Source: a virus
Length of the DNA stretch: 64,000 nt
Direction: 5' to 3' (one strand)
Virus record (IMG/VR): IMGVR_UViG_3300041955_000884
Coordinates: 32,001-96,000 of that record
In this document: one piece after another, positions 1 to 64,000 of the stretch
Layout of the letters: every line of letters begins with the position of its first letter
Position numbering within the stretch: position 1 is the stretch's first letter
The notes under the pieces: model-generated
Told to the model about the DNA's origin: nothing
Databases searched by the model: none
Seen by the model: the letters and a program-made list of their open reading frames with translations, nothing else
Translations under genes and position numbers: made by a program

Positions 1-3000
1 ATGCGCCCGATACGCTGCTCGTCGTCGGCCGGATACCAGAGCGGGTCCTGATTATGGATGGCGATGAGACGGCGCTGGGCGTTCACGCCGGTGCCCATCT
101 TCTGCGTGGAACCGATGAGGATGCGGACCTTTCCGTCGTTCATGTCGTTGAAGAGGTTCTGGCGAGCAAGCGCTGTCCCGTAATCGCCGATGAAGGCTAT
201 GTGCTGCGCTGGGACGCCTTCGCGGCGAAGGGCCTCTCTAATCCACTGGTAGCCGGAGAAGTTGGCAGGGCCGCGGCCGTTCACGCCGAGGTTGGCGAAA
301 ATCATCTGGGTCGCCGGACCACGGAAGGACGGCTCCTTGTAGCCGCTCCTCGGGTCATAGAACTGGACATCGCCGGTTGCGTGGTAGATGCGGGCGACGT
401 TCTGCACCATCATGTTCAGCTTCGAGCGCGGGTCGCTTTGCGCCTGCTCCACGAAGCGCGGGTCGATCGCGGCATGGCGCCCATCGTTGATGACGGACAG
501 CAGGATGTCCATGCCCTTCTCGGGCGGTCCTTTCCTGGCCTCAATGGCATCCATACGGTCGGCGAGCCTCGCCTGGTAGTCGTCCAGGATTGGCGTCCGC
601 GGCGCCATGTGGAGCTGCCTGGAGCCGCCCTTGACGGCCGGGCGCGTGACGTATTGCTCAAGCTCGCTCGGCGTCACGATGTCCATTGTCTCGCCGACCA
701 TCTTGTAGAGCTCCGGCATGTTCACGAACTGGCCGAAGCGCGTCTGCGGCTTGTAACCGCCGGCGGCGTTCTCCTCCAACCCGGTCTTCGTGTCGCCGAA
801 GGCCTGCGCCCATGAATCGAAGTGCGAAAGGCCGCGGGCGGCAAGTGCTTGCGGCTGCATGTAGCGGCTCAGGCTGTAGAGCTCGCCCATCGTGTTGGTC
901 ACCGGCGTGCCGGAGGCGAACACCACGGAACGGCCCGGGCGCTGGCTATCGAGGTAGCGCACCTTCGTGTAGAGGTCCCACGCCTTGTTGGAACCCTCGG
1001 GCGTGATACCTTTCACGCCGCTCTGCTTCGTGGCAAAGGTGAGCTTGCGGAATTCGTGCGCCTCGTCGACAAACAGGAAGTCAGCGCCGAGCTCCTCGAA
1101 GGTAAGCGTCTGGTCCTGCGTGCCGTCGCCCTTCCTAGCCAGCCTCTGCTCCAGCTTCTCCTTTTGGTTTTCCACGCGGCCTCTGGCGAAACGGGCGTCC
1201 GGCCCCTGGAGCTCGCCAAGCGCCTGCTCAAGCTGGGCGAGCTGCTCGCGAATCAGATGTTCCTGGAACTCATCGCTGATGGGAATCTTGCCGAAGGACG
1301 AATGCGTCATGATGATGGCGTCGAGGTCGTCCTGCGCCACGTTGGCGACGAACTGCTTGCGGCGGCTGGTATGGAAGCGCTGCTCGTCTGCCACCGCAAT
1401 CTTTGCGGTCGGATACTGCTCGTAGAACTCTTTCGTGAACTGGGCCAGCATGTGGTTCGGAACAGCGAAGAGCGCCTTGCGGATAAGGCCAAGGCGCCGC
1501 ATCTCCATCGCGGCACCAATCATCTCGGCCGTCTTGCCAGCGCCGACGGCGTGTGCGAGATAGGTATTACCGGCCTGGACGACGCGCGCAACCGCGCGAA
1601 GCTGGTGGCTGAACCATTTCCATGTGCTGGAAATGCCGGGGGTCGTCAGGTAGCTGCCATCGAACTGACGGAGCACCGAGCGGTTGAGGGCGTCGTTGTA
1701 AATCTTCGCCATCTGGTCGGCGCGGTCCTGGTCGGAATGGACCCACTTCTCGAACTCGCCCTGGAAGCGGATACCGTCCTCCATGTAGCCAGCGATGGCC
1801 TTGATTTTGTCCGCTGCCGCCTGGGTGGCGACTTCGTCGAATACCTGACGCCGGTCGCTTCCGCTTCCCTCCCACTGGTAGATGCGCGGCGGTGTCCGGT
1901 TCATCGCATCGGAGAGGAGCTGGAGCGCCGTCCGGTCCGGCGTGCCCCATTTTGCCGCGCCGGCAGTCTTGCCTTCGCCGCCCACGAACCACGTTCCGGT
2001 AGTCTTGCTGCGCGCGACATGGACATCGCCGAGGTCAAGGTGGTCGCGGGCGAACTCCTCCACGGTCTCCTTCGGTATCCAGGGCATGCCGACAATCATA
2101 TCGACGAGCGGCGGTGGCACGGGCGGCGGCAGCGCGGCCTCTAGCGCCGAAATGTTGCGGCGCACCTCCGGGTCCGTCTCGGCTGCGGCGCGGGCTTCCT
2201 CCAGCTTCGTGGTCACGTCGCCGGAGAGGTACTCGTCCTTCGTCTGGTAGGTGTCGCCCTTGTTCGGCACTTTGAAGATGGAGTCGCCGAGGTCTCCCAC
2301 GAGGCTGGCGCGGTCGCGGCCCATCTTCTCCGCGATGGCGTCCAGGTCGAAGCGGCCGAGCTTGTTGTACGACCACAGCACGCCGTCCTGAGCGGACTTG
2401 AGTTCCGGCTCCTCGTCGAATTTCAAGATGGAGCGCTCGAAGATTGGCTTCTTGGAATGCGCCCCAGTGGCGAGGTCGTAATTCTCGATGGAGCGGAGGC
2501 GGTAGCTCTCCGGGTCCGACATGAAGGCGCGCACGTTCGGGTAGCGCGCGTCAATGATGTCCGGCACGTCGTCTGGGTCGAAGGATCCCTCGTTGAATTT
2601 GCGCCCTGCCGCAATGGCGGCCTGCCGGGCATCGTCGCGGGCCTTCGCGATTGCGGAGACCTTGGCTTTCGCCAGAAGCATTTCGCTCGGGTCGAAGTCG
2701 CCGTCGTTCCAGTAGTCGTCAATCGAGCGGGCGTCCTCGCGGGCCTCGAGCCGCGCTTCCTCGATTTGCGTCAGGGTCGGCTTGCGGTTGGTCAGCGTCG
2801 TCAGGTTGATGGGCCCGTGCTGGGCCACGAAGGAATCGTAATGGGCACTGAGCCGCTTGCGGGCCTCGGCGCCGCGGGCGTCATCCCTGGCGAGGTCGGC
2901 CTGGAACACGTCGGGCAGCGCATCTCGGATGGGGATAAGATGCTGCACCTTTTCCCGGTCGCCGGCGCTCATGCCGCCGGTAACGCCATGCTTCGGCACC

Positions 3001-6000
3001 TCGCGACCGGCACCGCCTTCGTACTGCATCAGCTTGCCGTCGGGGCCGATGTAGAAGCTGCCGTCTTTCTTCTGGCCGGAAGCGAAGTCGAGCTTCGCGC
3101 GCTCCTCCGGCGACGGAGGCTCCGTCATAATGCCCTCTGGAAGGCGCTCTACGGCGGAGGCGAGGTCGGCGTCGAGGTCGCTGCCAGGGCGCGGCGACAC
3201 CGTATAGTCGTCGCGCGGCTGCATCTTGCCCTGGAAGCTCTCTTCCCCCAGTACATTCTCCGGGTGCTCACTGAAGTAGCGGCTGACGTTGCCTTCAACC
3301 ATGGGTGCCGTTTTGCCGGCGAGTCCGCGCGAGACGACGCCCATCCACGGTGGCTCTTGCCCTTCGGGGACTTCGATGCGGCCCTCTGGGCGCTTCTGGA
3401 AGAAAAGGATGTCGGTCGTGACAGGCGTGCGGGCGTTCCTCATGAACGCATCGCTGTTCAGCCGGATGCCACCGACGAACTCCGCGCGCTCCGCGAGATA
3501 GCGGCGCGCGTCGTCGCTGACAGCGTCCATCGTATAGTGGCTGGTAATGAAGCCTAGCAGGCCGCCAGGCCGGACGCTATCCAGCGACTTCGCAAAGAAG
3601 TAGTTGTGCAACGTGAAGCCGCGCGCCGCGTACTTCGGGTCGCCATGCACCACCGTGTCGCTGAATGGCGGGTTGCCGATGACAAGGTCGAACTGGCCCT
3701 CCGGCATTGGCGTCTTGATGTAGTCGGCCTCGCGGACGCCGGACTCTGGATAGAGCAGCTTCGCGATTTGCGCGGTGATGTGGTCGCGCTCGATGCCCTG
3801 GTACTGGCTCTTCTCGGCGATGTCCGCCGGCATCATGCCGATGAAGTTGCCCGTTCCCATGCCTGGTTCGAAGACGAGGCCGCCTTTGAAGCCCATGCGG
3901 CGGACGGCGTCCCACATCCGGCGGACAACGGTTTCCGAAGTGTAGTGCGCGTACTGGGTGGACTGCGCGGCTGTCCGGTATTCCTCGTCGCTCAGCAGGC
4001 CCTTGAGCCGCGCGCCGATGTCCTCGAAGCCCTTGCCGAAGTTGCCTTGGTTGTCCTCGAAGGCGCCCTTGAGGCCGCCCCAGCCGACGTATTTCGCGAG
4101 GATGGCCTGCTCGGCTTTGGTCGCCGGGCGGTTCTCCTCCGTCAGGCGCTTGGCGAGCTCGATGGCGGCAAGGTTGTCGTTGGCTTTGAGCTTCGGGCCA
4201 CGGGCTTCTTCGAGCGAGCCGGGGCCGATTTGCCAGTTGGCTCCGGTGACGTTGGCGTCGGCAGATCGTCCGGCGGCTCCGGGTTCTGGTCCCTCTCCGG
4301 CGTCGGGAATTCGAGGAAGTGCGCCCGCACCACCTCCTCCGCCGCGTGCTCGGCGTTGGGGTTGAGGTTGCCGTGGCTGTCCCGCGGGCTGCTCCTCAGG
4401 AGGCCCTCCAGCAGGTCGTTCGCCTCCAGGCACACCCTCTGGGCGTGCTGGTCCAGCTTCCCCGCCCGGCGCAGCTCCCGGTACAGTCTCGGGTCTTTCT
4501 CCCTCAGCGCCAAGAGGTAGGTTAGCTTGAAGTCCACCCTCTTCTTCCTCTTCTGGTTCGGTCGGGGCCGGGATCTTGCCGTCGCGCTCAAGCTCATCGG
4601 CGAGGGCGACGATTTCCGGCTCGGTGAACGTCCCGCCGACGTAGCTGTCGGCGATTTCGGCCGGCGTTTCTCCATCGGCGATGCGCTGGCTGATGTCCTC
4701 CAATATGGCGGTGCCGTAGTGGGCGTTGTAGAGGCGCTGGGCTTCGTACTCGTTCAACGGCTCGGGGTGCTCGGCACCCTCGGGCGCGAACGGGATGGCC
4801 TCGATTTCGGCGTATGGCGTCATCCCGCGGGTGTCGACATTCGGGTCGTGGCGGATGGCCTCGTACCATGAACGCAGATACGGCCGGTACTTGTCGCCGA
4901 GCTCGGCCGCCATCGCCTTCGTGTAATCAGCGAAGGCGCGGACGCCGCCCTCGATGTAGTAGCCGGCGAGGTCGATGCCGGCCTGGGCCATCTCGGGGTC
5001 AATGCCGGTGCGCAGCTCGCCGGCCTTCGCGCGGAGAATGGCGCGGGCTCGGTCGGCGCGCTCCCTGGTGTAGATTTTGTTCTTGGCGCCGAAGCCGGCT
5101 TCGGTGGGCTCGGCCTTAGGCGGGGGCGGTCCTTCCGGCGGCTTCGCAACGGCTTCCGGTCTCGCCTCGGTGGGCGGCCGCGGCGGCTCCGTCGTGACCG
5201 GCAGCGGTCCCTTTCCCTGCGCTGGGGCGATGCCGTCGGCGATGTCGCGGGCTTGCGGCGTCTCGGGCGTTGGCGCTGGCCCAGGAAGAGGAGGCGGCGG
5301 CTGCGACTGCCCGGCTTGCTCGGTTACTTCGGTTGGCGTCGACGCTTCCGGTGCTTCGCCGTAACGCCGCAGGAACGTCTCCGCCGCTGCTCTGTCCTTG
5401 AACTGGAAGCCAGGCACGCCGCCCTCGCCGCGCCAGGAGGAGTAGTAGCCGCCGCCTTCCTTCGCGCCTGCGGCGAGTTCCGTGTACCGCTCCCGCGGCA
5501 CCTTCTCGCTCATCGTCACCACGTAGAGCGGGTAACCGCCCTTGGTGTGCGCGGTCTCGACCAGGGCCATGTTGCCGGCGCGTGGCGGGGCCGCTGGGCC
5601 GGGCGTCTCCGGTTCCGGCACCACGCCGGCGGCCGCTTCGGGATGTTTCGCGCGCCACGCCTGCAGGACGGCTTCCTTGGCGTCGGCGTCGCGCCTGCGC
5701 TCGGCCGCGGCTTGGCGCTGGGCCTTCTTGCCGGTCGGCGTCCGCGCCCGCGCTTCAGCCCGGTCATGCTGCGCGGCCTTCGTGCGGTCATAGGCCGCGC
5801 TATCCGCCAGCCGCTTCGCCTCCATCGGGTGGCCAGCGTAGACAGGGTCCGGCACAACCTTCGGCGCTTCGCCGACTTCCGGCTCAAACTTGCTGCCGAT
5901 GGCCGTCTCGCCGCCGTCGGTTCGCACGGTGTAGTGGTAGGACGGCTCAGACCGCTTGCCGCCGAGCATTGCCTGCCAGACGACGCTGGTGGCTTCCTCG

Positions 6001-9000
6001 ATAGTGCCGTGGCGGCCAGCGAGGTGTTCCCCTTCCGGGATAACGACGCGCTCGCCCTCCTTGAATATCAGATTGCCGCGGCTGTCCCTGGCGCGTTCTG
6101 GAGCAGCCCCGGCTCGCCCAGCCTCTGCTGCGCCTGCGGGAGCACCTGCTCGCTCTCCTGCGGCAGCGCCAGCGACGGGTTGGCCTGCTCTTTCTTCTCC
6201 AGGGCGTTCGCCAGCCCCAGCGCCACTTGGCCGTGGTCCGCGCTCTGCTGGTAGAGGTCCCGGATGTCCTGCGGGAGCGCCGGGTTGTTCTGCGCCGCCC
6301 TCGCCTGGGCGTACTGGCGCAGTGCTGTTTGCCTGTTGAACCTCATTCGATATGTCCTCTTCGGGGCGTAGGTTGGCTTCGCCGTAGAGCTGGTCGGCGA
6401 TGGCTTGCGGGCGCCCGGCTGGTGCGGTCGGCGCCGCTTCCGCCGCCTCGGCCTCCGTCATGGCGTGCGGTTCGACCGCAACGCCGTTCCTGTGGGTGAT
6501 TTCGACGTCGTTGTGGTCGAATACGACCACGTTGCGGGTCGGTGGCTCGATGGTCAGGTCGGCGCGATGGCGCTCGAGCACTTCGGCGATAGACGGGGCA
6601 TGCTCCCGCGCTTTGGCTACGGCCTCGTCAATGTTGTCCGACGGTGATTGGCGCTGAAGTTCGCGGACGATAGCGCCGAAGTCAGATGCGCCAAGGCCTT
6701 TCTCGGCTGCGGCCGATACGAGCTTCTCGCCCTTCCACTTGACGCGGTCGAAGCTGCCGCGGCTGCCCTGGTCGAGGTAGCGGATGCCTTTGATGCCAGC
6801 GGCGTGGAGAGCTGCGGAAGCCTCGGCCGGCATTGTCGCGGCGGCCAGTCTCTTGTAGACGTTCTCGCCAGTCAGCGACGCAGGGGCGAGCTCGCGGAGG
6901 AACCGGCCGTCGTCATTCTTTTCGAAAATAGGCGAGACCTTGGCGAGCGTCGCAGTGTCTAGTGGGCGGTCCCAGTCCAAGGCCTCGCCGGGGGTGAACT
7001 TGAGGCGAAGGGTAAGAAGATGGCCCTCGGTTTCCTTCGGCTCTTCCCAACCACTGCGGATAAGGTCTGCCGCCGCTGCCCCCGTGCGTTTCACCTCGGC
7101 CACCGTTGCGGCCGCCGCGTGCTCATCGAGGGCGGCAGCGGCCGCAGCGCGGTCCCCGCCGTGGTGCGACATGGCGGTAGCCGCTTGCTGCTCTGCCTCT
7201 GAAAGCGCCCGCGGAGCCGTAAGGTCGAGACGGTACTGGTTTGCGACGCCGGCTTGCTCAGCTGCGTACAGGACACCCCAACCGTACGCTTGGACGCCCT
7301 CGCCGGTCCCGACGTGCCCCGGCTCTACGCGCTCGAAGAAATGCGGCGTCCCGTGGTAGACAATCCAATCGGCAGCCTGTTTCTCGGCTTCCTCGAAGGT
7401 GGCCGCCCTGGCGTCCTCGTGGCTGTCGATCTCGGCGGCGACCTGCTCGGCTGGCAGCCTCTCGACAACCTCGTCGTAGATCTGCTCCGGCGCCTTGTCG
7501 GCGGAGTTTTCTACGCCAGCGGCTTCGCCGACGCGGGCGGCCAGTTTGTTCGCTGGCGGAAGGGCTTCAACGCGCGCCTTGCGCTCGGCGACTTCCTCGG
7601 CTGCTACCGGCTTGCCGCGCGCCAGCAGCTCCTCGGTCTGGATTTCCGCCGCCCGCTTCGCGCCGACGCGCTCCTGGTCCATGATTTGCTGGACGGTGCG
7701 GATAGGGGCCGGTGCGGCGGGAGCGCCGGGCTTTGCTTCCCCCTCGGCTGCGGGCTTCGCCGCTGCTGCCTCGCGAGCGACGGCCTCCGGTTTCGGCGCT
7801 TCCTCGGCTGGCTTCGGCGCGTAGAGCTGCTCCGTCGCGGCACCAAGCTCGCTGCCGGGGACGCCGGTCACGTACCCATTGCGCTGAAGGTCGCGCTGGC
7901 GGTCCACGGCCTCGGCTGGCGTCATGCGAATCTGGCCACCAGCGCCGCCTTCCTCGGGCGGGATGATGCGGCCGCGGGCTAGAAGCTCGGCCTGCTGCGT
8001 CCGCTTGGCCTTGGCCAGCCCGACGCCGTCTTGCTGCATGATGTCGGCGATGGTGCGGATAGGCTTCGGCTGTGCCGCGGCGGCATCGATGACGGGCTGC
8101 ACGTCCACAGGGCGGCCGTCCATTACCTGGGCGATGCCAGCCTGCATGGCAGCGCCGCGGACGACGGGCGATTGCGGCAGGGCGTCGCGCGCGACTTCCC
8201 CGGGAACCGCGGGCCGTTCAAGCGCGGCGTCCGCTTCCTCCGACGCCCGGAGCAGTGGCGCAATCGCCATGAGTTCGTCGTACTTTTGCGAGGCGTCGCG
8301 GACGCTCAGGTCCTGCTTGCCGGCCCACTTCTGGTCGTAGGCATCCACTGCCGCCCGGTACGCTTGGTATTTGGCGTCGGCGTCAGCCTTCGTTCCCGCT
8401 GGCGGGGGGCCTTCTGGCGGCACGGCGGCCGCCTCGGGCGCGGGTCGCTCGGCTGGCGGCGCTGCGCCACGCCGGATTTGCGTCTCGCTGGTGTAGTACG
8501 GCGTTCCGTCCTCGTTCACCAGCCAGAACCCGCCGCCTTCCGCTTCTTCGACGCGGGCGCCCTTCAGGTCGGCTGCGCGGATGACGCGCTGCGCCTGGGC
8601 TTCGGTGTCGTAGACGCGGCGCACGCGCTCCGGTTCGGCGGCCGCTGCCGTCGGCTCTGCCGGCTGGCGCAGTTCCCGCTCGTCGCGCCAAGCCGCGAAC
8701 TGGTCCTCCGACATCGTGCCGTCTTCGGCGACAAGACCGTCGCGCTTCAGGGCCTCGATTTCGTGCGGGGCGAAGCCGGCCTCGGCGAGGTCAACGGGCA
8801 CGCCAGCCTGCTCGGGGGCCTCGAAGCGGGTGCGCAGTGCGTCCTCACGCTCCGCCGTGAAAGCCGTCTCCGGCACAGCGGCGCGCGTTTCCGGCGAGCC
8901 GGGCGCCGGCGGCATTGGTGCCGGTTCCGGCTCTCCAAGCGGGCGGCCGAGAATTTTGTTGCGCAGCAGCGGCCACGCTTCCTTGACGGCCCCGATGCCA

Positions 9001-9788
9001 GCGTGAATCGCGGCGCCAAGAACAGCCTGCTGGAAGACACCATCCAGCGCCTCGCGCATACCGAACTCGTCGCCCTCTTCCTTGGCCATCGCGCCTTGAA
9101 GGGCGACGTAGGGAACGGCTTGGACCGCACCAGTCGCGGCGCCAGCAGCGACGCGGGCGGCGGTGCGAGCGCCAAAGCCAGTCAGGCCAGCGGTAGCAAG
9201 GCGTTCGAGAATGGCTTCCTCGCCGATGCCTGGCACTACGGCGAGCGCCGCATTCGCCGGGTCGAGCAGGCCGACAGCGAGCTCAATGCCCACGCGCTCC
9301 GGCCAGAAGTTGTAGGCCGCCGTGCGTTGGAGGCGGCTGTCAAGCTCGGTCTCGTCCGCCTTCTGCTTGCCAATTACTTGCGCCATGCCGCGGGAAATCG
9401 GCTTGTCAGTGATGGAGATCGGCTTCCCGTCTGGGCCGCGCGGCGCGTATTGGTCGTTCGCTACGTCGGGCGGCAGTTCCTCGGCTTGGTGCGGGTCAGG
9501 CGGCGGCGGCTCGAAATTCGGCGCCCATCCGGCTTCGGTGCCGGGCATCACCTCGCCGCCAAAGCGGCCGCCAGCGGCAGCGACGCCGATGTCGAACGCG
9601 CTGGCGCCGGGCTGCGCACCGCGCTCGGCTGCGCGCCCAAGGATGGATGGCGTCAGGCCGCGAAGCGCTGCCTCGGCAACATTCGCCGCGCCGCCTGCTG
9701 CGCCAGCCGCCGGGATGTTCGCATAGTCCTCCGCAGCCGCACTTTCCGGCGGCTCGTAAGGACCCTGCGGAATCTGCCAGTCAGCCAT
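1..9788 (-). CDS. Giant DarB-like / large polyvalent internal virion protein (ART-PolyVal-like + N6-adenine MTase + SNF2 helicase), 3'-truncated by window edge, >=3262 aa
   Basis: ATG at 9788 overlaps the upstream stop (TAATG). The same frame gives VYHGTPH..GTGEGVQAYGWG..GIRYLDQGSR (~7370-6470), YVGWGG, EPGMGTGNF, IGNPPF (~4100-3660), HAVGAGKT, VDEAHEF and HNQDPLWYPADDEQRIGR at the window start. Missing from the ORF track, consistent with no in-window stop. Confidence 0.9.
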   Translation of the reverse strand, partial: MADWQIPQGPYEPPESAAAEDYANIPAAGAAGGAANVAEAALRGLTPSILGRAAERGAQPGASAFDIGVAAAGGRFGGEVMPGTEAGWAPNFEPPPPDPHQAEELPPDVANDQYAPRGPDGKPISITDKPISRGMAQVIGKQKADETELDSRLQRTAAYNFWPERVGIELAVGLLDPANAALAVVPGIGEEAILERLATAGLTGFGARTAARVAAGAATGAVQAVPYVALQGAMAKEEGDEFGMREALDGVFQQAVLGAAIHAGIGAVKEAWPLLRNKILGRPLGEPEPAPMPPAPGSPETRAAVPETAFTAEREDALRTRFEAPEQAGVPVDLAEAGFAPHEIEALKRDGLVAEDGTMSEDQFAAWRDERELRQPAEPTAAAAEPERVRRVYDTEAQAQRVIRAADLKGARVEEAEGGGFWLVNEDGTPYYTSETQIRRGAAPPAERPAPEAAAVPPEGPPPAGTKADADAKYQAYRAAVDAYDQKWAGKQDLSVRDASQKYDELMAIAPLLRASEEADAALERPAVPGEVARDALPQSPVVRGAAMQAGIAQVMDGRPVDVQPVIDAAAAQPKPIRTIADIMQQDGVGLAKAKRTQQAELLARGRIIPPEEGGAGGQIRMTPAEAVDRQRDLQRNGYVTGVPGSELGAATEQLYAPKPAEEAPKPEAVAREAAAAKPAAEGEAKPGAPAAPAPIRTVQQIMDQERVGAKRAAEIQTEELLARGKPVAAEEVAERKARVEALPPANKLAARVGEAAGVENSADKAPEQIYDEVVERLPAEQVAAEIDSHEDARAATFEEAEKQAADWIVYHGTPHFFERVEPGHVGTGEGVQAYGWGVLYAAEQAGVANQYRLDLTAPRALSEAEQQAATAMSHHGGDRAAAAAALDEHAAAATVAEVKRTGAAAADLIRSGWEEPKETEGHLLTLRLKFTPGEALDWDRPLDTATLAKVSPIFEKNDDGRFLRELAPASLTGENVYKRLAAATMPAEASAALHAAGIKGIRYLDQGSRGSFDRVKWKGEKLVSAAAEKGLGASDFGAIVRELQRQSPSDNIDEAVAKAREHAPSIAEVLERHRADLTIEPPTRNVVVFDHNDVEITHRNGVAVEPHAMTEAEAAEAAPTAPAGRPQAIADQLYGEANLRPEEDISNEVQQANSTAPVRPGEGGAEQPGAPAGHPGPLPAERGPRPSGAGAGERPGEERAGQPVAGAAAGERAGAPAGAAEAGRAGAAPERARDSRGNLIFKEGERVVIPEGEHLAGRHGTIEEATSVVWQAMLGGKRSEPSYHYTVRTDGGETAIGSKFEPEVGEAPKVVPDPVYAGHPMEAKRLADSAAYDRTKAAQHDRAEARARTPTGKKAQRQAAAERRRDADAKEAVLQAWRAKHPEAAAGVVPEPETPGPAAPPRAGNMALVETAHTKGGYPLYVVTMSEKVPRERYTELAAGAKEGGGYYSSWRGEGGVPGFQFKDRAAAETFLRRYGEAPEASTPTEVTEQAGQSQPPPPLPGPAPTPETPQARDIADGIAPAQGKGPLPVTTEPPRPPTEARPEAVAKPPEGPPPPKAEPTEAGFGAKNKIYTRERADRARAILRAKAGELRTGIDPEMAQAGIDLAGYYIEGGVRAFADYTKAMAAELGDKYRPYLRSWYEAIRHDPNVDTRGMTPYAEIEAIPFAPEGAEHPEPLNEYEAQRLYNAHYGTAILEDISQRIADGETPAEIADSYVGGTFTEPEIVALADELERDGKIPAPTEPEEEEEGGLQANLPLGAEGERPETVPGAAPGGEAGPARPEGVPGGERPAGGPPEEQPAGQPRQPQPQRRARGGGGGAGALPRIPDAGEGPEPGAAGRSADANVTGANWQIGPGSLEEARGPKLKANDNLAAIELAKRLTEENRPATKAEQAILAKYVGWGGLKGAFEDNQGNFGKGFEDIGARLKGLLSDEEYRTAAQSTQYAHYTSETVVRRMWDAVRRMGFKGGLVFEPGMGTGNFIGMMPADIAEKSQYQGIERDHITAQIAKLLYPESGVREADYIKTPMPEGQFDLVIGNPPFSDTVVHGDPKYAARGFTLHNYFFAKSLDSVRPGGLLGFITSHYTMDAVSDDARRYLAERAEFVGGIRLNSDAFMRNARTPVTTDILFFQKRPEGRIEVPEGQEPPWMGVVSRGLAGKTAPMVEGNVSRYFSEHPENVLGEESFQGKMQPRDDYTVSPRPGSDLDADLASAVERLPEGIMTEPPSPEERAKLDFASGQKKDGSFYIGPDGKLMQYEGGAGREVPKHGVTGGMSAGDREKVQHLIPIRDALPDVFQADLARDDARGAEARKRLSAHYDSFVAQHGPINLTTLTNRKPTLTQIEEARLEAREDARSIDDYWNDGDFDPSEMLLAKAKVSAIAKARDDARQAAIAAGRKFNEGSFDPDDVPDIIDARYPNVRAFMSDPESYRLRSIENYDLATGAHSKKPIFERSILKFDEEPELKSAQDGVLWSYNKLGRFDLDAIAEKMGRDRASLVGDLGDSIFKVPNKGDTYQTKDEYLSGDVTTKLEEARAAAETDPEVRRNISALEAALPPPVPPPLVDMIVGMPWIPKETVEEFARDHLDLGDVHVARSKTTGTWFVGGEGKTAGAAKWGTPDRTALQLLSDAMNRTPPRIYQWEGSGSDRRQVFDEVATQAAADKIKAIAGYMEDGIRFQGEFEKWVHSDQDRADQMAKIYNDALNRSVLRQFDGSYLTTPGISSTWKWFSHQLRAVARVVQAGNTYLAHAVGAGKTAEMIGAAMEMRRLGLIRKALFAVPNHMLAQFTKEFYEQYPTAKIAVADEQRFHTSRRKQFVANVAQDDLDAIIMTHSSFGKIPISDEFQEHLIREQLAQLEQALGELQGPDARFARGRVENQKEKLEQRLARKGDGTQDQTLTFEELGADFLFVDEAHEFRKLTFATKQSGVKGITPEGSNKAWDLYTKVRYLDSQRPGRSVVFASGTPVTNTMGELYSLSRYMQPQALAARGLSHFDSWAQAFGDTKTGLEENAAGGYKPQTRFGQFVNMPELYKMVGETMDIVTPSELEQYVTRPAVKGGSRQLHMAPRTPILDDYQARLADRMDAIEARKGPPEKGMDILLSVINDGRHAAIDPRFVEQAQSDPRSKLNMMVQNVARIYHATGDVQFYDPRSGYKEPSFRGPATQMIFANLGVNGRGPANFSGYQWIREALRREGVPAQHIAFIGDYGTALARQNLFNDMNDGKVRILIGSTQKMGTGVNAQRRLIAIHNQDPLWYPADDEQRIGR
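4142..4537 (-). CDS. Nested overlapping gene (+1 frame), TnpV-like helical protein
   Basis: GAGG SD 9 nt before GTG 4537; GC3-rich codons in this frame; LREKDPRLYRELRRAGKLDQH...AEEVV resembles the TnpV pattern; the host frame here is a G/P/E/R linker. Confidence 0.6.
   Translation of the reverse strand: MDFKLTYLLALREKDPRLYRELRRAGKLDQHAQRVCLEANDLLEGLLRSSPRDSHGNLNPNAEHAAEEVVRAHFLEFPTPERDQNPEPPDDLPTPTSPEPTGKSAPARSKKPVARSSKPTTTLPPSSSPSA
6068..6346 (-). CDS. Nested overlapping gene (+1 frame), 92-aa helical protein
   Basis: GAGGA SD before ATG 6346; GC3-rich codons in this frame; the host frame is low-complexity here; immediately follows the ART domain. Confidence 0.6.
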   Translation of the reverse strand: MRFNRQTALRQYAQARAAQNNPALPQDIRDLYQQSADHGQVALGLANALEKKEQANPSLALPQESEQVLPQAQQRLGEPGLLQNAPGTAAAI

Positions 9789-12607
9789 TAGGTAGTTCCC
9801 GGTCCGGCCTGCGCGGCTGTGGGTGCCGCCGCAGGAGCGGGGCCGGCGGCGTTGAACGGCACCGCAACCGGGTTGCCCTTCGGGTCACGCACCACGCGGC
9901 CGCCGCTGTCCAGCAGCCACAGCGCGTCGGCCTTCGGCGATGTAATCCACGTCGGGTTCGCCTGCAGGTTGGCGATGTAGTCGGAGGCGGCCGGCGCAGT
10001 CGGGTTGAGCCGGCGCGCCTCGGGCGTCTCCTCGGTGCGGAATTCCGGCGGGACGGCAATCGTCGTCGGCGACAGGTTCGTCAGCATCTGTCCAGCATTG
10101 CCCATCACGGCGTCATACTTGTCCGCAGGCACGCGGGCACCCCCGTTCGCGATGAAGCGGAATTTGCTGGTGAAAGCCTCAACGGCGTGCGTGCCGGGCG
10201 CAGCGTCGTTGTTATAGTACTTCAGGCCATAGGCCAACGTCTCCACGGCGCTCCGCATGGACTCCACCTGCGCTAGCGTCGCTCCGCTCCCTCGCCACGA
10301 AGCCTCGAGTTGCTTCATGCCGTCAGCGCCGCGAACATCGTCCCGGATCTCAGCCGCGACGGGTCTGCCGCCCACAGGCTTCGGGAAGATGTCGTCCCAC
10401 GCCTTGCCGCTTTTCTGCTGCTCGCCAGCGGCACGGGCCAGGACAGCGGCCATCTTCGGGTCGTCAAGTGCCACGACGCCCTGGTACTCCGCTGGCAGCT
10501 TGCCCAGCGTCACCATGTCGCCGAAGACATGCGTCCAGGCGTCGCCCCATTGCTTCTCAAGGCCGTCGAGCGTGGCTTTGGCGTCGCCACCGGGCTGCAT
10601 CACCTGCTGGGTGAATGTGTCGGCCTGGGCCTTTGTCAGGACGTGCTGCGCCTCGGGGCGCACGCCGAGATGCTCCTGGATGGCGAGCTGCGTCCTGGCG
10701 TATTGGTCGAAGCTCGCCGGGTTCTTCGGGTCCATCACCTTCGCTGCGGCGGCCACGGTCGGCTCGCCGAGCGTGTAGCTCGCCGGGTCCTGGCGAAGCT
10801 GCTCCTGCCGGGCCTGGATAAGCTGGATGGCGCGGGCCGCGATTTGCGTCCGCATGCCGAACAGCTCCGCCGGCTCCGTCACGCCGGGCTGCCCAGGCTC
10901 AGCGGTCGTCACCGTGCCGCCCGTCGCCTTCCCGAGCCGGGCGCGAATAGTGTCCGAAATCGTCCCGCTGCCCGTCGTCAAGTCCGTCACCGCTTCGCCC
11001 AACTGCTCAGGGCTGGCGTACTTCAGGCCGCTCAGGATGGTGCCGGCCGCCTGCGAAACGCCGAGCGTCGCGATGTAGCGGTCGGCCACGTCCGGCGGGA
11101 ACACGGCTCGGATGCGGTCCTCGGGGATGGTGATCTGCACGCCGGCCTCGGCCGCCTTTGACAGGTCGCCGAACTGCTTCTCAAGGTTCGTGCGTTCGGT
11201 CGCCGTCGCCATCTCGATACGGCTGCGGGTCTGCGCAAGCTTCGACAGCGTGATCGTGCGAAGCTCCGGGTCGCCAGCAGTGCGATTCAGTACGTCCTGC
11301 TCGAGCTTCGACCAATCCGGCATGTGCCAGCCGGATGGCGCGGCTTGGCCCTCGCCGCCGCCCCCAACGCGGCGCAGCACGTCACCGACATAGCTGGACG
11401 TGGACTTCCCGGTTGGGTCCTTGAGGTCCTGCTTCCACGGCGTCGGGCTGCCGGCTGGGGCCACATTGTCTGGGCCCGAGAAGTAAGCTACGGCCACGCG
11501 CGCCGGGTCGCCATCGTAGCGCTTCGTATAGTCGGCGGCAATGCGGGCGCCAACGATGGCGTTGTCCGTCGGGTCGTCGATGCGCTCGCCGGGCTTCGCA
11601 TATTGCTGGAACGTCGCCGGCTGGATTTGGTGGCCGCCGGTTGCTCCGGTGACGCTCGTCCGCGCCGTCGCCGCGCCGCCGCTCTCCTGGCTCCACAGCG
11701 CCTTGTCCATCTGGTCGGCGGACACCGGAGGGCCGGTCCAGGTCGTGCCGCCCTCTGTGTAGCCGAGGCCCCGCATGGATTGGCCGAGGGCGGCATCGCC
11801 CTCGGCATCCTTCACTGCGGGATGCAGCATTCGCGCGATGGCGTCCGCCGAATTGGCGTCGAGCTGGCCGCGAACGCTATTGTAGAGCGTCAGAGCGGCC
11901 TGCGCGCCCCCGCCTTGCGCTTCCGGTGCCAGCATTTTCGCTTGGATGATCTGTGACCAATATTTGCCGAGCTCGGCAGAGACATCAGCCTGGGCCTCCT
12001 CGGTTGTCTTGTTCAACCGGAGCGCGTTCATCTCGGCGTGGGCACGCACCTGTAGAGCGTTCTTAGCGAGAAGCACGCCGTCATTCTGCATGAATACGGA
12101 TTGGTCGGTGATGTTCTTGTTCGCCGCAGTGTTGGTCTCAATATATGAGCGGTCGAGTTCGGTCGCCGCATGAACGCTGGCGCTCGTCTCGATACGCTGC
12201 CGCAGGAAGCGGGCGTTCTGCATGTAGGCGTTCTGCGTCGCGATGCCGCCGCCGATTTGTTTCGCGCCCGCGTCGATGGTGTCCTGCACGTCCTTGATGA
12301 ACGGGTCGTATCCCTCGTGGGCGGCTTGGCCCTTCAGCGACAGGTAGGCAGCGTACTTCTTGTCGATGGCGGGCCCGACTTGGTTGAACAGCACGCTCTG
12401 CAGGTTGCGGGTGTTGATGTCGTCCTGCATCTGCACGGCGACTTGCGCCAGTTTCCCGCCGGCTTGCTCCTCCGCGCCTCCGAGCTTCTCCTCTGCGGCG
12501 CCAATGCCGCCACCGAACATCGCCGGAGTGACGTTCTCCGAGATGTAGGGCGTCCCCTGGGTAGTCGGGGCAACGTCCGGGACGGGCGTGTACGGCGGCC
12601 GAGCCAC
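9788..12607 (-). CDS. Internal virion (ejection) protein with lytic transglycosylase domain
   Basis: QESGG...GGHQI...NAIVGAR...AVAYFSG SLT-like motifs; position in ejection-protein cluster. Confidence 0.85.
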   Translation of the reverse strand: MARPPYTPVPDVAPTTQGTPYISENVTPAMFGGGIGAAEEKLGGAEEQAGGKLAQVAVQMQDDINTRNLQSVLFNQVGPAIDKKYAAYLSLKGQAAHEGYDPFIKDVQDTIDAGAKQIGGGIATQNAYMQNARFLRQRIETSASVHAATELDRSYIETNTAANKNITDQSVFMQNDGVLLAKNALQVRAHAEMNALRLNKTTEEAQADVSAELGKYWSQIIQAKMLAPEAQGGGAQAALTLYNSVRGQLDANSADAIARMLHPAVKDAEGDAALGQSMRGLGYTEGGTTWTGPPVSADQMDKALWSQESGGAATARTSVTGATGGHQIQPATFQQYAKPGERIDDPTDNAIVGARIAADYTKRYDGDPARVAVAYFSGPDNVAPAGSPTPWKQDLKDPTGKSTSSYVGDVLRRVGGGGEGQAAPSGWHMPDWSKLEQDVLNRTAGDPELRTITLSKLAQTRSRIEMATATERTNLEKQFGDLSKAAEAGVQITIPEDRIRAVFPPDVADRYIATLGVSQAAGTILSGLKYASPEQLGEAVTDLTTGSGTISDTIRARLGKATGGTVTTAEPGQPGVTEPAELFGMRTQIAARAIQLIQARQEQLRQDPASYTLGEPTVAAAAKVMDPKNPASFDQYARTQLAIQEHLGVRPEAQHVLTKAQADTFTQQVMQPGGDAKATLDGLEKQWGDAWTHVFGDMVTLGKLPAEYQGVVALDDPKMAAVLARAAGEQQKSGKAWDDIFPKPVGGRPVAAEIRDDVRGADGMKQLEASWRGSGATLAQVESMRSAVETLAYGLKYYNNDAAPGTHAVEAFTSKFRFIANGGARVPADKYDAVMGNAGQMLTNLSPTTIAVPPEFRTEETPEARRLNPTAPAASDYIANLQANPTWITSPKADALWLLDSGGRVVRDPKGNPVAVPFNAAGPAPAAAPTAAQAGPGTT

Positions 12608-13243
12608 TTACGGTGCGCCCATGATTCCAGCGCCGGAGAAGTCCTGCGCCGGACCGCCGTTAACACGTTGCCATTGGGCGTACTGAGAGCTGACGCCGGC
12701 CGCACCACTCAAGAGCGATGCCGCAGCACCAAGTGCGCCGGTCGTCGGCGCCTGTGCCGCCTCGGCCTCGTACGCCTGCTGCTGCCCGGTGAACTGAAGC
12801 TGCTGCGTCTGGTAGCCGTAGGCGGTTTTTGCCGCGTTGCTTCGGATAGTCAGCGCGTTGAGTTCACCCAGCTCGGCAGCGCTGGAACGCACATCGAGGG
12901 CCGACCCGGTGTTCACGTCGATGTTGCTGGCCGCCTGGGCGGCCTTGATGGCACCGACTTGCCCTTTCGTCTTCAAGCCAGCTTGCTCGACTTGCGCTTC
13001 CCCAGCGGCTCCCGCAAGAGCCGCGTTCTGGCTCGCGAGCGTAGCGTTCTGGGCCGCCACCTGGGCTTGGTAGCTGGCCATCGCGCCAGTGGCTGCTGCG
13101 GAGCGTTCAGCGCCGATGGCGCCGGTGACGCCGCCAAGCGCGGAGGCTGCCATTCCGACGTCAGCGAGAATGCTGGTCGCGCCAATACCGGAGCCGGCGG
13201 CCGACGCTGCGGCAAGAGCAGCGGGAATGCTAGCTGTGGCCAA
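12608..13243 (-). CDS. Internal virion protein (T7 gp14/Bbp11-like)
   Basis: Ala/Gln-rich, AASNIDVNTGSALDV motif; GGGAGG SD then TTG 13243. Confidence 0.75.
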   Translation of the reverse strand: MATASIPAALAAASAAGSGIGATSILADVGMAASALGGVTGAIGAERSAAATGAMASYQAQVAAQNATLASQNAALAGAAGEAQVEQAGLKTKGQVGAIKAAQAASNIDVNTGSALDVRSSAAELGELNALTIRSNAAKTAYGYQTQQLQFTGQQQAYEAEAAQAPTTGALGAAASLLSGAAGVSSQYAQWQRVNGGPAQDFSGAGIMGAP

Positions 13244-13862
13244 CGGCCGCCTCCCTGCCAATCAATCCGGCACGCGCAAGGCGCCAGAGTTCGGCCTTCG
13301 CCGCCGCCTTGAAGCGGTCAACAGCCTCCTTATGCCGCTGATAGTAAAGGATGAACGATGTGATGTCCTTCTGGACATTGCGCTGCCGCATGTTCTCCCA
13401 GCGGTCCTTCGGCAGCTTGAGCGGCAAGCAGTGCTCAAAAACGGCGGCGCAGGCATCCCTGCGGTCGAGGTCGGCGTAGTCCACCACGAGCACGCCCGGC
13501 TGCACGGCGAGTTCGTCCAGCGCGCGGCGCTGGCGCTGCATCAGCGCTCGCAGCGTCGGTTCATCGTACGTCGCCACGCCACGGAGGTCGGCGCGCATCA
13601 TCGAAGCCACGACGTCGTCCACGGGCCGGCGAACCACCACGCGCTGCAGCTCAGGGACGTGGTAGCCGAACAGCCGCCAGCCCAGCGCGCACGCGGTTTC
13701 CGCCACGCCGGTCCGCGGCAGCCGCAGGAACCACGCCATCTGCTCGATGGAGCGTGCCCGAATGGCCGTCTCGTGGTGGCACTGCCAGCCGCCGTACGTC
13801 AGGAAGGCCGACAGCCAAGCCGTCCGGGAACGCGGCAGGGCGAATATCATGAACGGCGCCAT
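13230..13862 (-). CDS. P-loop/sulfotransferase-like phage protein
   Basis: IFALPRSRTAWLS..C.HE N-terminus; translationally coupled. Confidence 0.6.
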   Translation of the reverse strand: MAPFMIFALPRSRTAWLSAFLTYGGWQCHHETAIRARSIEQMAWFLRLPRTGVAETACALGWRLFGYHVPELQRVVVRRPVDDVVASMMRADLRGVATYDEPTLRALMQRQRRALDELAVQPGVLVVDYADLDRRDACAAVFEHCLPLKLPKDRWENMRQRNVQKDITSFILYYQRHKEAVDRFKAAAKAELWRLARAGLIGREAAVGHS

Positions 13863-14320
13863 CAGTGCCTTACCATTCGATATTCCCGGAATAACGTGCG
13901 ACTCGGACCGAATGCAAATGGTTCGCCAACCGTGAAGCCGAGCACCTCCAGGAGGCGGACGGCCTTGTGGTAGTCTGCCGAGACGCGGCCGCGAAGTTCG
14001 GGGAAGATCGTCAGCATCACCCGCACCGCGCTGCGGGCCTCGGCCAGGAAGGCGATCTTCGCCCGCTCAATCGGTGGAGCGGTGAGCAGCCAAAGCTCGC
14101 CGACGCGGCCGAGCGGGCAGCCGCCAACGCCGCCGACCGCCGCGATCTCGCCATCCACCACCATCGTGCTGGCCAGCACCGAGTTCCGCCAGGAGCGCCA
14201 CAGCGCCCGCCGTGGGCTGATGCCAGCCGCCTCTATCTCCGCAGCGTCGCCGACACGGAGGCGGTCGGCGAGGGCCGAGATGTCGCAGGCGAGCGTGGGG
14301 CGGATGGCGTAGGAAGCCAT
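13862..14320 (-). CDS. GNAT-fold virion protein (T7 gp13-like)
   Basis: DRLRVGDAAEI...WLL...AVRLLEVLGF; ATG 14320 overlaps the upstream stop. Confidence 0.75.
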   Translation of the reverse strand: MASYAIRPTLACDISALADRLRVGDAAEIEAAGISPRRALWRSWRNSVLASTMVVDGEIAAVGGVGGCPLGRVGELWLLTAPPIERAKIAFLAEARSAVRVMLTIFPELRGRVSADYHKAVRLLEVLGFTVGEPFAFGPSRTLFREYRMVRH

Positions 14321-15012
14321 CAATCGGCTGCCAGTTTCAAGACCGCAGCCCCTTGCCTGTCTCTCCTGTCGAGGACGCGCCGGAACACATCGAGGACGAG
14401 GTCGTCCCCGTAGTTCGCGAGCGCTCTGTTCAGAATCCAAATGACCAGGCGGCAGTTGCTCTGCGTGTACGGACCGCCGGGATTGATGCGGTCGATTGAG
14501 GGAGAGAACGGCGACCACCGGCCTTCTCGGCGGAATTCGAGGCCAGACATTTCACAGGTCCCACGCGCAAGACGTTCGTTCATCCACGCTTCGGTGAGGT
14601 CACAGTCTATTCCGGCCTTCCGCGAGCGCTTCTGGACAGCGCGTAGGATATTCCTGCCCCAGTGACGGCTGTAGCTGCGGTTGCAGATGCGCTTGAAAAA
14701 ATCTGGATCCTCGGCCAGCTTCTTGGCCTCGTACGCCTCCCGCTTAGCCTTTCCTTCTGGTGATGCGTTCCGGGCGCGCGCGTACTCTGCTCGCTCTTCC
14801 TTGTGCTGGGCCGCCCACTTTCGATTCCTCTCTCGAATCGCATCTGCATTCTTCTCGCGGCTTCGCTTGCTGTACTCCCGCGTCCTCTCGGGACGCTCGC
14901 GCGCCCAGCGGGCGTTTGACTCGCGGCGCTTGTTCCCAGGCTCATGATAAAGCTCGCGGCGGCGCGCTTTCTGAGCTTCCGTGCGCGGTCGGCTAATTCG
15001 CGGAGTCGCCAT
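14320..15012 (-). CDS. HNH-type homing endonuclease
   Basis: Basic helical N-terminus; CEMSG...SPSIDRINP..PYTQSNCRLV..ILN. Confidence 0.8.
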   Translation of the reverse strand: MATPRISRPRTEAQKARRRELYHEPGNKRRESNARWARERPERTREYSKRSREKNADAIRERNRKWAAQHKEERAEYARARNASPEGKAKREAYEAKKLAEDPDFFKRICNRSYSRHWGRNILRAVQKRSRKAGIDCDLTEAWMNERLARGTCEMSGLEFRREGRWSPFSPSIDRINPGGPYTQSNCRLVIWILNRALANYGDDLVLDVFRRVLDRRDRQGAAVLKLAAD

Positions 15013-15016
15013 TCTG

Positions 15017-18000
15017 TTACTCGCTGTCAACGTCGTCCCCGAGCCTAATCGAGGTCACAATCGAAAGCAAGTTCAAGGGGATAGGGGCGGTCTGTTGGAC
15101 GGCGATCTGACCACCCGGCTGATTCCAGGCATCAACGACATCACTAAAAACGTCTCCGCTAAAAAGTTCGAAGGGTTGCTGCGGGCTGAGGCTGTTCGGC
15201 GGCTGCTGGAGGCCGGAGAGGTTGGTCCAGGGCACGTTCACTTGGCCCGGCTGCGTCGCGGCATCTGGCTGGTTGGCGCCAATCTCGAACGGGAAGCCGC
15301 TGCCGGCCAGCCGCACCACGGCGCTGTCGATGAGCTTGCGGCGCCCCTGGACGGTCGCCGGGCCTGGGATGTCGAGATAGAGCGTCTGGAGCTGGCAGGT
15401 GAAGCCGAGGCCGACGACAACCTGCGAGGCTGGCTGCGGCAGACTCACAGTGCCGTTCACCACCTTCTGCGGCGCTACCACTACGCCATCAGCAAGGATG
15501 GAGACCTGATTTCCCTCGAGGTGATTGAGGCCATAGACCGTCAGCACCGGGGCAGTGATGGTCCAGCCGCCAGCTCCTACGGGCACGGCGGTGTTCAGCG
15601 GGTCGTTCGGGATGGACGGCGCGGCGTCGCGCGTCACCTCGGCGATGAGGGTGGTCGAGTTCACGAACTGCTGCACGGTCATCGTCCGGCCGTTCATGCG
15701 GATGACATCGCCCGGTTCGCCCTGGCCTGGGGCGTTGGCGAAGACGGGCGCGGAGGCGGTCACTGTCGTCAACGGCACCGAGTAGATTTCCACCGCGGCG
15801 TTCCCGCCCGCCCCCGTCGGGTCGATGATGTTGAACGCCGGGGTCGAGTAGCCGTTGATGTTCCCCCCGATGGCCGCCGTGGTGACGATTCCGCCGCTCA
15901 CGGTCACGGCCGCGATGCACCCGGAGCCAGTGCCGCTGGTGTCCAGCACTTCCGCGTAGGTTCCGGCCGAGTAGTTGGATCCTCCGTAAAGCACATGCCC
16001 AGGCTGGCCGCCCAACTGAAGCGTGAGAACGCCGGAAGCCGAGGACACCGTGAGCGTGGCATTCGGCGAGTTCTGCGGCAGCGACAGCCCGGCGTCCACG
16101 CACCATGCGTCCTCCTGGTCGAGCCAAAGGCGGTTGTCCATGCGCTCCTGGAAGTAAGCCCACACCGGGTTGCCGTTGTTCTGGATGAGCCGCTGGACGA
16201 TGAAGTAAGGGGCGTTCACCGGCGGCTCGGACACCACGGCAACGGACTGGAACAACCCGTTGGTGTCATGGCGCGTCCAGGCATAAACGTCCTGTTCCTT
16301 GAGGTACGTCAGGCAGAGCAGGGTGCCGTCGTTTCTGACAGCCCAGATGAGCTTGTTCGGCTCCTCCGCCCAGCCCCACTGCACGATGGTGAAGCCGTCG
16401 AACAGATGGTTCGACAGCACCGTCATGTCCGTGCCGGTGTAGATGTTGACGAAGAAGTTGTAGCTCAAGTCTCTGACGATGCTGCCCTTTTCCTGGACGT
16501 AGATGATGTCGTAGTTGATGGGAATCGGGGGCACCGTCGGCGAGCAGCCGTTGTACGCCTGCGGGTTCGCCACCTGGTCGGCCGGGGTAATCGCAGCAGA
16601 GGTCGCCAACCCGGAGCCGGCGCCGGACACCTGCCACGCGCCGAGGCCAGTGAAGATGACGAGGCCGCCCGGCATGTTCAGCATCCACAACACGCCGTTG
16701 ACCTGCTGGCTCCAGGGCGTGCCGATGATGGCGTCGGAATCCACCACGGGGTCCGACACGTCCATGTTCGTGAACGCGCCCGGCTGGCTCATGTAGTAGG
16801 TTTCGGGGTTGTTCAGCGTGGCGGCATAGACGCGCCGCTGCTGGAAATAGGAGACGACGGACGGGAACGTGCCCGTCGCCGGCCCAATGCTGGTCGTCGC
16901 CGAGGCCCCGCTTCCCGAGCCGGTCCCGTCGCTGATGACGACGGCCTCGCCGCCCGTGTAGCCGGCGCCTGCGGTGTCAACGACAATCCACGCAATCTCA
17001 CCGAACAGCGCGCCCCCGACGCCGATCACAACGGGCGTGAGGGCGGCATTCTGGCCGATGGGGCTTGTCACTGTTGCTGTCGTCGCCGTGATGCTGTAGC
17101 TCGCATTGCCCGTTGAGGTCACCGCCACCGCCGTCACCGAGGACGTGGCGAATGGGTTGCTGTGCAGCGGCGGTCCCGTCGAGAAGTCCGGCGTCACGTT
17201 GGTGTCGGCGAAGGAAGGCCCGAAGGCGGTCCCGATGTAACCGAACAGGATGCCGGCCGACGGCGGCGCACCGTAGGTCGCCGGCCCACCATAGAAGTTG
17301 TAGGAACCGGCATTCGCCACCGTGGCGAGGTTCACCGTGATGGTGCCGGCCTGCGTCGAGATGTCCACCGACGCCGCGATGGCCACCGGGGAGGCAATGC
17401 TTTCCTCCCCCGTCGAGGCATCAATCGCCGTGCCGCAGAAGGAGTAGTAGAAACTCGGCGTCCCCGCCGACGTGTTCACCACGTAGCTGATGGAGGCCGG
17501 CGGCCCGATGGAGGCCACGAACGAAGTCGTCGTCAGCGTCCAGTTCGAGTCCGTGATGCGGGCGAGGTCCATCGGCGGGTATTCGGCCTGCGTCGCCTGG
17601 TTAACGCACGTCAGGGACATTACGTCCGCAGACTGAGCCCACTTCAGGTCGGGAAGGTCCGCAGCCGCGTAGGGCGTGGCGAGCGTGTAGATGCGCTCGG
17701 CTGTCCCGCCCGAGGTGTATGGGCCTTGACCGAGCGTGCTCACCGTCGTCCCGTCGAGCACGTCAACGAGGGTGAACGTGTTCGTCGTCGTGTTCGACAC
17801 CTCGAAGGAGCGGTTGTTGAGCTGCGGAATCCCGCCGATGCCCTGAAGGAACACCTCGTCGCCATTCACGTAGCCGTGGGCAACGTCGGTCACCACCGAC
17901 GGGCTGGCCGACGTCACGTTGGTGATGGTCGAAGCGCTCTCGGTGACATAGCCGCCGTTGATGACGAAGCGGAAATAGTTGTCGCCGGCCTCGATGACGA

Positions 18001-18253
18001 TGCCCTGAGTAACACTGAAGTTGAAACTGATGTCGCGCGGCGGCGCAACAGTCAAGGCCGCGCCTTTATTGCCCTGCTTACACTGGCCGACGTAGAGTGT
18101 TCCTGCGCGAGACAGGGCGCCGCCGCGATATGACGCGAAAAAATTTCGCAGCGTGGAACAACCATGAGCGTACTTGGCAAGGTCCGTGCGCCCGTAGAGC
18201 TGGGGCGAGAGCTCGCCGGCATTCAGCGCAGAGCGGAGAGTGGGGAGGCTCAC
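15017..18253 (-). CDS. Tail tubular protein B (nozzle)
   Basis: NAGELSP.LYGRTDLAKY N-terminus; FQQRRVYA, YLKEQDVYAWTRH, VDAG, GLNHLEG motifs. Confidence 0.92.
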   Translation of the reverse strand: MSLPTLRSALNAGELSPQLYGRTDLAKYAHGCSTLRNFFASYRGGALSRAGTLYVGQCKQGNKGAALTVAPPRDISFNFSVTQGIVIEAGDNYFRFVINGGYVTESASTITNVTSASPSVVTDVAHGYVNGDEVFLQGIGGIPQLNNRSFEVSNTTTNTFTLVDVLDGTTVSTLGQGPYTSGGTAERIYTLATPYAAADLPDLKWAQSADVMSLTCVNQATQAEYPPMDLARITDSNWTLTTTSFVASIGPPASISYVVNTSAGTPSFYYSFCGTAIDASTGEESIASPVAIAASVDISTQAGTITVNLATVANAGSYNFYGGPATYGAPPSAGILFGYIGTAFGPSFADTNVTPDFSTGPPLHSNPFATSSVTAVAVTSTGNASYSITATTATVTSPIGQNAALTPVVIGVGGALFGEIAWIVVDTAGAGYTGGEAVVISDGTGSGSGASATTSIGPATGTFPSVVSYFQQRRVYAATLNNPETYYMSQPGAFTNMDVSDPVVDSDAIIGTPWSQQVNGVLWMLNMPGGLVIFTGLGAWQVSGAGSGLATSAAITPADQVANPQAYNGCSPTVPPIPINYDIIYVQEKGSIVRDLSYNFFVNIYTGTDMTVLSNHLFDGFTIVQWGWAEEPNKLIWAVRNDGTLLCLTYLKEQDVYAWTRHDTNGLFQSVAVVSEPPVNAPYFIVQRLIQNNGNPVWAYFQERMDNRLWLDQEDAWCVDAGLSLPQNSPNATLTVSSASGVLTLQLGGQPGHVLYGGSNYSAGTYAEVLDTSGTGSGCIAAVTVSGGIVTTAAIGGNINGYSTPAFNIIDPTGAGGNAAVEIYSVPLTTVTASAPVFANAPGQGEPGDVIRMNGRTMTVQQFVNSTTLIAEVTRDAAPSIPNDPLNTAVPVGAGGWTITAPVLTVYGLNHLEGNQVSILADGVVVAPQKVVNGTVSLPQPASQVVVGLGFTCQLQTLYLDIPGPATVQGRRKLIDSAVVRLAGSGFPFEIGANQPDAATQPGQVNVPWTNLSGLQQPPNSLSPQQPFELFSGDVFSDVVDAWNQPGGQIAVQQTAPIPLNLLSIVTSIRLGDDVDSE

Positions 18254-18258
18254 GCCGC

Positions 18259-18287
18259 TTGCCTCATCGTCGCGCTTCCGGCATAAA
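18259..18287 (+). promoter_or_regulatory. sigma70-like promoter, leaderless MTase transcript
   Basis: TTGCCT-N17-CATAAA-N7-ATG. Confidence 0.5.
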
Positions 18288-18294
18288 TCGCCGC

Positions 18295-19767
18295 ATGGCC
18301 GCTATCGAAATCATCCACGGCGATTGCCTCGCCATCCTGCCGACGCTGCCGGCGGACAGCTTCCACGCCATCGTGACCGACCCTCCCTACGGCTTGGAGT
18401 TTATGGGCCGGGCTTGGGATTCGTTCTCTGACGCGCCGCGCGCCGTGCCTGGAACCGGCGGCCGACAGGCGCCGTTTGCCGTCCACTCGACCGCGAACTG
18501 GCAGACAGGCGCTGGCTTCTCCAAACCGGGCATCGGTGAGCGCGAGACGCCCTGGCCGTCCTTCACTGGCAGCAACGATGAGTTCGGTGGCGCAAACCCG
18601 ACATGCGCCACCTGCGGCGGCCGAGCGAGGGGCAAGCGGAAGTGTGCTTGTGCCGAACCTGATTGGCGCGTGAAGGGCGCGGCTCCCGACCGCAACTACG
18701 GGCGACAGCGCCAGATGCAGAATTTCCAGGCGTTCAACGAGGCGTGGGCACGCGAAGGTCTGCGCGTCCTCAAGCCCGGCGCCCACATGCTCGCCTTCGG
18801 CGGCACGCGCACCTATCACCGGCTCGCCTGCGCCATCGAGGACGCCGGGTTCGAGATACGTGACGCGATCATGTGGCACTACGGCTCGGGCTTCCCGAAA
18901 TCGCATGATGTCGAACGGTCGATTGCGAAATGCACATGCCAGATGCCGGGCCGGCATTTTGGTCGCGGTTTGCCGCCGCCAGATGAGCGGCAGCCCGAGG
19001 ACCACATCTGCCATGTGACTCCGGAGTCGGAGCCGTGGGGCGCCTTCGGCACTGCGCTCAAGCCGGCGACCGAGATTATCTGCGTGGCGCGCAAGCCGCT
19101 CGTCGGCACAGTCGCGGCGAACGTGCTGGCGCACGGATGCGGGGCGTTGAATGTTGACGGGTGCCGCGTGCCAATCGACGCCGACGCCGACGCGTCGCAG
19201 CTCAGGACGATGCAGCGTGGCCAGCGCATTGACGATACCAACGGCCAGACGTGGGGCCTGTCGAAGCTCGCCGCCGACGAGCCGCAAGTGGTGCGCCCAG
19301 ATGGCCGCTGGCCCGCCAACCTCATCCACGATGGCAGCGATGAAGTGCTGGCGCTGTTCCCCGAGAGCGACGGTTGCCAGCCGCACGCTGTGAACTCGCG
19401 GAACGAGCAATACGACGGCTGGGGCACAATCACCAACAAGCACGGCGAGACAATCGGATACGAGGGCGCCGGCTCCGCAGCGCGGTTCTTCTATACTGCC
19501 AAGGCCGACAAGCAGGACCGCCTCGGCTCGAAGCATCCCACCGTCAAGCCCGTGGACCTGATGCGCTACCTCGTCCGTCTCATCACGCCGCCCGGCGGCC
19601 GCGTCCTGGACCCATTTGCTGGCAGCGGCACCACTGGCATGGCCGCGCTCGCGGAGGGATTCGACTGCACGCTCATCGAGCGCGAGGCCGAGGCCGTCGC
19701 GGATTGCCGCCGCCGGGTCGCCCACGTTCGCGGGGATGACACGCCGCTGTTCGCTGGGCCGGAGTGA
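18295..19767 (+). CDS. N4/N6 DNA methyltransferase (beta class)
   Basis: IHGDCL, TDPPY, GSGFPKS, HPTVKP, DPFAGSGTT. Confidence 0.93.
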   Translation: MAAIEIIHGDCLAILPTLPADSFHAIVTDPPYGLEFMGRAWDSFSDAPRAVPGTGGRQAPFAVHSTANWQTGAGFSKPGIGERETPWPSFTGSNDEFGGANPTCATCGGRARGKRKCACAEPDWRVKGAAPDRNYGRQRQMQNFQAFNEAWAREGLRVLKPGAHMLAFGGTRTYHRLACAIEDAGFEIRDAIMWHYGSGFPKSHDVERSIAKCTCQMPGRHFGRGLPPPDERQPEDHICHVTPESEPWGAFGTALKPATEIICVARKPLVGTVAANVLAHGCGALNVDGCRVPIDADADASQLRTMQRGQRIDDTNGQTWGLSKLAADEPQVVRPDGRWPANLIHDGSDEVLALFPESDGCQPHAVNSRNEQYDGWGTITNKHGETIGYEGAGSAARFFYTAKADKQDRLGSKHPTVKPVDLMRYLVRLITPPGGRVLDPFAGSGTTGMAALAEGFDCTLIEREAEAVADCRRRVAHVRGDDTPLFAGPE

Positions 19768-19775
19768 ATCTTTCA

Positions 19776-20570
19776 TCAGTACCGCAGACCGCAGGGATAC
19801 GTGACGCTGTCCCAGCCGCCGTAGCCGCCATATTGGCCCACCGGCCCGGCATTCCAGGCGTTGTTGTATCCGCTCGTGAAGCGCGCGCGCAGCCAGTCCG
19901 GCGAGTGGTCGATCGACGGAATCCCTTCCGCCCCGTTGGCGACGCGGGCTTGGTCGAGGATGGAGGAGCAGGTGGCGACTTGGGCGTTGTATTGGGCCTG
20001 GTTTCTGGCCAGCGCGTTGATGAAATAGGCAGCCAGGTAGGCGGTCTCGGCGTCGAGGAACAGTTTGTCCCAGGTATCTGGAATCATCGAAAGGTCGCGG
20101 GTATAGACGAGCTGAGCATTCGGTAGGTTGCACAGCAGCACGCGAATCGGATTATTGTTTGCATCTACGTCCGTCCCCGGAATGAACGGAATGCCAGTCG
20201 GCACCGGGGGCACGCGAGCGATGTTCGTCGGCGTGGTCGTCAGCGGAGTGCCTGGCGGTGCCACAGGGATGGTCGGCAGCACGAAGCGGGCCTTCAGACA
20301 ATCTGGTGGATACAAATAACTGAAGAGCCAAGGCTGTGGCGGCGGATTGCTGCTGGCGACGCCGTTGGTGATGGCCTCTTTCCAGACGGTGAGCGTGATC
20401 TGCGCTCGTGCGAAGTCCCAATTAGCCGCCCTCAAAAGCGCTTGGGTTTTTGGCAAGTAGAACGTGCGGGCAATGATGGCCTGCGCGCTCGTGTCATTCG
20501 TCAGGCTATTCACGAAAACGCGACTGCCTTGTTCCGCGAGCGCGACGTTTATTACGTCCGTTGGAGTCAC
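19776..20570 (-). CDS. Tail tubular protein A (adaptor)
   Basis: DVINVAL..G, LLRAANWDFA, W.FSY.YPPDCL, PDWLRAR; position upstream of nozzle. Confidence 0.85.
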   Translation of the reverse strand: MTPTDVINVALAEQGSRVFVNSLTNDTSAQAIIARTFYLPKTQALLRAANWDFARAQITLTVWKEAITNGVASSNPPPQPWLFSYLYPPDCLKARFVLPTIPVAPPGTPLTTTPTNIARVPPVPTGIPFIPGTDVDANNNPIRVLLCNLPNAQLVYTRDLSMIPDTWDKLFLDAETAYLAAYFINALARNQAQYNAQVATCSSILDQARVANGAEGIPSIDHSPDWLRARFTSGYNNAWNAGPVGQYGGYGGWDSVTYPCGLRY

Positions 20571-21247
20571 GCAGCATTCTCCTTTCGCTTAGCGCGGTCG
20601 AGATACGCTGCCGCAGCACGCAGCAACTCGGCGTCATCGCGAAGAAGTCCGATTCCCGTGTTGCAGCCGCTGCACAGAATTCCTCTGTTCGCACCAGTCA
20701 TGTGGTCGTGGTCAACGTGACACTGGCGAGTAGCGACCGAAAGCGGCTGCTGGCAAATCGCGCAGCAGCCCCCTTGTTCGGCGAGCCACGCCGCGATTTC
20801 GTGCACGCTCATGCCGTACCTGCGCTTACGCGCTGAATCAACCGAGCGCTTGCTCGCCAAGGCGCGGTTGTCGCCCTTATCGCGCCAGCGTGTCATCGCC
20901 TCTCTGTTGCAATCCTTGCAGCGATAGGCGTAGCCAGTCGGAGACTCGGTCAGGCGAGGGAAATCTGACAAGGCCTTCTCGACACGACATACGGTGCAGA
21001 CCCGCCGTCCTGTGCGAAAGAGCGCGTGGGCGGCGGCCCTTTTTGCTACGTTCTCCGGCTTTGCTCGGCTTATTCGAGGCTGCCCAGCGCGCCACATGCG
21101 CATGCACTCGGCTACGCATGCCTTGCACCGCGACGAGTGCCCGAGCGCGCCGTCCTTGGCCGGCGAAAATTCTGTCAACGATCTCCAGACACCGCAGCGC
21201 GAGCAGGCGCGCTTGCCGTCAACGAGAACGACGAATGGCCTCGCCAT
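20567..21247 (-). CDS. Endonuclease VII-family homing endonuclease
   Basis: Two CxxC zinc repeats; CAIC..VDHDH.TG..RGILC..CN.GIG. Confidence 0.9.
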   Translation of the reverse strand: MARPFVVLVDGKRACSRCGVWRSLTEFSPAKDGALGHSSRCKACVAECMRMWRAGQPRISRAKPENVAKRAAAHALFRTGRRVCTVCRVEKALSDFPRLTESPTGYAYRCKDCNREAMTRWRDKGDNRALASKRSVDSARKRRYGMSVHEIAAWLAEQGGCCAICQQPLSVATRQCHVDHDHMTGANRGILCSGCNTGIGLLRDDAELLRAAAAYLDRAKRKENAA

Positions 21248-21363
21248 GGTCGGACGCTCCGAGATGAATGTGAGCGTCATTATAGCGCACAAGCCATTGA
21301 AACGCCATCGCTTTCAGCCCTGCGCGGGCGCTGGACCGCTGCCGGTATCTGTCCGCAGCGCCA

Positions 21364-21912
21364 TCATGAGGCCCCCGTGAGCGCGAAGATGGAGAAGTTG
21401 GCGTTGTAGACCGTGACCTGGCTCCCGCCCTGCGTGGTGTCCTCGACGCGGAGGTCGTACCTGTCGCCGACAACGGCGCCATCTATGCCCACGATCGTGC
21501 TGGAGACGGCCTTGTTGGCCGTCAGGACATCCGTGGCCACGATGTGGTCCGGGATGGGGCTGTTGTTCTTGAAGATGCCGAACCGGATGCCGTCGGTGTT
21601 GTTGCAGGACCAATTCACCATGCACAGCGTCACGAAGGTGCCGGCGATGTTGACGAGAACGGAACCCGTGGCGAGGCTCGTCACCGCGTTGACCGGCGCC
21701 TGGTCCTGCGTCCAGCCGGCCGTCCATTGGTAATACGCGCTCGCCGTGGTCATCGTCAGCGAAGCGGTGTTCCCGTTGACGGTGATTTCGGCGAAGGCGA
21801 GCGTACCGGCGAGCTTGCCGGCCGTCGCCTGCACTGTGGTCGCGGAAGGCTCGCCAGCCGCTGAAACCGGCACGATGGTGATCAGGTCCTGCGGCTGCAC
21901 ATCGTACGCCAT
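21364..21912 (-). CDS. Putative virion structural protein
   Basis: Beta-rich T/A/V composition; in structural operon. Confidence 0.6.
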   Translation of the reverse strand: MAYDVQPQDLITIVPVSAAGEPSATTVQATAGKLAGTLAFAEITVNGNTASLTMTTASAYYQWTAGWTQDQAPVNAVTSLATGSVLVNIAGTFVTLCMVNWSCNNTDGIRFGIFKNNSPIPDHIVATDVLTANKAVSSTIVGIDGAVVGDRYDLRVEDTTQGGSQVTVYNANFSIFALTGAS

Positions 21913-21914
21913 GG

Positions 21915-22412
21915 CTACCGCCCATCGGTTTCCATGGTTGGGCGCGCCTCTGCGACGTACTGCGCGAGACCGGCGTCCCAGACGAGGACGGTCCCGTCGG
22001 GCGCGGTGATGCGGAGCAGGTTGCCCGTTGGCTCGGGGCCAAGCGGGATCTCCGGTTCCGTCGCCGGCACGGGCGCGGCCTTATCGAACGCGAAGTAGAC
22101 GACGTTGGATGGCTCGTCTGGTTTCGGCTCTGCGGCAGCGCGCTGCGGACGCAGGCTTTCCTCCTCGAGGGCGCGAATCTGCGCCTCGGAACTCTTTACG
22201 TACTGCGTGACGAAGCTCGGCGTGTTACGGAGCGTCTCGTCGCGGGCCGGTTGCGCTGCGGCGAGCACGGCAGGCGCCGCGGCCTCATCCTCGGCCCAGA
22301 CATCGACCATGTGCGCGCCAGGAACGACCTTGTCGCTGCACAGCACCTCGTCGCCGGCCTCGATGAGGCGGCCGTCGTGGAAGCCGCGCTTCGTCCAGCG
22401 GTAGAGCCTCAC
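21915..22412 (-). CDS. Hypothetical head-region protein
   Basis: Coupled ORF; shares RDETxRNTPSFVTQ with 25561-26232. Confidence 0.65.
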   Translation of the reverse strand: MRLYRWTKRGFHDGRLIEAGDEVLCSDKVVPGAHMVDVWAEDEAAAPAVLAAAQPARDETLRNTPSFVTQYVKSSEAQIRALEEESLRPQRAAAEPKPDEPSNVVYFAFDKAAPVPATEPEIPLGPEPTGNLLRITAPDGTVLVWDAGLAQYVAEARPTMETDGR

Positions 22413-22660
22413 TGGCCGGTCTCCATCATCGCTCGGACGTGCCCGACCGGAGACAAAACGAAACCGCCGAGGCGCTCGGCGCCGTACCCAGCCGCGATTA
22501 GCTCGGCCTTCATCTCGGCTGTCATTACCGGCTGAAGCAGCTTGTTCACACCCATCTGACGCAGCGCGGCGGTCGTGGCGTCGGAAAGCGGCGTCTGGAG
22601 CTTCTGGCGGCTCGCCGGGGCGAGGCGGTCAACGATGAGGGCCGACAGCGCGGAAGGCAT
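22409..22660 (-). CDS. Hypothetical protein
   Basis: Overlapping start/stop with both neighbours. Confidence 0.6.
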   Translation of the reverse strand: MPSALSALIVDRLAPASRQKLQTPLSDATTAALRQMGVNKLLQPVMTAEMKAELIAAGYGAERLGGFVLSPVGHVRAMMETGQ

Positions 22661-22998
22661 TACTCCTCCTCGCCGTCGGGCGCTTCCTCAGTGGTCTCGT
22701 CCTCGATACTCAGGTCCGTGATTGCGAGTTCCAGGCATTCCTCGCGGCCGGCACCCGTCGCGTTCTGCTTGATGCCCGTCACTTTGGCGAGGCCGGAGAT
22801 ATGGATGGTGTCGCCGATGGCCACGTCCTCGTCGAGCTCGATGTTGAGCTTGTCGAGCTCCGTTTCGGTAAGCCGGATGCAGAGGCCGTAGGGGACGTCA
22901 GGCATGGACGAGAGGGCCGGGGGCATCTCGTTTTTCAGCCGCTCCTGCGCCTTCTCGGCGTCAGAACGCTCCATCGAAACCATTTTCCTAAAGGACAT
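22660..22998 (-). CDS. Bbp20-like capsid staple protein
   Basis: PYGLCIRL...ELDKL...GDTIHI...AKVT...ELAITD pattern. Confidence 0.7.
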   Translation of the reverse strand: MSFRKMVSMERSDAEKAQERLKNEMPPALSSMPDVPYGLCIRLTETELDKLNIELDEDVAIGDTIHISGLAKVTGIKQNATGAGREECLELAITDLSIEDETTEEAPDGEEE

Positions 22999-23645
22999 CA
23001 GCTCACCCCGTCGTGCGAAATGAGATAGGCCTTCGCCGCGTCAAGGAGCGCGACGCTGTCCTGAAGTGCACCGAGGCCGGAGTTGCACTGGCGACAAAGG
23101 ATGCCGCGGACCTTTCCCGTCCGGTGGCTGTGATCAACGCATGTGTGGCGCGAGGAGCGCTCAAGGTTGCCTTTGCATACCGCGCATCTGCCGCCCTGGG
23201 CATCAAACAGGGCATGGAAGGCATCTGGCGTAATGCCGTACTTCGCTGTGCGGCGCTTCAACTGGTTGCGTTCAGCATTCTGCTCATTAGCTTCTGCCGT
23301 CCGCGCGGCCGCACAAGGCTTGCATACGTTCAGCCTGCCGAACTTGAAGCCCGCTGACTTGTGATAGTCGGTGAGCGGCTTTTCGATGCGGCACCGGGTG
23401 CAAACCCTGGCTAGCCCGGCAATCTCCGGGGCCTCATCGTCGTGCGTCTCGTACCGGTTGTAACCAGGCCGCGCGGCTCGGCGGTCTTTGCCATATTTCG
23501 CCTCGCACAATCGGCACCACGAACGTAGTCCGCTCTTCGTCCCGGAGGAGCGCGCGAATACCGCGACCGGTAACTCGACGCGGCAATGGCCGCAGACCTT
23601 CGTCTGCGCGGGGAATTCCAGGACCTGGGCGGTAGCTTGCGACAT
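22998..23645 (-). CDS. Endonuclease VII-family homing endonuclease
   Basis: CAVC..VDHSH.TGKVRGILC..CN.GLG; own promoter TTGACG-N17-TAGTTT-N5-ATG. Confidence 0.9.
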   Translation of the reverse strand: MSQATAQVLEFPAQTKVCGHCRVELPVAVFARSSGTKSGLRSWCRLCEAKYGKDRRAARPGYNRYETHDDEAPEIAGLARVCTRCRIEKPLTDYHKSAGFKFGRLNVCKPCAAARTAEANEQNAERNQLKRRTAKYGITPDAFHALFDAQGGRCAVCKGNLERSSRHTCVDHSHRTGKVRGILCRQCNSGLGALQDSVALLDAAKAYLISHDGVS

Positions 23646-23693
23646 GCGCGAAACTATCCTAATTTGGCAAGGACGTCAACGCCTTAGCTGGCG

Positions 23694-24218
23694 TCAGCCG
23701 TTCTTCTCGCGCGGTGGCTCGGTGCCGCCCTTGCCCTCGGGCTTCTCGGTGATGCCTCCGGTCGGGCCCGTGCCGCTCTCGCCGCCGAAGTGGCGCTCGT
23801 GCATTTCGCGATGCTCGCCCTCGTGACGGGTGTGCATCCGCTGCAGCTCCTTGTGGTGGCGCTCGGCCATCGCCTGGTGCGTCTCGTGGTGGTGGCCAGC
23901 CTCGCGCATGGAATGCTCGTGCTGGTGGCGCACGTGCATTTCGTGCCGCTCGTGCGCATGACGGGCGTGCATCTGGTTGCGCTCGTGGGCGTGGTGGTGG
24001 GTCTCAACCCCAGCGGTTCCGGCCATCACATCTCCTTTGGCGTTGCCGCCTTCCTTCATGGTTCCTTCGGCCCGCGGCGGCTTCGCGGCAGCGGCCGCGG
24101 CCTCAGCCTCGTGGCCGGACTTGTTGGTGTCGCCCTCGCCAGCGACGGCCTTTTCCTTGATGCGCGGCGACTTGCCGTAGAGCTTGCCGGCGCCCTTCTT
24201 CGTCTTCTCTTCGGCCAT
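23694..24218 (-). CDS. His-rich small protein
   Basis: Repeated ExxxMHxRH units; ATG 24218 coupled to upstream stop. Confidence 0.75.
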   Translation of the reverse strand: MAEEKTKKGAGKLYGKSPRIKEKAVAGEGDTNKSGHEAEAAAAAAKPPRAEGTMKEGGNAKGDVMAGTAGVETHHHAHERNQMHARHAHERHEMHVRHQHEHSMREAGHHHETHQAMAERHHKELQRMHTRHEGEHREMHERHFGGESGTGPTGGITEKPEGKGGTEPPREKNG

Positions 24219-24559
24219 CAGTCCCTCCCAACCGTCTTCGGACGGTAGAGCTTCGAGGCCCGCGACTTCTCTTTGCTGCCGCCGATGGGCGGCTCCCCGA
24301 GCTCTTTCGCGCGCTTGTTGATCCACGCGCGGGCGGGCCCGGGATTCTTGGCGCGCCCGATATCGTGCTTGGCATTCGCGAGGTCGGAGGCGTTCCTGAT
24401 GGGGAAGCGGCCGCCAGGCATCGACTCGCCCTTGGACTCCGCCTCGCGACGGGCATTCGCGCTCACGCTGCCGGATTCGGTCCGGAAGGAGTGCGTGCCC
24501 TCACCCAGACCGTGGGAGTGCTTCTTCACGACGGTGCTCAGCTTGCGCTTCTCAGCCAC
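24218..24559 (-). CDS. Small basic phage protein
   Basis: MPGGRFPIRNASDLANA...GRA...I.KRAKELG motif seen in phage head-region proteins. Confidence 0.75.
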   Translation of the reverse strand: MAEKRKLSTVVKKHSHGLGEGTHSFRTESGSVSANARREAESKGESMPGGRFPIRNASDLANAKHDIGRAKNPGPARAWINKRAKELGEPPIGGSKEKSRASKLYRPKTVGRD

Positions 24560-24749
24560 GGGCGATGCCTTTCGCCTTGTAGAGACGCGATGCGCGGGAC
24601 TTCGCTGGCTTCGGCGCCTTGGCCGGCAGCTTGCCGCCCTGGTCCGCGGCCATGAACTCCTTGCCGACGGACGGCGGGATTCCGAGCTTGGACTTCCCTT
24701 CCATCGCGCTGGCCATCGCGGCTCGCTGTGCGGTTGACACCGGAGGCAT
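24552..24749 (-). CDS. Small conserved phage head-region protein
   Basis: MPPVSTAQRAAM...GIPPSVGKEFMAAD; ATG 24749 overlaps the upstream stop. Confidence 0.75.
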   Translation of the reverse strand: MPPVSTAQRAAMASAMEGKSKLGIPPSVGKEFMAADQGGKLPAKAPKPAKSRASRLYKAKGIARG

Positions 24750-25549
24750 CAGTTCATCGCATCCACGGTCATGAGGTTGAACGTGCTCGAGGTCGTCGCC
24801 GCCGTGTTGTTGCACGTCACGGAGATGTACAGGGCCGACGTGGTCGTGCCCGTCGTGACGGACGGCGCCGTCATGCCGGAATGCGCCGATCCGGCGATGG
24901 CGCCGTTCGACGTGACGATCTGCCCCGGGCCGCCCGTGTTGAAGACGTTCCCGGACACGTACCAGCCGCCGCTGTTGCTCGTTGTCGTTCCGGTGTCGGC
25001 CATGACGGTGCCGCCGGAGATGGTGGCCCCGGCGGTCTGTGCATTCGGCGAGAAGAACATCTTCACGCGCTTCGCGGTCGCGTCGGCCGAAAAGCTGCCC
25101 CAAGCCTGGGCCGTGATCATCCGGTTCGTGATATCCAGCGAGTTGGCGGGGATGACGTAGACGGCCACCACGATATCGGCGCCGATGAAGGCGGGATTGA
25201 TGCCCGTAGTGCCCTGGCGGAAGATGTTGCCCGCAGCGCTGGCGACAGCGGCGCCGGAGCCGAACTGCGCGCCCTCCGTGTTCGGGTTCGTGCCGCCGTT
25301 GGCGTAGTCGGCCCCGGTGAATACCCACTTTGCGGCCCCGACGGCATTGTCGTGGCATGTCCACCAGCGCAGCGCGCCGGCAGACGTATTGCACCACTGG
25401 GAGCCGACCTGGTAGTTCTGGGTGCTGTCGTTGGCGGTCGTCGGGTCCGTCGTCTGGTTAAAGGTGTCCAGGACGAGAACCTCAGCCGCGGTGGGCTGCG
25501 TGCCCGCCGACTGCGGATAGACGATCCTTGCCTGGCCGAGAAGCGCCAT
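24749..25549 (-). CDS. Putative virion structural protein
   Basis: DPTTANDSTQNYQVGSQWCN motif; T/G/S-rich. Confidence 0.7.
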   Translation of the reverse strand: MALLGQARIVYPQSAGTQPTAAEVLVLDTFNQTTDPTTANDSTQNYQVGSQWCNTSAGALRWWTCHDNAVGAAKWVFTGADYANGGTNPNTEGAQFGSGAAVASAAGNIFRQGTTGINPAFIGADIVVAVYVIPANSLDITNRMITAQAWGSFSADATAKRVKMFFSPNAQTAGATISGGTVMADTGTTTSNSGGWYVSGNVFNTGGPGQIVTSNGAIAGSAHSGMTAPSVTTGTTTSALYISVTCNNTAATTSSTFNLMTVDAMN

Positions 25550-25560
25550 TCAATCCGTCC

Positions 25561-26232
25561 TCAGGCCACCCGGCGCTCGCCGGCGGATGGCGACAGCTCG
25601 CCTTCACGCGGTGCGCGCGGTGCGGCGGTCGGCCGGTTTGCTTCGGGCCCAGTCTGCGGTGCGGCAGGCACGGCCATGGCCTTGCGCTGCTTCGGCTGGC
25701 CGCGGCGCTCGGCGGCTTGCGCCTCCGGCAGGTGCGGCATCGCCGGCACGTTGTTCAGTGGCACCGGCATCTTGATTTCCTGCGGGGCCGCATTGGCCAG
25801 CGCCTTGGCGTCTTCCAGAGCGCGGTCGAGAAGCACGCCGCGGTCGGTCATCAGGCCGAGGAATTCGCGGCCGCGAAGGGCGGCGACGTTGCGGGCGCCG
25901 ATGGAGAGGCGCTGGAGATGAACCCCCATGGCGCGCTTCGCCGGCTCGTTCTGCGGCACCATCGACGTGTCAGGCTCCTCGGTGTAGTCGAGGGTCATGC
26001 CGGCCGGGAAGTAGGTGTTGTCGAGGAAAACCGGCTCGTTGAGGAAGTAACGCGGGAGTTCGCCCTGAGGAACGGCGGCAGTGCGCTGCTCCAGCGCGGC
26101 GAGGCGCTGGCGGAGATCCTCGTTCTCGCGAGCGAGGAGTTGCGTCTCGGTGTCCTTCGAGTGCTGCGTCACAAAGCTCGGCGTGTTGCGGGCCGTCTCG
26201 TCGCGCTGGTCTGCGGTCATGTTCAAGGCCAT
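25561..26232 (-). CDS. Hypothetical head-region protein
   Basis: Follows cement gene; coiled coil plus small beta domain. Confidence 0.7.
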   Translation of the reverse strand: MALNMTADQRDETARNTPSFVTQHSKDTETQLLARENEDLRQRLAALEQRTAAVPQGELPRYFLNEPVFLDNTYFPAGMTLDYTEEPDTSMVPQNEPAKRAMGVHLQRLSIGARNVAALRGREFLGLMTDRGVLLDRALEDAKALANAAPQEIKMPVPLNNVPAMPHLPEAQAAERRGQPKQRKAMAVPAAPQTGPEANRPTAAPRAPREGELSPSAGERRVA

Positions 26233-26244
26233 GGGTCAGATACC

Positions 26245-26781
26245 TCAGGAGACCGAGAACCCGGCCGCGTATTGGCCGAGTGTGCCAGCGCTTTCCTCGG
26301 CGGCAAGGACGATGCCGGCCAGGACGGTGCCCGTTGACAGGCCGGCCGTGCCCGCGTTCGCCGAGAGAACCATGTTGAGCTGATAGTAGAGCGGAAGCGC
26401 CACGAGCTGCGCCGAGCTCGATGCCGAGCTTACGGGCCGCGACGGGACATCGAAGGTGTACTGCGTGCCCGCTCCCCAGCTCGCCGTGGTGGACGCCCCG
26501 GTCTCGTAGTAGGTCGTCCAGTGGCTGGAGTCCGTCGAGCCCTGGAACTGGACGTTGACGGCGAGGGTAGCCGACGAGGACGTGAACGCAGTCCCGACGA
26601 CCATCCGAACCTGCGGGATTTCCTGGCCCGGGCCGATGCCGAGGTCGCGGGCATTGCCAAGGTTGATGACAGTGCTCGCCGAGCTCGTGGCGAGGCCCAC
26701 CATCGTGGCGAACTCGCCCGACGTGAAGGCATAGGTGCCGCTATTGTGCCAGAAGAGCAGCGTGCTGTCGAAAAGTGCCAT
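26245..26781 (-). CDS. Capsid cement protein (Bbp16-like)
   Basis: D..LLF, STVINLG.ARDLGIG, V.TAFT, QGSTD; directly downstream of the MCP. Confidence 0.8.
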   Translation of the reverse strand: MALFDSTLLFWHNSGTYAFTSGEFATMVGLATSSASTVINLGNARDLGIGPGQEIPQVRMVVGTAFTSSSATLAVNVQFQGSTDSSHWTTYYETGASTTASWGAGTQYTFDVPSRPVSSASSSAQLVALPLYYQLNMVLSANAGTAGLSTGTVLAGIVLAAEESAGTLGQYAAGFSVS

Positions 26782-26808
26782 GGGGTGTTCTCTCTCGCTA
26801 CTCGGCGT

Positions 26809-27852
26809 TCAGGACAGGGTGCTCTCGGTGGTGAGCAGGGCGTCAACCACGCGGATGGGAATGCCGCGGAATTCCACGACAGGCTGGCCGGCGTACTCGG
26901 TCGGCCGCAGCAGCACGTTCTTGTCACGAATCGCTTGGATATCGAGCGATTCGCGCACGGTGCGGTTGCAGTAGAAGGCCGGATTGATGCCCGGAGCCGG
27001 CTCGTCCGGTGCGTCCGTCTCGATGATGCCGGAGGCCCGCTTCGTCAGTGTCGGGAAGCGGATGACAGCCTTCGACATGAGCAGGAACAGGTCCGGCGGC
27101 GTCGTGCCGAACAGGCCGACTGCAGCCGTGGTCGTGTCGATGTTCGCGATGCGGACGGCGAAGCGCCAGTCCTTCGTCACCAGGCCGGCGTTCCATTCGA
27201 AGTAGCTGGTGTACGCCGGGAACGGGTTGTTGGAAACATCGTAGCCCGGGACGATGTCGCCACGGTCCTCGAAGACGAGGCCTGCCTTCGTGCCCTTCGG
27301 GTAGATGCCGAAGTTGGTTAAGTCGCCCCAGCCGACCATCCAGAGGCTGGCGTTGGACGAGGCCGTGCCACCGGCGTTGATGGTGTTCTGGGCGTTCGTC
27401 GCGTTCGCGGTGCTGATGGTGTTGTAGCGCGGCGAGAAGCCGGTGAACTGGCTCGGCGTGGTGGCTGCGTTGCCGTACCAGAAGGTAGTCGCCATCTGCT
27501 GGCTCATGCCTTCCAGGAAGGCCGAGTCCTCGGTGAGCCGGATCTGCGCCACCTTGCCGCCTAGCTCGGCGACGCGCTTGTCAAGTTGGCTGTAGGCGGC
27601 CAGGAAGCCCAGCGTGTCCACGACCTGCGCGGTGGTCGAACGGGCGTACGGCACGCCAGCGTAGGCGACGCGCCAAGTGCCAGACGGCAGCCCGGTGCGG
27701 ACCGTGCTCTTGTGGCCGGTGTCGAGGTTCGACTCTGCCCAGGTCATGTCCTGGAAGAACTCGTTCGCCTGGCTGAGGAGCTCGGCGATGGTGTCGATCT
27801 CACCGTCGGGGTCGAGCCGGCGTGCGGCGTCCATGAGGGAGAGGAATGCCAT
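26809..27852 (-). CDS. Major capsid protein (BPP-1 Bbp17-like)
   Basis: IAELLSQAN, VRTGLPSGTWR, FTGFSPRYN, DWRFAVRIANID, FRGIPIRVVDALLTTE. Confidence 0.96.
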   Translation of the reverse strand: MAFLSLMDAARRLDPDGEIDTIAELLSQANEFFQDMTWAESNLDTGHKSTVRTGLPSGTWRVAYAGVPYARSTTAQVVDTLGFLAAYSQLDKRVAELGGKVAQIRLTEDSAFLEGMSQQMATTFWYGNAATTPSQFTGFSPRYNTISTANATNAQNTINAGGTASSNASLWMVGWGDLTNFGIYPKGTKAGLVFEDRGDIVPGYDVSNNPFPAYTSYFEWNAGLVTKDWRFAVRIANIDTTTAAVGLFGTTPPDLFLLMSKAVIRFPTLTKRASGIIETDAPDEPAPGINPAFYCNRTVRESLDIQAIRDKNVLLRPTEYAGQPVVEFRGIPIRVVDALLTTESTLS

Positions 27853-28751
27853 CAGGCAGCTCCTTGATTCGTGCCAGTGTTGCGGTAGAGACGCGCGGCC
27901 CTGCTGGCGCCAGGCACGGGCGCGCGCGGCATCATCGGCGTGACGACGCGGGCGGTTTCGGTCAGGCGGCTCGCGGCCCAGTTGACGAAGCGGAGGACCT
28001 CGAGGTGGTTGCCGGCGCCCGTCATCGTGAAGACATCACGGAGGGCGGAAAGGCGGTCGGGGCCGACCTGGGAACCGTAGAGGTCCATCAGGCCGCCCAT
28101 ACGGGTGAGGGTGGTCTCTTGGCGGTTGCGGCCGAGCTGCGGGTCGTTGCGGAAGGCTGTCTGCCATTCCTCCTGCGTCCGCTCCCACGTCTCCTTCTGG
28201 AGGCGAGTGAAGCGGTCGGCGTCCTCGCGGGCCTGGGTGACGTAGAGGTCGGCGAGCTTCTGGCGAAGGTCCGCGAAGGCGGCGTGCATCTCGGCCGGAT
28301 TGCTGAGGGCGCGAAGCTCCTGCTCAGCCACGAGGTCATCGAAGGCCGTCACCTTCGCGTCGTCGAACTTCACGCCGTCGGGGAGCTTGAGGGCCTCATA
28401 GACGGGCTTCGCCGGAGGTTCGGGCTTGGCGGCTTCCGCGGGCTTCTCGGCTTCGGCTGGCTTGGCGTCGGCGACTGGCTCCGCAGGCTTCTCGGCGGCG
28501 GGAGCCTCGGCGGGCGCTGGCTCGGCTGGCTTCTCGCCCTGGGCGCCGCTCAGTATGCTCTGTGGCGCCTCAGCGGCCGGCGCGGCTTCAGAAGAAGCCG
28601 CCGGCGCCGCGTCAGCCGCAGGCGCCGGCGCAGGTGCGTCCGCCGTAGGTCCCAGCACAGTGGCAGCGGACGGGGAGGATGGAGCGGCGGCTGGCGCGGC
28701 AGCAGCCGGAGCTACGGGGGCGGCGGAAGCCGCAGCGACTTCGTCAGTCAC
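27852..28751 (-). CDS. Capsid scaffolding protein (Bbp18-like)
   Basis: Ala/Pro-rich N-terminus; TGAGNH.EV.RF; C-terminal AARLY; upstream of the MCP. Confidence 0.85.
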   Translation of the reverse strand: MTDEVAAASAAPVAPAAAAPAAAPSSPSAATVLGPTADAPAPAPAADAAPAASSEAAPAAEAPQSILSGAQGEKPAEPAPAEAPAAEKPAEPVADAKPAEAEKPAEAAKPEPPAKPVYEALKLPDGVKFDDAKVTAFDDLVAEQELRALSNPAEMHAAFADLRQKLADLYVTQAREDADRFTRLQKETWERTQEEWQTAFRNDPQLGRNRQETTLTRMGGLMDLYGSQVGPDRLSALRDVFTMTGAGNHLEVLRFVNWAASRLTETARVVTPMMPRAPVPGASRAARLYRNTGTNQGAA

Positions 28752-29082
28752 GGTCGTTCTCGCGAACCATGCGGCCGAAATCCTCCGGGTTCACCTTGGC
28801 GAAGCGGCGCATGGCCTGGAGGCCCGCTTCACGCTCGCCAGCGAAAAATCCGTTCTCGTAGTCGGAACCCGACATAGCCACCCGTTGTTCGAAGACATGC
28901 AGCCGCTGAAGAAAGCCCCAAAGCCATTCACGTCCTCCGGGGGTCCCGAGAAGCGCCTCTTCAACCTGGCGCAGCCGGTCCTCACGAAGGCTGGCTTCCG
29001 CTTTCCGCTTCCGCTCGCCCTCAGGATCGGCGTGGTCGTAATCGCCGGGTTCGGGAGCGCTTGGCAGCGTTGGCTCGGCCAT
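28744..29082 (-). CDS. Bbp19-like protein
   Basis: LLGTPGGREWLW..L...F..GER..GL motif. Confidence 0.8.
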   Translation of the reverse strand: MAEPTLPSAPEPGDYDHADPEGERKRKAEASLREDRLRQVEEALLGTPGGREWLWGFLQRLHVFEQRVAMSGSDYENGFFAGEREAGLQAMRRFAKVNPEDFGRMVRENDRD

Positions 29083-29154
29083 GGCTGGTAAAAATGTCCG
29101 GCAAATGCCGCAAGAACAAGGATAACCGCGAGTTTCTTGCATTTCTTCGCCCAC

Positions 29155-29183
29155 TTGCGCACGACGGATGAACGCGGCATACT
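29155..29183 (+). promoter_or_regulatory. sigma70-like promoter, leaderless transcript of the plus-strand accessory operon
   Basis: TTGCGC-N17-CATACT-N6-ATG(29190). Confidence 0.6.
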
Positions 29184-29189
29184 GCGCGC

Positions 29190-29378
29190 ATGAGTTCAAC
29201 CGCATCTCTCGTGTCGAATCGGCTGACGGTGTGCGTGAGCAGCCGACACCGCGAGTTCATCCTGGCCGGAGTTCAGCGCTATCGGCTGAACACGTCGGAG
29301 TACGTCCGGCGGCTACTCGACATCGTCATGGACGAGGTGGAGCGGAACCATGGGCATCTGCCGCAGGTGCCGCGGTGA
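29190..29378 (+). CDS. Ribbon-helix-helix-like regulator
   Basis: RLTVCVS...NTSEYVRRLLD. Confidence 0.6.
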   Translation: MSSTASLVSNRLTVCVSSRHREFILAGVQRYRLNTSEYVRRLLDIVMDEVERNHGHLPQVPR

Positions 29379-29623
29379 GCGAGCCGACGGATATGGAATT
29401 TCGGGCGAGCGGCTACACTGCCGCTGCGAGGCAGTTCCCGCTTTCCGACGCGGCGAAGGAATGGCTGGCGCGCTTTAACGGCGTCGCTGTCGAGCGGATG
29501 CCAGCGGCATGGCACTACGCACCGAACGAATACATGCGAGCAGAAATGGAATCGCGAGCCGCGGCCCTTGACGAGCGGAATAATCCACGCTATCGGACGA
29601 GGACAGCACAGAGGATGATGGAA

Positions 29624-29872
29624 ATGCCGCACCTGTTCGCCGGAGAACCGGACGACCGCCAGTCGGAGAGCGCCGAGGCCTCGATGAGCCGTTTCCGACC
29701 GCGCTACCGCAAACTGACTGACGCGGAAGTCGTGCTCCACGATGAGCTGAAGACGAAGGCGACCGAGCTCGAGGCGCTGTTCGACAAGGTCGCGCCGGGG
29801 CGCTATCGCTCGTTGGCCTACACGGCCCTGGAAGAAGCGATCATGTGGGCCGTGAAGCAGTTGACGGCCTGA
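29624..29872 (+). CDS. Acb2/Tad1-like cyclic-nucleotide sponge (anti-CBASS/Thoeris candidate)
   Basis: YRKLTDAE...K....LE...GRYRSLA.T.LEEA.MWAVK; GAGG SD; frame is also open from GTG 29375. Confidence 0.7.
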   Translation: MPHLFAGEPDDRQSESAEASMSRFRPRYRKLTDAEVVLHDELKTKATELEALFDKVAPGRYRSLAYTALEEAIMWAVKQLTA

Positions 29873-30138
29873 TGAGCGATGACTCAGACTACACCGACGC
29901 CGACCGCAAGCGCGACAATGCCATCGCGGAGAAGGCCTTCGACGCCGCCATCGACGGCGCCGAGGACGAAATCGGCGTCATCTACGCGCTGTTCCACTGC
30001 TGCCTGGCAGCGCTGACGGAGTGCGAGTGGCCGCTGGACCAGTTGATGCGGGATATCGTGTACCATGCGGATGTCGCCGAGGAGGACCGGGAGGAGCAAG
30101 CGGCGCCGGTCAGCCACCACGAACCGGGGCACGCGTGA
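29872..30138 (+). CDS. Hypothetical protein
   Basis: Coupled ORF. Confidence 0.6.
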   Translation: MSDDSDYTDADRKRDNAIAEKAFDAAIDGAEDEIGVIYALFHCCLAALTECEWPLDQLMRDIVYHADVAEEDREEQAAPVSHHEPGHA

Positions 30139-30503
30139 TGGGCGATCTCCTCTTGAAGGCCATCGCGGCGTGGAACGACGAATACTTTCGCTGGGATTGG
30201 GAGTTCAACCAAGGTCGTTCCACATCTGTAGCGATGCGTTTCGATCGACGGGGGAATTATCTCCCCGTGCGTGTCGAGCCTCTGCCGGTTGCGGAAAATC
30301 AGGACGAAGACGATGCCTTTGCGATCTTCCGCGATGCCAAGGCCGCACGCGCGTTCTTGGCGGCTCTTCGGGAGCCGACTCAGGCGATGCTCGATTCCTG
30401 CTATGGCGTCACGCGCGCGCCGGACGGCAGCGTCGCCGAACTTCTTCCCGAGGCGCTGGTCGCGCAGATATGGCGCGCGATGATTGACAAGGCGCTGGAA
30501 TGA
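30138..30503 (+). CDS. Hypothetical protein
   Basis: Coupled ORF. Confidence 0.6.
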   Translation: MGDLLLKAIAAWNDEYFRWDWEFNQGRSTSVAMRFDRRGNYLPVRVEPLPVAENQDEDDAFAIFRDAKAARAFLAALREPTQAMLDSCYGVTRAPDGSVAELLPEALVAQIWRAMIDKALE

Positions 30504-30541
30504 ACGCCGCCTGAAAAACCAACAAATCCAAGGAGATCCCA

Positions 30542-30778
30542 GTGAAACTGCAATCGGTTAAGGACGTCGCCGAGGTGAAGCTCGAAGGCATCGGGATCAC
30601 CGCGATGTACGAGGACAATACCCTCAAGGAGCTTCGGCTCCGCGATGCGAAGGGTGTCTTCATCATCATCAAGCCTGGCGAGAGCTACAGCCAATGCCTT
30701 CGGGTATTCGTCCCGCAGCCGCCGGAGAAGCTCGCCGACGCGCCCGCGGCAGCCATCCCAGACGAGATGCCGTTCTGA
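30542..30778 (+). CDS. Hypothetical protein
   Basis: AAGGAG SD then GTG; ends DEMPF. Confidence 0.7.
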   Translation: MKLQSVKDVAEVKLEGIGITAMYEDNTLKELRLRDAKGVFIIIKPGESYSQCLRVFVPQPPEKLADAPAAAIPDEMPF

Positions 30779-31680
30779 TGAGCGCCGCCCTCAGAACCGG
30801 GAACGGGAAGGGAACCCAGCCAATGGCCCCAGCGCAGTTGAAGGCCGTCCCGACCGCCGCAAAGCCGCCGGCTGGTGGCATGATAACGGCCGTGGAACTC
30901 ATCACGCCGGCCCAAGCCGCCGAGTTCCTGAAACTCAACCGCACCAACCGGCCACTGCGGCAGTCGTGGATTCGCGCCCTCGCCGACATCATCGCCCGCG
31001 GTGAATGGAGGGTGACGCACCAGGGCGTGGCCATCACCAAGGAGAACGAACTCCTGGACGGCCAGCACAGGCTTAACGCGATCGTCCTCTGCGGCGTCTC
31101 GGTCGAGATGAACGTGTCCTACGACTGCGACCCAGCGACCTTCCAGGTCATCGATTCGGGCATCAAGCGGACGAGCGCGGATCACCTGCGCGTTTCGCCG
31201 ATGACGGCTGCCGTCGCACGTCTGCTGTGGCGGCTGCCGGCGCCGCGGCTTGGCCGGAGCGCGACATCCCAGCAGTTGGCAGAAGTCCTGACATGGGCGC
31301 AGCCGCTCGTCATCGAGCTGCAGGAGATCGCCAGGACAAAGACGACGCGCACGGGGGCGAACGTCCAAATGCCTTTGGCTGTGCACCTCATGGCTGGCCG
31401 CCGGGAGGTCGTCCCGAAGTTCGCTGCCTTCGTGGCGATGGACAAGGACAACATGCCGCCGAGCATCTGGTCCCTGGTCCAGCAGATGACGGACAAGAAG
31501 GCGTCGGCGTCGCGGGACCAATGGGACTTCGCTTGCCGGGTATGGCGAGCGTTCGACCCCACGAACTGGGACCAGAAGCGCGTCATCCTGAAGTCCACCG
31601 ACGTGGCGCTGGACGAGATGAACCGCGTCGTCGAGGCCTATAAGCGGGCGGTGGCGAGCGGGAAGGCGGTGAGGGCGTGA
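30778..31680 (+). CDS. ParB/Srx-like (DGQHR) domain protein
   Basis: ITPAQAAEFL..N..NRPL...GEW..THQG...LLDGQHRL.A. Confidence 0.8.
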   Translation: MSAALRTGNGKGTQPMAPAQLKAVPTAAKPPAGGMITAVELITPAQAAEFLKLNRTNRPLRQSWIRALADIIARGEWRVTHQGVAITKENELLDGQHRLNAIVLCGVSVEMNVSYDCDPATFQVIDSGIKRTSADHLRVSPMTAAVARLLWRLPAPRLGRSATSQQLAEVLTWAQPLVIELQEIARTKTTRTGANVQMPLAVHLMAGRREVVPKFAAFVAMDKDNMPPSIWSLVQQMTDKKASASRDQWDFACRVWRAFDPTNWDQKRVILKSTDVALDEMNRVVEAYKRAVASGKAVRA

Positions 31681-31952
31681 GCATGGAAGCAGTTTCGCCG
31701 AACGTCGTCATCCTGACGCGACAGGAACTTCGCGAGATTGAGGACGCGGCGTTTAAGCGTGGTGTCGAGCGCGGTATATTCGAGGCGGCAACGCCTCACG
31801 TCCGCGTCGCCGGCAACTGCGCGAACTGGAGCAATGGCCTCTGCGAGGCCTGTGGCGTTGCCTGGCAATCGTACGAAGTGGCTGCCGACTTCCGTTGCAC
31901 CCGGTTCTTGCCGCGTCCGGCGGTGGCGAGCGGGAAGGCGGGGAGGGCGTGA
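31647..31952 (+). repeat. 34-bp direct repeat (31647-31680; 31919-31952)
   Basis: GGCGGTGGCGAGCGGGAAGGCGG(T/G)GAGGGCGTGA, 1 mismatch. Confidence 0.9.
31677..31952 (+). CDS. Hypothetical Cys-rich protein
   Basis: Coupled ORF between the direct repeats. Confidence 0.6.
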   Translation: MSMEAVSPNVVILTRQELREIEDAAFKRGVERGIFEAATPHVRVAGNCANWSNGLCEACGVAWQSYEVAADFRCTRFLPRPAVASGKAGRA

Positions 31953-32242
31953 TGGGCGAAGGACTGAAGCGCGCTCGGGCAGCGGCTCGAGCGAGCCGGA
32001 AGGGGCCGAAGCTAACCGCGCCAGAGGACATAGCGGCGCACTTCGGAGCACAAGCTCCGGTCGGCACGCCGTGCCGATACTATCCGGTCCGTCCATGCCG
32101 GGGCGACAACTTCGTCGAAACGCGTATCCGCTCCGCGCCGTGGATCCTGGGGGATGGTTGCGTCGTCGTCGCGGTCGAGGGCTTGACCGGCGGCAAGAGC
32201 ATCGAGCACGTCGTTCTTCTGCCGCCGAAGGCGACCACCTGA
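31952..32242 (+). CDS. Hypothetical protein
   Basis: PVGTPCRYYP...TRIRSAPW.LG.G..VV motif. Confidence 0.65.
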   Translation: MGEGLKRARAAARASRKGPKLTAPEDIAAHFGAQAPVGTPCRYYPVRPCRGDNFVETRIRSAPWILGDGCVVVAVEGLTGGKSIEHVVLLPPKATT

Positions 32243-32787
32243 TGGCCGCAAAAGTCCGCCCCGTCCGTGCCGCGACGCCGCCGCCTGGGAACCTCATCAG
32301 GACCGGCGCCGGCGACACGGGCTACAAGTTCATGGCTGGCTCCATGGGGGCGGCGGCGACAATCGAGGTGCCCCCGACCAAGTTCGAGGCCGCACCGGAA
32401 CTGACAGCGGAGCAGATTGCGGAGCGCGAGCGGGCAGCGGGGATTGAGCCGGAAGGCGTGCCGCCGGCGGCAGGCTACGCTCCGCTAGGAAGACCTATCG
32501 AGGGTCCAGCCAACTGGAACGCTCTCCAGCCGGGGCCAGTCCAGTTTGTCTCATCGCCGCGGCGCGAGGCTGTCACCGACCTTTCCGGCCTGCCGCAACG
32601 GTTCACCCTCGATGTGGAGTGCAAGGAGAACGGCTGGTGGGTTGTGCGCTCCCCGGCGCTCCATGCCGGCATTTTCGTCGCGCGTGAGGACATCTGCGAT
32701 GCCCTCGCTGAAGCTCCCGGAATAATCGCCGAAATTCTGCGCCTGGACGGCGAGCAGCCGGCGAAGCGGCGGAGGGCGAAGAAATGA
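32242..32787 (+). CDS. Hypothetical protein (possible HicB-like C-terminus)
   Basis: ENGWWVVRSPAL.AG..V...DI.DALAE. Confidence 0.55.
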   Translation: MAAKVRPVRAATPPPGNLIRTGAGDTGYKFMAGSMGAAATIEVPPTKFEAAPELTAEQIAERERAAGIEPEGVPPAAGYAPLGRPIEGPANWNALQPGPVQFVSSPRREAVTDLSGLPQRFTLDVECKENGWWVVRSPALHAGIFVAREDICDALAEAPGIIAEILRLDGEQPAKRRRAKK

Positions 32788-32959
32788 TCGCGGCGGGTGT
32801 TCTCTTGACGAGCCTCGCCACTGCGTGCCTGACCAACTGCGCCTGGGGCGCGATCATGGCGGCAGAACGTAAGTCCGAGGGCCTCGCTTGGTTCGCTGGT
32901 GTCAGCGCAGTCGCGGCGGCTGCTTTGGCCATCGGAGCCGCCACTACGCTGGGGCACGC

Positions 32960-33736
32960 ATGAGCGGCCACGTCATCCTCATCCTCGGCTGCCACAGATC
33001 GGGCACCAGCTTAGTGGCGCGTTCGATGCGCTGCCTTGGAGGCGACTATGGACGGCGTGCGCTGTGGGCGGCGCCGGATAATCCGGTCGGCTTTTTTGAA
33101 GATCAGGGCGTCCTTAACTTGGACGAGCAAATGCTGCTGGCGCTCGGCTCGCGGTGGGATGACCCAGCGCCGCTGCGTGCCGACTTCGAGAAGACATGGC
33201 CGTTCCGGTACGCCTTTTTCCCGGACGGCTTGGCGCTTCTGCGGTCGCGGCTCGTCGGCTGCCCGATATTTGTTCTGAAGGAGCCGAGGCTGTGCCGGCT
33301 GCTGCCGTTCTGGCGCGGCGTCCTGGCCGAAGTCGGCTGCCGCGTGTCCGTCGTCCACGTCGTCCGGCATCCCATGGCCGTGATGTCCTCCCTCATGAGG
33401 CGGAACGGCATGCCGCCTGGGAAGGCTTTTATGCTTTGGCTGGCGTACACGAACGAAGCGCGCGCCAACGTCGATCCGGCGTGGGCCTCGGTTTCCGTCC
33501 TCTACGACTACATGGTGCTTTTCCCCAGGTCCATCGTCGAGGACATCGGTGCTGCGCTGGGGCTTGAACCGGACCCGGCAGAGACCAAGCGCTTCGCCAC
33601 TGAGTTCGTGGACGATGCGCTGTGGCATGAGGACGCTGACGATGACGACAACCTGCCGCTGGAGGTGCGCGTCGTGTGGGAAAAAGAGCGTGCTGCGGCC
33701 ATGCGACCTCTATGCAATAATCCGCAGGCGTGCTAA
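32960..33736 (+). CDS. Sulfotransferase-family protein
   Basis: ILGCHRSGTS, DNPVGFFED, KEPRLCRLLPFW, RHPMAVMSSL.RRN. Confidence 0.88.
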   Translation: MSGHVILILGCHRSGTSLVARSMRCLGGDYGRRALWAAPDNPVGFFEDQGVLNLDEQMLLALGSRWDDPAPLRADFEKTWPFRYAFFPDGLALLRSRLVGCPIFVLKEPRLCRLLPFWRGVLAEVGCRVSVVHVVRHPMAVMSSLMRRNGMPPGKAFMLWLAYTNEARANVDPAWASVSVLYDYMVLFPRSIVEDIGAALGLEPDPAETKRFATEFVDDALWHEDADDDDNLPLEVRVVWEKERAAAMRPLCNNPQAC

Positions 33737-33775
33737 GGGGCGCTGAACCTCAACCCAGCATCGGAAGGCCACGGC

Positions 33776-34216
33776 ATGGGCCACATGACGCCGAAAAAGA
33801 GAGCGGCTCCAGAAACTGCGCACGTGAAGTGCGCAGCTCCAGATGGAGCAGCGGAAACACCACAGGTCGCCACACAAGGAGCGCCGCGCGCTCTCGAGGA
33901 ATTCGCTGCGTTCTTTCTCGGCCAAGTGCGGGCCGTCGTCGAATCGGAAAAGCGTGCTGTCAATGCCGAGGCCGAGCTCAACGCGCTGCGCTTGGCAATC
34001 CGCCATGAACATGACCGCGACTCGGCGGAGGCGTCGGCTGAAGCGACGAGGGCCGCCGACAGCGAATCACGCTGGACGCGCGAGAACAACGCCGTTCGCC
34101 GCGAAATCGACCGTTGGCGCTCCGGCGCGATCACAGCGCAAGAGGCCGTCGAGAAAATCGCCGGCTTTCTCAACGTGCAGGCGACGGTGCCGACGGCAGC
34201 GAGCGCCAAGCAATGA
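33776..34216 (+). CDS. Hypothetical coiled-coil protein
   Basis: ORF in operon; start uncertain. Confidence 0.55.
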   Translation: MGHMTPKKRAAPETAHVKCAAPDGAAETPQVATQGAPRALEEFAAFFLGQVRAVVESEKRAVNAEAELNALRLAIRHEHDRDSAEASAEATRAADSESRWTRENNAVRREIDRWRSGAITAQEAVEKIAGFLNVQATVPTAASAKQ

Positions 34217-34416
34217 GCGGTGTCCTCAACGGGCTGCGCTTCGCCACGCCCGACAACGCGGTCGCGCTGAGCGTAGACCGCCTGCTGGATGAGCCCGGTT
34301 ACCTGCAGTTCAGCCTGTCCGCCGCCTGCGGTATCTGTACAATGGGTATTGATCTTGATGTAGAGGAGGCTCGGCAGCTTCGCGACCTCCTGACTGCGTT
34401 CATCCAGGCGCCATGA
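34213..34416 (+). CDS. Hypothetical protein
   Basis: Coupled ORF. Confidence 0.55.
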   Translation: MSGVLNGLRFATPDNAVALSVDRLLDEPGYLQFSLSAACGICTMGIDLDVEEARQLRDLLTAFIQAP

Positions 34417-35351
34417 ATCTCGAGGTCCGAGTCGCGATGAGCGCGACGCCGAGCTTCGTCAACCGCACGCGGCTGCTGGCGGCGTCGGTACGGGAGTTCT
34501 ACCCAGATGCGCTCGTGCGGGCGTTCGTGGGCGCGCGCGCGGAGCGTCCTGCCGAAAAGCTGATGCTTGAGCTTGATGGCGATGACATCCAGGTAGAGTG
34601 GGTCGGCGGCCAGCGATTCGATGCCTGGAGGGGGACGAGGAACGAATACGTCGGCACGATGGCGGCGCGTTACGAACCGATGTTCGAGGCCGACTACGTC
34701 CTGATGCTGGATGCAGATGTAATCTGCCTCAAGCCATTCGATGAGCTGCTCGACGCGAAGGCGCTGTCCGGCGTCCAGGCTCACATCCCGCCGTTCTCCA
34801 ACGATGTCTGGGAGCGGCTTCTCGTGGAAAGCGGGTTGCGGCCATTCTGGGCCAAGGAGCATCAGCACACGGGTTGGCAGGCAATGTTTACCGACCCGGC
34901 GATGCGCTTCGGTCCGCCTTACGCAAACACTGGCGTCTTGTTCGGCCCCGCGACGCTGTTTGAGCGCCTGTGGCCAGCCTACGACGCGGCCCTGACGCGG
35001 CTGCGGTCCCAGATGGACACCTACTTCTTCGAGCAGATTGCGCTCACGCTGGCGGCTGCCGAGGCCGGTGTTCCCCTCAACATCGTCCCGCTCCGCTACA
35101 ATTTCCCGAACCAAGCCGAGTTCGACCGGCTCCATCCCGAGGAATTGGCCGACTGCCGGTTCCTGCACTACCTGCGGACGGATACGGTGGACCGGGAGTG
35201 GGATTTCGAGAGCAGGGCGGCGATGGCGCGGCTCGTGGCGCGGCCAGGGCTGACGGGAAGCAACCTTTTGCTCCAGCGGCGCGTCGGGGAGCTGCTGGGC
35301 CGGGTCTGGCCAGCCGATGGATACACGGCGGAGGACGCGCCTTATGCCTAG
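34413..35351 (+). CDS. GT-A glycosyltransferase (GT8-like)
   Basis: LMLDADV (DxD), NTGV, EQIAL, RYNFP, LHY. Confidence 0.75.
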   Translation: MNLEVRVAMSATPSFVNRTRLLAASVREFYPDALVRAFVGARAERPAEKLMLELDGDDIQVEWVGGQRFDAWRGTRNEYVGTMAARYEPMFEADYVLMLDADVICLKPFDELLDAKALSGVQAHIPPFSNDVWERLLVESGLRPFWAKEHQHTGWQAMFTDPAMRFGPPYANTGVLFGPATLFERLWPAYDAALTRLRSQMDTYFFEQIALTLAAAEAGVPLNIVPLRYNFPNQAEFDRLHPEELADCRFLHYLRTDTVDREWDFESRAAMARLVARPGLTGSNLLLQRRVGELLGRVWPADGYTAEDAPYA

Positions 35352-35413
35352 CAACACGGTGGCGCCGGTCCAGCGCGATGTGTTGGCGCCGGCTATCGCC
35401 AGGGCGGCCTGCC

Positions 35414-35626
35414 GTGGCTGAGGCGCCGTTCAGCCTCCCGACGTGGGAAGCCGTGGACAGCAAGCGAGCGGCCGGCGAGAAGCTGTCGCTTCTGGAGCAG
35501 TTCATCTACGGCAACGAGCCGGCCGGCACGCGCGAGAGCGTTGACGAGTGGCGCGAATCGTTGCGGCTTCTCTTAGAGTGGAACGCCGCAGGGCATCTGG
35601 CGAAGGTCATGCATCGCGATGCCTGA
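35414..35626 (+). CDS. Hypothetical protein
   Basis: LS.LEQFIY.NEPAG motif. Confidence 0.55.
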   Translation: MAEAPFSLPTWEAVDSKRAAGEKLSLLEQFIYGNEPAGTRESVDEWRESLRLLLEWNAAGHLAKVMHRDA

Positions 35627-35858
35627 CGTCCCGTTCTGTCGCGACTGTCGGCACGTCCGAGTACGCGGTTTCTCCCACAAGGACTGGTGCTTTGCAAAAT
35701 GCGCCGTCGCGCCGCTGGATCCACCAGCAATCGATATTGTGAGCGGAGAGGTAACGGCGCCACTGCTCCGATATTGCGACTTCGCGAGAAGCGATGTCGA
35801 CTCGTGCGGGCCGACTGGCCGCTTTTTCGAACCGCGCCAGAAGCCGGCCGATGCCTGA
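35619..35858 (+). CDS. Small Cys-rich protein
   Basis: C..C.H...C...C..R....CG..GRFFE. Confidence 0.65.
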   Translation: MPDVPFCRDCRHVRVRGFSHKDWCFAKCAVAPLDPPAIDIVSGEVTAPLLRYCDFARSDVDSCGPTGRFFEPRQKPADA

Positions 35859-37200
35859 CGTTTCGGTCTGGAGCGAGCGGGCGAAGCGCTGGGGCTGCGG
35901 CTGCGTTGACCTGCGGCTGACGCCGGACAGGTTCGATGCTGGCACCAAGATCGAGTGGGATGGCCTCAGCCAGGGGCTTGACCGCGTCGTACCGAGTGAC
36001 TTCCACAGCGACAGGCGGCGTATCCTCGATTTCGGCTGTGGCGCTGGGCGGTTCTGCGGCTTCCTCGCGAGCGGCGGCCACCATGATGTCGTCGGATACG
36101 ATCCCTGCGCCGAACTCATCGCGCTGGCGGAGCCGACGCCGGGCGTGGAGTTTACGACGGAGATGCCGGCTGGGGAATTTGCTCTGGTATGGTGCTTCGC
36201 CGTCCTCGGCGGCCTGACGGATGCGCAGCTCCCCGAGGCGGCCAGCCAAATCGCGGGGGCGCTGGCGCCGAACGGCACGCTGTTCCTGGCAGAGAATACC
36301 GACACGACGGCCTATCAGCGCGGGATATGGCGCATCCGGCCAGATGCGCAGTACGCGGAGTGCTTCAAGGCGGTCGGCGTCGGGCTGGCGGCCATCGGCG
36401 TGCACAGCTCCGGCGGCGCCGACACGACGATGTTCTGCGGGAAGCGTACCACGGGGACGATGGAAATCACCATTGACAATCGTGGGGTCAAGCGGCCGTT
36501 TTTCTGCCGCTGCGGGACATCGGACCAGAACGTGATGAACCAGGTGCTTAGATCGCGGGATCTGGACCTGGAGACGCTGAAGCGCTGGCCGGACATCGAG
36601 CGGTGGCTACAGGCGCATCCGAAGCCCCTCATCGTAGATGCCGGGGCGAACGTCGGGGCGGCATCGGTGTGGTTCGCGCTGAAGTACCCGCAGGCGCGGA
36701 TTGTCGCCATTGAACCGGAGCCGTCGAACTTCGCCATGTTGGTGAGGAACGTCATGGGCCTCCGGGTCGAAGTATTCGAAACCGCGCTCCAGGGGCGCCC
36801 TGGATACGTCTCGCTGTTTCACCCGACGGGCGATCCCGTCGATGGCATGGGCCACGCCGCCTTCAGGACGCGCCCGGCGGATTCGTCGTTTGATCCGCGA
36901 CGCGTCGGCGGTTCCGTCGCGGGAATTACGATGGAGTGGCCGCTTGTGCTTCCTGGCGTGACGCCCTTCATCGCCAAGCTCGACATCGAGGGCGCCGAGT
37001 CGGACGTGTTCTCCGGCGACACCTCGTGGATCAGCCGCTTCCCGGTGCTCATCGTCGAACTGCACGACGGCATCTATCCAGGGGAGCGGCTATCGCAGTC
37101 CTTCCTCAAGGCCGTGGCGCCCCTGGACAGGGACTTCGTGGTGAGGGGGGAACGGGTGTTCTCGATCGCCAATTGGCTGGGGAGAGAGCCGTGCCGATAG
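35851..37200 (+). CDS. Fused class I SAM methyltransferase + FkbM methyltransferase
   Basis: ILDFGCGAGR; VDAGANVG, IEPEPSNF, KLDIEGAE. Confidence 0.88.
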   Translation: MPDVSVWSERAKRWGCGCVDLRLTPDRFDAGTKIEWDGLSQGLDRVVPSDFHSDRRRILDFGCGAGRFCGFLASGGHHDVVGYDPCAELIALAEPTPGVEFTTEMPAGEFALVWCFAVLGGLTDAQLPEAASQIAGALAPNGTLFLAENTDTTAYQRGIWRIRPDAQYAECFKAVGVGLAAIGVHSSGGADTTMFCGKRTTGTMEITIDNRGVKRPFFCRCGTSDQNVMNQVLRSRDLDLETLKRWPDIERWLQAHPKPLIVDAGANVGAASVWFALKYPQARIVAIEPEPSNFAMLVRNVMGLRVEVFETALQGRPGYVSLFHPTGDPVDGMGHAAFRTRPADSSFDPRRVGGSVAGITMEWPLVLPGVTPFIAKLDIEGAESDVFSGDTSWISRFPVLIVELHDGIYPGERLSQSFLKAVAPLDRDFVVRGERVFSIANWLGREPCR

Positions 37201-38315
37201 ACCCAGCCAGGATGCTCCGCAGTCTCTGCGAGGTCCTGAATAGTGACGTCTGGATCGGCGACGGGCCGATGGCGAAGCGCTGCGAGGCGCTCATCCGCGA
37301 GCAGATCGGCGTCCCGCATGCGTACCTGACGCCGTCGTGCACATCGGCGCTGGAGATGGCCTGCGTCCTGGCCGGCATCGGCCACGGCGACGAGGTCATC
37401 ATGCCGAGCTTCGGGTTCTCGTCGGCTGGAAACGCAGTGGTGCTGCGCGGCGGCGTGCCAGTATTCGTGGACGTGAGGCCGGACACGCTGAACATCGACG
37501 AAACGCTGGTCGAGGGGGCGATCACGCGGAAGACGAAGGCGATTATCGTGGTGCACTACGCCGGGGTCATGTGCGAAATGCCGGCGATCTACGGCGTCGT
37601 TGGTCCGCAGGTGCTCATCATCGAGGATGCTGCGCAGGCCTATCTGTCGCGCTACCAAAACCTTGCCGCTGGCACATGGGGCGACATCAGCGCATTCAGC
37701 TTCCACCAGACGAAGAACATCCGCTGCGGCGAGGGCGGTGCGTTGACGCTTCCAGAGGGAGGGATTGGCGACGAATTCGCAACACGCGCCGAAGTCCTCC
37801 GCGAGAAGGGCACCGACCGCGCCGCCTTCCTCCGCGGCGAGGTCCAGCGCTACACCTGGACGGACGTCGGCTTCTCCGGGGTCGTCAGCGAGTTCCAGGC
37901 GGCGGTGCTGCTGGCGCAGCTCGAGCGGGCGAAGGAAATCACGGAGCGGCGGCTGGCGCTGTGGGACCGCTATCACCACGCCATGACCAACCTCGACTAC
38001 TGGGGCAAGGTGAGGCGCCCAACGGTCCCTCCGCACTGCCAGCACAACGGCCATATCTACCGCATTCTGCTGCCCACGCAAGCCGAGCGCGACCGCATTC
38101 TCGCTGCACTGAATGCCGACGGGGTGAAGGCAAGTTTCCACTTTCAGGCATTGCACTCCGCTCCCGCAGGATTGCGCTACGGACGCGTTTCTGGTTCAAT
38201 GGCCGTCACGGACTCGGTTTGCGGCCGGCTGCTGCGCATGCCGCTTAGCCATGCCACGACGGAGGAAGACGTCGACAGGGCAGTGGACAGGCTGGAGAAG
38301 GCGCTGCGGGGATGA
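37191..38315 (+). CDS. DegT/DnrJ sugar aminotransferase (WecE/RffA-like)
   Basis: TPSCTSALEM, VHYAG, EDAAQA, FSFHQTKN..GEGG, EKGTDR. Confidence 0.92.
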   Translation: MPIDPARMLRSLCEVLNSDVWIGDGPMAKRCEALIREQIGVPHAYLTPSCTSALEMACVLAGIGHGDEVIMPSFGFSSAGNAVVLRGGVPVFVDVRPDTLNIDETLVEGAITRKTKAIIVVHYAGVMCEMPAIYGVVGPQVLIIEDAAQAYLSRYQNLAAGTWGDISAFSFHQTKNIRCGEGGALTLPEGGIGDEFATRAEVLREKGTDRAAFLRGEVQRYTWTDVGFSGVVSEFQAAVLLAQLERAKEITERRLALWDRYHHAMTNLDYWGKVRRPTVPPHCQHNGHIYRILLPTQAERDRILAALNADGVKASFHFQALHSAPAGLRYGRVSGSMAVTDSVCGRLLRMPLSHATTEEDVDRAVDRLEKALRG

Positions 38316-38839
38316 CACTCTCGGTCCAGCACCAGGCGCTCACTATGGCCGTGACGCAGGACGCGCTCCGGCAGGCGCAGGCCATTTTGGAGCGCGCTGG
38401 TCTGTCGGTCGAGGGCGCCTTCTTCGCCCTGGTCGTCGTGCCGAAGGACGGCGCCATCTTCGAGACGGTCTACTCCTGCATTTGGCCGGACGGACTCGGC
38501 GAGACAGTTGATGCAGCGATAGCGGAGATTATCGCGACGAAGCCAGTTGCGGCCGCAGATGCAAGGAACGCCGCGCAGTGGGCGAGCGCCAGGGCGGCCG
38601 GATGGAAACCTAGCGCCCCGGTACGGCCCGCAGCACCAGAACCAACCGGCACCGAACCGCGAAAAGGCACCGCCGAGGAATTCAGCTTCACGGTGCCGCC
38701 AGCGGCCGCGCCGCAGCCATCGGCCGCTTGGTACTGGCGCCTGCCGTGGTGGGCCGCATCCGCGCTGCTCGGGCTTTTCCTCTTGGCTGGAATTGGCGTT
38801 GCGGCGCTCATCGCTGCGGTCGTTCAGGAGATACCATGA
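38312..38839 (+). CDS. Hypothetical protein with C-terminal TM helix
   Basis: Coupled ORF; hydrophobic tail. Confidence 0.6.
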   Translation: MTLSVQHQALTMAVTQDALRQAQAILERAGLSVEGAFFALVVVPKDGAIFETVYSCIWPDGLGETVDAAIAEIIATKPVAAADARNAAQWASARAAGWKPSAPVRPAAPEPTGTEPRKGTAEEFSFTVPPAAAPQPSAAWYWRLPWWAASALLGLFLLAGIGVAALIAAVVQEIP

Positions 38840-39108
38840 TAACCATGCCGGAACGTGGCCCAGTCAGCGATGTACTCGCGGAGGTGGGCGGCGAAGTCGT
38901 GGACGCCGAGAAGATGTGGCCGCCAATGAACAGCGCGCACGAAGCCTACGCCGTTCTTCTCGAGGAGGTGGACGAACTAAAGGCCCACGTCTGGATGCAC
39001 CAGCGGCATCGAGACATGCCAGGCATGCGGAAGGAGGCCATTCAGGTGGCGGCGATGGCCGTCCGCTTCATCCGCGACGTCTGCGACCTGCACCAGGGCC
39101 GGAAATGA
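38836..39108 (+). CDS. MazG-like all-alpha NTP pyrophosphatase
   Basis: HEAYAVLLEEVDEL...KEAIQVAAMA.RF. Confidence 0.7.
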   Translation: MITMPERGPVSDVLAEVGGEVVDAEKMWPPMNSAHEAYAVLLEEVDELKAHVWMHQRHRDMPGMRKEAIQVAAMAVRFIRDVCDLHQGRK

Positions 39109-39338
39109 GCGACACCGCCAGCACCGTCGCCATCGTGCCCGGGCGCCCGATACCCTGGGAGCTAAAGCAAGCCGCCTACGAGGAAGGACGCCGCGCCCGT
39201 ACCGAGAAAATCGGCCCCATTATCAAGGCCTTCCACACCCGCCAGCGCAAGAAGCTCGAAGCCGCCGGCGTGGATATGATGGACCCAGACGCGATTGCCG
39301 AGGCCATGCGGAACATGGTAGAGGACGAGCCGGATTGA
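39105..39338 (+). CDS. Hypothetical protein
   Basis: Coupled ORF. Confidence 0.55.
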   Translation: MSDTASTVAIVPGRPIPWELKQAAYEEGRRARTEKIGPIIKAFHTRQRKKLEAAGVDMMDPDAIAEAMRNMVEDEPD

Positions 39339-39772
39339 GCGACACGAAGCCAATGAATCCCAAGGACATCATCGGCAGCGACAAGCTCCCGCTACATCTC
39401 TGGCCGACCACGGCAACGGCGCTCGGCTGCCTCGCCTTCCTGGATGGCGCCCTCAAGTACGGCCGCAGCAACTTCCGCGTCGTCGGTGTCGGGGCGTCTA
39501 TCTACTATGACGCCGCAAAGCGCCATCTCGATGCCTGGTTCGAAGGCGAGGAGGAAGACCCGCAAAGCGGCCTGCCGCACCTCGCCCATGCGTTGGCCTG
39601 TATCGCCATCATGGTTGACGCCGCCGCCGCCGGGAAGCTCAACGATGACCGCATGGCGCCCGGTGGCTACCGTGCCCAGGTCGAGGCGCTGACGCCGCAT
39701 GTGGCGCGGCTGAAGGCGCTTCACGCCGGTCATGCGCCGCAACACTACACGATCAAACAGGGGCCGACATGA
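39335..39772 (+). CDS. dATP/dGTP diphosphohydrolase domain protein (DUF5664-like)
   Basis: NPKD.IG..K, GALKYGRSNFR, RHL.AWFEGE..DPQSGLPHLAHA. Confidence 0.85.
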   Translation: MSDTKPMNPKDIIGSDKLPLHLWPTTATALGCLAFLDGALKYGRSNFRVVGVGASIYYDAAKRHLDAWFEGEEEDPQSGLPHLAHALACIAIMVDAAAAGKLNDDRMAPGGYRAQVEALTPHVARLKALHAGHAPQHYTIKQGPT

Positions 39773-40233
39773 AGCCGAGCGTCTATCTCGCAGGACCGAT
39801 TGCCGGGCTGCATTACGATGCCGCGCAGGACTGGCGCAGCGCAGTGCGTGATGCCCTGGCGCCAGAAATTGACGCCTTTTCACCCCTGCGGTCGAAAGAG
39901 TATCTGCGGAAAGAGGGCGTCCTTCGCGACCAATACGCCTATGCGCCGCTTTCCAGCGACCGCGGCATCACGACGCGCGACCATTTCGACTGCCAGCGGT
40001 GCGACATCATCTTCTGCAATCTTCTCGGCGCCAATTCCGTGAGCATCGGGACGGTCATGGAAATCGCGTGGTCCTACTCCTATAGCAAGCCCCTCGTGCT
40101 TCTGATGGAGCCGAGCGGAAACATCCACGACCATCCGATGGTTCGCGAGGCCACAGGCTTCCGCGTCGAGAGCCTTGAACAAGGTGTCGAAATCGCGCGC
40201 GCCGTGCTTCTGCCGCGCCGTCCGGGGGCCTAA
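39769..40233 (+). CDS. Nucleoside 2-deoxyribosyltransferase/hydrolase
   Basis: VYLAGPI, SPLR, RD..D, SIGTVMEIAW. Confidence 0.85.
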   Translation: MKPSVYLAGPIAGLHYDAAQDWRSAVRDALAPEIDAFSPLRSKEYLRKEGVLRDQYAYAPLSSDRGITTRDHFDCQRCDIIFCNLLGANSVSIGTVMEIAWSYSYSKPLVLLMEPSGNIHDHPMVREATGFRVESLEQGVEIARAVLLPRRPGA

Positions 40234-40339
40234 CGGCTCGCTTCCTCTGGATGCCCGTAGACGGGAGGGCCGGTATCGAAGCCGTCTCCGTCCTCGACGC
40301 GCTTCCGATGCCGAGGCGGCGGCTTCCAGAACCAAGCCG

Positions 40340-40717
40340 TCAGAAGCCGCGGCCGAGCGACGCGCAGAGGACACGGTTTCCATACCAACAAGCCCACGAA
40401 ACGCCGGTGGGATTATCCTCCGATGTCCGCGAGAAAGCCGTCACCGGCGCCGGCTCCCAGGCGTCCGGCGCCGTCGGGCCGTAGATGTCTTTGCTGATCC
40501 ACGCCTCGTAACCCGAAGGCGACGTGTCGCTGGGGCGGACGATCGTTGGACGGCAATCGCTTTCGATCCCGCAGCAGGGGAAGCCGGTCGTGTCATGCCA
40601 GGAATGCACCCAGTCGGCGATGGGGCCTGTCGGGCTGACGCCAGGCGGCGGCGCTGCGAAGGCGGGATCTCCGCAGGCGCGGAGCAGGAACAGCAGCGGC
40701 AGCAGCCAGCGCGTCAT
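40340..40717 (-). CDS. Secreted Cys-rich protein
   Basis: Signal peptide; CCG..SDC, NPTG...C. Confidence 0.7.
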   Translation of the reverse strand: MTRWLLPLLFLLRACGDPAFAAPPPGVSPTGPIADWVHSWHDTTGFPCCGIESDCRPTIVRPSDTSPSGYEAWISKDIYGPTAPDAWEPAPVTAFSRTSEDNPTGVSWACWYGNRVLCASLGRGF

Positions 40718-40871
40718 GGTTTTCCCCCGGTGGGTGCCGGCCAGCTACAGCGCCAGTCACGGCGGTTGCGGAACAGCTTCCAGACTTCAAGCACAAGGCG
40801 CGTCAGGGAGCAACAGAGAATCGGCAGGCAGACGAACAACGCAACGCCGTCGGCCACGCGCTCGCCGACGG

Positions 40872-41147
40872 TCACTCGTCCTCGTCCGCTCGCTTGAGAA
40901 ACACGTCGGACAGCTTCAGCGCGCAACCGCGCTGGAAGTTCACGCTGTCGTCCGGCACTGAGGAGTACTCGAGCTCCTTGTGCGGCGTCTCATAGACGAA
41001 CATGATCTGGGTGGCGCCATCCTTGAGCACCTTCTCGAGGTGGACGCGGGCCTGGACCTCGAACGGGGTCGGCTTCGGGGCACGCTTCGCCCGCGGCTTC
41101 TTCAGCGGCACCACGTTGTCCACGGCGAGCTTCGGACGGTCGTTCAC
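40872..41147 (-). CDS. Hypothetical protein
   Basis: Coupled GTG start; GC3-rich. Confidence 0.6.
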   Translation of the reverse strand: MNDRPKLAVDNVVPLKKPRAKRAPKPTPFEVQARVHLEKVLKDGATQIMFVYETPHKELEYSSVPDDSVNFQRGCALKLSDVFLKRADEDE

Positions 41148-41356
41148 GGCTGTTCGCCCCTGTCCTGCATGGCATAGGCCGACGGGCAAGCATCGCACCG
41201 CAGGCCGCCAGGCAGCGTCCCATAGCTACCATTGCAGCAGTTGTTCCCGCACTTGCCGCAGATGACGACGCGGCCCTGGCAGACGCCGCACCAGTCCCAA
41301 TAGTGCGACTGCTCCGGCCGCGTGTCCTGCGGCACGCCATTGCGGAGCCAGGTCAC
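41144..41356 (-). CDS. Small Cys-rich protein
   Basis: C..C...VICGKCGNNCCNG...C..C. Confidence 0.6.
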   Translation of the reverse strand: MTWLRNGVPQDTRPEQSHYWDWCGVCQGRVVICGKCGNNCCNGSYGTLPGGLRCDACPSAYAMQDRGEQP

Positions 41357-42006
41357 GTCACCCACTCCGCTGGCGCGATAATCTGCACCCGATGCCGCCC
41401 TACCTCGCCGTGTTCCTTGTGCCAAGTGATGGCCAGTTCCTCGTCAAGTGTCGCGTTCTTGCGGCGGTTTTCGATAGCGGGGATGATGCGCAAGTTCCAG
41501 GGAACGTGCAATCCGCAGACCGAACGACCGCGAAGCGGCACGATATGATCGACATCGTGCGGAACACCGCTTTCGGCGGTGACGCGGACGGCGTCCGCGT
41601 AAACCGCAGCGACGCTTCGACGGTCCGCCCATGGCGGCGTGGCGCGCGTCTTCTCGGCATACCGGCGAGCGCAGGCAGCGCGCGAATGTGCTGGATGGGC
41701 CTTTGCCCATGCCCGGTTCTGCGCCCGGTGCCTCTCCGGATCCAGTGCGCGCCGACGCCGAACAGCAGCACGATGCCGCTCAGGGTTCCGCGCCTGCCAT
41801 TCTTTCGTCCGCTTGCGATTTGGCCCTGGGTCCGCCGTGCGGCGCGCCAGTTCCTTCAGGTCTGCGCATGCCATGCACGTCCAGTTTGAGACCTGTCGCT
41901 CGGCAATATGACCGTGCTTGCATGGCCTTCCTGTGAAGTACCTCAGCAAGCCAGCAGCCAGGGCATCTTTTCGCGTGACGATCGGGCCGGAGTATTCGTG
42001 CGTCAC
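41353..42006 (-). CDS. HNH homing endonuclease
   Basis: YFTGRPCKHGH; TPPWAD; VDHIVPL.G..VCGLHVPWNL.II...N. Confidence 0.9.
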   Translation of the reverse strand: MTHEYSGPIVTRKDALAAGLLRYFTGRPCKHGHIAERQVSNWTCMACADLKELARRTADPGPNRKRTKEWQARNPERHRAAVRRRRALDPERHRAQNRAWAKAHPAHSRAACARRYAEKTRATPPWADRRSVAAVYADAVRVTAESGVPHDVDHIVPLRGRSVCGLHVPWNLRIIPAIENRRKNATLDEELAITWHKEHGEVGRHRVQIIAPAEWVT

Positions 42007-43256
42007 GACGCCCTCGGCGTTGTAATGTTCACCCGATGGCGCCCGATCTCGCCGTGTTCCCGGTGAAAGGTGATGGCCGACATTGCCCGGCCTGGTCGAA
42101 AGCGTGCGGCGTTCCAAGCATCTCGCGCGGCCGGCGTCGAAAAGCTCTCGACCCTGACGCCGCCGATCTCATTCGCCGTTTCGTGATGAACATGGCCGTA
42201 CAGAAAGTGCCTATGCTCGGTCATGCCCCAGTCCTCTGGGCGATCTGCCGCGAGCATAATGGCCATCTGCGCCGGACGAATCGTGTGCCCGTGAGTGGCG
42301 CCAAGGAGAACACGACCGAATCGATGGTACCACGCGATTCCAGGCTCCTGATGCACGGTAATCCGTTCATTCGAGCTGTAGAATAGGGCCAAGGCCACGG
42401 TGAGGCTCATGGCGGAGTCAGGATCATGGTTTCCGGGAAGAAATGCAACCTCTACTTCCGCATGCTTCCTGGCTACCATGTCAACAAGAGCAACTGCCAG
42501 CTTTGCGCCAGCGGCGAAGACCCTAGCCCACCTGCCGTCGACGTCAAGGGCATTCCCAGATTGCGGCGTGATGGCCTTCGCATCATTCGCGTGCCAGTAG
42601 TCGCCTAGGCCCAGGATTATTGCCTTCCGACTCGGCCTGGACTGCGCGACAAGGGCGCCTACGCTGTCGACCGCCAAGGCCGCCGCGATCTTCGTGTCGT
42701 AGTCAGCCCCAGTCTCGCGGCCCCACGCAAGCATCCCGAAATGCAGGTCCGGCAGCGGATAGACCGTCAGCAAATCGTCATCCGATTCGTCCGGCGCTGG
42801 GGCGACCGGGGCTTTTCCGTCGAACTCAGCAAAGGCTGCTTTCAGTCCCGCGATGAGCCCGTCGCCGGCGCCTTCGCGGGTCTTGACCCATTTCGCCAAC
42901 ACGCGGCCATCGGCATCGAGCAGCGCGCTTTCGCCCTTCACTACGTGGCCAGCCGGAGCCTCGTATTCGTCGCCAGCCGCGCGCCGCGATTGGATGAACT
43001 GCCGCGTCAGCTTCCCGAGGTCGTCGTATTGCCCACTGTTGCGGACAATCTCGAACCCTTCAGGGGGCACCGCAATCTCGGGAATGGGCGGGCCGCCGAC
43101 CTCGCCACGATAGGCGTTCAGCCTAGCCCGCCGGCATCGCCTCAGAACGCACGAGCGAGTGACCCCCAGCGCCTCGCCAGCCTTCGCATAGGACCCGTAT
43201 TCGCGATATGCCGCCACGGCGGCGGCGTTGTCTGCGTCTGACGAACGTGCCGTCAC
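42003..43256 (-). CDS. HTH + calcineurin-like metallophosphoesterase
   Basis: DLHFG, LGD..H, GNHD, HGH, GHVHH. Confidence 0.88.
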   Translation of the reverse strand: MTARSSDADNAAAVAAYREYGSYAKAGEALGVTRSCVLRRCRRARLNAYRGEVGGPPIPEIAVPPEGFEIVRNSGQYDDLGKLTRQFIQSRRAAGDEYEAPAGHVVKGESALLDADGRVLAKWVKTREGAGDGLIAGLKAAFAEFDGKAPVAPAPDESDDDLLTVYPLPDLHFGMLAWGRETGADYDTKIAAALAVDSVGALVAQSRPSRKAIILGLGDYWHANDAKAITPQSGNALDVDGRWARVFAAGAKLAVALVDMVARKHAEVEVAFLPGNHDPDSAMSLTVALALFYSSNERITVHQEPGIAWYHRFGRVLLGATHGHTIRPAQMAIMLAADRPEDWGMTEHRHFLYGHVHHETANEIGGVRVESFSTPAARDAWNAARFRPGRAMSAITFHREHGEIGRHRVNITTPRAS

Positions 43257-43324
43257 CGGCGCCCCCAGGCAGTTGCGGGCGAGAGTTATTCACAGGGACG
43301 CGATTCGTTGCAAGTGCCCATTGT

Positions 43325-43560
43325 GTGACGGCGGAGGGGAGTGCCGGGCTTCCACCGGCCGCCAGCCTTCCGGGCTGTCTGCGACTGCGTGGGACGACCA
43401 CGCTCACAAGGCCATCGCGGCCTGCTTGCCTGCCCACGGGACAAGACCGCCCAGGTTCCGCTCCGGTCTACCCACCGGCCGCTTCATCGGGACGCTCTTC
43501 TGGTCCCCCCACGGTCGGCCTCTCGGCCATCGACGCGTCCCCCGGCTCGGGGAATCGGCA
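43325..43560 (-). ncRNA. Candidate structured ncRNA
   Basis: Promoter TTGCGC-N17-CATTCT (43594-43566); long-range helix 43501-43517 with 43382-43400; no credible ORF. Confidence 0.4.
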
Positions 43561-43607
43561 GCGGAAGAATGCCTATAAACGTCGGCTAGCGCAAGCCCGC
43601 AGCGGCT

Positions 43608-44573
43608 TCACGGTGCTCCCGTAACACTAACCGCCTTCGTGCCGAGGAGGCGCCAAGCGCCCTGCCAGAAGGCGCAGAGCTCGAGCAGGTAGTCTCCCGC
43701 TGGCAGCGCGAACACAGCCTCGCCAGCCGTGCCGTACGCCGCGGCGTAGCTGATGCCGCTCACCGGCCTTCCGTTCCAGTAGCCCTTCCCGGCGGCGTCG
43801 AGCACGTTGACGCATGACCAGTCCCCGCCGGTGTCCGTCCAGACGAGCATCAACAGGCCGAGGATAGCGGAGCCGACGGTTATGGTTCCGGTCGGGTAGC
43901 CGAGCGCGGCCCCCACGATGGGATCCAGCGTGGCGAACATCGCCTGAGCCATCAGGTCGTAGCCGGATTGATTCGGATGGATGCCACTCCAGACGTTGAA
44001 CATCTCAGAGTAGGACAGATCGGCGTGCCATGCGGCGCCCATCGCCTCCGTCTCGGCGTTGAAGTCAACGAGCGAAAGGCCAGCCGCCTGAGCGGCGCCG
44101 CGAACCATGGCCGCTTTGTCGTCGATGACGGCCGAGGCCCACGACGCATCGACCGCGTTCGGCGTCTCCAGCACGAGGCGCTTGCCAGCGGCCTGCGTGA
44201 GACGGACGATCTCGGCCAGCGGCGCCTGTACAGCCGCCGGCTCGTCGTTCATGCCGAGCGACAGCAGGACGACCGAGGCTGGAGTCGCGGCGACATATGC
44301 CAGCCAGGAGTTCGCCACGCCGCCGGTGCCATCGAGCCAGTTCTGGAAAGTCGTTCCCGATACCCCGTTGTTGTTGACGACCACCAGCGGCCCGTATTTC
44401 GCCTGGAGAAGCGCCCCAAGACCAGCCGGTGCTGGCGTCGCCACGACCGAGGAAACCGTGCCGTCGGCGCCGGGGGCCGGACCCGTGCTGGCGCCGTCGA
44501 ACGTCAGCCCGAAAACCGTGCTGTCGCCATTGACGTCAACGACGAGGGGACTCGATGCGCTAGATTCGGTCAC
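43608..44573 (-). CDS. SGNH/GDSL hydrolase
   Basis: GDST, NGVSG, GMND, GIHPN..GY. Confidence 0.85.
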   Translation of the reverse strand: MTESSASSPLVVDVNGDSTVFGLTFDGASTGPAPGADGTVSSVVATPAPAGLGALLQAKYGPLVVVNNNGVSGTTFQNWLDGTGGVANSWLAYVAATPASVVLLSLGMNDEPAAVQAPLAEIVRLTQAAGKRLVLETPNAVDASWASAVIDDKAAMVRGAAQAAGLSLVDFNAETEAMGAAWHADLSYSEMFNVWSGIHPNQSGYDLMAQAMFATLDPIVGAALGYPTGTITVGSAILGLLMLVWTDTGGDWSCVNVLDAAGKGYWNGRPVSGISYAAAYGTAGEAVFALPAGDYLLELCAFWQGAWRLLGTKAVSVTGAP

Positions 44574-45175
44574 GGAGCCAACTCCACGTTGTGATACAGC
44601 CACGAAGCAAAATCCGCGCGTGTCTCGCTGTCAAGGAACTCCAGCCCGGCCCTGAGCAGCTCCGCCGTCGTCGGCTGCCGCGGCGGCTTCAGCGGCCGCA
44701 GGGGGGTGCCCTTCTTGCCGGAGTAGTTCGCTGGCCGGTCACGCTTCTCGACGTTGCACCTCACGCAGCAGCTCAGGATGTTGTCCCACACCGTCTGGCC
44801 GCCAGCCGCCCGCGGGATAACGTGGTCAAACGTCAGATCCTCGCTCTGGAACCGCTCGCCGCAGTACTGGCAGCGGTAGCGGTCCCGGAGGAGGATGGAG
44901 CGGCGACAGAACTTCGGCGCCGCATTGATTGGCGCGTACGACCGGAGCGCCACCACCTTCGGCACATGAATCGTGGTCGACGGCGAGCGGAACACCTCCG
45001 GCCACTCGTCCACGACGGTCACCGTCTCCTTGAAGACGGCGCGGATGGCTTCCTCGGGGCCGATAAGCGAGAGCGGCCAGGTACTTAACGGCCGAAAGTC
45101 GCTGTTCAGCACGAGACAGCGGCGCGCGTGGCGGTCGCGTCTATCAGGCTCAGCAGTGGCGACGGCGGTGCTCAT
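44570..45175 (-). CDS. HNH endonuclease at the 3' end of the tRNA array
   Basis: LVLNSDFRPL, LRDRYRCQYCG, DHVIPR..GG...WDN....C..CN..K. Confidence 0.92.
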   Translation of the reverse strand: MSTAVATAEPDRRDRHARRCLVLNSDFRPLSTWPLSLIGPEEAIRAVFKETVTVVDEWPEVFRSPSTTIHVPKVVALRSYAPINAAPKFCRRSILLRDRYRCQYCGERFQSEDLTFDHVIPRAAGGQTVWDNILSCCVRCNVEKRDRPANYSGKKGTPLRPLKPPRQPTTAELLRAGLEFLDSETRADFASWLYHNVELAP

Positions 45176-45215
45176 GCGCGGCCTCAGCGGCGAATACGTC
45201 CACTATCGCACGGAA

Positions 45216-45290
45216 TGGTGCTCTCGGGCAAGAATCGAACTGCCGTTTACCGCTTACGAGGCGGTAGTCCTGCCACTGAACGACGAGAGC
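45216..45290 (-). tRNA. tRNA-Thr(CGT)
   Basis: ACCGC-CT CGT AA-GCGGT; CCA encoded. Confidence 0.85.
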
Positions 45291-45328
45291 GTATTGAGCC
45301 GGTTAACTGGCTGCGTTATACTGCGCCT

Positions 45329-45772
45329 ATGCCCCACCGCACCAAAGAAGAAAATGTCGCTGGCGTCCTAGCATGGCGGCGCCGCGCGAAGCTGCGACTT
45401 ATCGAGGCGTTCGGTGGCGGCTGCGGCATATGCGGATATAACCGCTGCGCCGCTAACATGGCGTTCCATCATCTTGATCCGTCTCAGAAGGGCGTCGGAT
45501 TTGGAAGCGCTCAGTCTCGCTCCTGGGCGAAAGTGATACACGAGGTCAGAAAGTGCGTGATGCTGTGCCACAACTGCCACGGCGAATATCATGCCGGCCT
45601 TATCACTGACCTTTCCGCTTGCCCGCGCTTCGATGAAACGTGCGCCACCTACAGCACCCGACCAACGAAAGGGAAGACGCGGAGAACTGGAGGATTGGGA
45701 GGGAATCGAACCCGTCCTATGACGCAGATTAAGAGCCTGCCGGCCTCACCAGAGTGCCAACCAATCCGCTAG
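45329..45772 (+). CDS. HNH endonuclease, antisense within the tRNA array
   Basis: C.ICGY..C...FHHLDP..K...KC.MLC.NCH.E.H; promoter TTGAGC-N17-TATACT-N6-ATG. Confidence 0.85.
   Translation: MPHRTKEENVAGVLAWRRRAKLRLIEAFGGGCGICGYNRCAANMAFHHLDPSQKGVGFGSAQSRSWAKVIHEVRKCVMLCHNCHGEYHAGLITDLSACPRFDETCATYSTRPTKGKTRRTGGLGGNRTRPMTQIKSLPASPECQPIR
45688..45767 (-). tRNA. tRNA-Lys(CTT)
   Basis: GCAGG-CT CTT AA-TCTGC; CCA. Confidence 0.8.
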
Positions 45773-45849
45773 TGGTGCATGTCCCGAGATTCGAACTCGG
45801 CCTGTGCGGGATTTGAAGCCGCCGCCTCCTGCCTCTGGGCTAGACATGC
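45773..45849 (-). tRNA. tRNA-Leu(CAA), short variable arm (TCA register possible)
   Basis: GCGG-CTTCAAATC-CCGC; CCA. Confidence 0.6.
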
Positions 45850-45853
45850 GAAC

Positions 45854-45925
45854 TGGCCTCGCCGCCCGGATTCGAACCGGGAAGCCCAACCTTCGGAGGG
45901 TCGGGTGCAGTCCATTGCCGGCGAG
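45854..45925 (-). tRNA. tRNA-Arg(CCG)
   Basis: CGACC-CT CCG AA-GGTTG; CCA. Confidence 0.8.
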
Positions 45926-45929
45926 AAAC

Positions 45930-46000
45930 TGGTGCCCCGTGCAGGGATTCAACCTGCCGTCTTTGGCTTAGAACGCCTAGGCCGTCGCAGCGGACGGGGC
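45930..46000 (-). tRNA. tRNA-Arg(TCT), atypical
   Basis: GGC-GT TCT AA-GCC; acceptor GCCCCGT; CCA. Confidence 0.6.
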
Positions 46001-46005
46001 GAGCA

Positions 46006-46078
46006 TGGACCTCCCGGGACGAATCGGACGCCCTCATCGAGTTTCGTAGACTCAAGTCCGCAATCCAGCGGCGGGAGG
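46006..46078 (-). tRNA. tRNA-Arg(ACG)
   Basis: TGAGT-CT ACG AA-ACTCG; CCA. Confidence 0.8.
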
Positions 46079-46082
46079 AATT

Positions 46083-46157
46083 TGGGGGCGCGTGCGGGGG
46101 TCGAACCCGCCTCTCTCGGGTGAAGGCCGAGGCATCTCGCCGGAAATGTAACGCGCC
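46083..46157 (-). tRNA. tRNA-Glu(TTC)
   Basis: CTCGG-CC TTC AC-CCGAG; CCA. Confidence 0.8.
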
Positions 46158-46162
46158 GAAGT

Positions 46163-46237
46163 TGGTGGAGCTGACCGAAGTCGAATCGGTGTTACGAGAC
46201 TGCCAGCCTCGCGTCCTTGCCACTGAACGACAGCCCC
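46163..46237 (-). tRNA. tRNA-Ala(GGC)
   Basis: G3:U70; CGAGG-CT GGC AG-TCTCG; CCA. Confidence 0.85.
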
Positions 46238-46312
46238 GAAGCTGTGGTCGGCGTTTGATGCCTATATCCGCCGACACGCCCCATACATGGCAAGGGCGGC
46301 GCCTCGTCAAAC

Positions 46313-46387
46313 TGGTGAAGGGCGTTGGAATCGAACCAACCGTCTCCGCCATGTCAAGGCGGTGCTCATCCGATAAGCTGGCCCTCC
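46313..46387 (-). tRNA. tRNA-Val(GAC)
   Basis: CCGCC-TT GAC AT-GGCGG; CCA. Confidence 0.85.
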
Positions 46388-46388
46388 G

Positions 46389-46459
46389 TACCTCGCCGTC
46401 GAATCGAACGACGGTATCCGCGGTGTGAACGCGGCGCCCTGCCATTGAGCGAGCGAGGC
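46389..46459 (-). tRNA. tRNA-Val(CAC), CCA not encoded
   Basis: CCGCG-TT CAC AC-CGCGG; abuts the next tRNA. Confidence 0.8.
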
Positions 46460-46463
46460 AAAG

Positions 46464-46538
46464 TGGTCGGGGATGCAGGAATTGAACCTGCGTCGCCGCC
46501 TTCCAAGGGCGGAACCTGGGCCACTAGGCTAATCCCCG
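46464..46538 (-). tRNA. tRNA-Pro(TGG)
   Basis: CCGCC-CT TGG AA-GGCGG; CCA. Confidence 0.85.
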
Positions 46539-46542
46539 TAGA

Positions 46543-46613
46543 TGGCGCCCCCGGCTGAAATCGAATCAGCATTCCTTGGCTTAGGAAGCCAGGGCCGCTC
46601 CATCGGCGGGGGC
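46543..46613 (-). tRNA. tRNA-Arg(CCT)
   Basis: TGGC-TT CCT AA-GCCA; CCA. Confidence 0.8.
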
Positions 46614-46617
46614 AATC

Positions 46618-46695
46618 TGGTCAGCGTGCGGTGATTCGAACACCGGCTCTCGTGCGCCCGAGGCACGCGCTTTGGCCTGGCTAAGCTACACGCTG
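46618..46695 (-). tRNA. tRNA-Pro(CGG)
   Basis: CGTGC-CT CGG GC-GCACG; CCA. Confidence 0.85.
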
Positions 46696-46702
46696 TCGAA
46701 GC

Positions 46703-46778
46703 TGGCGCCCCAGACGGGTTCCGACCCCGCCAACATCGGCTTGACAAGCCGAGACCCCCGCCAGGGAGAATCTGGGGC
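46703..46778 (-). tRNA. tRNA-Asp(GTC)
   Basis: TCGGC-TT GTC AA-GCCGA; G73; CCA. Confidence 0.75.
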
Positions 46779-46782
46779 AATC

Positions 46783-46864
46783 TGGAGGACGGCGGAGGTG
46801 ACGATCCCCTTGCGGCCGGATTAAAGGTCCGGTCCAGCGCCTCGCTGGTATACGCTCGCCGTCC
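46783..46864 (-). tRNA. tRNA-Lys(TTT), atypical D arm
   Basis: CCGGA-CC TTT AA-TCCGG; CCA. Confidence 0.65.
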
Positions 46865-46869
46865 GAAAG

Positions 46870-46944
46870 TGGTTGCCGCACGCGGTACTGCCCCGCGAGC
46901 CTCTCGCTTATCGGGCGAGCGCACGACTTTCATGCTCTACGGCA
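46870..46944 (-). tRNA. tRNA-Ile(GAT)
   Basis: CTCGC-CC GAT AA-GCGAG; non-canonical T loop; CCA. Confidence 0.75.
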
Positions 46945-46945
46945 A

Positions 46946-47030
46946 TGGTGAGTTGGTGTGGTGCTGCCCCACGCGCCCGAAGGCGAAGGATTTACAGTCC
47001 TCCTGCCGGAGCTGCCGGCTTTACCAACCC
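46946..47030 (-). tRNA. tRNA-Tyr(GTA)
   Basis: GAGGA-CT GTA AA-TCCTT; variable arm; CCA. Confidence 0.8.
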
Positions 47031-47036
47031 GTGAAC

Positions 47037-47107
47037 TGGAGCCGCGTCTCGGTGTTGCGCCGAGCCTCCGTCCATACCAAGGACGGGTGCAGACTGCTGC
47101 GCGCGGC
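47037..47107 (-). tRNA. tRNA-Thr(GGT)
   Basis: CGTCC-TT GGT AT-GGACG; CCA. Confidence 0.75.
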
Positions 47108-47110
47108 AGA

Positions 47111-47198
47111 TGGTGGAAGGCCCCGAGCACGATTCGGACACCTTTCGGTGCGCACGGTTTAGCAGACCGGCCCCGCAACCTTACGGGCTGTGCCTTCC
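47111..47198 (-). tRNA. tRNA-Ser(GCT)
   Basis: CGGT-CT GCT AA-ACCG; long variable arm; CCA. Confidence 0.8.
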
Positions 47199-47204
47199 AG
47201 AAAG

Positions 47205-47294
47205 TGGCGGACGGCGGCTAGTGCTGCCCTGCAAACCCGTTGGGGTCTCATCGGTTTTCGAGGCCGAGCCGCAGACTGCTGCGGGTCACCGTCC
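47205..47294 (-). tRNA. tRNA-Ser(CGA)
   Basis: TCGG..CT CGA AA..CCGA; long variable arm; CCA. Confidence 0.75.
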
Positions 47295-47406
47295 ATGTGC
47301 GCTCCAGCGCACTGTATCGCGGCTAATGTGCTCTTGAGAGCCGATTTTGCGGGCGCCGCATTCGCTGCGGTCGTTCAAGACTGGAGGCGGAGGCCAGCCC
47401 CCATAG

Positions 47407-47494
47407 TGGCGGAGAGCGGGCGCGCACGATGCCCATGCCTTGCGGCACCAGCCGGGTTCAAACCGGCGGTCGGAACCTTCCGACTTCACTCTCC
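47407..47494 (-). tRNA. tRNA-Ser(TGA)
   Basis: GCCGG-TT TGA AC-CCGGC; variable arm; CCA. Confidence 0.8.
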
Positions 47495-47498
47495 GTAA

Positions 47499-47586
47499 TG
47501 GCGGGCGGCGGGCGCAGTCGAAGCCCTGGCCTTTCGGCCTCATCGCGCTTCCAACGCGAGCCGGCGACCCCGCCGGTTCACCGCCC
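47499..47586 (-). tRNA. tRNA-Ser(GGA)
   Basis: TCGCG-TT GGA AG-CGCGA; variable arm; CCA. Confidence 0.8.
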
Positions 47587-47590
47587 AAAC

Positions 47591-47675
47591 TGGTAGCCCA
47601 CGAAGGAGTTGCACCCTCACGCCGCGATGGCACGAGTTCCTAAGACTCGCGTGTCTGCTGTTCCACCAGTGGGCC
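47591..47675 (-). tRNA. tRNA-Leu(TAG)
   Basis: CGAGT-CT TAG GA-ACTCG; CCA. Confidence 0.85.
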
Positions 47676-47680
47676 TAACT

Positions 47681-47764
47681 TGGTACGCCCGGGGAGAGTT
47701 GCACTCCCACGTCATGCGACACAACGCCCTCAACGTTGCGCGTCTGCTGTTCCGCCACGGGCGC
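47681..47764 (-). tRNA. tRNA-Leu(GAG)
   Basis: CAACG-TT GAG GG-CGTTG; CCA. Confidence 0.85.
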
Positions 47765-47765
47765 T

Positions 47766-48275
47766 CTATTTCGGTGCTGGCCAAATGTCGGCCAGGGTCG
47801 GACGACGCTCGCCGAGGACGAGCGACAGCCTGGATTTCGAGTGCGCTGGCGCTAGGCGGTCGAGCCGTTGCGCAGGCTGGGGCACATTGGCCAACGTCGC
47901 CTCCGAGATCGGCTCGGCATATTGGCCAATCTTGTGCAGGCCCCAGGACGCCGCGACGTGGAATTCGGGCTTGCGGGAGCCAGACGGACCCGGCTTCGCC
48001 ACTGCTCTGACGCACGCCACCGCGCCCCAGCAGTGGCCGCAGGCGGCGCGGAGGTTGTTGCAGTGCCCGCAGACGAGGTGGTGCATTCTCGTGCCCGTGG
48101 GATACTCGTAGCGCCTCGTGCGCGGCAGGATGTGGTCCCGCGTGGCGCTCCGCTTGGCGTGGCCCTCGGGCAGCATCGGGTCGCCGCACTGGGGGCAGCA
48201 GACGGTCTCGCCCATCGCCTTCGCGAGGTCGAACAGGAGCAGCTTCCTCTTCGTGAAGCCCTGCGGCGCGCTCAT
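47766..48275 (-). CDS. HNH-like endonuclease within the tRNA array
   Basis: CPQCG..M, ATRDHILP, CGHCN; promoter TTGCCT-N16-TAGGCT-N6-ATG. Confidence 0.7.
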   Translation of the reverse strand: MSAPQGFTKRKLLLFDLAKAMGETVCCPQCGDPMLPEGHAKRSATRDHILPRTRRYEYPTGTRMHHLVCGHCNNLRAACGHCWGAVACVRAVAKPGPSGSRKPEFHVAASWGLHKIGQYAEPISEATLANVPQPAQRLDRLAPAHSKSRLSLVLGERRPTLADIWPAPK

Positions 48276-48313
48276 GGCGGAAGCCTACCACGCTCGGCGC
48301 CGGAGGCAAGATG

Positions 48314-48397
48314 TGGTGCCGGCGGCAGGCATCGAACCTGCACGCTGCGCGCGGCCCGGTTTAAGCGGGCTGGGTCTACCGATTCCCCCACGCCGGC
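48314..48397 (-). tRNA. tRNA-Leu(TAA)
   Basis: GCCCG-CT TAA AC-CGGGC; CCA. Confidence 0.85.
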
Positions 48398-48400
48398 GAT

Positions 48401-48475
48401 TGGTGGCGCTAGGGGGATTTGAACCCGCCCTTTCCCGGTTGAGAGCCGAGCGGCCTGCCAATAGCCGATAGCGCC
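48401..48475 (-). tRNA. tRNA-Glu(CTC)
   Basis: CTCGG-CT CTC AA-CCGGG; CCA. Confidence 0.85.
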
Positions 48476-48479
48476 GAAA

Positions 48480-48554
48480 TGGAAGCGGGTGCCCGACTCG
48501 AACGAGCGTGAAGGAGGTCAAAGCTCCCCGTCCTGGCCGCTGAACGAACCCGCC
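48480..48554 (-). tRNA. tRNA-Gln(TTG)
   Basis: GGGAG-CT TTG AC-CTCCT; CCA. Confidence 0.8.
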
Positions 48555-48559
48555 GCGAT

Positions 48560-48664
48560 TGGTAGGCGATGACGGTGCCGACCCGTCTCGAACGCCGCCA
48601 GTGCGTAAGGGACCGTCGCCCCCTGGGCCGTCGCCCGCGTTCTGCCCAGCCGGGGCAATCGCCT
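48560..48664 (-). ncRNA. tRNA-like RNA with a branched domain replacing the anticodon loop
   Basis: Acceptor AGGCGAT/ATCGCCT-A-CCA; D and T arms present; no 7-nt anticodon loop. Confidence 0.65.
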
Positions 48665-48702
48665 GCCGAGTTTCTAGCACGTCACATCCGATACCGCAAT
48701 AG

Positions 48703-48776
48703 TGGAAGCCGACCAAGGTGTCGAGCCTTGCCCGACGAGCTTCAGAGGCTCGCGTGCCCAGCCGGGGCGATCGGCC
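48703..48776 (-). tRNA. tRNA-Gln(CTG)
   Basis: CGAGC-CT CTG AA-GCTCG; CCA. Confidence 0.8.
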
Positions 48777-48779
48777 GAA

Positions 48780-48858
48780 TGGTGCTCCTGGCCGCGATTC
48801 GAACGGGCGACCCCCGGGATACAAAGCCGGTGCTCTGGCCAGACTGAGCTACAGGAGC
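48780..48858 (-). tRNA. tRNA-Thr(TGT)
   Basis: CCGG..TT TGT AT..CCGG; canonical D/T arms; CCA. Confidence 0.8.
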
Positions 48859-48859
48859 T

Positions 48860-48936
48860 TGGGGTGACATGCCGGTACCGCCCCGGCCCAAACTGGGCTC
48901 ACAACCCAGCGCAATCGCTTGCCTGCCCATGTCACC
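48860..48936 (-). tRNA. tRNA-His(GTG)
   Basis: G-1:C73; CTGGG-TT GTG AG-CCCAG; CCA. Confidence 0.8.
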
Positions 48937-48944
48937 ATACGCAA

Positions 48945-49323
48945 TCCATCCCGTCGCATCTATGCTCGCCTCGGTGTTACCCGTGGCTAGCCGTATCGCA
49001 CGGCGAACGGGAGCCGGGGCTACCGTCTGTTTCAACGGTGTCGCCGGAGAGGTTTCGAGCCGGCATCGCTATGCTACGGCGGCATCGAAGACGGCTTGCC
49101 GCCGGCGGAGGGGTTAATCCCGCGCATCACCACCCTGGGTCGGGCTCCGCAATCCCCTGATGACTTAGCCGCTTCGCCGCCGGTTCCATGCCCAGCGCCG
49201 CTCGAAAGCTCCCTGCGGGCTAGCCTCGGCGCGCATCCGAAGCCAAGCTGGGCCAGCCTTAGAACCACCGCAGCGCTGGCCCGTCGCCCGCGTGGAAGGC
49301 TTCGCGTCTGTCCGCGATGCCGC
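48945..49323 (-). ncRNA. Large structured ncRNA, possibly GOLLD-like
   Basis: About 380 nt with no credible ORF; many helices including GCGGCATCG/CGATGCCGC long-range pairing. Confidence 0.6.
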
Positions 49324-49330
49324 AGGAAGG

Positions 49331-49406
49331 TGGAGAAGCGCCACAGAGTCGAACTGCGTGATGCGGGGTTGCAATCCGCCACCCAAGGCCGTCGGGTTCG
49401 CGCTTC
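49331..49406 (-). tRNA. tRNA-Cys(GCA)
   Basis: GCGG..TT GCA AC..CCGC; U73; CCA. Confidence 0.8.
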
Positions 49407-49411
49407 AATCT

Positions 49412-49485
49412 TGGCAGGGGCGTGAGGAATTGGACCCCATCTAGCTGGGTTGGAGCCAGCCGTGCTGCCGTAACACTTCGCCCCC
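49412..49485 (-). tRNA. tRNA-Trp(CCA)
   Basis: GCTGG-CT CCA AC-CCAGC; CCA. Confidence 0.85.
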
Positions 49486-49489
49486 AAGT

Positions 49490-49564
49490 TGGCTCCAGAG
49501 GCAGGACTTGAACCTGCAACCTCACGGTTAACGGCCGTTTGCTCAGCCATTGAGCTACTCTGGA
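49490..49564 (-). tRNA. tRNA-Asn(GTT)
   Basis: ACGG-CC GTT AA-CCGT; CCA. Confidence 0.85.
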
Positions 49565-49683
49565 AAACTCGTCTGGCGCTCGGCCCTCTCGGGCCAGACT
49601 TTCCGGGCTACCCACCAGCGCGTTGCCATGGCTCGCTGGCCTCTATCCGTTATGGACTCGGGGTGACCGAGTCACGCCATGCT

Positions 49684-49759
49684 TGGAGCGGGATGCCGGG
49701 GACGATCCGAGCTTCACTGGTTTGGAAGACCAGCACAGTTACCGAACTGCAAATCCCGC
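49684..49759 (-). tRNA. tRNA-Gly(TCC)
   Basis: CTGGT-CT TCC AA-ACCAG; U73; CCA. Confidence 0.8.
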
Positions 49760-50334
49760 GAAATGGTGCCAGCGCCTGGTTTCGCGCCAGGGTCTTCGCT
49801 TTTTCGGAGCGACGCTTCCACTAGGTTAGCTTCGCTGGCCATTGGCAGGGAAGTCCACGCCTTGCCGAGCTTGATGCGGCTTATCATGTCCTCCGTCACG
49901 CGAAAACTTGTTGCTATCGAACGGCCAGTTCGGCCAGATGCCAGGAAGCGGCGAATCTCATGCACATCACGCTCCGACAGCTTAGCGTTTCCATTTGACG
50001 CCCCCACGGAGGGCGGCAGGTTGCCCTTCGGGCGACGCCCCTTCCTGGCACTGTCCCGCATATTTTCGGCGTTCGTTCCGAGCCACAGGTGACGCGGATT
50101 GCAGCAGGGCGGGTTGTCGCAAGAATGGCAGACGCAAAGGCCGCAGGTCGGTCCCTTCGCTATCTCGTAAGCGACGGCATGTGCCCGCCGAGAGCGGAGC
50201 GTTGGCCTGCTTTGCTTGAACCGACCGTACCCGTCATCGTCAATCTGGCGAGTCCACGGCCAGCACTCGTCAGGCCCGCGGATGTCAACCTTTGACCAAA
50301 AGCGCGCAATCGCCTTATCGTCGTGAATAGCCAT
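49714..50334 (-). CDS. HNH homing endonuclease whose ORF reads into tRNA-Phe and tRNA-Gly
   Basis: RFWSKVD...CWPW, AH..AY, CHSCDNP.CCNP.HL.LGT..EN; GAGGAG SD. Confidence 0.9.
   Translation of the reverse strand: MAIHDDKAIARFWSKVDIRGPDECWPWTRQIDDDGYGRFKQSRPTLRSRRAHAVAYEIAKGPTCGLCVCHSCDNPPCCNPRHLWLGTNAENMRDSARKGRRPKGNLPPSVGASNGNAKLSERDVHEIRRFLASGRTGRSIATSFRVTEDMISRIKLGKAWTSLPMASEANLVEASLRKSEDPGAKPGAGTISRDLQFGNCAGLPNQ
49764..49839 (-). tRNA. tRNA-Phe(GAA)
   Basis: TCGCT-CC GAA AA-AGCGA; CCA. Confidence 0.85.
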
Positions 50335-50432
50335 ATCGGCCGTCTCCTCGGCTGGCGTGGTCAGGACCGCCGGGGCGTTCACAGCGCTCCGGCGGCCCGA
50401 GATTTCTAGTCGAAATGTCCAGCCGAAGCAAT

Positions 50433-50504
50433 TGGTTGCAGGGGAGCGAGTCGCACGCTCTGTGGAAAATTTATGAGACTTTCTGGCCTCTGAGGCTCCC
50501 TGCA
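50433..50504 (-). tRNA. tRNA-Met/Ile2(CAT)
   Basis: AAAGT-CT CAT AA-ATTTT; CCA. Confidence 0.7.
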
Positions 50505-50509
50505 ATAAC

Positions 50510-50583
50510 TGGTGGGCGCGCGACGAATCGGACGCCGGTCAAGCCTTTATGAGAGGCTCGCTCTTCCATTGAGCTACACGCCC
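50510..50583 (-). tRNA. tRNA-Ile2/Met(CAT)
   Basis: AGCCT-CT CAT AA-AGGCT; CCA. Confidence 0.8.
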
Positions 50584-50596
50584 GTCGCGTGGAATT

Positions 50597-50671
50597 TGGA
50601 GCTGACGCCCGGTACCGCCCCGGGTGATACTGATTGGCAACCAGTCCCGCAACCTTTCGCGGACCGCCAGC
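50597..50671 (-). tRNA. tRNA-Gly(GCC)
   Basis: ACTGG-TT GCC AA-TCAGT; U73; CCA. Confidence 0.75.
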
Positions 50672-50733
50672 TAAGACATGAACGAATCTCGCCCGACCTG
50701 GCGACGACACGGCCAGGTCGGGCATTCGTGAAA

Positions 50734-50808
50734 TGGTGGAGGCGCGGATAGTCGAAATCCGAGACAGCAATCTTGCAAGGATAGCCCGCTGGTCCGCAGC
50801 TCGCCCCC
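50734..50808 (-). tRNA. tRNA-Ala(TGC)
   Basis: G3:U70; CT TGC AA loop; CCA. Confidence 0.75.
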
Positions 50809-50860
50809 GTCGGGCCGCTTGGCAGGCGGCCCGTAGTCATGTGGACGTATTCACAGCCTC

Positions 50861-50898
50861 AAAGAACAAAAGCCCCCGAGAGTTTCCTCCGGGGGCTT
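50861..50898 (-). terminator. Intrinsic terminator (attenuator) upstream of the tRNA array
   Basis: AAGCCCCCGGAG-GAAA-CTCTCGGGGGCTT followed by TTGTTCTTT. Confidence 0.85.
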
Positions 50899-50934
50899 GG
50901 TCGTGTACGCTTCCACAGTCAAAGCCAGAAGCGG

Positions 50935-51057
50935 TTACAAGGCCAAGCCCTCGGCGTTCGGCTGATGCGTCGCGGACTTCCCGCCCAAGCTACGCCGCAC
51001 GGTGGGTTTTATGCCGCGTCGTTCGGCGTAGCCAGGAAAGGAGGTCCAGAGTGACAT
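50935..51057 (-). CDS. Putative leaderless leader peptide (40 aa) of the tRNA-array attenuator
   Basis: MSLWTSFPGYAERRGIKPTVRRSLGGKSATHQPNAEGLAL*; last codons and stop lie inside the antiterminator. Confidence 0.65.
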   Translation of the reverse strand: MSLWTSFPGYAERRGIKPTVRRSLGGKSATHQPNAEGLAL

Positions 51058-51064
51058 CGCTGCC

Positions 51065-51094
51065 CTTATGCGGGCGGCGGCGGGGGCGTGTCAA
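51065..51094 (-). promoter_or_regulatory. sigma70-like promoter of the tRNA array
   Basis: TTGACA-N18-CATAAG-N7-ATG. Confidence 0.7.
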
Positions 51095-51539
51095 GCCCTG
51101 AATCGCACCGGAGCGGCGCGTTCGCGATTTCGAGGAGGACGGTGGCGTGGCATGCTTGGTCCAGGCGGCACCAGCAGGCGAGGTCCTTGCCGCGAAGTTC
51201 GCGGCGCACATCATCAATGGTTGTCGCGTCCATGCTGGGAATTTTTCCTTTTGGCCATGGGAGCGCAACAGGAATCCACGCGCCTTCCTTGGCGAGCATC
51301 GAGCGGAACGCAGCAACCGCCAGTTGGGCGTCCATTGGAAAGCGCTGCCCATTCTGCATGCGATCAGAATGAACGACGAACGGATTGCCCCACTTCGATC
51401 CGCGTCCGACGTAGACGGCTCCCTCTGGCATCCGCCAGCCCTTCGTCCGGCGCCGCTGGATTCGCCGTGGAGCGAAGGCGCAGACGCGGGCCTCACGGCA
51501 GCGCGCTGGCCCTGGGCAGTAGTCGCATGCCTCGGTCAT
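51066..51539 (-). CDS. DUF4326-family protein
   Basis: VYVGRGSKWGNPF...ELRGKDLACWC...CHA.VL. Confidence 0.85.
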   Translation of the reverse strand: MTEACDYCPGPARCREARVCAFAPRRIQRRRTKGWRMPEGAVYVGRGSKWGNPFVVHSDRMQNGQRFPMDAQLAVAAFRSMLAKEGAWIPVALPWPKGKIPSMDATTIDDVRRELRGKDLACWCRLDQACHATVLLEIANAPLRCDSGLDTPPPPPA

Positions 51540-52138
51540 CAATCCGCCGCCTGGGCGAACAGCGGCGCGTCGCGACGCCGGAACACCGTGACGACCCGGA
51601 AGCGGTGGTTCGTGCTCTTCACCATGCCGATGACGGCTTCCATCTCGAAGGCGTCCTTGCGATACATCGGTAGCACTTGGTCGAGCCAGACGATGTGCGT
51701 TCCTGGCGCCAGCCGCCCCAAGGCGCTCATCACCGCATTTCGCTTCACCATCGTCGTCCGGTAGCGCTCGGCGTCCTCGACGGAGTAGGGCGGGTCGGCC
51801 AGAACAAGGTCGTAGCGCTCCAGTGGCACGCGCTCCAGCGTCTGGGCGTCGTCCACGAACGTCGGCGCCAGCTCCGCGTTCACGTCCACGGTATCGCCGG
51901 GCATCGCGGCAAGGTCCACGCGGCCAGAGAACAGGTGCAGGAGGCGCTCCTTGTCGGGGAACAGAGCCTTGATTCGTCGAAGATATCCGGCCGGATAGCC
52001 GCCGTAATAGGCCGACTTCACGCGGTAGTCGTTCCCCATAATCCAGGTGCCGACGACGCGGCCGTCCTCGCCGATAAACAGGCTCCGCGGAAAGCCCGTG
52101 GCGCGGACGTAGTTGTCGATGCGCTCCTGCCAGTTCAT
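51539..52138 (-). CDS. Small amino-methyltransferase (DPPY)
   Basis: YYGGYP.GYL, LHLFSG, LADPPYS. Confidence 0.75.
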   Translation of the reverse strand: MNWQERIDNYVRATGFPRSLFIGEDGRVVGTWIMGNDYRVKSAYYGGYPAGYLRRIKALFPDKERLLHLFSGRVDLAAMPGDTVDVNAELAPTFVDDAQTLERVPLERYDLVLADPPYSVEDAERYRTTMVKRNAVMSALGRLAPGTHIVWLDQVLPMYRKDAFEMEAVIGMVKSTNHRFRVVTVFRRRDAPLFAQAAD

Positions 52139-52184
52139 GGCAGCACCGCCCTGCCAATGGTCTCCGAACGCGCCATGGGCGGCG

Positions 52185-52409
52185 TCAGCGCGGCCAGAGG
52201 CGGATTTGGTGTGGCGGGGCGTAGCATTCGCCGCCGACATCCAGCCTTACGCGCCAGCGCCTCCAGCCGAGGCCATATTCCTCGAAGGCGATGATCTCGC
52301 CGGCTTCGCCTGTCCACGGATGGGCGCCGACGATACAGACACGGTCGCCGGCCTTCATCCGGTTCTGCGGCGGGATGGCGACGAAATCGTTGGGCTTCTT
52401 CACGCTCAT
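52185..52409 (-). CDS. Small KOW/SH3-like protein
   Basis: GDRVCIVG.HPW.G..GEI. Confidence 0.55.
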   Translation of the reverse strand: MSVKKPNDFVAIPPQNRMKAGDRVCIVGAHPWTGEAGEIIAFEEYGLGWRRWRVRLDVGGECYAPPHQIRLWPR

Positions 52410-52750
52410 GCCGCCATCCTGCCGCAACCGCGCCGCTGGCGCAATAGTCACCAGCCGCGAATCCAGCCCCGCACGGCGTCCACGACCCGCCCCAGCCGGC
52501 AGGACAACCTCCACGGGCATGGCCCCGCCGGCATGGCGTGCTCGACCTGCTCCGCCCAGGCGCCGATGCGGGCCGCGAGTTCGGACGCCGCCGCCGCCTG
52601 CTTCATCAGCCGCTGCTCCCGGAAGGCCACTGCCAGCGCACGCTGCTTCCCCACCTCGATTCGCATCTGGGCGGCGAGTTCGCGCGCGAGCCTGGGCTGC
52701 AATCCAAGCACGGGCCGAGTGTGCCCGAGCCGCCGCCGCCGCGCAACCGC

Positions 52751-53404
52751 TCAGTCGGCCGCGAGCTTCAGCGGGAGCTGGGCGGCGGCTTCGGCAACCT
52801 TCCTTGCGGCCGTCTTCGCGCGCCTGCCGGCGAGCAGCGCCGCGTGCTGGCGCGCGCGCTTCTCCGGCGGGGACGCGGCCCACCTCGCCGTCTGCGCGGC
52901 GCTGCGTTTGGCCCTGAGCGCCGGGTCGGCGGAGGCGGCTCGCATATTGGCCCGCACCTGGTCGCTTACGGGACCCCGTTTTCCGCGCTTCCCGCGCATT
53001 GCGGCCCTGTGTTTCTCGGTCTTCGGCTTGCCGGTGAGGGCAGCGCGAATCCTCTCCTTTCCGGCCTCCGGCATCTTAAAATCCAGAAGGCTTCCGGCCT
53101 TCGGCGCAAGATTGTAGCCGCGGTCGCGGTCGGCGGCACCGAGACGGTCAATCCATATCTGCTCGCGTTCCCTGAGCGTCGCCTTATCCTCGACGACCTC
53201 TAGGATTTCCCAGATGAATGCCTCGGGGCCGTACATGTTCCAGGCGCTCTGGAGATGTACGTTGTGGTGTCGGCCGGCCTCGAGGTCCTTTCGGTGCTTC
53301 GACCTACGCACCGAATAGTTCACTCCGGAGCCGACGTAGAGCCGCCCCGTGACGACGTTCCTGATGACATAGACGGCGGGGACGCATACTCTCTGCTTAG
53401 CCAC
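52751..53404 (-). CDS. GIY-YIG homing endonuclease with NUMOD3-like tail
   Basis: AVYVIRN..TG..YVGS, H.N.HLQ.AW..YG, REQ.W, GYN; GAGGAG SD. Confidence 0.92.
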   Translation of the reverse strand: MAKQRVCVPAVYVIRNVVTGRLYVGSGVNYSVRRSKHRKDLEAGRHHNVHLQSAWNMYGPEAFIWEILEVVEDKATLREREQIWIDRLGAADRDRGYNLAPKAGSLLDFKMPEAGKERIRAALTGKPKTEKHRAAMRGKRGKRGPVSDQVRANMRAASADPALRAKRSAAQTARWAASPPEKRARQHAALLAGRRAKTAARKVAEAAAQLPLKLAAD

Positions 53405-53478
53405 GGCAATTTCTCCTCGGTTGCCGGAGGTCAGGAGCGCGACGCCGCTGGAACGGCGTCGCGTTCCGCTTTTGTACC

Positions 53479-55185
53479 CTAGCTCGGCGGCGCTGGCAAT
53501 CCAGAAGATGGCGCGAAAGGCGTCGCTGGCATTTCGACATTTGCCGCCGTCGGCCGATCGCAGGTTACCTCCATGACGCCAAGATGAGTCGTGGCATACG
53601 TAACGTCGAGGTCGCACCATGCAGTGAACCCCGCCTCCCTGGCCTTGACAATCATGAACAGGTCTTCGGAAAAGTAGCGCTCAGGGCTGCCGGAGTCGAC
53701 CGCGACCTCGTAATTATCCATCAACCAAGCACCGAACGGCGTGGCGTCAATCGAGGCGAGCACGTCATCTGGTGGGACCTTCGTGAAATACTCCCGCATC
53801 TGGTTTTTGAACGCGTCGAGGTTGTCTTTCCCAGCCCAGCGGTAGCATTCCGCGTACCATGGCCATCCGAGCCGACGATATATATCGGCCCTGACGAGCA
53901 GTACGCCTCCCGGCAAAAGCTCGGCTTCAACGAGGCCACCCTTCGCCAACTCCTCCGGCGGCGGCGGAGGTCCCTTGAGCCGGCCGAGCGTGGAGTACGG
54001 CTTCGTTCTCCGATTGTACGTGGCGCCGACAATATCTTTGTTGTGCCGCAGAAACTTGACAATAGTGTCTGGCGGCACGACCATGTCGCTGTCCAACCAG
54101 AAAACATAGTCGCAGTTCTGCTCAAGGGCTATCTGCACGATACTGTTCCTACCGTGCGTGACAGACGAAGTCTGAACGTTGAGTAGCGTGCAATCCAGGC
54201 CTGCAAGTGATGTATAGCTGGCCAGCGCCGCGATGCAGTTGGCGGTGGTCGCCTCGTACGTTCTACCACTTGGGGTTGCAATGGCAACCCGCAACTTCCT
54301 CGGCTGCTGTTTGGCGAGGTCGGCCATCATCTTCACGGCGTGGGCCTTGACCTCAGCATACGCGGCGTAGGGCGGCTCGGCGCCAGCGGGGGCGGCCCAG
54401 CGCTCCAGGAAGGCGGGGTGCTTGAGGTGCGCGATGCGGGCTGCGGCGATTTGCTGGCGGCGCGGCAGATCGGCCAGGGCGCGCTTGCCTTCATCGCCCT
54501 CCTTCCCCCAGGCAGCCTCGATGAGTTGGATGCCCTCCTTCAGCCGGACGGGATTGAGGGCGTGGAAGAAGTCGCACCAGAAGGGAAGCTCGTAGCGACC
54601 GCCGGTGGTGTCGCCCTGGCCATCGGGGGCGCCGAGCTTCACGTCAATCTCGAAGCGGACGCCGAGGAGAACGCCGAGCTGGTCCCAATGGGTGTCGATG
54701 AACCAATAGGGGTAGCAGGGCGGCATCACGAAGCCGACGGCGCGCTCCATCTGGCGGGTGATGATGGGGAAGGCGGCGTGGTCGGGATGGAAGTCGTCCT
54801 TGGGGTAAGCGACGCCGATGCCGTTCGGGAGCTTCGCGACGGCCTCGCGGAACTTCGCCGGCCAGCCATCGGTCTCCATGACGCGGTCGTTGGCGCAGAA
54901 CCAGAGGATGTCGCCCTTGGCCTCGAGGGCGAGCTGGTTGATCTTCTGCCCGAGCGTGAGCGGGCGTGGCCAGCGGAACACGTGGACATTGTGGCGGAAG
55001 GGCGGCTCGTCGGCCGAATGCGTCTCATCGTCCTCGTCTATGGCGATGCACGCTTCCCACCGCTGGTCATCGCCTGCGGTGTCAACGAGTGAGTAGATAA
55101 GGCGCCGCAGCCCGTCCGGTCGCCCTCTCTCGGGGATGAGGACGGAAATCATCGGCTTCTCGCGGCGCAGTCTGGCCTCGCCCAT
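53479..55185 (-). CDS. Tandem GT-A (GT2-like) glycosyltransferase
   Basis: ISVLIPERGRP...ND...YWFID; second domain GRN, WLDSDM, SEDLF. Confidence 0.82.
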   Translation of the reverse strand: MGEARLRREKPMISVLIPERGRPDGLRRLIYSLVDTAGDDQRWEACIAIDEDDETHSADEPPFRHNVHVFRWPRPLTLGQKINQLALEAKGDILWFCANDRVMETDGWPAKFREAVAKLPNGIGVAYPKDDFHPDHAAFPIITRQMERAVGFVMPPCYPYWFIDTHWDQLGVLLGVRFEIDVKLGAPDGQGDTTGGRYELPFWCDFFHALNPVRLKEGIQLIEAAWGKEGDEGKRALADLPRRQQIAAARIAHLKHPAFLERWAAPAGAEPPYAAYAEVKAHAVKMMADLAKQQPRKLRVAIATPSGRTYEATTANCIAALASYTSLAGLDCTLLNVQTSSVTHGRNSIVQIALEQNCDYVFWLDSDMVVPPDTIVKFLRHNKDIVGATYNRRTKPYSTLGRLKGPPPPPEELAKGGLVEAELLPGGVLLVRADIYRRLGWPWYAECYRWAGKDNLDAFKNQMREYFTKVPPDDVLASIDATPFGAWLMDNYEVAVDSGSPERYFSEDLFMIVKAREAGFTAWCDLDVTYATTHLGVMEVTCDRPTAANVEMPATPFAPSSGLPAPPS

Positions 55186-55388
55186 CAGGCGGCTTCCTTC
55201 TTCGTCATCAATTCCTCAAGGCGGCGGAGGACGCGGAGCTTGTCCCGCTTCGGCAGCCGGAGCATCGCCTGGAGGGCGGCGGTGGCCTGCCATGAGCTGA
55301 GCTTGTTCGCGGCGTTGCTCTCGCAGTCCGGCGTGCACTGGCGGTAGAGGCCGCACGGGCAACCGCCGCCGTGGTCGAACATCGCCAT
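55185..55388 (-). CDS. Hypothetical protein
   Basis: Coupled ORF. Confidence 0.55.
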   Translation of the reverse strand: MAMFDHGGGCPCGLYRQCTPDCESNAANKLSSWQATAALQAMLRLPKRDKLRVLRRLEELMTKKEAA

Positions 55389-55627
55389 CAGCCGAACTCC
55401 AGCAGTTTGTCGGGGTGCGTGGCCTCGACGTGCGCAGCAAGCTCGGCATCGAGTTTCTCAATGACCGCTTCCAGCTCGGCAGACACGAAATTGGCGCGGC
55501 CATGCCGGCAGGCACGGATGAGCGCCCATGGCATCACCTCGTGGATGTCCACGACAGCATCGCAATAGGGGCACGACCAGGTGATGTGCGCCCTGGCGTC
55601 GCCACGCTCCGGCGGGAACGTCGCCAT
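55388..55627 (-). CDS. Small Zn-finger-like protein
   Basis: CPYC...H...H; coupled. Confidence 0.6.
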   Translation of the reverse strand: MATFPPERGDARAHITWSCPYCDAVVDIHEVMPWALIRACRHGRANFVSAELEAVIEKLDAELAAHVEATHPDKLLEFG

Positions 55628-56022
55628 CAGGAGCCGCCCGGCTTCGCCTCGTACGGCGCCGCCTCGAACAGCGCGCCGATGGCGGCCTCCGCTTCCTTGA
55701 TCCAGCCGCGCCAGAATGGGGCACCATCAAGAGGATTCGGGTCGTCCGGTGAAAACCTGTAATATCTGCATTGCGGTGTCGCCGCGCAGATCGCCCTCGC
55801 CGTCGTCTCCACGGCTGGCGTGACTGGTGACGTGTCCGGTTCCAACTGAGGGTCGGCACGCAGCCATGCTGTAATCGCGGCTTTCGCGGCGTCCTCCAGC
55901 GAGCGATAGTCGGCCTCGAAGAGGTGCGGCAAATCATCGCCGTACACGACAGCACCGATGGCAGCGGCCACCTGATTCAGTCTCTTCGTGGGATCACCGT
56001 TCCCGTGAGGATCACGCAACAT
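55627..56022 (-). CDS. Hypothetical protein
   Basis: AGGAG SD; coupled stop. Confidence 0.6.
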   Translation of the reverse strand: MLRDPHGNGDPTKRLNQVAAAIGAVVYGDDLPHLFEADYRSLEDAAKAAITAWLRADPQLEPDTSPVTPAVETTARAICAATPQCRYYRFSPDDPNPLDGAPFWRGWIKEAEAAIGALFEAAPYEAKPGGS

Positions 56023-56037
56023 GCTCAGTTTCTCTCC

Positions 56038-56466
56038 TTAATGCCACGTCGCCCGTGGCATGATGAGCAGCGGCGCGGCAGCGCGGTCGAACAGCGCCGT
56101 AACGCGGTGCTCCATCTCGTCGAGCAGGAGGCAGCGCTGCTGCCAGCGGGCGGTGCGCTGGGCGACGGCAGAGCCGCCGCGGCCAGCAGCGCGGTATTCC
56201 TTGTCAAGTTCGGTTTCGAGGCGCTCGGCGACGCGAACCGGGAACAACCAGCGCATGTCTCCACGCAGGAGCGCAAGACCGCGGAAGGCATCGCGGAGGC
56301 CGTGGACGCTCACCTTCGCCTCCAACGGTGTCCGCGCCGTCGAGCGCCGGGCAGCGAAGGCCGAGAAGCATTCCTTGAGCTTGCGGATGTGGCCGACGCC
56401 CTCGCGCAAGCATTCACGCTCCGTGAGCGCGCGGCCTTCGCGGAGCTGGCCGTCGATTTCAGGCAT
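56038..56466 (-). CDS. Hypothetical protein
   Basis: ATG overlaps the upstream gene end. Confidence 0.55.
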   Translation of the reverse strand: MPEIDGQLREGRALTERECLREGVGHIRKLKECFSAFAARRSTARTPLEAKVSVHGLRDAFRGLALLRGDMRWLFPVRVAERLETELDKEYRAAGRGGSAVAQRTARWQQRCLLLDEMEHRVTALFDRAAAPLLIMPRATWH

Positions 56467-56773
56467 TCGGGAAGTCCATGTCGAGCGGCTCGCCGGCCTT
56501 ATCTTTGATGCTGTCTGGATTGTAACCGGCGGCACGGATCGCCTTGCTGTCCTCCTCCCATCGCACACGCGCTTTCGCGGTGCTGGAGCCAGCCACAGCC
56601 GCCCACTCGGTCTGCACGTAGAGCGGCTTGCCATCGAGTTCCATGTACACAGTGTACGCCCTGAATGGCCTCCCATCAGCATCGTAGCCCGGCACGATGT
56701 CACCGCGATCCTCGAACAGGAACGGGACGCGCTCGTCCGGCGCGTCAGCGCGCGCTATTGTCCACTCGGTCAT
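56459..56773 (-). CDS. Small protein carrying a copy of a major-capsid segment
   Basis: FEDRGDIVPGYD..PF.AYT.Y shared with the MCP; AAGGA SD. Confidence 0.7.
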   Translation of the reverse strand: MTEWTIARADAPDERVPFLFEDRGDIVPGYDADGRPFRAYTVYMELDGKPLYVQTEWAAVAGSSTAKARVRWEEDSKAIRAAGYNPDSIKDKAGEPLDMDFPNA

Positions 56774-56946
56774 TTTCTTTCCTTTACCTTGGCCCGTTCG
56801 AAGAGTCGGCACCAGGCATTCGGTTGTATCGGCCCGACAACCAACTCGCAGGACCGCGGTGGCCGCCAGTGCTGGCAGACGGAGCAGTGGCGCACGGGCG
56901 AGCCTCGTCCGTAGTGTACTTGGGACTTTCGGAGCTTCTTGGTCAT
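56770..56946 (-). CDS. HiPIP-like 4-Cys protein (58 aa, below the track cutoff)
   Basis: Y...CSVCQHW.PP.SC.LV.GPI.PNAWC.LF; coupled at both ends. Confidence 0.65.
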
Positions 56947-57758
56947 CCGAAGAACGTCACGCCAAGCGGGACGACGACCAGCGGCGACCGGCGACGGGCC
57001 AGCTCCGCGCGCAACTCCGATTCCGAGAAGCCGCCGACGTATGTCCGCTTGCGCTGATTTGCGGCTTGTTCCCTAGCCGTTGCCCAACGCACATTGTGAG
57101 GCTCATAGTTGCCGTCAACGTCGATCCGATCAAGCGAATGACGCTTGCTGGGACGGGGACCAGTATCCGAGAGAAAAGCCTCGAAGTCGTTTTCCCACCT
57201 GTCGCAGACCTGGATACCACGGCCGCCGTAGTTGACGTACTCCTTTGTCTTTGGGTTCCGACACCGGCTGAGCATCGTCCGCCAGATGCCGTACTCGCTC
57301 ATCGAGGACTTGCCGTGCGTGCGCCGCAAGGCGCCAATCTTTTCGACGTTAAGGCAGCCACAAGATCGCGTCGTGCCTGCCCGAAGGTTCATTTGCGCGA
57401 CCTGCTTTTCCGCTCCACAATCGCAGCGGACGCCCCACGACCTCTGCGGTCCGACGCCAGAAGGACCGTTCACAACCATAAGGCGACCGAAGCGATCTCC
57501 GATGTGCACGACCGGGCAACGCTGGAGAGCCGTAAATTCCGCCTTGCGGCAACCGCACGACTTCGACCTGCCGCTCTGCAGGACCCCGATTTCGACGGAG
57601 CGCTCCTTCCCGCACACGCAGCGAACGGAGCACGCGGGCGCTGCGTCTCCATAGGGATTCGGCGCGTCCTCCAGAATGACCGTCCAGTAACCGAAAGCGT
57701 CACCGACCGCTGGCCGTGGACGACTCGACTTAGACCAGCCTTTGACGCCCTTTGGCAT
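56943..57758 (-). CDS. HNH-type homing endonuclease
   Basis: Two C.CG..SCGC repeats; YGGRGI.VC.RW; SLDRID.DGNYEP.NVRWAT. Confidence 0.9.
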
Positions 57759-58048
57759 CAGCCGCCGCCCTCAATGCGCTCCGGGCCCCCCGTTTCCTGG
57801 AACACTTCCGTCGCCACATGGCGGCTTAGGTTGTCCTGGACGAACGTCGGCATCAGCGAACGGCCAACTGGCCCGAATTGCGTCAGGTACGCAGTCACAG
57901 CATCGCCGCGTTCATTCCAGGTCACCAAGGCGAACCCGGCAAGTCGCTCGTCGTGCTGCTCGATCCCGTACTTCACGCTTCGGCCAAGACACCGCCGCAC
58001 CTGGGCCAGCCGCTCCTTCGCCGGCTTAATCTCCCGGATTTCAGCCAC
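57758..58048 (-). CDS. Hypothetical protein
   Basis: Coupled GTG start; LAGFALVTW. Confidence 0.6.
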
Positions 58049-58505
58049 TGTCGCAGAGTTCCGGCTGGCGGCGGCGTAGGATGACCCAACGCTGCTCGTC
58101 AAGATGAACCGCTGGCTCGGCCACTGCCGCGTCGAAGACATCACGCTCCGCGATCTCGTCTTCCGGTTCGCAAGGCCGCGACGCCAGGATGAGGGCCGTT
58201 CCGCCGCCGGGTTCGCCCCAAGCGTAATCCAGCCACGTCATCGGCGGCACGTAGAGCGCCTCGCCAGGAATGAAGCTGAACCTGTCGCGGCGACCGCCGG
58301 TGTCGCAGTTCACGAGCAGGGCGTTGACGGCGGGCACGAGCAACAGGTGGCAGAGGCGGTAGGCGCGGGCACCAGCCCAGATGTAGGCCCGCGGCGCGCT
58401 CACGGTGAGGCAGCGCACGGCCTCGAACGGGATCGGGTCTAGCGTCGCCAGCGTGGTGCAGCCGTCCAGCTTACGCTCTGGAACGAATTTCAGGAGGCGG
58501 GTCAT
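58041..58505 (-). CDS. FdtA/QdtA (WxcM)-like cupin, degenerate active site
   Basis: IPFE..R, CH..L, D.G, LYVPPM.W, LILAS.. Confidence 0.65.
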   Translation of the reverse strand: MTRLLKFVPERKLDGCTTLATLDPIPFEAVRCLTVSAPRAYIWAGARAYRLCHLLLVPAVNALLVNCDTGGRRDRFSFIPGEALYVPPMTWLDYAWGEPGGGTALILASRPCEPEDEIAERDVFDAAVAEPAVHLDEQRWVILRRRQPELCDSG

Positions 58506-58834
58506 ACGCCGGGCTCCGCGTTGCATGTAACGGCGCCGCTACCGTCGGGCACATTGATAGTCGCCATTTCGGCGAGATAGCGGTCTACCGCTGTCCGCAA
58601 CGCATTGAGGTACTCGCCACACGGCGCCAGATCGCCATCGAACTCGGCCGCGCACTTGCTGTAGGCCACGGCGCTGCCGACGACGGGGACCATCGCATTG
58701 AAAATGCGGCCCTTTCGCTTCAGATCGGCGTTCTCCTGGCGCAGCCGTTTGGCGTCGGACGCCTGGATGCCCCACGCCTCGCGCAGGTGCGCGACGTCAC
58801 GGAAGCCAGCGAGTGGGTTCGGGATGTCGGTCAT
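58502..58834 (-). CDS. Hypothetical protein
   Basis: Coupled to the portal stop. Confidence 0.55.
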   Translation of the reverse strand: MTDIPNPLAGFRDVAHLREAWGIQASDAKRLRQENADLKRKGRIFNAMVPVVGSAVAYSKCAAEFDGDLAPCGEYLNALRTAVDRYLAEMATINVPDGSGAVTCNAEPGV

Positions 58835-60735
58835 GAAGCACCCGCTGGTTGCGCGCCACCACCGACGGTCGAGCCGAACCCTGTTAGAGCAGAAAGGGCA
58901 CTCTGGCCACCCCCGATGTCTGCCTGCCCCAGCGTCTGCGCCGTATTCGCGGCGTGCTGGGCGGCGATCATCGCCTGGGCGGCCTGCTGCTGCTTTGCCC
59001 TGGCGGCGGCGAGTGCCTTGACCTGGTCTGGGCTGCGGATGATTTTCTTCGGGATGAACAGCACATCGGACATCTCGCGACCCCATTCGACGACGTCCCA
59101 GAGGTCAGCAATTTCCGCATGGAGCTGTTGCTGCGCATTCATCTGGTTCGCGAACTCGGTGAGCGATGCCGACATCGAGGCCTTCGAGGCCAGCGCGAGA
59201 ACGCCGACGTACTCGACCCCGAGGGGGACGCCGATAAGCGAGCGCGGCAGCGGCGGCAGGAGGTTTTTCCGGTTCGCAATGGAGAACACACGGCGGATGG
59301 CCGGACCGAGGCCCTCATTCTGGAGGCGCTCGACGACGGGACCGAGGATTTGCAGCTTCTCCTGGTTCCTAGCCGCCACCTCGTAGGCGGTCATGTCCTT
59401 CTTCGTTTGCTCCAACATAGCGAAGAGGTCGTTAAAGAATCCCTCCCTGGTCCGGTTCTGGATCATCAGGATGGTGTCGGCGAACTCCCTGATTTCCGGG
59501 TTCACGGTATAGGCTGGCCGCATGCCGACGTCAGCGGAGAGCTTCGGAACGTAGGTCAGCTTGCCCGGCAGCACGCTCGCCGGCTCGTTCTTCATCTCGA
59601 TGCTAGCCAGCATCGGCGGCCGGACCATCTTCTCCTGGGCCTCGGCCATGCGGCTCGTCATCACCTGGAGCTGCAGGATGTCCGGCAGCACGTCCATGCC
59701 GACGCTGCGGCCATAGGCGTCATTGGACGTGACGGACCAGCGGGGGCAGATGAAGGGCGGCTCATGGAAGCCGGAGAGGGCCAGCGGCCACTCGTTGGAG
59801 GCGCCCCAGACCCAGTAGGCCTCCCGCCAAGCGAAGCCGCCTGGGACGACGCCCTCGGCATCGTCCATGCCGGGGGCATTGATGGGGCTGTTCGGCTCAA
59901 TGATGTGCGCCACCAGCCGCTCGACCTCGAGGGCGCCGCCTTTCTGGCGCCACATCGCCTGGACCTCGGGCGGGCAGTTCTCCAGTTCGAACATCTCCAC
60001 CATGGCCGCGATGGTCATGACGAAGAGCCGGCTGAAGACGCCGACGCGGTTGCCGGATGACGAGGACAGCAGATACTCCCCGCAGCACGGGGTATAACAG
60101 CGGATGAGGTCCTGGGCGTCCTCGTAGATGAGCATCGGCCCCGTGCCGAAGATGACCAAATCCTCAAACATCTGAGCGGCTTCGTCGTAGAAGTTCGAGC
60201 GCGCCATGATGGTATGCAACCGGTCCTCGACCTCTTCGAACCACTCGATGGCGTCCGGCGGGGCTTCGGAGCGGTCGGCCAGGGCGGGCTTGAGCTTGAA
60301 CCATTGCCGCGACGGCGACATTTCGTTCGACATGATGCCAGCGGCGCAACGCCGGGCAGCGTAGGTTCCTGTCGGGTCGACGATATTCTGGTTGATCGGC
60401 ATGCCGCGGATCATGGTGTTGGGCGTCGGCATGGCGGTGTTGATGAAGATACCGCGACGGGGCTGGATGTAGGCCTCAAGAAGCTGGTAGTGCATCATCC
60501 AGGACTGGCGCCACGAGCGTTGTAAATTCACCCGCGCTTCTGAGTGATGCCGGATGACGGCCCAGTTGCTATTCGTCCCTTGGGGAGCGCGTTTTTGCTT
60601 TGGTTCCGCTGGCGTCGCCGCAAGCCGAGCGGCACTTGCACCCGCGTAAGAAAGACTCGGCCGCTTGCGTTCGGCCCGTTTTGGGCCAGGGGCCTGCGCG
60701 CGTGCCGCGCCATAGCCGACATTCGTGTCGGACAT
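58831..60735 (-). CDS. Portal protein (head-tail connector, Bbp21-like)
   Basis: D.TG..A, SPSRQWF, SNFY, DL..FGT, RW....D.YGRS, TAYEV...EKL..LGPVVERL..E.L.P.I. Confidence 0.95.
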   Translation of the reverse strand: MSDTNVGYGAARAQAPGPKRAERKRPSLSYAGASAARLAATPAEPKQKRAPQGTNSNWAVIRHHSEARVNLQRSWRQSWMMHYQLLEAYIQPRRGIFINTAMPTPNTMIRGMPINQNIVDPTGTYAARRCAAGIMSNEMSPSRQWFKLKPALADRSEAPPDAIEWFEEVEDRLHTIMARSNFYDEAAQMFEDLVIFGTGPMLIYEDAQDLIRCYTPCCGEYLLSSSSGNRVGVFSRLFVMTIAAMVEMFELENCPPEVQAMWRQKGGALEVERLVAHIIEPNSPINAPGMDDAEGVVPGGFAWREAYWVWGASNEWPLALSGFHEPPFICPRWSVTSNDAYGRSVGMDVLPDILQLQVMTSRMAEAQEKMVRPPMLASIEMKNEPASVLPGKLTYVPKLSADVGMRPAYTVNPEIREFADTILMIQNRTREGFFNDLFAMLEQTKKDMTAYEVAARNQEKLQILGPVVERLQNEGLGPAIRRVFSIANRKNLLPPLPRSLIGVPLGVEYVGVLALASKASMSASLTEFANQMNAQQQLHAEIADLWDVVEWGREMSDVLFIPKKIIRSPDQVKALAAARAKQQQAAQAMIAAQHAANTAQTLGQADIGGGQSALSALTGFGSTVGGGAQPAGAS

Positions 60736-61382
60736 CAGCAGGCCCCCCAGAACATCTCAATCGGGAAGTGCGGTTCGTTCCACGGCTTTGCGGGAGCTTC
60801 CCATCGCCGCTTTGCGGTCGCGGTCGCTGCGGCGCGGCGGGAGTTTTCCGCTTGCGTGATCCACTCGCAGTTGCCAGGTTCGTAATTGCCCCAGGCATTG
60901 CGGCGTTCGATGCTCAAGTCGTCAGCATAACCATGCGAAAGCGCCCACGCCCGAAAAGTGAGGAAATCGCGCCATTCCTCGCAAACGCTGATTCCTTTCG
61001 TCCGATAGCAGGCCATCGGGTCGCCCGCTGGGCCGCAGCGCTCGCGGATAGACGCCCATATACGCCAGAGCCTGTTCTTCGAGCCTCGCTCGACGCCAAC
61101 AAAGTCGCCATGCGTGGTCTTCGCCCTCGCTTGTCTCGCACCGGAGCAGGCGCGGCACCCGGGCGTCTTTGTCTGCTTTAGCCGATACGTCGCGAGGGTG
61201 ACTTCCCCGCCGCAGTCGCAGGCACAGCGCCACTTCGTCGTTTGGCGCGGCTCGGCGATGCGCTCCTGAATGACAAGACGCCCGAAGCGCGCCCCGACCT
61301 CGACGCCCAATTCGGCTATAATCGGCGCCGGCAGATCGCGGCGCTGGCGTGCGACGCCGTAGCCGACGTTGGTGTCGCTCAT
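60735..61382 (-). CDS. HNH-type homing endonuclease with portal-like N-terminus
   Basis: FGRL, W.C.CDCG, GISVCEEW..F..F..WA...GY...LSIER....GNYEP.NC.W. Confidence 0.88.
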   Translation of the reverse strand: MSDTNVGYGVARQRRDLPAPIIAELGVEVGARFGRLVIQERIAEPRQTTKWRCACDCGGEVTLATYRLKQTKTPGCRACSGARQARAKTTHGDFVGVERGSKNRLWRIWASIRERCGPAGDPMACYRTKGISVCEEWRDFLTFRAWALSHGYADDLSIERRNAWGNYEPGNCEWITQAENSRRAAATATAKRRWEAPAKPWNEPHFPIEMFWGAC

Positions 61383-61645
61383 GCGGCTGGTTTCCTTTCC
61401 ACGACGCGGAGGGGCGCCGGCTCCTTGGGGCCGAACGGCTTCTTCGTCATCAGGCTGCCCTGGGCGATGTAGGACTCGAAAAACACGCAGAGCGAGAACA
61501 GGTGCGGAATGGGCTGCAGCTCCGGCCTCGCGGCGATAACCTTTGCGGCGCACTCGCACGCGGTGGTCCTGGCGGCGAACGCATCCCCTTCGGTGGCCCA
61601 CTCATCGTGCGCGCGGCGCTTCCGGCGCACTACCCGCTCGCTCAT
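61379..61645 (-). CDS. Hypothetical protein
   Basis: Coupled to the HNH start; GGAG SD. Confidence 0.55.
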   Translation of the reverse strand: MSERVVRRKRRAHDEWATEGDAFAARTTACECAAKVIAARPELQPIPHLFSLCVFFESYIAQGSLMTKKPFGPKEPAPLRVVERKPAA

Positions 61646-61878
61646 GCTGCGGCTCCGTCGAATGCGAGAAGGGGCATTCCCACGAAGCGCAGCATCAGCG
61701 CGTCGCCCACGCGCGGAAGCGGCCCGGCTCGCTGTGGCAGCCGACGCTAAGGGCGAGCGCAGAAACGGAGCTGAGAAGGCGGCGGCGGTAGGACATGGAG
61801 GCGGCGCAATCCTGGCGTCAGGTTGCGCGGCCGGGTCCTCCGTGCCGCAGTGGGGCGGAGAGTAGGCGGAACGATGGG

Positions 61879-62208
61879 CTAAATCAAGCGGGCGTTCCAG
61901 TCCGGCGGCGGCATCCAGTGCGTGACCGGCCGAAGTTCGTCGGCGCACCAGCCGGCATCAGGGTGCCAGGAGCATGCGGTCTGGAAGGACGGCAGACCTT
62001 CGTACTCGGCCACGTAGACCCAGACCGGGCGATCGAGCGGGGCTGTGTCGATTGGCCGCCAAGTCCAATCCTGCCGTGCGCCATCCAGGCCGTGAAACGC
62101 CTTAAACTCGCGTAGGGTGGCGCCGACGGATAGGACCGGAGGCGCCATGACAGCCGGAGCACAGAGGGCGGCGGCGAGGCCAGCGAGAAGGCCGCGGCGG
62201 TTAAGCAT
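61879..62208 (-). CDS. DUF551-like protein with Tat-like N-terminus
   Basis: NRRGLL.GL; WRPIDTAP...VTHWMPPP. Confidence 0.7.
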   Translation of the reverse strand: MLNRRGLLAGLAAALCAPAVMAPPVLSVGATLREFKAFHGLDGARQDWTWRPIDTAPLDRPVWVYVAEYEGLPSFQTACSWHPDAGWCADELRPVTHWMPPPDWNARLI

Positions 62209-62599
62209 CGACACGGTTTCCTGGGGCGCCCCTGGCGGAAAAGCGCGCGTGGGAAGCGCGAAGCGCGGAGTCTCGGACGTATTCCTCTGCGTTCCCGAAG
62301 CGAAGGCCGGGTTGCCTGCTGCTGTTGTCGTACCAGCCGCCGGCCGTAAGCCATTCGTACTGGACGCTCATCGAAGTATCATAAAAGGGATCGCCGCCGT
62401 CCCAATAGCGGTAAAGCCTACTGACAACGCCAAGTTGAACGCCGGTATCCAGGTCGAAAAGCTCATCGCCGACCCTGTACCTCGCGTAGTCGGCCATGTG
62501 AGCGTCCATCCAGGCCTTGCGCTTCGTGAGCGCGGCCCCTACGTCGGCGTTGAGCGCGGCGAGTTCTGCGGAAAGCTGCTCAAGGTCGACCATCGGCAT
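62201..62599 (-). CDS. Hypothetical protein
   Basis: GC3-rich ORF in operon. Confidence 0.6.
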   Translation of the reverse strand: MPMVDLEQLSAELAALNADVGAALTKRKAWMDAHMADYARYRVGDELFDLDTGVQLGVVSRLYRYWDGGDPFYDTSMSVQYEWLTAGGWYDNSSRQPGLRFGNAEEYVRDSALRASHARFSARGAPGNRVDA

Positions 62600-62758
62600 C
62601 CTTCGGCGCGAACTCTGCGCGCCACGCTTCGAGGGACCGGCGCCAAGCGTCGCAGTCGGCAAGCCAGCGCTCTAGCGCCGCGTCGGCGATGGCGTCCGCC
62701 AGCCATGCCCGCTTGGCGGCGCGGTCGCGAGCGCGGGCGGCTATCGTGCGGCGGGGCA

Positions 62759-63103
62759 TCAGCGCACCAGCGCATGGGTTGCCACGAAGGCCTGGGCATG
62801 GACGAGCGCCGTCCTGGCCTCGTCGACGAGGTCGGTCGGACGCGTCCCGGTCCAGCGATGAACAGCGGCGGCGGCCTTGACGCGGCGGACGGCGACGCGG
62901 CGGTCAGCTCGGCCGGCTGCGCGCCGCGTGTGAGCTGGCTCCCGCTTGAGCCTGGCCAGCCGCCGCGCTTCCCGCGCAATCCGCCGCTTCCGGTTCTTCT
63001 CGCGCTGGCCGCGGTCGCGGTAGGCTTTGCACCGCGCGCTGTTCCGGCCGAGCTTGCGGCCCTTGGCCTTCGCTTTCTTCGGGCCGGCGATGGCCTCAGC
63101 CAC
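62759..63103 (-). CDS. Basic hypothetical protein
   Basis: K/R-rich; coupled GTG. Confidence 0.5.
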   Translation of the reverse strand: MAEAIAGPKKAKAKGRKLGRNSARCKAYRDRGQREKNRKRRIAREARRLARLKREPAHTRRAAGRADRRVAVRRVKAAAAVHRWTGTRPTDLVDEARTALVHAQAFVATHALVR

Positions 63104-63443
63104 GGCGCGGCTCCCTGCCTTCCAGCTCAGCGATGCGGTCGTAGCAGCGCTCAAGCTCGCCCTGGAAGGAGCGGCGCTCGTGGTAAGCGGCGTTGGCCTC
63201 GTGGGCGCGGCAATAGGCGGCGACGCGGGCAGCGAATGCAGCCTCCATGTGCTCCCAGAGGTCGAGCGATAGCTTCGGCGGCTGCCCGCTCCGCACCTCG
63301 GCCTCCAGCAGCCTCGCAAGCTGGCGGAAGAGCAGCCGGAACTCCAACCGCATGCGGTCCTCGCCGGGCAGGCGCTCCATCATCTCGCAGGCTGTCTCGC
63401 GGGGACGTGGCGTCGGCAATGGAGGCGCGAGGCCGACTGTCAT
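63096..63443 (-). CDS. Hypothetical protein
   Basis: GAGGAGG SD; coupled. Confidence 0.6.
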   Translation of the reverse strand: MTVGLAPPLPTPRPRETACEMMERLPGEDRMRLEFRLLFRQLARLLEAEVRSGQPPKLSLDLWEHMEAAFAARVAAYCRAHEANAAYHERRSFQGELERCYDRIAELEGREPRRG

Positions 63444-63649
63444 CGCTTCGCCTCCTCGTCGTCGGTGAATGTCTGGGCGAGTTCGACCATCCGCGCCTTC
63501 CCAGCCCGGTAGCGGTAGACGACAGTGCCGTAGAACTCCGGCGGCATCGCAGGGGCCTGGCGCAGCATGTCGCGCGGTCGAGTCGCGATGGCGCGATGGA
63601 CGGCGTCGGGAGCAGGAAGCGTGGAGCGAGGCTGAACGAGGTCGGGCAC
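63440..63649 (-). CDS. Hypothetical protein
   Basis: GGAGG SD then GTG. Confidence 0.55.
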   Translation of the reverse strand: MPDLVQPRSTLPAPDAVHRAIATRPRDMLRQAPAMPPEFYGTVVYRYRAGKARMVELAQTFTDDEEAKR

Positions 63650-63680
63650 GGCGCGCGGTTCCTCCGCTATGCGAATCGGC

Positions 63681-63923
63681 TCAGCCGAGAAGGCTGCGCG
63701 CCGCTGTAGTCGGTTGGTTCGCTCCGGTCAAGCCGCTGGGGCCGCCGACATTCGTAAGCGTCCCGCCCATGGCAGCGCCGGCGGCAGCGGCGGCCATCGC
63801 ACGCTGGTTGTTCCCGGCCATCGAGACAGCGGGGTTTGCCATCGTCGGAGGCGTCGCGGCTGGCGGCGCGGGCGGAATCGCAGGCGTTGCGGGAATGCTT
63901 GGACTGCTAAATAATGCCCCGAT
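63681..63923 (-). CDS. Small pre-portal virion protein with probable ATC start
   Basis: AGGAGG-N6-ATC; (M)GALFSSPSIPATPAIPPAPP...ARSLLG*. Confidence 0.7.
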   Translation of the reverse strand: MGALFSSPSIPATPAIPPAPPAATPPTMANPAVSMAGNNQRAMAAAAAGAAMGGTLTNVGGPSGLTGANQPTTAARSLLG

Positions 63924-64000
63924 GTCACACCTCCTGATACCGAGTATCGTTTTTAGAGACTATCACAGAAGCAACTCCAGCCGTTTACCTTTTACGATAT

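Follow-up and report, generated by a model that had tools for sequence, protein, structure and literature searches.

In phage lambda one gene is lodged inside another, Rz1 being embedded out of frame within Rz (PMC6139136, PMC5295617). The DarB-type dyad of phage P1, in which an N6-adenine methylase and an SF2 helicase follow an LPD36-like N-terminus and are encoded among genes for virion-internal proteins, belongs to a survey of polyvalent proteins that gave LPD36 its name and in which the words TnpV, overlapping and frameshift are absent (PMC5512222). TnpV itself (PF14198), a small helical protein of mobile elements known from Tn4451/Tn4453-type transposons, is without demonstrated function, and an Xis-like role has merely been postulated (PMC3158075). 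The locus described here resembles each of these in part. It lies in a stretch of 64,000 nucleotides, referred to below as the window, from a 107-kb viral contig with an estimated completeness of 94%. At positions 4537-4142 of its minus strand we place, with a probability of roughly 0.8, a real and conserved dual-coding gene embedded in a giant DarB-like gene and apparently translated from an internal start of its own.

As with Rz1 in Rz, a larger gene harbours in its +1 frame a complete small gene of the same operon that has its own start, and both frames are maintained. Unlike the lambda pair, the host is a polyvalent injected protein of ~3,600 amino acids rather than a spanin, its frame over the overlap encodes only a disordered spacer, and the case is known here from sequence alone. 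The architecture itself is of the Rz1-in-Rz kind; the new elements are the giant polyvalent host gene, the host frame as the overprinting newcomer and an uncharacterised family of small proteins. The product shares with TnpV its small size, its helical make-up and its occurrence in mobile elements; unlike TnpV, it matches only about one-third of the family profile, sits in a phage ejection-protein gene instead of a serine-recombinase transposon and carries a PEPPDDL tail specific to its subfamily. The large serine recombinase that marks a TnpV gene is absent from its side, the window gene lying inside a virion-protein gene, and a small serine recombinase ~1.5 kb upstream of one standalone relative (L013) is the sole such case.

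The giant gene and the reading frame within it

Directly before the giant gene stand genes matching PHROG families of internal virion proteins, a lytic tail protein and tail proteins. Pfam recognises in its protein N6_Mtase (PF02384, aa 1942-2133), Eco57I (PF07669, aa 2026-2103) and ResIII (PF04851, aa 2724-2915), in that order, so that methylase and SF2 helicase share one polypeptide. This dyad, together with the surrounding ejection-protein cluster, identifies the product as a DarB-like polyvalent protein of the kind surveyed in PMC5512222. The stretch ahead of the methylase is assigned to LPD36 from its position and motif, and the assignment should be read as putative. Further upstream lies a helical polyvalent-protein module for which we coined the label LPD-X. 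The features of the locus are as follows.

3..9788, minus strand: giant DarB-like polyvalent gene, an ORF with 3,262 codons within the window that runs past the window start
1044..1619, minus strand: SF2 helicase (ResIII) domain of the methylase-helicase dyad (Pfam PF04851, E = 3.3e-7)
3390..4230, minus strand: LPD36-like N-terminal region (ANWQIGPG...KANDNLAAIELAKRL...YVGWGG), then the N6-adenine methylase domain (Pfam; alignment with relatives)
4142..4537, minus strand: embedded +1-frame gene of 131 codons, from GTG at 4537-4535 to TGA at 4144-4142 (ORF and translation)
4260..4540, minus strand: dual-coding segment, delimited by the switch in GC by codon position; in the giant frame, a spacer joining the upstream modules to the LPD36-methylase-helicase
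4538..4553, minus strand: Shine-Dalgarno-like purine tract GAAGAGGAAGAAGAGG, whose GAGG core lies 9 nt ahead of the GTG; the giant frame reads the acidic run EEEEEG here
4752..5096, minus strand: LPD-X, the upstream helical module (..DLAGYYIEGGVRAFADYTKAM..LRSWYEAIRH..; also given as ..AGYYIEGGVRAFADYTKAM..), from tblastn and in-frame fusions

The nested ORF occupies the +1 frame relative to the giant ORF, and its presence is written into the base composition. In 120-nt windows across ~4540 to ~4260, giant-frame GC3 is 0.35-0.45, down from 0.85-0.93, as giant-frame GC1 climbs to 0.95-1.00, and the third-position GC signal passes to the +1 frame, where it stands at ~0.95-1.0 over the same stretch (GC1/GC2/GC3 of the nested frame are 0.73/0.39/0.95). 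When the whole giant ORF was scanned, this signature was found in one other segment only, 6340-6070. The giant frame stays open throughout the dual-coding segment, reading GGLQANLPLGAEGERPETVPGAAPGGEAGPARPEG... and rich in G, P, E, R and A. Its openness alone is weak evidence: with nested GC3 near 100%, the first base of a giant-frame codon is almost never T, and stops hardly arise. The original prediction had proposed a gene nested out of frame just before the methylase, with a Shine-Dalgarno sequence and GTG of its own, a switch of codon bias to the +1 frame and a host frame reduced to an open G/P/E/R-type linker, and in each of these respects it holds good.

A longer version of the nested gene, starting at ATG-4675 (177 aa), finds no support, since ahead of 4540 it is the giant frame that GC3 follows. 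A scan of 3900-5100 for sigma-70 promoters found none. Hints of recombination boundaries come from contig breaks at 4136/4541 (X6) and from loose ends at 4261/4615 (X3).

GC-rich DNA is generous with long spurious ORFs, there being 54 of at least 80 aa in 12 kb, and the nested frame could in principle be an artefact: a chance ORF, an assembly error with two compensating frameshifts, or the shadow of an opposite-strand gene shifting GC3, for which a plus-strand ORF at 3606-4520, judged from its coordinates, shares third-codon positions with the nested frame. That ORF was discarded as the source of the GC3 signal, since a nested GC1 of 0.73 above a GC2 of 0.39 is normal for the minus strand and inverted for the antisense one; the large protein family that matches the minus-strand translation excludes it as well. 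The nested stretch recurs with 0 differences and no indels in four independent metagenome runs from other studies, which excludes sequencing error and compensating frameshifts, and the same arrangement is present in seven other loci. We give an artefactual origin only the slenderest of chances. Over the overlap, the four runs hold no polymorphism from which a frame-specific pN/pS could be drawn.

Selection on the two frames

Twelve loci, of which two repeat L002, came from pattern scans of contigs from viruses, genomes and metagenomes. Eight distinct loci have the nested arrangement (the window, L002-L006, L008 and L010), and in those other than the window the +1-frame gene likewise lies immediately ahead of a methylase-helicase with an LPD36-like N-terminus (NFxIEPG...KAxDN). 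In two more, L007 and L013, the gene is standalone: the 'giant' frame is closed by stops to either side of it, and its product has an additional C-terminal domain. In all ten, an ATG or GTG occupies the same codon with a GAGG/GGAG core 6-9 nt before it, and the eight nested loci each keep a complete same-strand ORF in another frame with its own start and Shine-Dalgarno sequence. On plasmids, methylase-helicases of this type (L014, L015) have an ordinary N-terminus, and no embedded ORF is recognisable ahead of them; matches from a plasmid DNA search were confined to the methylase part, and the 131-aa product itself had no tblastn match in the phage or plasmid collections.

The nested product also has relatives that live independently. 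A word-indexed search found nine separate small proteins of 95-121 aa with 53-61% identity to it, and a profile search of 1.84 billion representatives matched 223 clusters. The best 150 of these 223 have a median length of 101 aa (most 60-140 aa, the longest 399 aa); the great majority of these 150 match from the first residue, and none of them has the domain as an in-frame part of a giant protein. Among the nested loci, the first, second and third positions of nested codons differ between pairs by means of 0.34, 0.27 and 0.41, an order of 3>1>2 that is normal for the nested frame and reversed for the giant frame, and the same nucleotides, read in each of the three frames, yield amino-acid identities of 57% (nested), 44% (third) and 40% (giant). 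The eight loci are of common ancestry and such statistics overstate their independence, so they are to be taken as supportive rather than exact.

The giant frame is conserved in another fashion. It is open in seven of the eight distinct loci, with at least five different modules directly upstream (those of the window and L010, of L002, of L003, of L004, of L005 and L008, and of L006 differ). The single exception is a TGA in the giant frame of L010, where the nested frame is without a stop; the fusion may be dispensable there, or the L010 contig may be defective. A nested codon that precedes one starting AA, AG or GA is a stop-risk site, where a T in third position creates a giant-frame stop, and T-ending codons occupy 1 of 239 such sites against 24 of 501 elsewhere (Fisher p = 0.0009, for loci that are related). 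Ordinary parts of the same genes have a background T3 depletion of ~0.65-fold (8.0% vs 11.9%), correction for which leaves ~8 expected and 1 observed (rough Poisson p ~ 0.004, again across related loci). The two standalone genes lack the depletion. Phase is kept too: the distance from nested start to LPD36 anchor is 117, 118, 119, 120 or 121 codons, length differences thus being whole codons. In five of the eight loci the giant frame has no ATG, GTG or TTG between these two points, so the methylase-helicase would be made only by reading through. A separate methylase start at a giant-frame GTG overlapping the nested stop was considered and dropped, the conserved Val being GTC or GTA in all loci. 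Both frames, then, are under selection and, as far as these alignments tell, selection acts on the amino-acid sequence of the small protein and asks of the giant frame only that it stay open and in phase. The two features on which the original prediction had been staked, a conserved nested frame and a main frame unbroken in the window, are both found.

A giant frame clearly kept open and in phase is also what would be expected if the +1 frame were the relic of a recently captured gene or domain, no longer translated, in a region that now serves the giant protein only as a spacer. A relic would not, however, keep an intact ORF, a start, a Shine-Dalgarno sequence and a 3>1>2 pattern at 45-60% nested amino-acid identity across eight loci. 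The giant-frame peptide is the least conserved of the three, and the stop in L010 falls in the giant frame and not in the nested one. We regard a relic as improbable.

The manner in which the small protein is made deserves similar scrutiny. An ATG or GTG falls exactly at the family N-terminus in every locus, and most database family members match from their first residues, which argues for internal initiation and against a programmed +1 frameshift near 4540. Such a frameshift, replacing or adding to initiation at the GTG, would yield a truncated isoform with the N-terminal modules and a C-terminal TnpV-like domain, a product that in-frame fusions of LPD-X and a TnpV-like domain known elsewhere (P0100, below) would fit. 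The purine-rich tract lies directly upstream of the putative junction, and in prfB and dnaX frameshifting is promoted by elements of this Shine-Dalgarno-like kind. The aligned junctions, judged by eye, nevertheless share no conserved slippery or stall motif, and their codons are explained by the nested residues M-[DE]-F-K. Frameshifting is unlikely in our estimation, though less so than a relic, and internal initiation is the reading followed below.

The small protein, its family and possible partners

The embedded ORF divides into two parts.

4253..4537, minus strand: conserved core, four helices plus a disordered tail ending in the invariant NPEPPDDLP (alignments and AlphaFold2)
4145..4252, minus strand: unconserved C-terminal read-out of ~36 codons across the first codons of the LPD36-methylase module; tails vary

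Nested stops fall at codons 96-131 among relatives, whose tails differ in length and sequence, and function probably resides in the first ~95 residues. The 131-aa product envisaged at the outset was in this respect too long: its conserved part ends at about codon 95 (...NPEPPDDLP, ~4253), and the remainder is read-out. Synonymous nested changes within NPEPPDDL(P) (CCG/CCA/CCC, GAG/GAA, GAC/GAT, CTG/TTG/CTC) alter giant-frame residues, from which it follows that the motif belongs to the small protein. EPPxDL is present in 27 of the 149 profile-search matches listed and defines a subfamily. AlphaFold2, run on a 17-row alignment, returned a model with a pLDDT of 78, helices at residues 3-14, 16-24, 28-48 and 60-74 and a disordered tail, in keeping with the expectation that the product is folded.

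TnpV (PF14198) is the only Pfam family that the small protein resembles. The window protein scores 15-17 bits (E 0.007-0.025) against a gathering threshold of 27 bits, and relatives shown individually score 14.8-22.3 bits; matches at E<=0.01 were obtained for 23 of 67 family members, the best at 6.8e-6. The register is constant, residues 11-49 aligning with profile positions 34-72 of 111. Of the proposal that the gene is TnpV-like, what stands is the sole Pfam resemblance and its constant register; what falls is membership by Pfam's own cut-off, and the similarity is consistent with a protein remotely TnpV-like. Further comparisons supply leads only: the nearest ESM-Atlas clusters are TnpV-named (0.87-0.88), and the best BFVD match is Q8W6J4 (part 2 of a long viral protein; TM 0.63, prob 1.0, E = 0.27). 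Foldseek of the model against the PDB gave nothing at E<=0.001, a profile search of solved structures gave no match, VIA-align wide reached a best Z of 6.2, which on a helical model is within noise, and PHROGs and NCBIfam contain no family for the small protein.

Three database proteins, from other organisms, join the domain to LPD-X. In P0100, LPD-X is followed by the TnpV-like domain as an in-frame fusion; in P0045 and P0077 the fused order is reversed, with the TnpV-like domain first. A tblastn search also places LPD-X ahead of the nested gene in L003, L004, L005 and L008, as it is in the window. These fusions, taken with the strict adjacency to the methylase-helicase, indicate that the TnpV-like domain belongs to the polyvalent-protein repertoire, and the fusions appear to tie it to LPD-X at least as strongly as adjacency ties it to the methylase-helicase. 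A chaperone or inhibitor of the methylase-helicase, as first suggested for the hidden gene, is one possible role, resting on that conserved adjacency; prediction of a complex between the small protein and the LPD36-methylase region scored 0.00, which speaks neither for nor against binding. The small protein might be a detached accessory module of an injected anti-restriction polyvalent system, this being the weakest step of the mechanism we propose. It probably works with the giant protein via LPD-X, the methylase-helicase or both, and PEPPDDL may serve as the docking motif.

A proposed origin and a second embedded ORF

On the late mRNA of the virion/ejection operon, we envisage that some ribosomes initiate at the GTG that follows the GAGG tract and release a free helical protein of ~95 residues with PEPPDDL in its disordered tail. 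Others, translating the giant gene, would read the same bases one frame back as a featureless G/P/E/R spacer that ties the upstream modules to the LPD36-methylase-SF2-helicase (DarB-like) module, and selection would keep both readings. The ancestral state may have been a TnpV-like gene, either free-standing or fused at the C-terminus as in P0100, with an upstream module before it and the methylase-helicase after it. A change of frame would then have let the upstream frame run across the small gene and fuse to the methylase-helicase, a passage eased by small-gene GC3 of ~0.83-0.95, which leaves the -1 frame nearly without stops. The small gene would have kept its Met, and gained or kept a Shine-Dalgarno sequence encoded by the acidic run. 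Since the small gene has both free-standing and in-frame-fused homologues, the newcomer is the host frame and not the small gene.

Gene callers forbid long same-strand overlaps. The family of 223 clusters would therefore be invisible wherever the giant ORF is intact, and the expectation that standard annotation would miss the nested gene proves sound. The locus offers a concrete example of a multidomain anti-defence protein that appears to have overprinted an existing gene and so gained a spacer, with high GC3 providing a stop-free alternative frame. One polyvalent module would thereby be released as a separate protein, translated from the mRNA of the giant gene itself and probably at a stoichiometry unlike that of the giant protein, and a free module of this kind bears on the assembly, packaging or regulation of DarB-like injected anti-restriction proteins.

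A further candidate lies in the one other stretch of the giant gene where this switch in GC recurs.

6068-6346: second embedded ORF, with small-protein homologues at 55-75% identity

Comparison by hhalign found this ORF unrelated to the TnpV-like family, and a second embedded gene within one giant gene suggests that the phenomenon is not a one-off. We would venture, with rather less than even confidence, that frame-shift read-through across small genes of high GC3 may be a way in which giant polyvalent phage genes grow, the small genes staying expressed as embedded genes. If so, the linkers of giant injected proteins hide small effectors or adaptors, of which this gene would hold two, at 4142-4537 and 6068-6346. 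The second embedded ORF has a +1-frame counterpart in L003.

Borders and integrity of the embedded segment

Some contigs from other studies end, or depart from the window's sequence, in or near the TnpV-like gene nested in the giant polyvalent DarB-like gene (nested ORF, 4142-4537). A 406-nt contig from sequencing run X6 matches the window without a difference, and its two ends, at 4136 and 4541, nearly coincide with the limits of the nested ORF. Other contigs, from run X3, part from the window sequence at 4261 and 4615. These contig ends and points of divergence may indicate that, among related phages, the segment carrying the embedded gene is a recombination module.

In the relative L010, a metagenome contig of 1.3 kb in which the gene is likewise nested, the giant frame is broken within the overlap by a single TGA (L010:379-381), read as TCT-GAG in the nested frame. 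The nested gene is intact, and no restart codon lies between the TGA and the methylase module of the giant protein. L010 may be a defective copy or contain an error, or it may be a sign that the fusion is dispensable.

A second embedded reading frame

The giant gene holds a further embedded ORF:

6068-6346, minus strand, +1 frame of the giant ORF: second embedded ORF, 92 aa, ATG start

Its GC-position switch is like that of the first embedded gene, with giant-frame GC1 at 0.96 and GC3 at 0.34-0.40. The sequences of the two are unrelated. Homologues of the second ORF are small proteins sharing 55-75% identity with it, and the giant ORF of a related locus, L003, holds a +1-frame counterpart at L003 3664-3813.

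Neighbouring modules and standalone relatives

Found repeatedly upstream of the embedded gene is a helical module without a Pfam match, which in other proteins is fused to the TnpV-like domain:

4752-5096, minus strand, giant frame: helical module 'LPD-X'

Several family members (database proteins P0023, P0026, P0037, P0090 and P0158) have a second conserved stretch, G..GRKPGEYQTLMSKVRT, after the EPPxDL motif, which suggests a different recurrent downstream context for them.

Elsewhere, the TnpV-like gene has standalone relatives:

L013:2483-3316, standalone relative
L007:5252-6047, standalone relative
L009:6001-6699, standalone relative

All three have an additional C-terminal domain (CxxCP..HRAV..IDASGIYGDDYQHKTLWDEYC..), without a match in Pfam, PHROG or NCBIfam. 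The L013 gene has a small serine recombinase on one side and, on the other, a terminase-small-subunit-like gene that was recognised by eye only; that of L007, which appears frameshifted relative to L013, adjoins a transposase-like ORF (identified by eye).

Follow-up and report, generated by a model that had tools for sequence, protein, structure and literature searches.

The window analysed here is a stretch of 64,000 nucleotides (positions 32,001 to 96,000) of IMG/VR record IMGVR_UViG_3300041955_000884, a 107,197-bp virus record from an uncultured phage that is 94% complete according to CheckV and has a GC content of about 65%. The carrier phage is of the lytic type and has a T7-like portal. 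ARAGORN with default settings reports 25 tRNAs between positions 45216 and 50808, every one on the minus strand, and Rfam adds tRNA-Phe(GAA), which brings the total to 26. Using our own cloverleaf finder, which applies no loop-sequence rule, together with hand parsing, we obtained 39 minus-strand cloverleaf units in the same interval (Table 1), 13 of which escape both programs. In a control scan that required only a cloverleaf and CCA and allowed no more than two mismatches, the finder gave 26 matches on the array strand versus 5 in the rest of the genome (~208 kb, both strands counted).

Table 1. Features of the tRNA array, in order of descending window position. "Finder" is our own cloverleaf finder; MFE, cloverleaf recovered as minimum free energy fold.
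Feature	Position	Strand	Characteristics	Evidence
tRNA-Ala(UGC)	50734..50808	-	G3:U70; T loop TTCGACT	ARAGORN; parse
Hairpin after first tRNA	50672..50733	-	very stable; no U tract	fold, -31.4 kcal/mol, z -4.98
tRNA-Gly(GCC)	50597..50671	-	U73; T loop GGCGGTA	finder, 0 mismatches; MFE; not in ARAGORN/Rfam
tRNA-Met(CAU)	50510..50583	-	T loop TCCGATT (C55)	ARAGORN; Rfam 56 bits
Second tRNA(CAU)	50433..50504	-	U1-A72; anticodon stem rich in A and U; T loop TGCGACT; D loop CAG; no initiator, perhaps Ile2-type	ARAGORN; parse
HNH_3-type endonuclease ORF	49714..50334	-	within array	Pfam PF13392 4.7e-7; phrog_1872 8e-28
tRNA-Phe(GAA)	49764..49839	-	C33; T loop CGCGAAA	Rfam 45 bits; finder, 0 mismatches
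tRNA-Gly(UCC)	49684..49759	-	T loop ATCGTCC (A54/U58)	ARAGORN; parse
tRNA-Asn(GUU)	49490..49564	-	C33; standard T loop	ARAGORN; Rfam 59 bits
tRNA-Trp(CCA)	49412..49485	-	T loop TCCAATT	ARAGORN; Rfam
tRNA-Cys(GCA)	49331..49406	-	U73	finder; MFE
tRNA-His(GUG)	48860..48936	-	encoded G-1; C73; T loop GGCGGTA; D loop with AAGC	ARAGORN; parse
tRNA-Thr(UGU)	48780..48858	-		ARAGORN; Rfam
tRNA-Gln(CUG)	48703..48776	-	T loop CTCGACA	ARAGORN; parse
tRNA-like unit	48560..48664	-	~45-nt branched insert replacing anticodon arm	fold; sequence reading
tRNA-Gln(UUG)	48480..48554	-		ARAGORN; Rfam
tRNA-Glu(CUC)	48401..48475	-		ARAGORN; Rfam
tRNA-Leu(UAA)	48314..48397	-	standard loops	ARAGORN; Rfam
Cys-rich ORF	47766..48275	-	HNH-like motif	Pfam HNH only E 0.44
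tRNA-Leu(GAG)	47681..47764	-	T loop TGCAACT; D loop GAACAGCAGA	ARAGORN; parse
tRNA-Leu(UAG)	47591..47675	-	T loop TGCAACT; D loop GAACAGCAGA	ARAGORN; parse
tRNA-Ser(GGA)	47499..47586	-	long variable arm; G73; 4-bp T stem	finder; parse
tRNA-Ser(UGA)	47407..47494	-	long variable arm; G73	finder; MFE
tRNA-Ser(CGA)-like	47205..47294	-	6-bp D-arm hairpin, loop CAGT; T stem 2/5	weak Rfam tRNA-Sec match, 30 bits; parse
tRNA-Ser(GCU)	47111..47198	-	T loop ATCGTGC	weak Rfam match, 34 bits; finder
tRNA-Thr(GGU)	47037..47107	-	T loop CGCAACA; short D arm with CAGT	finder; MFE
tRNA-Tyr(GUA)	46946..47030	-	long variable arm; A73; T loop GGCAGCA	hand parse; MFE
tRNA-Ile(GAU)	46870..46944	-	C33; T loop GGCAGTA; D loop with AAGT	finder, 0 mismatches
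tRNA-Lys(UUU)	46783..46864	-	C33; T loop ATCGTCA; enlarged D arm	finder; MFE
tRNA-Asp(GUC)	46703..46778	-	G73; T loop GTCGGAA	finder
tRNA-Pro(CGG)	46618..46695	-		ARAGORN; Rfam
tRNA-Arg(CCU)	46543..46613	-		ARAGORN
tRNA-Pro(UGG)	46464..46538	-		ARAGORN; Rfam (62 bits)
tRNA-Val(CAC)	46388..46459	-	sole unit without encoded CCA; abuts next tRNA	ARAGORN; Rfam; finder
tRNA-Val(GAC)	46313..46387	-		ARAGORN; Rfam
tRNA-Ala(GGC)	46163..46237	-	G3:U70	ARAGORN; Rfam
tRNA-Glu(UUC)	46083..46157	-	C33	ARAGORN; parse
tRNA-Arg(ACG)	46006..46078	-	T loop TCCGATT	finder
tRNA-Arg(UCU)	45930..46000	-	T loop TTGAATC (G56)	finder
tRNA-Arg(CCG)	45854..45928	-		ARAGORN
tRNA-Leu(CAA)	45773..45849	-		ARAGORN; Rfam
tRNA-Lys(CUU)	45688..45767	-		ARAGORN
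HNH endonuclease ORF	45329..45772	+	antisense to array	phrog_2255 1.4e-21
tRNA-Thr(CGU)	45216..45290	-	last gene of array	ARAGORN; Rfam
HNH endonuclease, All8564-type	44570..45175	-	closes array	Pfam HNH 1.9e-13, HNH_5

The organization of the array agrees with what a preliminary description had proposed: 39 co-oriented genes cover all 20 amino acids, 38 of them end in an encoded N-CCA, and isoacceptors are clustered, with the four Ser genes, Leu GAG/TAG and Arg ACG/TCT/CCG each adjacent. Spacers between the genes are 1-6 nt long, and there are 38 distinct anticodons, CAT being the only one found twice. The acceptor stem is fully paired (7/7) in 37 units, the T stem has at least 4/5 pairs in 37, and the anticodon stem has at least 4/5 pairs in all 39. 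A consensus scan of the array strand found neither a promoter nor a terminator. The tRNA-like unit at 48560-48664 keeps a perfect 7-bp acceptor stem, a T arm and ACCA, and has a D arm identical to that of tRNA-Gln(CUG), but it is not a decoder and looks defective as such; tRNA-Ser(CGA), with its poor T stem, is possibly defective. The D arm of tRNA-Leu(GAG) is common to many viral arrays.

The HNH gene that had been noted as closing the array is supported by its Pfam match, and its homologues adjoin 12 other arrays; the earlier account was nevertheless incomplete, since two further HNH ORFs and a Cys-rich ORF are present in the array. One of the HNH ORFs (49714-50334), read to its first stop, overlaps tRNA-Phe. 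The other (45329-45772) probably has its true C-terminus before the overlap with tRNA-Lys, and homologues of it adjoin four other arrays (L226, L243, L206 and L215). The Cys-rich ORF is conserved beside the single tRNA of a relative, G006 (tblastx, 76% over 95 amino acids). The HNH endonucleases in and beside the array, including the All8564 homologue, probably transfer such arrays among genomes. A collinear relative whose portal is 89% identical carries one tRNA at the array locus, which suggests that the array was acquired.

The 38 anticodons can read 57 of the 61 sense codons and thereby 97.6% of codon use (15,169 phage codons). Units with unusual loops read the major codons GGC, GAC, ATC, TTC and TAC, and they are the array's only genes for Ser, Tyr, Ile, Phe, His and Asp. 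Identity elements are retained in the unusual tRNAs: G3:U70 in both tRNA-Ala, G-1/C73 in tRNA-His, a long variable arm together with A73 or G73 in the Leu, Tyr and Ser tRNAs, U73 in those for Gly and Cys, and G73 in those for Asp, Asn and Trp.

Near-universal loop nucleotides are replaced in about half of the 39 tRNAs. C33 occurs in exactly the five tRNAs for which it had been claimed (Phe-GAA, Asn-GTT, Ile-GAT, Lys-TTT and Glu-TTC), and the T-loop variants reported earlier (GGCAGTA, GGCAGCA, GGCGGTA, TGCAACT and those beginning ATCGT) are all present, together with CGCGAAA, CGCAACA, GTCGGAA, TCCRATT and TTGAATC. The standard TTCRA T loop is found in just 17 units. At the elbow, replacement of U55 by G55 is coupled with replacement of G18 by A18, and the 54/58 pair is replaced by G.G, C.A or A.U. 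We examined the G55/A18 coupling in 328 array tRNAs, where the D loop has AG instead of GG in 123 of 147 G55 tRNAs versus 8 of 181 others (Fisher 2e-54), counts that include related sequences and use a simple GG/AG rule. In mixed arrays a D loop without GG is found in 47 of 58 G55 tRNAs versus 1 of 126 others; within this window the signal is modest (5/9 versus 2/30, p 0.004). All 20 amino-acid families have G55 members, and some phages have G55/A18 in every tRNA (30/30 in L191, 24/24 in L186). We found no published description of an A18/G55 elbow, and to our knowledge cellular housekeeping tRNAs essentially never use this combination.

The preliminary description regarded the altered loops as products of selection rather than decay and proposed a comparison with homologous arrays; the variants prove not to be private to this genome, the Ile and His types recurring in unrelated viral contigs, dozens in all, as well as in cyanobacterial tRNA arrays. 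The tRNA-Ile(GAU) with C33 and GGCAGTA recurs in 6/6 viral matches (GC 0.41-0.53), in which pairing holds in 70/70 cells of the anticodon and T stems and 8 of 10 positions show compensatory changes, and about 32 genomic tRNA arrays, mostly cyanobacterial, also carry it. Similarly, 22 viral contigs (GC 0.33-0.63) carry a tRNA-His(GUG) whose T loop is GGCRGTA, with G-1 in 18, the C73 discriminator in 21 and a D loop of the AAG/TAG type in all; its stems are compensated as in the Ile variant. Because the loop oddities recur in other arrays with matching partner changes, we regard them as selected designs and not as decay. That the units missed by ARAGORN and Rfam are duplication-derived pseudogenes, leaving only the ~26 detectable genes at work, is therefore highly unlikely: the 13 missed units, the T stem of tRNA-Ser(CGA), the lost anticodon arm at 48560-48664 and the 3 pseudogenes among 26 Anabaena operonic genes (PMC8421152) would fit, but stems are intact in 37 of 39 units, no anticodon is redundant, six amino acids depend on unusual tRNAs only, and the Anabaena tRNA-Ile homologue is charged (PMC8421152).

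We read this locus as a phage-borne tRNA set of the L-array type that has alternative elbows, is functional and was horizontally acquired. The array would be transcribed as one or few precursors, which host RNase P and 3' exonucleases could trim into tRNAs already ending in CCA and host synthetases would charge, giving the phage its own near-complete decoding set. The rewired tRNAs are predicted to fold as an L and to be charged. They would lack the universal T54-Psi55, G18 and U33, the features by which nucleases and modifying enzymes directed at tRNA loops recognize their substrates, so phage translation could continue while standard tRNAs are under attack or in short supply. Such escape, which the preliminary description had proposed with host nucleases or modifying toxins as the agents, is a plausible function: phage tRNAs with anticodon-arm changes withstand tRNA-cleaving defences (PMC10264068, PMC12409363), and the toxin CdiA-CT E479 cuts the T loop between T and Psi (PMC9086364). 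However, a general T-loop attack would still strike the 17 standard tRNAs, and neither the window nor the surroundings of other arrays yielded a nuclease or modifier directed at the T or D loop. We give this complete account, from acquisition by a lytic-type phage to evasion that sustains translation, about even chances.

The data that fit escape from nucleases or toxins are equally explained by an elbow that is independent of modification or is neutral and isosteric, and a structurally equivalent design unconnected to defence is possible, though less likely. The G55-C56-R57-A58 turn reads as a GNRA turn, a known alternative to the UNR U-turn; paired with A18 it would fold stably without Psi55, m5U54 and Gm18, which would suit bulk tRNAs of mobile elements unable to rely on host modification enzymes, or it may have drifted within the allowed isosteric space once cellular constraints relaxed. 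Consistent with this, C56 and R57, which build the outer G19-C56 platform, are retained in nearly all variants, and positions 54/58 show no combinations other than U.A, G.G, C.A, A.U and A.A. The same variants also occur in cyanobacterial plasmid arrays free of phage-defence pressure, and the scans for a nuclease produced no candidate. In those plasmid arrays only Ile is rewired, which looks more like an inherited lineage trait than a response to general attack. On the other hand, the presence of G55/A18 in all 20 families and in all tRNAs of some phages argues for systematic pressure, its near absence from cellular housekeeping tRNAs (textbook knowledge) counts against mere equivalence, and C33 weakens rather than stabilizes the anticodon U-turn.

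It is very improbable that the phage itself, or phages of its kind, attack host tRNAs at the standard T loop or at U33 so as to inactivate them, leaving the phage's own rewired set intact. A near-complete set would permit replacement of the host pool, and some phages have G55 tRNAs only; however, the 17 standard tRNAs here would also be destroyed, the ORFs scanned include no candidate for a phage nuclease, and the same tRNA types occur in bacterial plasmids. We give very little credence to a role of the unusual units outside decoding, for example as decoys that capture nucleases or toxins aimed at tRNAs, or as punctuation for processing: at least one unit (48560-48664) cannot decode, but the others retain 7-nt anticodon loops, sensible non-redundant anticodons and synthetase identity elements.

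The likeness to the stress-induced cyanobacterial trn operon that had been suggested for the array reflects real homology. The closing HNH protein is 42% identical (E 5e-25) to All8564 of Anabaena PCC 7120, and the tRNA-Ile of the trn operon has the same GGCAGTA T loop as the phage tRNA-Ile, with the D loop GAAAAGTGA. The operonic Ile and Phe tRNAs run aberrantly on acid gels and could be misacylated; 23 of the 26 operonic tRNAs, including Ile-GAU, are aminoacylated in vivo and present in polysome fractions (PMC8421152).

The window covers bases 32001-96000 of an IMG/VR virus record of 107,197 bp with about 65% G+C, rated 94% complete. A portal of the T7 type (Pfam Head-tail_con, 1e-115) is encoded there, as is a major head protein. 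ARAGORN reported 25 tRNAs at 45216-50808, every one on the minus strand. A local Rfam scan, in which 15 of 39 units reached the RF00005 gathering threshold of 29 bits (13 in a scan of the whole window), added tRNA-Phe(GAA) to this set. Our own cloverleaf finder, which relies on stem pairing and geometry only, together with parsing by hand of the long-arm species, gave 39 tRNA units. As a control, the finder was restricted to units ending in CCA with no more than two mismatches, and returned 26 matches on the array strand versus 5 in the remaining ~208 kb of both genome strands. The finder and the parsing by hand arrive at the same number of genes as the preliminary description, which had also counted 38 encoded CCA ends and all 20 amino acids; we find the N-CCA 3' end in 38 of the 39 units and 38 distinct anticodons (CAT occurs twice) that represent all 20. 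The genes lie on a single strand with spacers mostly of 1-6 nt. They have the cloverleaf of a standard elongator tRNA (7/5/5-bp stems and a 7-nt anticodon loop): the acceptor stem is fully paired (7/7) in 37/39, the T stem has at least four of five pairs in 37/39, and the anticodon stem does so in 39/39. The Ser-CGA gene has a weak T stem and may be defective. One third of the array is unseen by ARAGORN and Rfam at default settings, so phage tRNA counts can be too low; tRNAs of the UGCRA type are well detected by standard tools, and the blind spot lies in the more divergent units of the window.

As a whole, the array departs from the loops of standard tRNAs (T54-U55-C56-R57-A58, G18-G19 and U33). 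The T loop is TTCRA in 17 of the 39 units, and the remainder carry UGCRA, CGCRA, GGCRG, AUCGU, GUCGG, UCCRA or single oddities. G55 is present in about 10 units. C33 is found in 5, which are exactly the Glu(TTC), Lys(TTT), Ile(GAT), Asn(GTT) and Phe(GAA) genes named in the preliminary description.

The relation between the two altered loops was examined in a set of 328 distinct tRNAs, drawn from the array in the window and from those in the fetched viral loci. Over all arrays, the D loop lacks GG in 123/147 G55 tRNAs versus 8/181 others (Fisher p 2e-54), and within arrays that contain both kinds the figures are 47/58 and 1/126 (Fisher p 6e-32); a naive count in the window alone gives 5/9 versus 2/30 (p 0.004). 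Since related sequences enter the counts and the GG/AG rule is a crude one, these figures are descriptive, but the direction of the covariation is unambiguous. G55 tRNAs occur in this sample for all 20 amino acids. The 54/58 pair is nearly always U.A, G.G, C.A, A.U or A.A, and C56 and R57 are retained. The G18-Psi55 elbow contact is regarded as almost invariant in cytoplasmic tRNAs. A G-N-R-A sequence makes a sharp turn of the same kind as U-N-R, and therefore G55-C56-R57-A58 could plausibly stand in for the Psi55 turn, with A18 as the new partner. We found no description of the paired A18/G55 change in the literature, coverage of which was incomplete and does not by itself prove novelty.

Loop changes of this extent might be taken for decay, a reading that the preliminary description rejected and that the content of the array argues against. 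By simple wobble rules, the 38 anticodons cover 57 of the 61 sense codons (CCU, CCC, AUA and GUA have no reader in the array) and can read 97.6% of the 15,169 codons in 26 long phage ORFs. Some of the commonest codons of the phage are read by rewired tRNAs, and Ser, Tyr, Ile, Phe, His and Asp are served within the array solely by them. Synthetase identity marks are present in the odd tRNAs too: both Ala tRNAs have G3:U70, His has an encoded G-1 with C73, Leu, Tyr and Ser have long variable arms with A73 or G73, and the discriminator is U73 in Gly and Cys and G73 in Asp, Asn and Trp. Across the larger sample, G55 and U55 tRNAs agree in their family-specific discriminator bases. A near-complete, non-redundant set with intact identity marks is not a product of decay.

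The same designs recur in other genomes, contrary to the possibility, raised in the preliminary description as a test, that they are private to this phage. Leu-GAG and Leu-UAG have an unusual D arm in common, and an IMG/VR scan with it matched 29 loci. Many of these loci are tRNA arrays, which lie in unrelated contigs with a G+C content of 39-66%; in those arrays most or all tRNAs have the T loop U/C-G-C-R-A, and ..AGCAG or ..AGUAG replaces ..GG.. in the D loops. The Ile-GAU pattern (C33 with GGCAGTA) matched six viral contigs, in all of which (6/6) the match is a tRNA-Ile gene within an array. Nearly every stem position differs among the seven Ile genes, yet 70/70 anticodon- and T-stem cells are paired, with double compensatory changes at 8/10 stem positions. 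All seven share an A-A/U-A-G-Y D loop, which was absent from the search pattern. The His pattern retrieved 22 genuine tRNA-His genes with GGCRGTA from contigs of 33-63% G+C, with G-1 in 18, the C73 discriminator in 21, and the Ile-like D-loop type in 22/22. In cellular genomes the Ile pattern gave 57 matches, about 32 of which are array-borne tRNA-Ile genes; most of these belong to filamentous cyanobacteria and a few to alphaproteobacterial and Verrucomicrobiota assemblies. In cyanobacterial arrays (L216, L250 and others) C33 is found in Leu-GAG (11/12), Gly-GCC (9/10) and also Ile-GAU, always before G34. The arrays closest in style are L223 (a Hyphomicrobiales MAG, GC 0.65) and L260, which comes from an alphaproteobacterial MAG (contig of 983 kb). 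They have encoded CCA, their T loops include GGCAG and ATCGT, and their Glu-UUC carries C33; no protein-level relation to the present phage was found for L223, L260 or a further possible relative, L232. A 15-mer shared by the Gly and His T arms was rejected as a collection probe, as its matches (at least 119) were mostly due to chance in GC-rich DNA. Among GenBank phages, megablast and blastn found no homologous array but only single-tRNA matches; the tRNAs of D29 are standard, and the fetched region of Myrna has an HNH gene and two tRNA genes.

Several endonuclease genes accompany the array (see the table). The ORF described preliminarily as an HNH gene closing the array does encode an HNH endonuclease, with 42% identity to All8564 in an alignment of 106 aa (E 5e-25), and its homologues adjoin arrays in 12 other fetched loci, both phage and cyanobacterial. 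In G006, a collinear relative known from a 26-kb fragment (portal 89% identical), the Cys-rich ORF is kept with a single tRNA(CAU) beside it. One tRNA at the locus in this collinear relative indicates that the array is an expansion or acquisition in the lineage of the present phage. The portal relatives (10 loci) have no arrays and are informative as absence only. A protein scan of the Cys-rich ORF gave no match. The methyltransferase-like gene upstream of the array (51539-52240) was discarded as a phage marker, since it is widespread (46 loci and five whole records, with no array).

Features within and around the tRNA array
Feature	Position	Strand	Remark
HNH endonuclease ORF	44570-45175		closes the array
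HNH gene	45329-45772	opposite to array	inside the array
Cys-rich ORF	47766-48275		faint HNH signal only
HNH gene	49714-50334	minus (array strand)	inside the array
tRNA-shaped unit	48560-48664	minus	perfect 7-bp acceptor stem, T arm (loop GTCGGCA), ACCA
Hairpin	50672-50733	minus	very stable (z -4.98), without U tract; between first tRNA (Ala) and second
Adjacent gene pair	39335-40233	plus	dATP/dGTP diphosphohydrolase N-domain protein (7e-24) and nucleoside 2-deoxyribosyltransferase-like protein
Two-domain methyltransferase	35794-37200	plus	class I and FkbM; array flank
GDSL lipase/acylhydrolase	43608-44603	minus	array flank
Family-2 glycosyltransferase fusion	53479-55185	minus	array flank

The tRNA-shaped unit has a D arm identical to that of the neighboring Gln-CUG gene and a branched, three-hairpin insert of ~45 nt in place of the anticodon arm; it may have arisen as a paralogue that was then remodelled, or be a tRNA mimic that does not decode. 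The hairpin may be a processing or attenuation element. The diphosphohydrolase and deoxyribosyltransferase-like pair hints at a modified DNA base in the phage. Outside the window, the phage genome sequence encodes a lone tRNA-Thr(CGU) (C1:27028-27101, plus strand; L320:5029-5100), which is followed at C1:~27209-27312 (plus strand; L320:5210-5313) by a weak match (E 6e-4; 32.5 bits, where the threshold is 69 bits) to YrlA, a tRNA-like Y RNA and partner of Ro60.

The best supported conclusion is that the array is a functional, mobile tRNA set with conserved alternative elbows and, in five cases, alternative anticodon loops. As to why such designs exist, escape from loop-directed enzymes would be a plausible reason, judging from the positions affected. 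What the array shows is departure from the universal U33, U54, U55 and G18, and the changes abolish exactly these bases; C33 adjoins the bond that is cut by those anticodon nucleases which act 5' of the wobble base. Moreover, every tRNA is converted in some phages. Changes in the anticodon arm are known to let phage tRNAs escape tRNA nucleases (PMC10264068, PMC12409363), and there is also a known toxin, CdiA-CT E479, whose cut falls between T and Psi of the T loop (PMC9086364). However, about half of the present array is standard, the same tRNA types occur in plasmid arrays, and our search for nucleases and modifiers near this array and the fetched arrays L184 and L200 revealed neither a loop-directed enzyme nor another candidate selective agent; apart from HNH genes, all that it found were SIR2 and proteins resembling LigT and Ro60. 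The main rival to escape is that the elbow is modification-independent or simply isosteric. The LigT-like, Ro60-like and SIR2 proteins are encoded beside the all-G55 array L200 (IMGVR_UViG_3300010430_000022, L200:1063-4599), as a LigT-like 2'-5' RNA ligase/phosphoesterase protein, a Ro60 (TROVE and vWA) homologue and a SIR2 protein, and are predicted to be an RNA repair or quality-control module adjoining rewired tRNAs.

Large phage tRNA arrays and L-arrays are already known. We advance only tentatively, as possible rather than probable, a broader proposal, in which the A18/G55 elbow and its relatives G54.G58, C54.A58 and A54.U58 would define a separate structural class of working tRNA that has so far not been described. 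The class would have arisen or been kept in all 20 amino-acid families, on mobile elements only (phage arrays and L-arrays), since enzymes that recognise the universal T54-Psi55/G18 elbow would fail to see it; C33 would have the same role at the anticodon loop, and the present phage would have every sub-type beside standard tRNAs. If true, tRNA architecture would have been put to a natural experiment, with a second covarying elbow solution in use by hundreds of tRNAs on mobile elements, and orthogonal tRNAs would gain a ready scaffold. The alternative elbow would also provide a concrete lead to T-loop-acting defences or toxins, so far known only from one CDI toxin, and a testable reason for the aberrant acid-gel migration of the Anabaena operonic tRNA-Ile.

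The cyanobacterial Ile matches led to plasmid delta of Nostoc/Anabaena PCC 7120, which was reached by an array-wide query (a single cyanobacterial tRNA-Ile gave no match against plasmids). The last gene of its trn operon is a tRNA-Ile(GAU) with the T loop GGCAGTA, the D loop GAAAAGTGA and U33. Long arrays of this kind have been defined as L-arrays, which are horizontally spread and also found in phages (Santamaria-Gomez et al. 2021, PMC8421152). In the same work, 23/26 operonic tRNAs were aminoacylated in vivo and present in polysome fractions, the operonic Ile-GAU and Phe-GAA migrated aberrantly in acid gels, and all8564 was an HNH gene co-regulated with the operon; T or D loops are not mentioned. 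The present array has four of the features of an L-array: tens of co-oriented, co-transcribable genes (39 in 5.6 kb of one strand), non-periodic and broad isoacceptor content (38 anticodons, 20 amino acids), horizontal spread (one tRNA in G006, Ile and His types in unrelated phages, and Ile also in cyanobacteria) and a neighboring All8564-like HNH gene. L-arrays would in addition stay silent until translation is stressed, with their tRNAs charged upon induction; on the strand of the present array, a consensus scan revealed no promoter. The preliminary description had likened the array to the trn operon, and the comparison turns out to be based on shared genes, since both have an All8564-type HNH gene and a GGCAGTA tRNA-Ile(GAU) with an A18-type D loop. 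Both also consist of dozens of tightly spaced, non-periodic genes on one strand that include most isoacceptors, and both have a patchy distribution implying horizontal transfer. The carrier is a phage here and a plasmid in Anabaena, where stress induces the operon under TrcR; 38/39 genes here encode CCA, which most cyanobacterial array genes lack, about 20 tRNAs are rewired here versus one in Anabaena, and C33 is found on a different tRNA set.

Among cultured phages of alphaproteobacteria, Sphingobium phage Lacusarx and Rhodobacter phage RcXuper (130-150 kb) likewise have co-oriented, CCA-encoding tRNAs, ~25-30 in number, with the Ile(GAU) loop CCGATAA (C33) and further C33-G34 tRNAs, as here. 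In contrast to the present array, every T loop in them is the standard TTCRA apart from a single ATCGT, and no sequence-level homology between the arrays was found. Endonuclease genes are embedded in the tRNA cluster of T4 as well, although that region has 8 standard tRNAs and SegB, a GIY-YIG enzyme, whereas three HNH genes and 39 tRNAs are found here. Spread of the T4 cluster with its flanks through the homing endonuclease SegB has been proposed, as cited in PMC8421152. T5 tRNA-Lys against PARIS AriB, a phage tRNA-Tyr against the retron PtuAB, and the anticodon-loop variants of mycobacteriophages (PMC10264068, PMC11555353, PMC12409363) are similarly isoacceptors that deviate from the cellular consensus at nuclease-readable positions; those reports do not mention T or D loops. 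In those cases a few tRNAs are changed, in the stem or the loop of the anticodon arm, whereas here it is mainly the elbow (18, 54, 55 and 58) of many that is altered. Finally, working tRNAs with variable 54/58 and position 33 are found among eukaryotic initiator tRNAs, which have A54 and A60 and, in plants and fungi, C33, and among mitochondrial tRNAs, which have natural non-standard loops. These are a single specialised species and reduced organellar systems, respectively, while the paired 18/55 swap extends over all amino-acid families and is carried by mobile elements.

Follow-up and report, generated by a model that had tools for sequence, protein, structure and literature searches.

A 395-nt non-coding spacer in the tRNA array of an uncultured phage: a candidate RNA outside the GOLLD and ROOL families

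The window considered here is a stretch of 64,000 nucleotides, i.e., bases 32001-96000 of the IMG/VR record IMGVR_UViG_3300041955_000884, which represents an uncultured phage with a genome of 107 kb and about 65% GC. It harbours a tRNA array for which ARAGORN reports 25 co-oriented tRNAs on the minus strand at 45216-50808, and which totals roughly 35-39 co-oriented tRNAs. A relaxed cloverleaf scan recovers tRNA-Cys and tRNA-His, as well as six further tRNAs overlooked by ARAGORN in its default mode (Table 1). Default ARAGORN does not report tRNA-Cys or these six, the majority of which also escape the Rfam tRNA model, as does tRNA-His; the tRNAs of the array are systematically non-canonical. 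The tRNA-Cys(GCA) was found by neither ARAGORN nor the Rfam tRNA model and yet exhibits in the relaxed scan 7 of 7 acceptor pairs, 5 of 5 T-stem pairs and the anticodon loop TTGCAAC. In the tRNA-Asn, the phage carries C at window position 49533 (position 33 of the anticodon loop), where the very abundant matching contigs in all four runs have the canonical U33 and reach, in soil, a depth of up to about 1000; from this comparison, the phage tRNA-Asn appears to differ little from a common cellular tRNA-Asn, of which it would be a copy altered by U33C.

The array is interrupted by four HNH genes, and its large gaps other than the one described below are filled by HNH endonuclease genes. One of these genes, located between tRNA-Lys and tRNA-Thr(CGT), has a plus-strand coding sequence and is antisense to the tRNA operon. 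The gap at 45291-45687 was considered as a second non-coding element of roughly 400 nt and rejected, as its plus strand encodes an HNH endonuclease. ORF169, which also sits within the array, shares 61% identity with the corresponding protein of a relative devoid of such an array.

Table 1. Features of the tRNA array, of the spacer and of the syntenic place in a relative (window positions unless noted).
Feature	Position	Strand	Description
Candidate RNA/spacer	48936..49330	-	Non-coding, non-tRNA; flat codon-position GC; without Pfam, Rfam or cloverleaf match
tRNA-Cys(GCA), upstream boundary	49331..49406	-	Encoded CCA at 49333-49331; hand parse and relaxed cloverleaf scan
tRNA-His(GTG), downstream boundary	48860..48935	-	ARAGORN and cloverleaf scan
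Local hairpin GGGCCAGC/GCUGGCCC	49250..49282	-	8 bp, 17-nt loop; predicted pair probability 1.00, in MFE
Local hairpin ACCGU/ACGGU	49022..49039	-	Predicted pair probability 0.96, in MFE
tRNA-Gly(GCC)	50671-50597	-	Relaxed cloverleaf scan, not default ARAGORN
tRNA-Phe(GAA)	49839-49764	-	Relaxed cloverleaf scan, not default ARAGORN
tRNA-Ser(GGA)	47586-47499	-	Relaxed cloverleaf scan, not default ARAGORN
tRNA-Ser(TGA)	47494-47407	-	Relaxed cloverleaf scan, not default ARAGORN
tRNA-Ile(GAT)	46944-46870	-	Relaxed cloverleaf scan, not default ARAGORN
tRNA-Asp(GTC)	46778-46703	-	Relaxed cloverleaf scan, not default ARAGORN
HNH endonuclease gene gap	about 49914-50432
ORF169, HNH-like	47766-48275	-	Motif CPQCGDP ... 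DHILPR ... CxHCN ... CGHCW; no Pfam match
HNH endonuclease	45128-45772	+	Motif C..C ... HH.DP ... C..LC.NCH...H
HNH endonuclease gene gap	44570-45175
Relative L019 (G001:C1)	14658-16172		Positions in the relative; compared with window 47766-51581; tRNA-Met between ORF169 homolog and DUF4326 gene

Between tRNA-Cys and tRNA-His, the minus strand carries a spacer of 395 nt with 67% GC, while tRNAs elsewhere in the array are separated by 0-5 nt; no other large piece of this otherwise tightly packed array is both non-coding and devoid of tRNAs. A reading of the sequence alone had placed here an ORF-free, structured RNA at 48945-49323; the stretch free of ORF and tRNA is indeed there, with bounds lying somewhat further out on both sides. 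Its GC content (0.67) is near that of the tRNAs (0.64), unlike the GC3 of the genes. That the spacer belongs to the co-oriented minus-strand tRNA operon is supported, and within it the minus strand showed neither a sigma-70-like promoter nor an intrinsic terminator consensus, in keeping with read-through transcription. An 18-mer of the spacer, ACGCGGGCGACGGGCCAG at 49276..49293 (minus strand), matches at 17 of 18 positions the segment 48640-48623, i.e., the insert of an odd 105-nt tRNA-like element of the array (48664-48560). The pair scores E=0.007 in blastn-short, and the pattern ACGCGGGCGACGG[G/C]CCAG has only these two copies in the 107-kb genome, with 0 mismatches to a pattern allowing G or C at that one position.

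With respect to coding potential, the GC content of the spacer stays at 0.66-0.68 at each of the three codon positions, whichever of the six frames is taken, while the genes of the phage have a GC3 of 0.80-0.89 and a GC2 of about 0.5. None of nine stop-to-stop frames of the spacer matched Pfam at E<=1, and together these two results rule out a protein-coding gene, so that the absence of any credible ORF, as originally read from the letters, is borne out. The sole ORF set over the spacer by public gene callers (P0001) mostly overlaps the tRNAs, and a search of 5.8 billion proteins gave no homolog for it. By tblastn, none of the four HNH proteins encoded in the array matched the spacer, which rules out a relic of these HNH genes; a relic of G001 genes was likewise considered, and tblastx gave only noise. 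As for tRNA-likeness, neither a cloverleaf under relaxed rules, nor an intron-bearing tRNA (ARAGORN with introns allowed), nor a mimic of the acceptor, T-arm and CCA with inserts of up to about 400 nt was found in the spacer. A tRNA or tRNA-mimic cassette was discarded since there is neither a cloverleaf nor an acceptor stem with a T-arm ending in CCA. The same holds for a tmRNA, for which default ARAGORN was empty, Rfam gave no tmRNA match and the acceptor, T-arm and CCA arrangement is missing; when the ARAGORN threshold was lowered to 80%, only spurious permuted tmRNA calls made of neighbouring tRNAs appeared.

Membership in a known RNA family was examined with cmscan against all 4227 families of Rfam 15, at the gathering score and then at E<=10 on 1.3 kb with permissive filters, and over the whole array at E<=1 with permissive filters. 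No Rfam family matched 48936-49330 on either strand at the gathering score or at E<=10, the RNase P RNA, group I and II introns and ribozymes included. GOLLD is a large non-coding RNA of phages, prophages and tRNA islands (PMC12286853, PMC6582537), and is found inside GC-rich tRNA arrays of Mycobacterium alongside HNH endonucleases (PMC6582537). The spacer resembles it in lying in a phage tRNA array, between tRNA-Cys and tRNA-His, and in its length of 395 nt, close to the 416 positions of the Rfam model RF02032; it differs from it in that many members of that family are longer than 800 nt, with a conserved 3' domain, while for the spacer no homolog came to light that would reveal a conserved part. 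ROOL, an RNA of phages and prophages, is often located near tRNA islands and its function is unknown (PMC12286853); its model (RF03087) has 574 positions and pseudoknots supported by covariation, and leaves the spacer unmatched. The sequence-only reading had suggested a resemblance to GOLLD and had proposed a cmscan for both families: the search found neither, and the resemblance is rejected, RF02032 being unmatched at the gathering score as well as at E<=10. Membership calls for a model score of at least 150 bits for GOLLD and 99.1 bits for ROOL. Single-model searches were concordant, with zero GOLLD candidates in the whole 107-kb genome and no match of ROOL on the phage; for the latter, the control genomes were silent too, and it is the all-family cmscan that carries weight. 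A very divergent GOLLD or ROOL RNA could still be imagined from the closeness in length to the GOLLD model and from the GC-rich mycobacterial arrays with HNH genes in which GOLLD is known (PMC6582537), but with neither model aligning on either strand at the gathering score or at E<=10 under permissive filters, this is very improbable.

The same early reading had described the RNA as highly structured and named eight helices, one of them of 9 bp closing a 5' domain. All eight pairs of complementary words are present where they had been placed, but only two of them, both local hairpins (Table 1), survive in the predicted ensemble. The remaining six, the 9-bp closing helix included, have a pair probability <0.1 in the Boltzmann ensemble, and enforcing all eight gives -167.8 kcal/mol vs -186.0 kcal/mol for the MFE, i.e., a cost of 18 kcal/mol. 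The word of the 9-bp closing helix, GCGGCAUCG, can pair just as well over 9 bp with a second word 18 nt further on, and a perfect 9-bp stem is present in 44% of dinucleotide shuffles. Perfect stems of at least 8 bp are in modest excess (6 in the spacer vs 2.2 +/- 1.4 in shuffles). One of these is the pairing of two copies of a palindromic 8-mer, some long stems are built on repeated words, e.g., CGAUGCCG and the palindromic GGCUAGCC, and several of the perfect stems of at least 7 bp, among them several of at least 8 bp, exclude one another through a common strand. The motif GGCGACGG is enriched throughout the window (19 vs 9.7) rather than in the spacer specifically. Judged from these predictions, the named helices are probably no more than what a GC-rich sequence offers by chance.

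In terms of overall stability, the MFE z-score of the spacer was -0.99, -0.75 and -1.27 in three runs, and its sub-domains scored -0.34, -1.04 and +0.98, while nine coding segments of the same length ranged from -1.5 to +2.1 and blocks of 3-5 tRNAs from -2.4 to +0.7. Since genuine tRNA blocks score no better than the coding controls, the z-score test has little power here, either way. Folding of the minus strand is more favourable than that of the plus strand by about 12 kcal/mol, and its energy per nt is the lowest among the segments tested. The description as highly structured is not supported, with z-scores inside the range of the coding controls in this low-power test and named helices that are thermodynamically unfavoured.

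Relatives of the spacer were sought in several collections. In GenBank phages, blastn recovered single tRNAs only and no homolog of the spacer, and no homolog was found in IMG/VR, JGI metagenomes or GTDB genomes. Exact 18- to 20-mers of the spacer or of the T-arm of tRNA-His gave nothing, or chance matches in unrelated genes, in IMG/VR, metagenomes and GTDB. Approaches through the neighbouring genes were also negative, namely (i) 80 loci with HNH_3 relatives compared with the spacer by blastn and nhmmer, (ii) the DUF4326 neighbour, and (iii) an alignment of ORF169 in JGI metagenomes and IMG/VR. In the closest relatives (IMG/VR, portal protein 89% identical in amino acids), the syntenic place holds one tRNA-Met and an ORF169 homolog but neither array nor spacer; in relatives at a greater distance (66-67%), tRNAs are absent from the vicinity, and the stretches of the IMG/VR portal relatives that were compared contain no tRNA array. 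From such sequence comparison, the whole array of about 35-39 tRNAs appears to be a lineage-specific gain, or to have been lost in the relatives; as it is absent from the nearest relatives, the array together with the spacer would be recent or plastic in the lineage.

Near-identical sequence occurs in runs from peat, wetland, lake and soil belonging to 20 studies, and the phage seems widespread in such samples. Two wetland metatranscriptomes contain identical short contigs within the spacer (49133-49324 and 49062-49211), at a depth of about 3-4, equal to that of the rest of the array and of the HNH genes, and some contigs bridge several tRNAs; parts of the array have no RNA contigs, and the depth over the spacer is low in run X6, two observations that carry no weight here. 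These contigs may stem from precursor RNA or from DNA carry-over. One variant contig from lake water shows five clustered differences at 48958-48980, all of them outside the helices that had been named for the 3' domain, an arrangement expected by chance with p about 0.12. One soil-metagenome contig seems to join the CCA end of tRNA-Cys (49331) to tRNA-Thr(CGT) at 45283, skipping 4,047 nt, i.e., the spacer and 3.6 kb of tRNAs; with a depth of 3.4, a shorter side of 50 nt and 85% likeness, it is no more than a hint and may represent either a chimera or a shorter version of the array that lacks the spacer.

The spacer encodes neither a protein nor a tRNA, falls in no Rfam family and shows no excess stability. 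The explanation preferred here, which is given roughly an even chance of being right, sees it as a by-product of the tRNA operon or a scar of array assembly, with helices arising by chance. Lying inside a co-oriented tRNA operon, the spacer would be transcribed together with the roughly 35-39 tRNAs and freed by their processing: trimming of the tRNA-Cys 3' end, with its encoded CCA at 49331, would free its 5' side, and a cut by RNase P at the 5' end of tRNA-His (48935) would set its 3' end. The released piece would have no function of its own. It would most likely have originated as a scar from the assembly of a fast-changing array ridden with homing endonucleases, and its possible helices would be those on offer in any sequence of 67% GC rather than a selected fold. 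Ordinary spacers of tRNA operons in bacteria and phages are comparable, as they are non-coding, removed by RNase P and 3'-end processing and devoid of a conserved fold, but those of the same array measure 0-5 nt against 395 nt here. Counting against the by-product explanation, a functionless piece of such a length is odd in so tight an array, and the tRNA-like GC content and the modest excess of stems of at least 8 bp point the same way; besides, as the z-score cannot part tRNA blocks from coding sequence, the missing folding signal is weak evidence.

A rival explanation is a new orphan class of structured non-coding RNA of roughly 400 nt, residing in a phage tRNA operon and released by tRNA processing, which would be an analogue of GOLLD and ROOL, or of the T4 RNAs C and D, while standing outside those families; this proposal, which proceeds by analogy, is tentative. 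Phage T4 encodes two stable RNAs, C and D (species 1 and 2), which are not tRNAs, are co-transcribed with the phage tRNAs and are cut out by the tRNA-processing enzymes. They measure about 120-140 nt, have tRNA-like ends and are of experimentally demonstrated stability. The spacer would share their release route but differs in its length of 395 nt, in lacking tRNA-like ends and in being known here from its sequence. In favour of an orphan RNA, the setting is one in which the large unexplained RNAs GOLLD and ROOL are known, namely tRNA islands of phages and mycobacteria, in company with HNH genes (PMC12286853, PMC6582537), and this is the sole large non-coding, non-tRNA piece of the array. The strand difference of about 12 kcal/mol with the lowest energy per nt, the excess of long stems, the identical contigs in two metatranscriptomes and the lake variant that spares the named 3'-domain helices, albeit at the chance level given above, would all agree with it. 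On the other side, no homolog came from any collection searched, hence no covariation; the thermodynamic signal is not above the controls and the predicted fold departs from the one first read; the depth in the metatranscriptomes is no different over the flanks and may stem from DNA carry-over; and close relatives do without the spacer.

The spacer could also be a cis-acting element of the DNA or of the precursor, such as an internal promoter, a processing platform splitting the array into two sub-operons, or a site of HNH homing or recombination. The HNH genes flanking it, by which such arrays are rearranged, would be in keeping with this, as would the 4,047-nt skip of the soil contig, which begins exactly at the spacer, albeit in a single contig of low depth and 85% likeness; but the minus strand lacks the promoter and terminator consensus mentioned above, neither iterons nor terminal inverted repeats were found in the spacer, and a site of this kind would be expected to be shorter than 395 nt, making this explanation unlikely. 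Ranked below it, and improbable too, is a decayed gene, namely the remnant of a homing-endonuclease ORF or of about five tRNA genes. For the latter, the length is roughly 5 x 79 nt, and short segments resemble the D-arm (49029-49012, 15/18) and the T-arm (49061-49050, 11/12) of tRNA-Gln(CTG), yet these matches are not collinear, have E>1 and come with no cloverleaf even under relaxed rules; the former is contradicted by the absence of residual GC3 periodicity and of any tblastn or Pfam signal.

The value of the check is negative in that the suggested resemblance to GOLLD fails and the helices are such as chance gives in a GC-rich sequence. A highly structured new RNA is unproven at this locus and less probable than a by-product spacer. 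By analogy with GOLLD or ROOL, the spacer might be the first member of a class of structured RNAs of roughly 400 nt in the tRNA operons of phages of peat, wetland and lake, released by the tRNA-processing enzymes and acting with the phage tRNA set during infection, which is a tentative proposition. Should it be a folded RNA, it would add one more uncatalogued large RNA beside GOLLD and ROOL in phage tRNA islands.

Follow-up and report, generated by a model that had tools for sequence, protein, structure and literature searches.

A terminator and a competing antiterminator before a phage tRNA array: a probable transcription switch, possibly read by ribosomes

Large tRNA arrays of phages are usually discussed as aids to codon usage or as replacements for host tRNAs that have been degraded or cut by anticodon nucleases, and to our knowledge the control of their expression has hardly been described. 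The locus presented here raises precisely this question: a highly folded leader of ~195 nt lies between a promoter and a tRNA array, and one would like to know what decides whether the tRNAs behind it are made. The analysis set out below points to a transcription switch as the probable gate of tRNA production, and it separates the evidence for the switch itself from the evidence for what may operate it.

The promoter, the transcript and the tRNA array

The window, that is, the whole stretch of 64,000 nucleotides analysed, corresponds to bases 32001-96000 of an IMG/VR virus record that has 107,197 bases and about 65% G+C and is estimated to be 94% complete. Near-identical DNA was found in wetland, peat, lake and soil metagenomes, and a search of bacterial genomes with the portal returned no prophage relative and did not identify a host. 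The genes and sites around the leader are the following:

55185-53479, minus strand: glycosyltransferase gene
53620-52751, minus strand: GIY-YIG endonuclease gene
52240-51539, minus strand: methyltransferase-like gene (phrog_3816)
51431-51066, minus strand: DUF4326 gene (Pfam PF14216, E 2.6e-25), the last protein gene before the leader
51094-51065, minus strand: sigma-70-type promoter, with TTGACA at 51094-51089, an 18-nt spacer and CATAAG at 51070-51065
50831-50811, minus strand: GC-rich hairpin predicted by folding, 7 bp with a 7-nt loop, ending 2 nt before tRNA-Ala
50808-45216, minus strand: tRNA array, 3' of the leader stretch
50808-50734, minus strand: tRNA-Ala(TGC), the first of the array, with a G3:U70 pair and an encoded CCA
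50334-49714, minus strand: HNH_3 ORF inside the array
49839-49767, minus strand: tRNA-Phe-GAA (Rfam)
47294-47209, minus strand: tRNA-Ser-CGA (Rfam)
47198-47115, minus strand: tRNA-Ser-GCT (Rfam)
Within the array: tRNA-Asp and tRNA-Arg-ACG, both marginal (relaxed ARAGORN)
3' of the array, minus strand: HNH endonuclease, GDSL lipase and repair exonuclease genes

The array holds 28-30 tRNA genes and embedded protein ORFs. The initial annotation had counted 39 tRNAs and spoken of a complete replacement set; ARAGORN found 25, Rfam added three and relaxed ARAGORN a further two that are marginal, and no Tyr or Cys tRNA was found, so that neither the number nor the completeness can be upheld.

The promoter itself fared better, since TTGACA-N18-CATAAG with an ATG at about +1 was confirmed in the sequence in every detail first given. 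The predicted +1 is 51058/51057 and the ATG at 51057 begins 7 nt after the -10 element, which lacks the final T and is for this reason omitted by a stricter consensus scan. Two circumstances on which the initial annotation was silent are that the stop codon TAA of the DUF4326 gene (51068-51066) falls within the -10 element, and that a non-conserved 16-residue tail of the DUF4326 protein overlaps the promoter. A database protein of 121 aa (P0001) is 100% identical to the product; the 143-aa query begins 22 residues upstream of the P0001 start, and homologues align only with residues ~10-127 of this query. The DUF4326 relatives P0002-P0009 stand at 69-78%.

The same promoter recurs in other phages. 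At the syntenic site of the closest syntenic relative (L124, portal 89% identical), and of L261, which is identical to L124 over the promoter-tRNA stretch, the sequence is GCTTGACA-N18-CATAGG, giving the general form GCTTGACA-N18-CATA(A/G)G. In L124 the promoter stands after a methyltransferase-like gene and a small unrelated ORF, its -10 element likewise holds a stop codon, and a single tRNA-Met starts 9 nt past the promoter, with no leader and no terminator. The motif is also found, in intergenic position, in an unrelated phage (L262). This recurrence in L124/L261 and in L262 supports the promoter and, with it, a transcription start that we infer to lie at about 51058/51057.

A metatranscriptome run (X7) contains a 448-nt contig (depth 10.4) that covers 51044-50597 with zero differences, starting 13 nt after the ATG and spanning both the terminator and tRNA-Ala, and the sole DUF4326 contig of that run has a depth of 4.2. 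The longer contig fits a transcription start near the ATG plus genuine read-through, which is a weak hint, since contigs of this kind are assembled and a metatranscriptome may contain DNA. No sequence differences were found within the leader in runs X3 and X7; run X11 has no coverage of 50791-51113, and its contigs diverge near 51113 as well as near 50708-50741, which is no sign that the leader is absent there.

Between the terminator and tRNA-Ala no minus-strand promoter was found in a consensus scan, and none that is convincing by eye. The first tRNAs should therefore depend on read-through, as the terminator is also the strongest of its strand. As for the distance, tRNA-Ala starts 53 nt after the U tract, in agreement with the about 50 nt reported at first.

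Competing folds of the leader RNA

The elements of the leader, in the order in which they would be transcribed, are the following:

51060-50961, minus strand: P1, a long imperfect hairpin of 100 nt (-48.2 kcal/mol, z -4.60, 0/200 shuffles as stable)
51057-50935, minus strand: 40-codon open frame, leaderless if translated, with the stop TAA at 50937-50935
50956-50943, minus strand: antiterminator 5' strand, formed by codons 34-38 of the frame, pairing with 50900-50887
50950-50893, minus strand: P2, a hairpin with the antiterminator helix as its base (-27.1 kcal/mol, z -3.40)
50900-50861, minus strand: intrinsic terminator (-23 to -24.8 kcal/mol, z -3.82)

P1, which is absent from the initial annotation, encloses codons 1-33 of the 40-codon frame, and in a transcript begun at the A of the ATG it follows a first 6 nt that are unpaired. 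The terminator consists of a stem of 11 bp with one bulged U (50897-50887/50882-50871), a GAAA loop and a U tract at 50871-50861, and no other hairpin-plus-T-run on the minus strand of the 107-kb genome is as strong. It had been described as a strong intrinsic terminator sharing its 5' arm with an antiterminator, and this is what was found, positions 50900-50887 being common to the terminator and the antiterminator helix. The perfect complementarity of GGGCTTGG (50950-50943) to CCAAGCCC (50900-50893) was likewise confirmed, together with both inner helices of P2, 50939-50936/50907-50904 (TGTA/TACA) and 50933-50928/50913-50908 (CGCTTC/GAAGCG). In the nascent RNA the antiterminator is in fact longer than had been seen, with 12 of 14 positions paired between 50956-50943 and 50900-50887, which takes in the whole 5' arm of the terminator.

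The significance of this pairing was assessed against dinucleotide shuffles of the upstream bases. With the 60 nt upstream, 50900-50887 pairs at -17.7 kcal/mol compared with -5.1±2.7 for shuffled sequence (z -4.6, 0/300 as good), and with all 157 upstream bases at -14.7 compared with -4.8±2.5, where one of 500 shuffles was as good. Six control terminators of the same genome, given the same treatment, have no excess of upstream pairing (z -0.6 to +0.9). Another way of probing the switch, disabling the outer four pairs of the terminator, was uninformative and was replaced by the shuffle test with controls; with these pairs disabled, isoenergetic alternatives exist for the majority of the weak terminator-like sites of this GC-rich genome.

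Folding of both conformers, which the initial annotation had proposed, gave whole-leader energies of -85.7 kcal/mol with the terminator enforced and -85.8 kcal/mol with the antiterminator enforced, so that the two folds, differing by 0.1 kcal/mol, are isoenergetic. When the nascent RNA is cut off at 50886, its minimum-energy fold contains the antiterminator. No anti-antiterminator (1:2 hairpin) was found, the pairing of 50956-50941 with upstream RNA being at chance level (z +0.3). Apart from tRNA-type families, no Rfam family was matched in 44800-51400 at E up to 1, and none in the window at the gathering score.

The sequence of events that these structures suggest is as follows. From the host-type promoter at 51094-51065 transcription would begin at about 51058/51057, and P1, P2 and the strong intrinsic terminator would form in the first ~195 nt of the RNA. 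Pairing of the terminator 5' arm with its own 3' arm would lead to termination and to a leader RNA of ~195 nt. If the same arm paired instead with 50956-50943, the strand lying at the P2 base, the result would be antitermination, with transcription continuing into tRNA-Ala and the other genes of the array. Untouched RNA should favour read-through, at least partly, because transcription produces the antiterminator before the terminator and no upstream RNA competes for its strand, and anything covering 50956-50943 would favour termination. We conclude from the pairing statistics and the folds that the terminator was designed with two states; that a switchable or tuned terminator gates the tRNA operon is, in our judgement, likely.

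What may set the switch

The likeliest agent to cover the antiterminator strand would be a ribosome translating the leaderless 40-codon frame. On finishing the frame such a ribosome would mask the strand, and a ribosome that is absent or held upstream would leave it free. The stop codon (50937-50935) stands 6 nt past the antiterminator 5' strand, and when a ribosome-sized stretch at the stop (50952-50922) is masked, the terminator remains the fold; the earlier proposal that the stop is placed for a terminating ribosome to cover the antiterminator 5' strand thus holds as geometry in the folding model. It is quite possible, if somewhat short of probable, that translation of the frame is the input of the attenuator, and the supply of phage tRNAs would in that case be tied directly to the state of the host decoding machinery. 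A transcript from the predicted +1 has no Shine-Dalgarno sequence before the ATG. Leaderless initiation should be hindered by P1, which begins 6 nt past the AUG and for which a model of ribosome attenuation has no role; 40 codons are also long for a leader peptide, and both points count against a ribosome as input.

The frame had drawn attention by its codons, and its composition is as first counted: 31 distinct codons and 18 amino acids, without C and D. Its length is unremarkable, there being 993 ORFs of at least 40 codons across the six frames of this 65% GC genome. The idea that codon diversity is a designed feature did not survive comparison with shuffled sequence, which has 28.6±2.0 distinct codons and reaches 31 in 16% of cases, and open 120-nt windows of array DNA have 28.0±2.3. 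The diversity is special only in relation to real genes (23.7±2.6 distinct codons per 40-codon window), because the real genes here are strongly codon-biased. Much the same applies to rare codons, a set fixed beforehand as those used fewer than 6.2 times per 1000 in long genes: the frame has 11 in 40, compared with 8.7±2.3 in shuffles, and so stands at the non-coding level, while real genes have 2.8±1.9 per 40 and no tested real-gene window reached 11. The codon-usage log-odds of the frame are -0.025, compared with 0.37±0.22 for real genes. Nor do the leader codons match the anticodons of the array, whose tRNAs read 24 of the 40 compared with 25.4±2.9 in shuffles (p 0.75). A hand count made post hoc, according to which array tRNAs read 12 of the last 14 codons (binomial p about 0.06), was not used.

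Since the frame is at the non-coding level in all codon tests, the codon-sampling feature is what non-coding sequence yields, and the codon diversity of the frame is not supported as evidence for a designed codon sampler. A near-length search of a collection of 5.8 billion clusters returned no homologue sharing words with the 40-residue peptide. The initial reading of the locus as ribosome-mediated attenuation is therefore retained in part: the leader does have a statistically real terminator/antiterminator pair and a suitably placed stop, but codon sampling as a designed feature and a match between leader codons and array are not supported. Its most general form, in which the frame is translated and acts as a general translation gauge, the ribosome passing about 30 varied codons on its way to the antiterminator strand, appears unlikely to us. 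According to this form, slow decoding of almost any codon, or a lack of initiating ribosomes, would free the antiterminator and open the whole array. If true, it would provide the phage with an automatic answer to tRNA-cleaving defences or to collapse of the host tRNA pool, and it would stand as a generalist counterpart to the block-specific mini-ORFs of phage phiCbK that are described below.

The same terminator/antiterminator switch might also operate without translation, the frame being incidental, and this we regard as a tenable but rather unlikely explanation. It may take two forms: in the first, the balance of the two folds would fix the level of read-through, making the site a tuned leaky terminator; in the second, the switch would be thrown by a protein or RNA binding P1, P2 or 50956-50943, or by a processive antitermination factor, of phage or host origin. 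The first form is helped by the isoenergetic folds, which alone would give partial termination, and both are consistent with a frame that resembles non-coding sequence in codon diversity, rare codons, codon usage and array match, as well as with the stability of P1 and P2, which exceeds that of shuffles by far (z -4.6 and -3.4), as in a functional RNA rather than a coding region. A promoter, a terminated RNA of ~195 nt and the regulated genes also reproduce the layout of lambda PR'-6S RNA-tR'. However, no candidate factor was found: the Q-type antiterminator families PF06530 and PF03589 are unmatched in the 107-kb record, and so is PF06323, whose control matched nowhere, though divergent factors would escape such searches. 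Furthermore, the leader matches no Rfam family at E up to 1, and a ligand on P1 would have no obvious way to flip the switch because P1 shares no strand with the antiterminator. If translation played no part, an ATG at the predicted +1 combined with a frame that ends just past the antiterminator strand would also be a coincidence of 1-3%, by a rough post-hoc estimate.

An independent small-RNA gene, producing a stable RNA of ~195 nt that acts elsewhere, with tRNA transcription as mere leakage, seems improbable. In its favour, the stretch from promoter to terminator is a discrete unit that holds three very stable hairpins and ends in a strong terminator, and RNAs derived from attenuators are known to act in trans (rnTrpL, PMC6614838). 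Against it stand the consensus scan and the inspection by eye, neither of which gave a promoter-like site between the terminator and tRNA-Ala, the X7 contig that crosses the terminator and the homologous L124 promoter, which drives a tRNA directly; a significant antiterminator would be purposeless in a plain small-RNA gene, and complementarity to the array tRNAs (8-9-nt matches only) or to the rest of the genome is not above chance.

Finally, it is highly improbable that the frame is a real 40-residue protein gene coupled to DUF4326 at the end of an upstream operon, with the array expressed from elsewhere, for although the ATG comes 8 nt after the DUF4326 stop and is preceded by AAGGG, and although the terminator lies at a typical distance of 38 nt past the frame stop, the codon usage is unlike that of phage genes (11/40 rare codons compared with 2.8±1.9), the peptide has no homologue, the antiterminator excess would go unexplained, and a start at the ATG, for which promoter conservation and the end of the RNA contig both speak, would leave AAGGG outside the transcript.

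Related leaders and known systems

A homologous leader was sought with blastn (word size 7), using 51100-50809 against about 260 loci, namely IMG/VR neighbours of relatives of the DUF4326, exonuclease, portal and methyltransferase-like genes, together with DUF4326 relatives in metagenome contigs, and only chance matches were obtained, which likewise counts against a ribosome as input. The exact terminator sequence has no match in IMG/VR. Among the relative loci examined no tRNA array was found behind a homologous gene, and portal relatives at 89-90% identity carry at most one tRNA. In full-text searches of the literature no description of a terminator/antiterminator leader ahead of phage tRNA genes came up.

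The leaders trpL, hisL, thrL and ilvL are the leader-peptide, ribosome-mediated attenuators of amino-acid operons. The present leader resembles those of the trp/his type in that a short frame lies close to the promoter, the regulated genes are preceded by an intrinsic terminator, terminator and antiterminator have a strand in common, and the position of the stop codon would let the terminating ribosome cover the antiterminator 5' strand. It differs from them in that tRNAs are regulated instead of enzymes, and in that the frame is leaderless if translated, has no run of regulatory codons and contains a 100-nt hairpin. Moreover, untranslated RNA should here read through, unlike in the trp/his type, because there is no 1:2 anti-antiterminator.

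In the lambda PR'-6S RNA-tR' system a constitutive promoter gives a terminated RNA of ~190 nt, and the downstream genes are expressed through Q antitermination. Common to lambda and the present locus are the short terminated RNA and a downstream expression that is possible only on read-through of the terminator. Lambda, however, has no competing antiterminator helix and its targets are late protein genes, and in the phage studied here no Q-like protein (PF06530, PF03589) was found.

It had also been stated that known attenuators sense one amino acid. This is contradicted by toiL of the E. coli topAI-yjhQ operon, a uORF that senses many kinds of ribosome stalling (PMC12121999), and vmlR is an antibiotic-responsive attenuator (PMC9226507). 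In these systems, as is proposed here, stalling at various uORF positions refolds the leader and turns on the downstream genes. The differences are that toiL works through occlusion of a ribosome-binding site and Rho rather than an intrinsic terminator, that the targets of toiL and vmlR are a toxin-antitoxin system or resistance genes, and that both have experimental support, whereas the present switch is a prediction from sequence. Leaderless short ORFs, for their part, act as attenuators in mycobacteria (bioRxiv 10.1101/834739).

The nearest published case that we found to the gated tRNA array described here comes from Anabaena PCC 7120, in which a silent tRNA operon is induced by translational stress (PMC8421152) under the repressor TrcR (PMC10272220). 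In Anabaena a large accessory tRNA array is held at low expression until translation suffers, as would also be the case here, although in Anabaena this is achieved by a ribbon-helix-helix repressor at the promoter and not by a leader RNA, and the array is located on a cellular megaplasmid and not in a phage. Stress-responsive uORFs, leaderless uORF attenuators and a stress-induced tRNA array are therefore already known, and it is the setting, an attenuator before a phage tRNA array, that appears to be new, as we did not find it in print.

A second phage offers a parallel. In phiCbK (GenBank JX100813) rho-independent terminators annotated by the depositors stand directly before three tRNA blocks, each of them preceded by a short frame, and these mini-ORFs are richer than expected in codons that the tRNAs of the following block read (p 0.048, 0.0006 and 0.013). 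One of the cassettes has the form CTTGACA-N17-TAGGGT-N7-ATG, with the spacing found at 51094-51057. Both phages thus have a GCTTGACA promoter of host type, followed about 7 nt past the -10 element by the ATG of a short frame and then, on the same strand, by a terminator and tRNAs. They differ in that the phiCbK frames are codon-matched to the block behind them whereas the frame here is not enriched, and in that the antiterminator is strong here but weak or absent in phiCbK, where it is marginal in one of the three terminators and the other two are without excess pairing; the leaders have no sequence similarity. An attenuator reading of the phiCbK cassettes was not found in print. These cassettes provide the better evidence for a translated sensor and therefore raise the prior for a ribosome-operated switch at the present locus. 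Taken together, the switch described here and the codon-matched cassettes of phiCbK would turn the matter into a concrete claim, namely that phages meter tRNA synthesis by attenuation.

Origin of the array and its leader

The regions compared between the window and two relatives with a promoter at the syntenic site, L124 and L261, were as follows.

L124 9780-9950 and L261 5380-5510: promoter and lone tRNA-Met
window 51066-51115 (minus strand) and L124 9765-9806: protein tails overlapping the promoter

Both relatives have a portal that is 89% identical and the same promoter as the window, behind which lies a single tRNA-Met, followed by a second promoter (TTGACA-N17-AATAAA) and then by protein genes. 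Their genomes are estimated by CheckV at about 45-60 kb, compared with 107 kb for the phage of the window. As judged from these sequences, the shared promoter, the one tRNA-Met and the smaller genomes identify the array of about 30 genes, together with its leader, as a lineage-specific gain.

The proteins encoded upstream of the promoter, the DUF4326 protein in the window and the product of an ORF of about 70 residues in L124, are unrelated, and they have in common a similar ten-residue C-terminal tail, [A/G]LD[K/T]P...P[S/A], because the same promoter DNA is read through by both; in each case the stop codon lies within the -10 element.

Variant-phage contigs from the DNA sequencing run X11 match the window up to about 51113 and 50708-50741 and carry on beyond these points with dissimilar sequence, which suggests that the promoter, leader and tRNA-Ala block may be a mosaic module swapped among strains.

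Elements within and around the array

53620-52751: GIY-YIG endonuclease, flanking the array
50811-50831 (minus strand): GC stem-loop, perfect 7-bp stem and 7-nt loop CUGCCAA
49714-50334 (minus strand): HNH_3 endonuclease ORF (E 4.7e-07), within the array
46238-46312 (minus strand): TTGACG-N17-TGTATG, in the 75-nt gap from tRNA-Val(GAC) to tRNA-Ala(GGC)
about 45354-45400 (minus strand): terminator-like hairpin with a T run, -16.9 kcal/mol, between tRNA-Lys and the last tRNA-Thr
45175-44570: HNH endonuclease, flanking the array

Homing-type endonucleases thus both flank and interrupt the tRNA array, and the HNH_3 open frame overlaps the coordinates of tRNA-Phe and tRNA-Gly. TTGACG-N17-TGTATG could serve the array as an internal promoter. 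Since the terminator-like hairpin, the only other one with a T run on the strand that carries the array, precedes the final tRNA (Thr), this gene may stand outside the main unit.

The stem-loop ends 2 nt ahead of tRNA-Ala, in a space too small for a whole tRNA, and its loop is laid out like an anticodon loop (U in second place, GCC, then a purine). GGC accounts for four codons of the leader frame, whereas Gly-GCC tRNA is absent from the array.

Comparison with phage phiCbK

In Caulobacter phage phiCbK (JX100813, 47000-52800), three annotated terminators stand immediately ahead of tRNA blocks, and the short frames preceding them contain an excess of codons read by the next block (p = 0.048, 0.0006 and 0.013). 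In the first of these cassettes the frame's stop lies within the terminator loop, an arrangement that could allow a ribosome to act as a direct block to the terminator.
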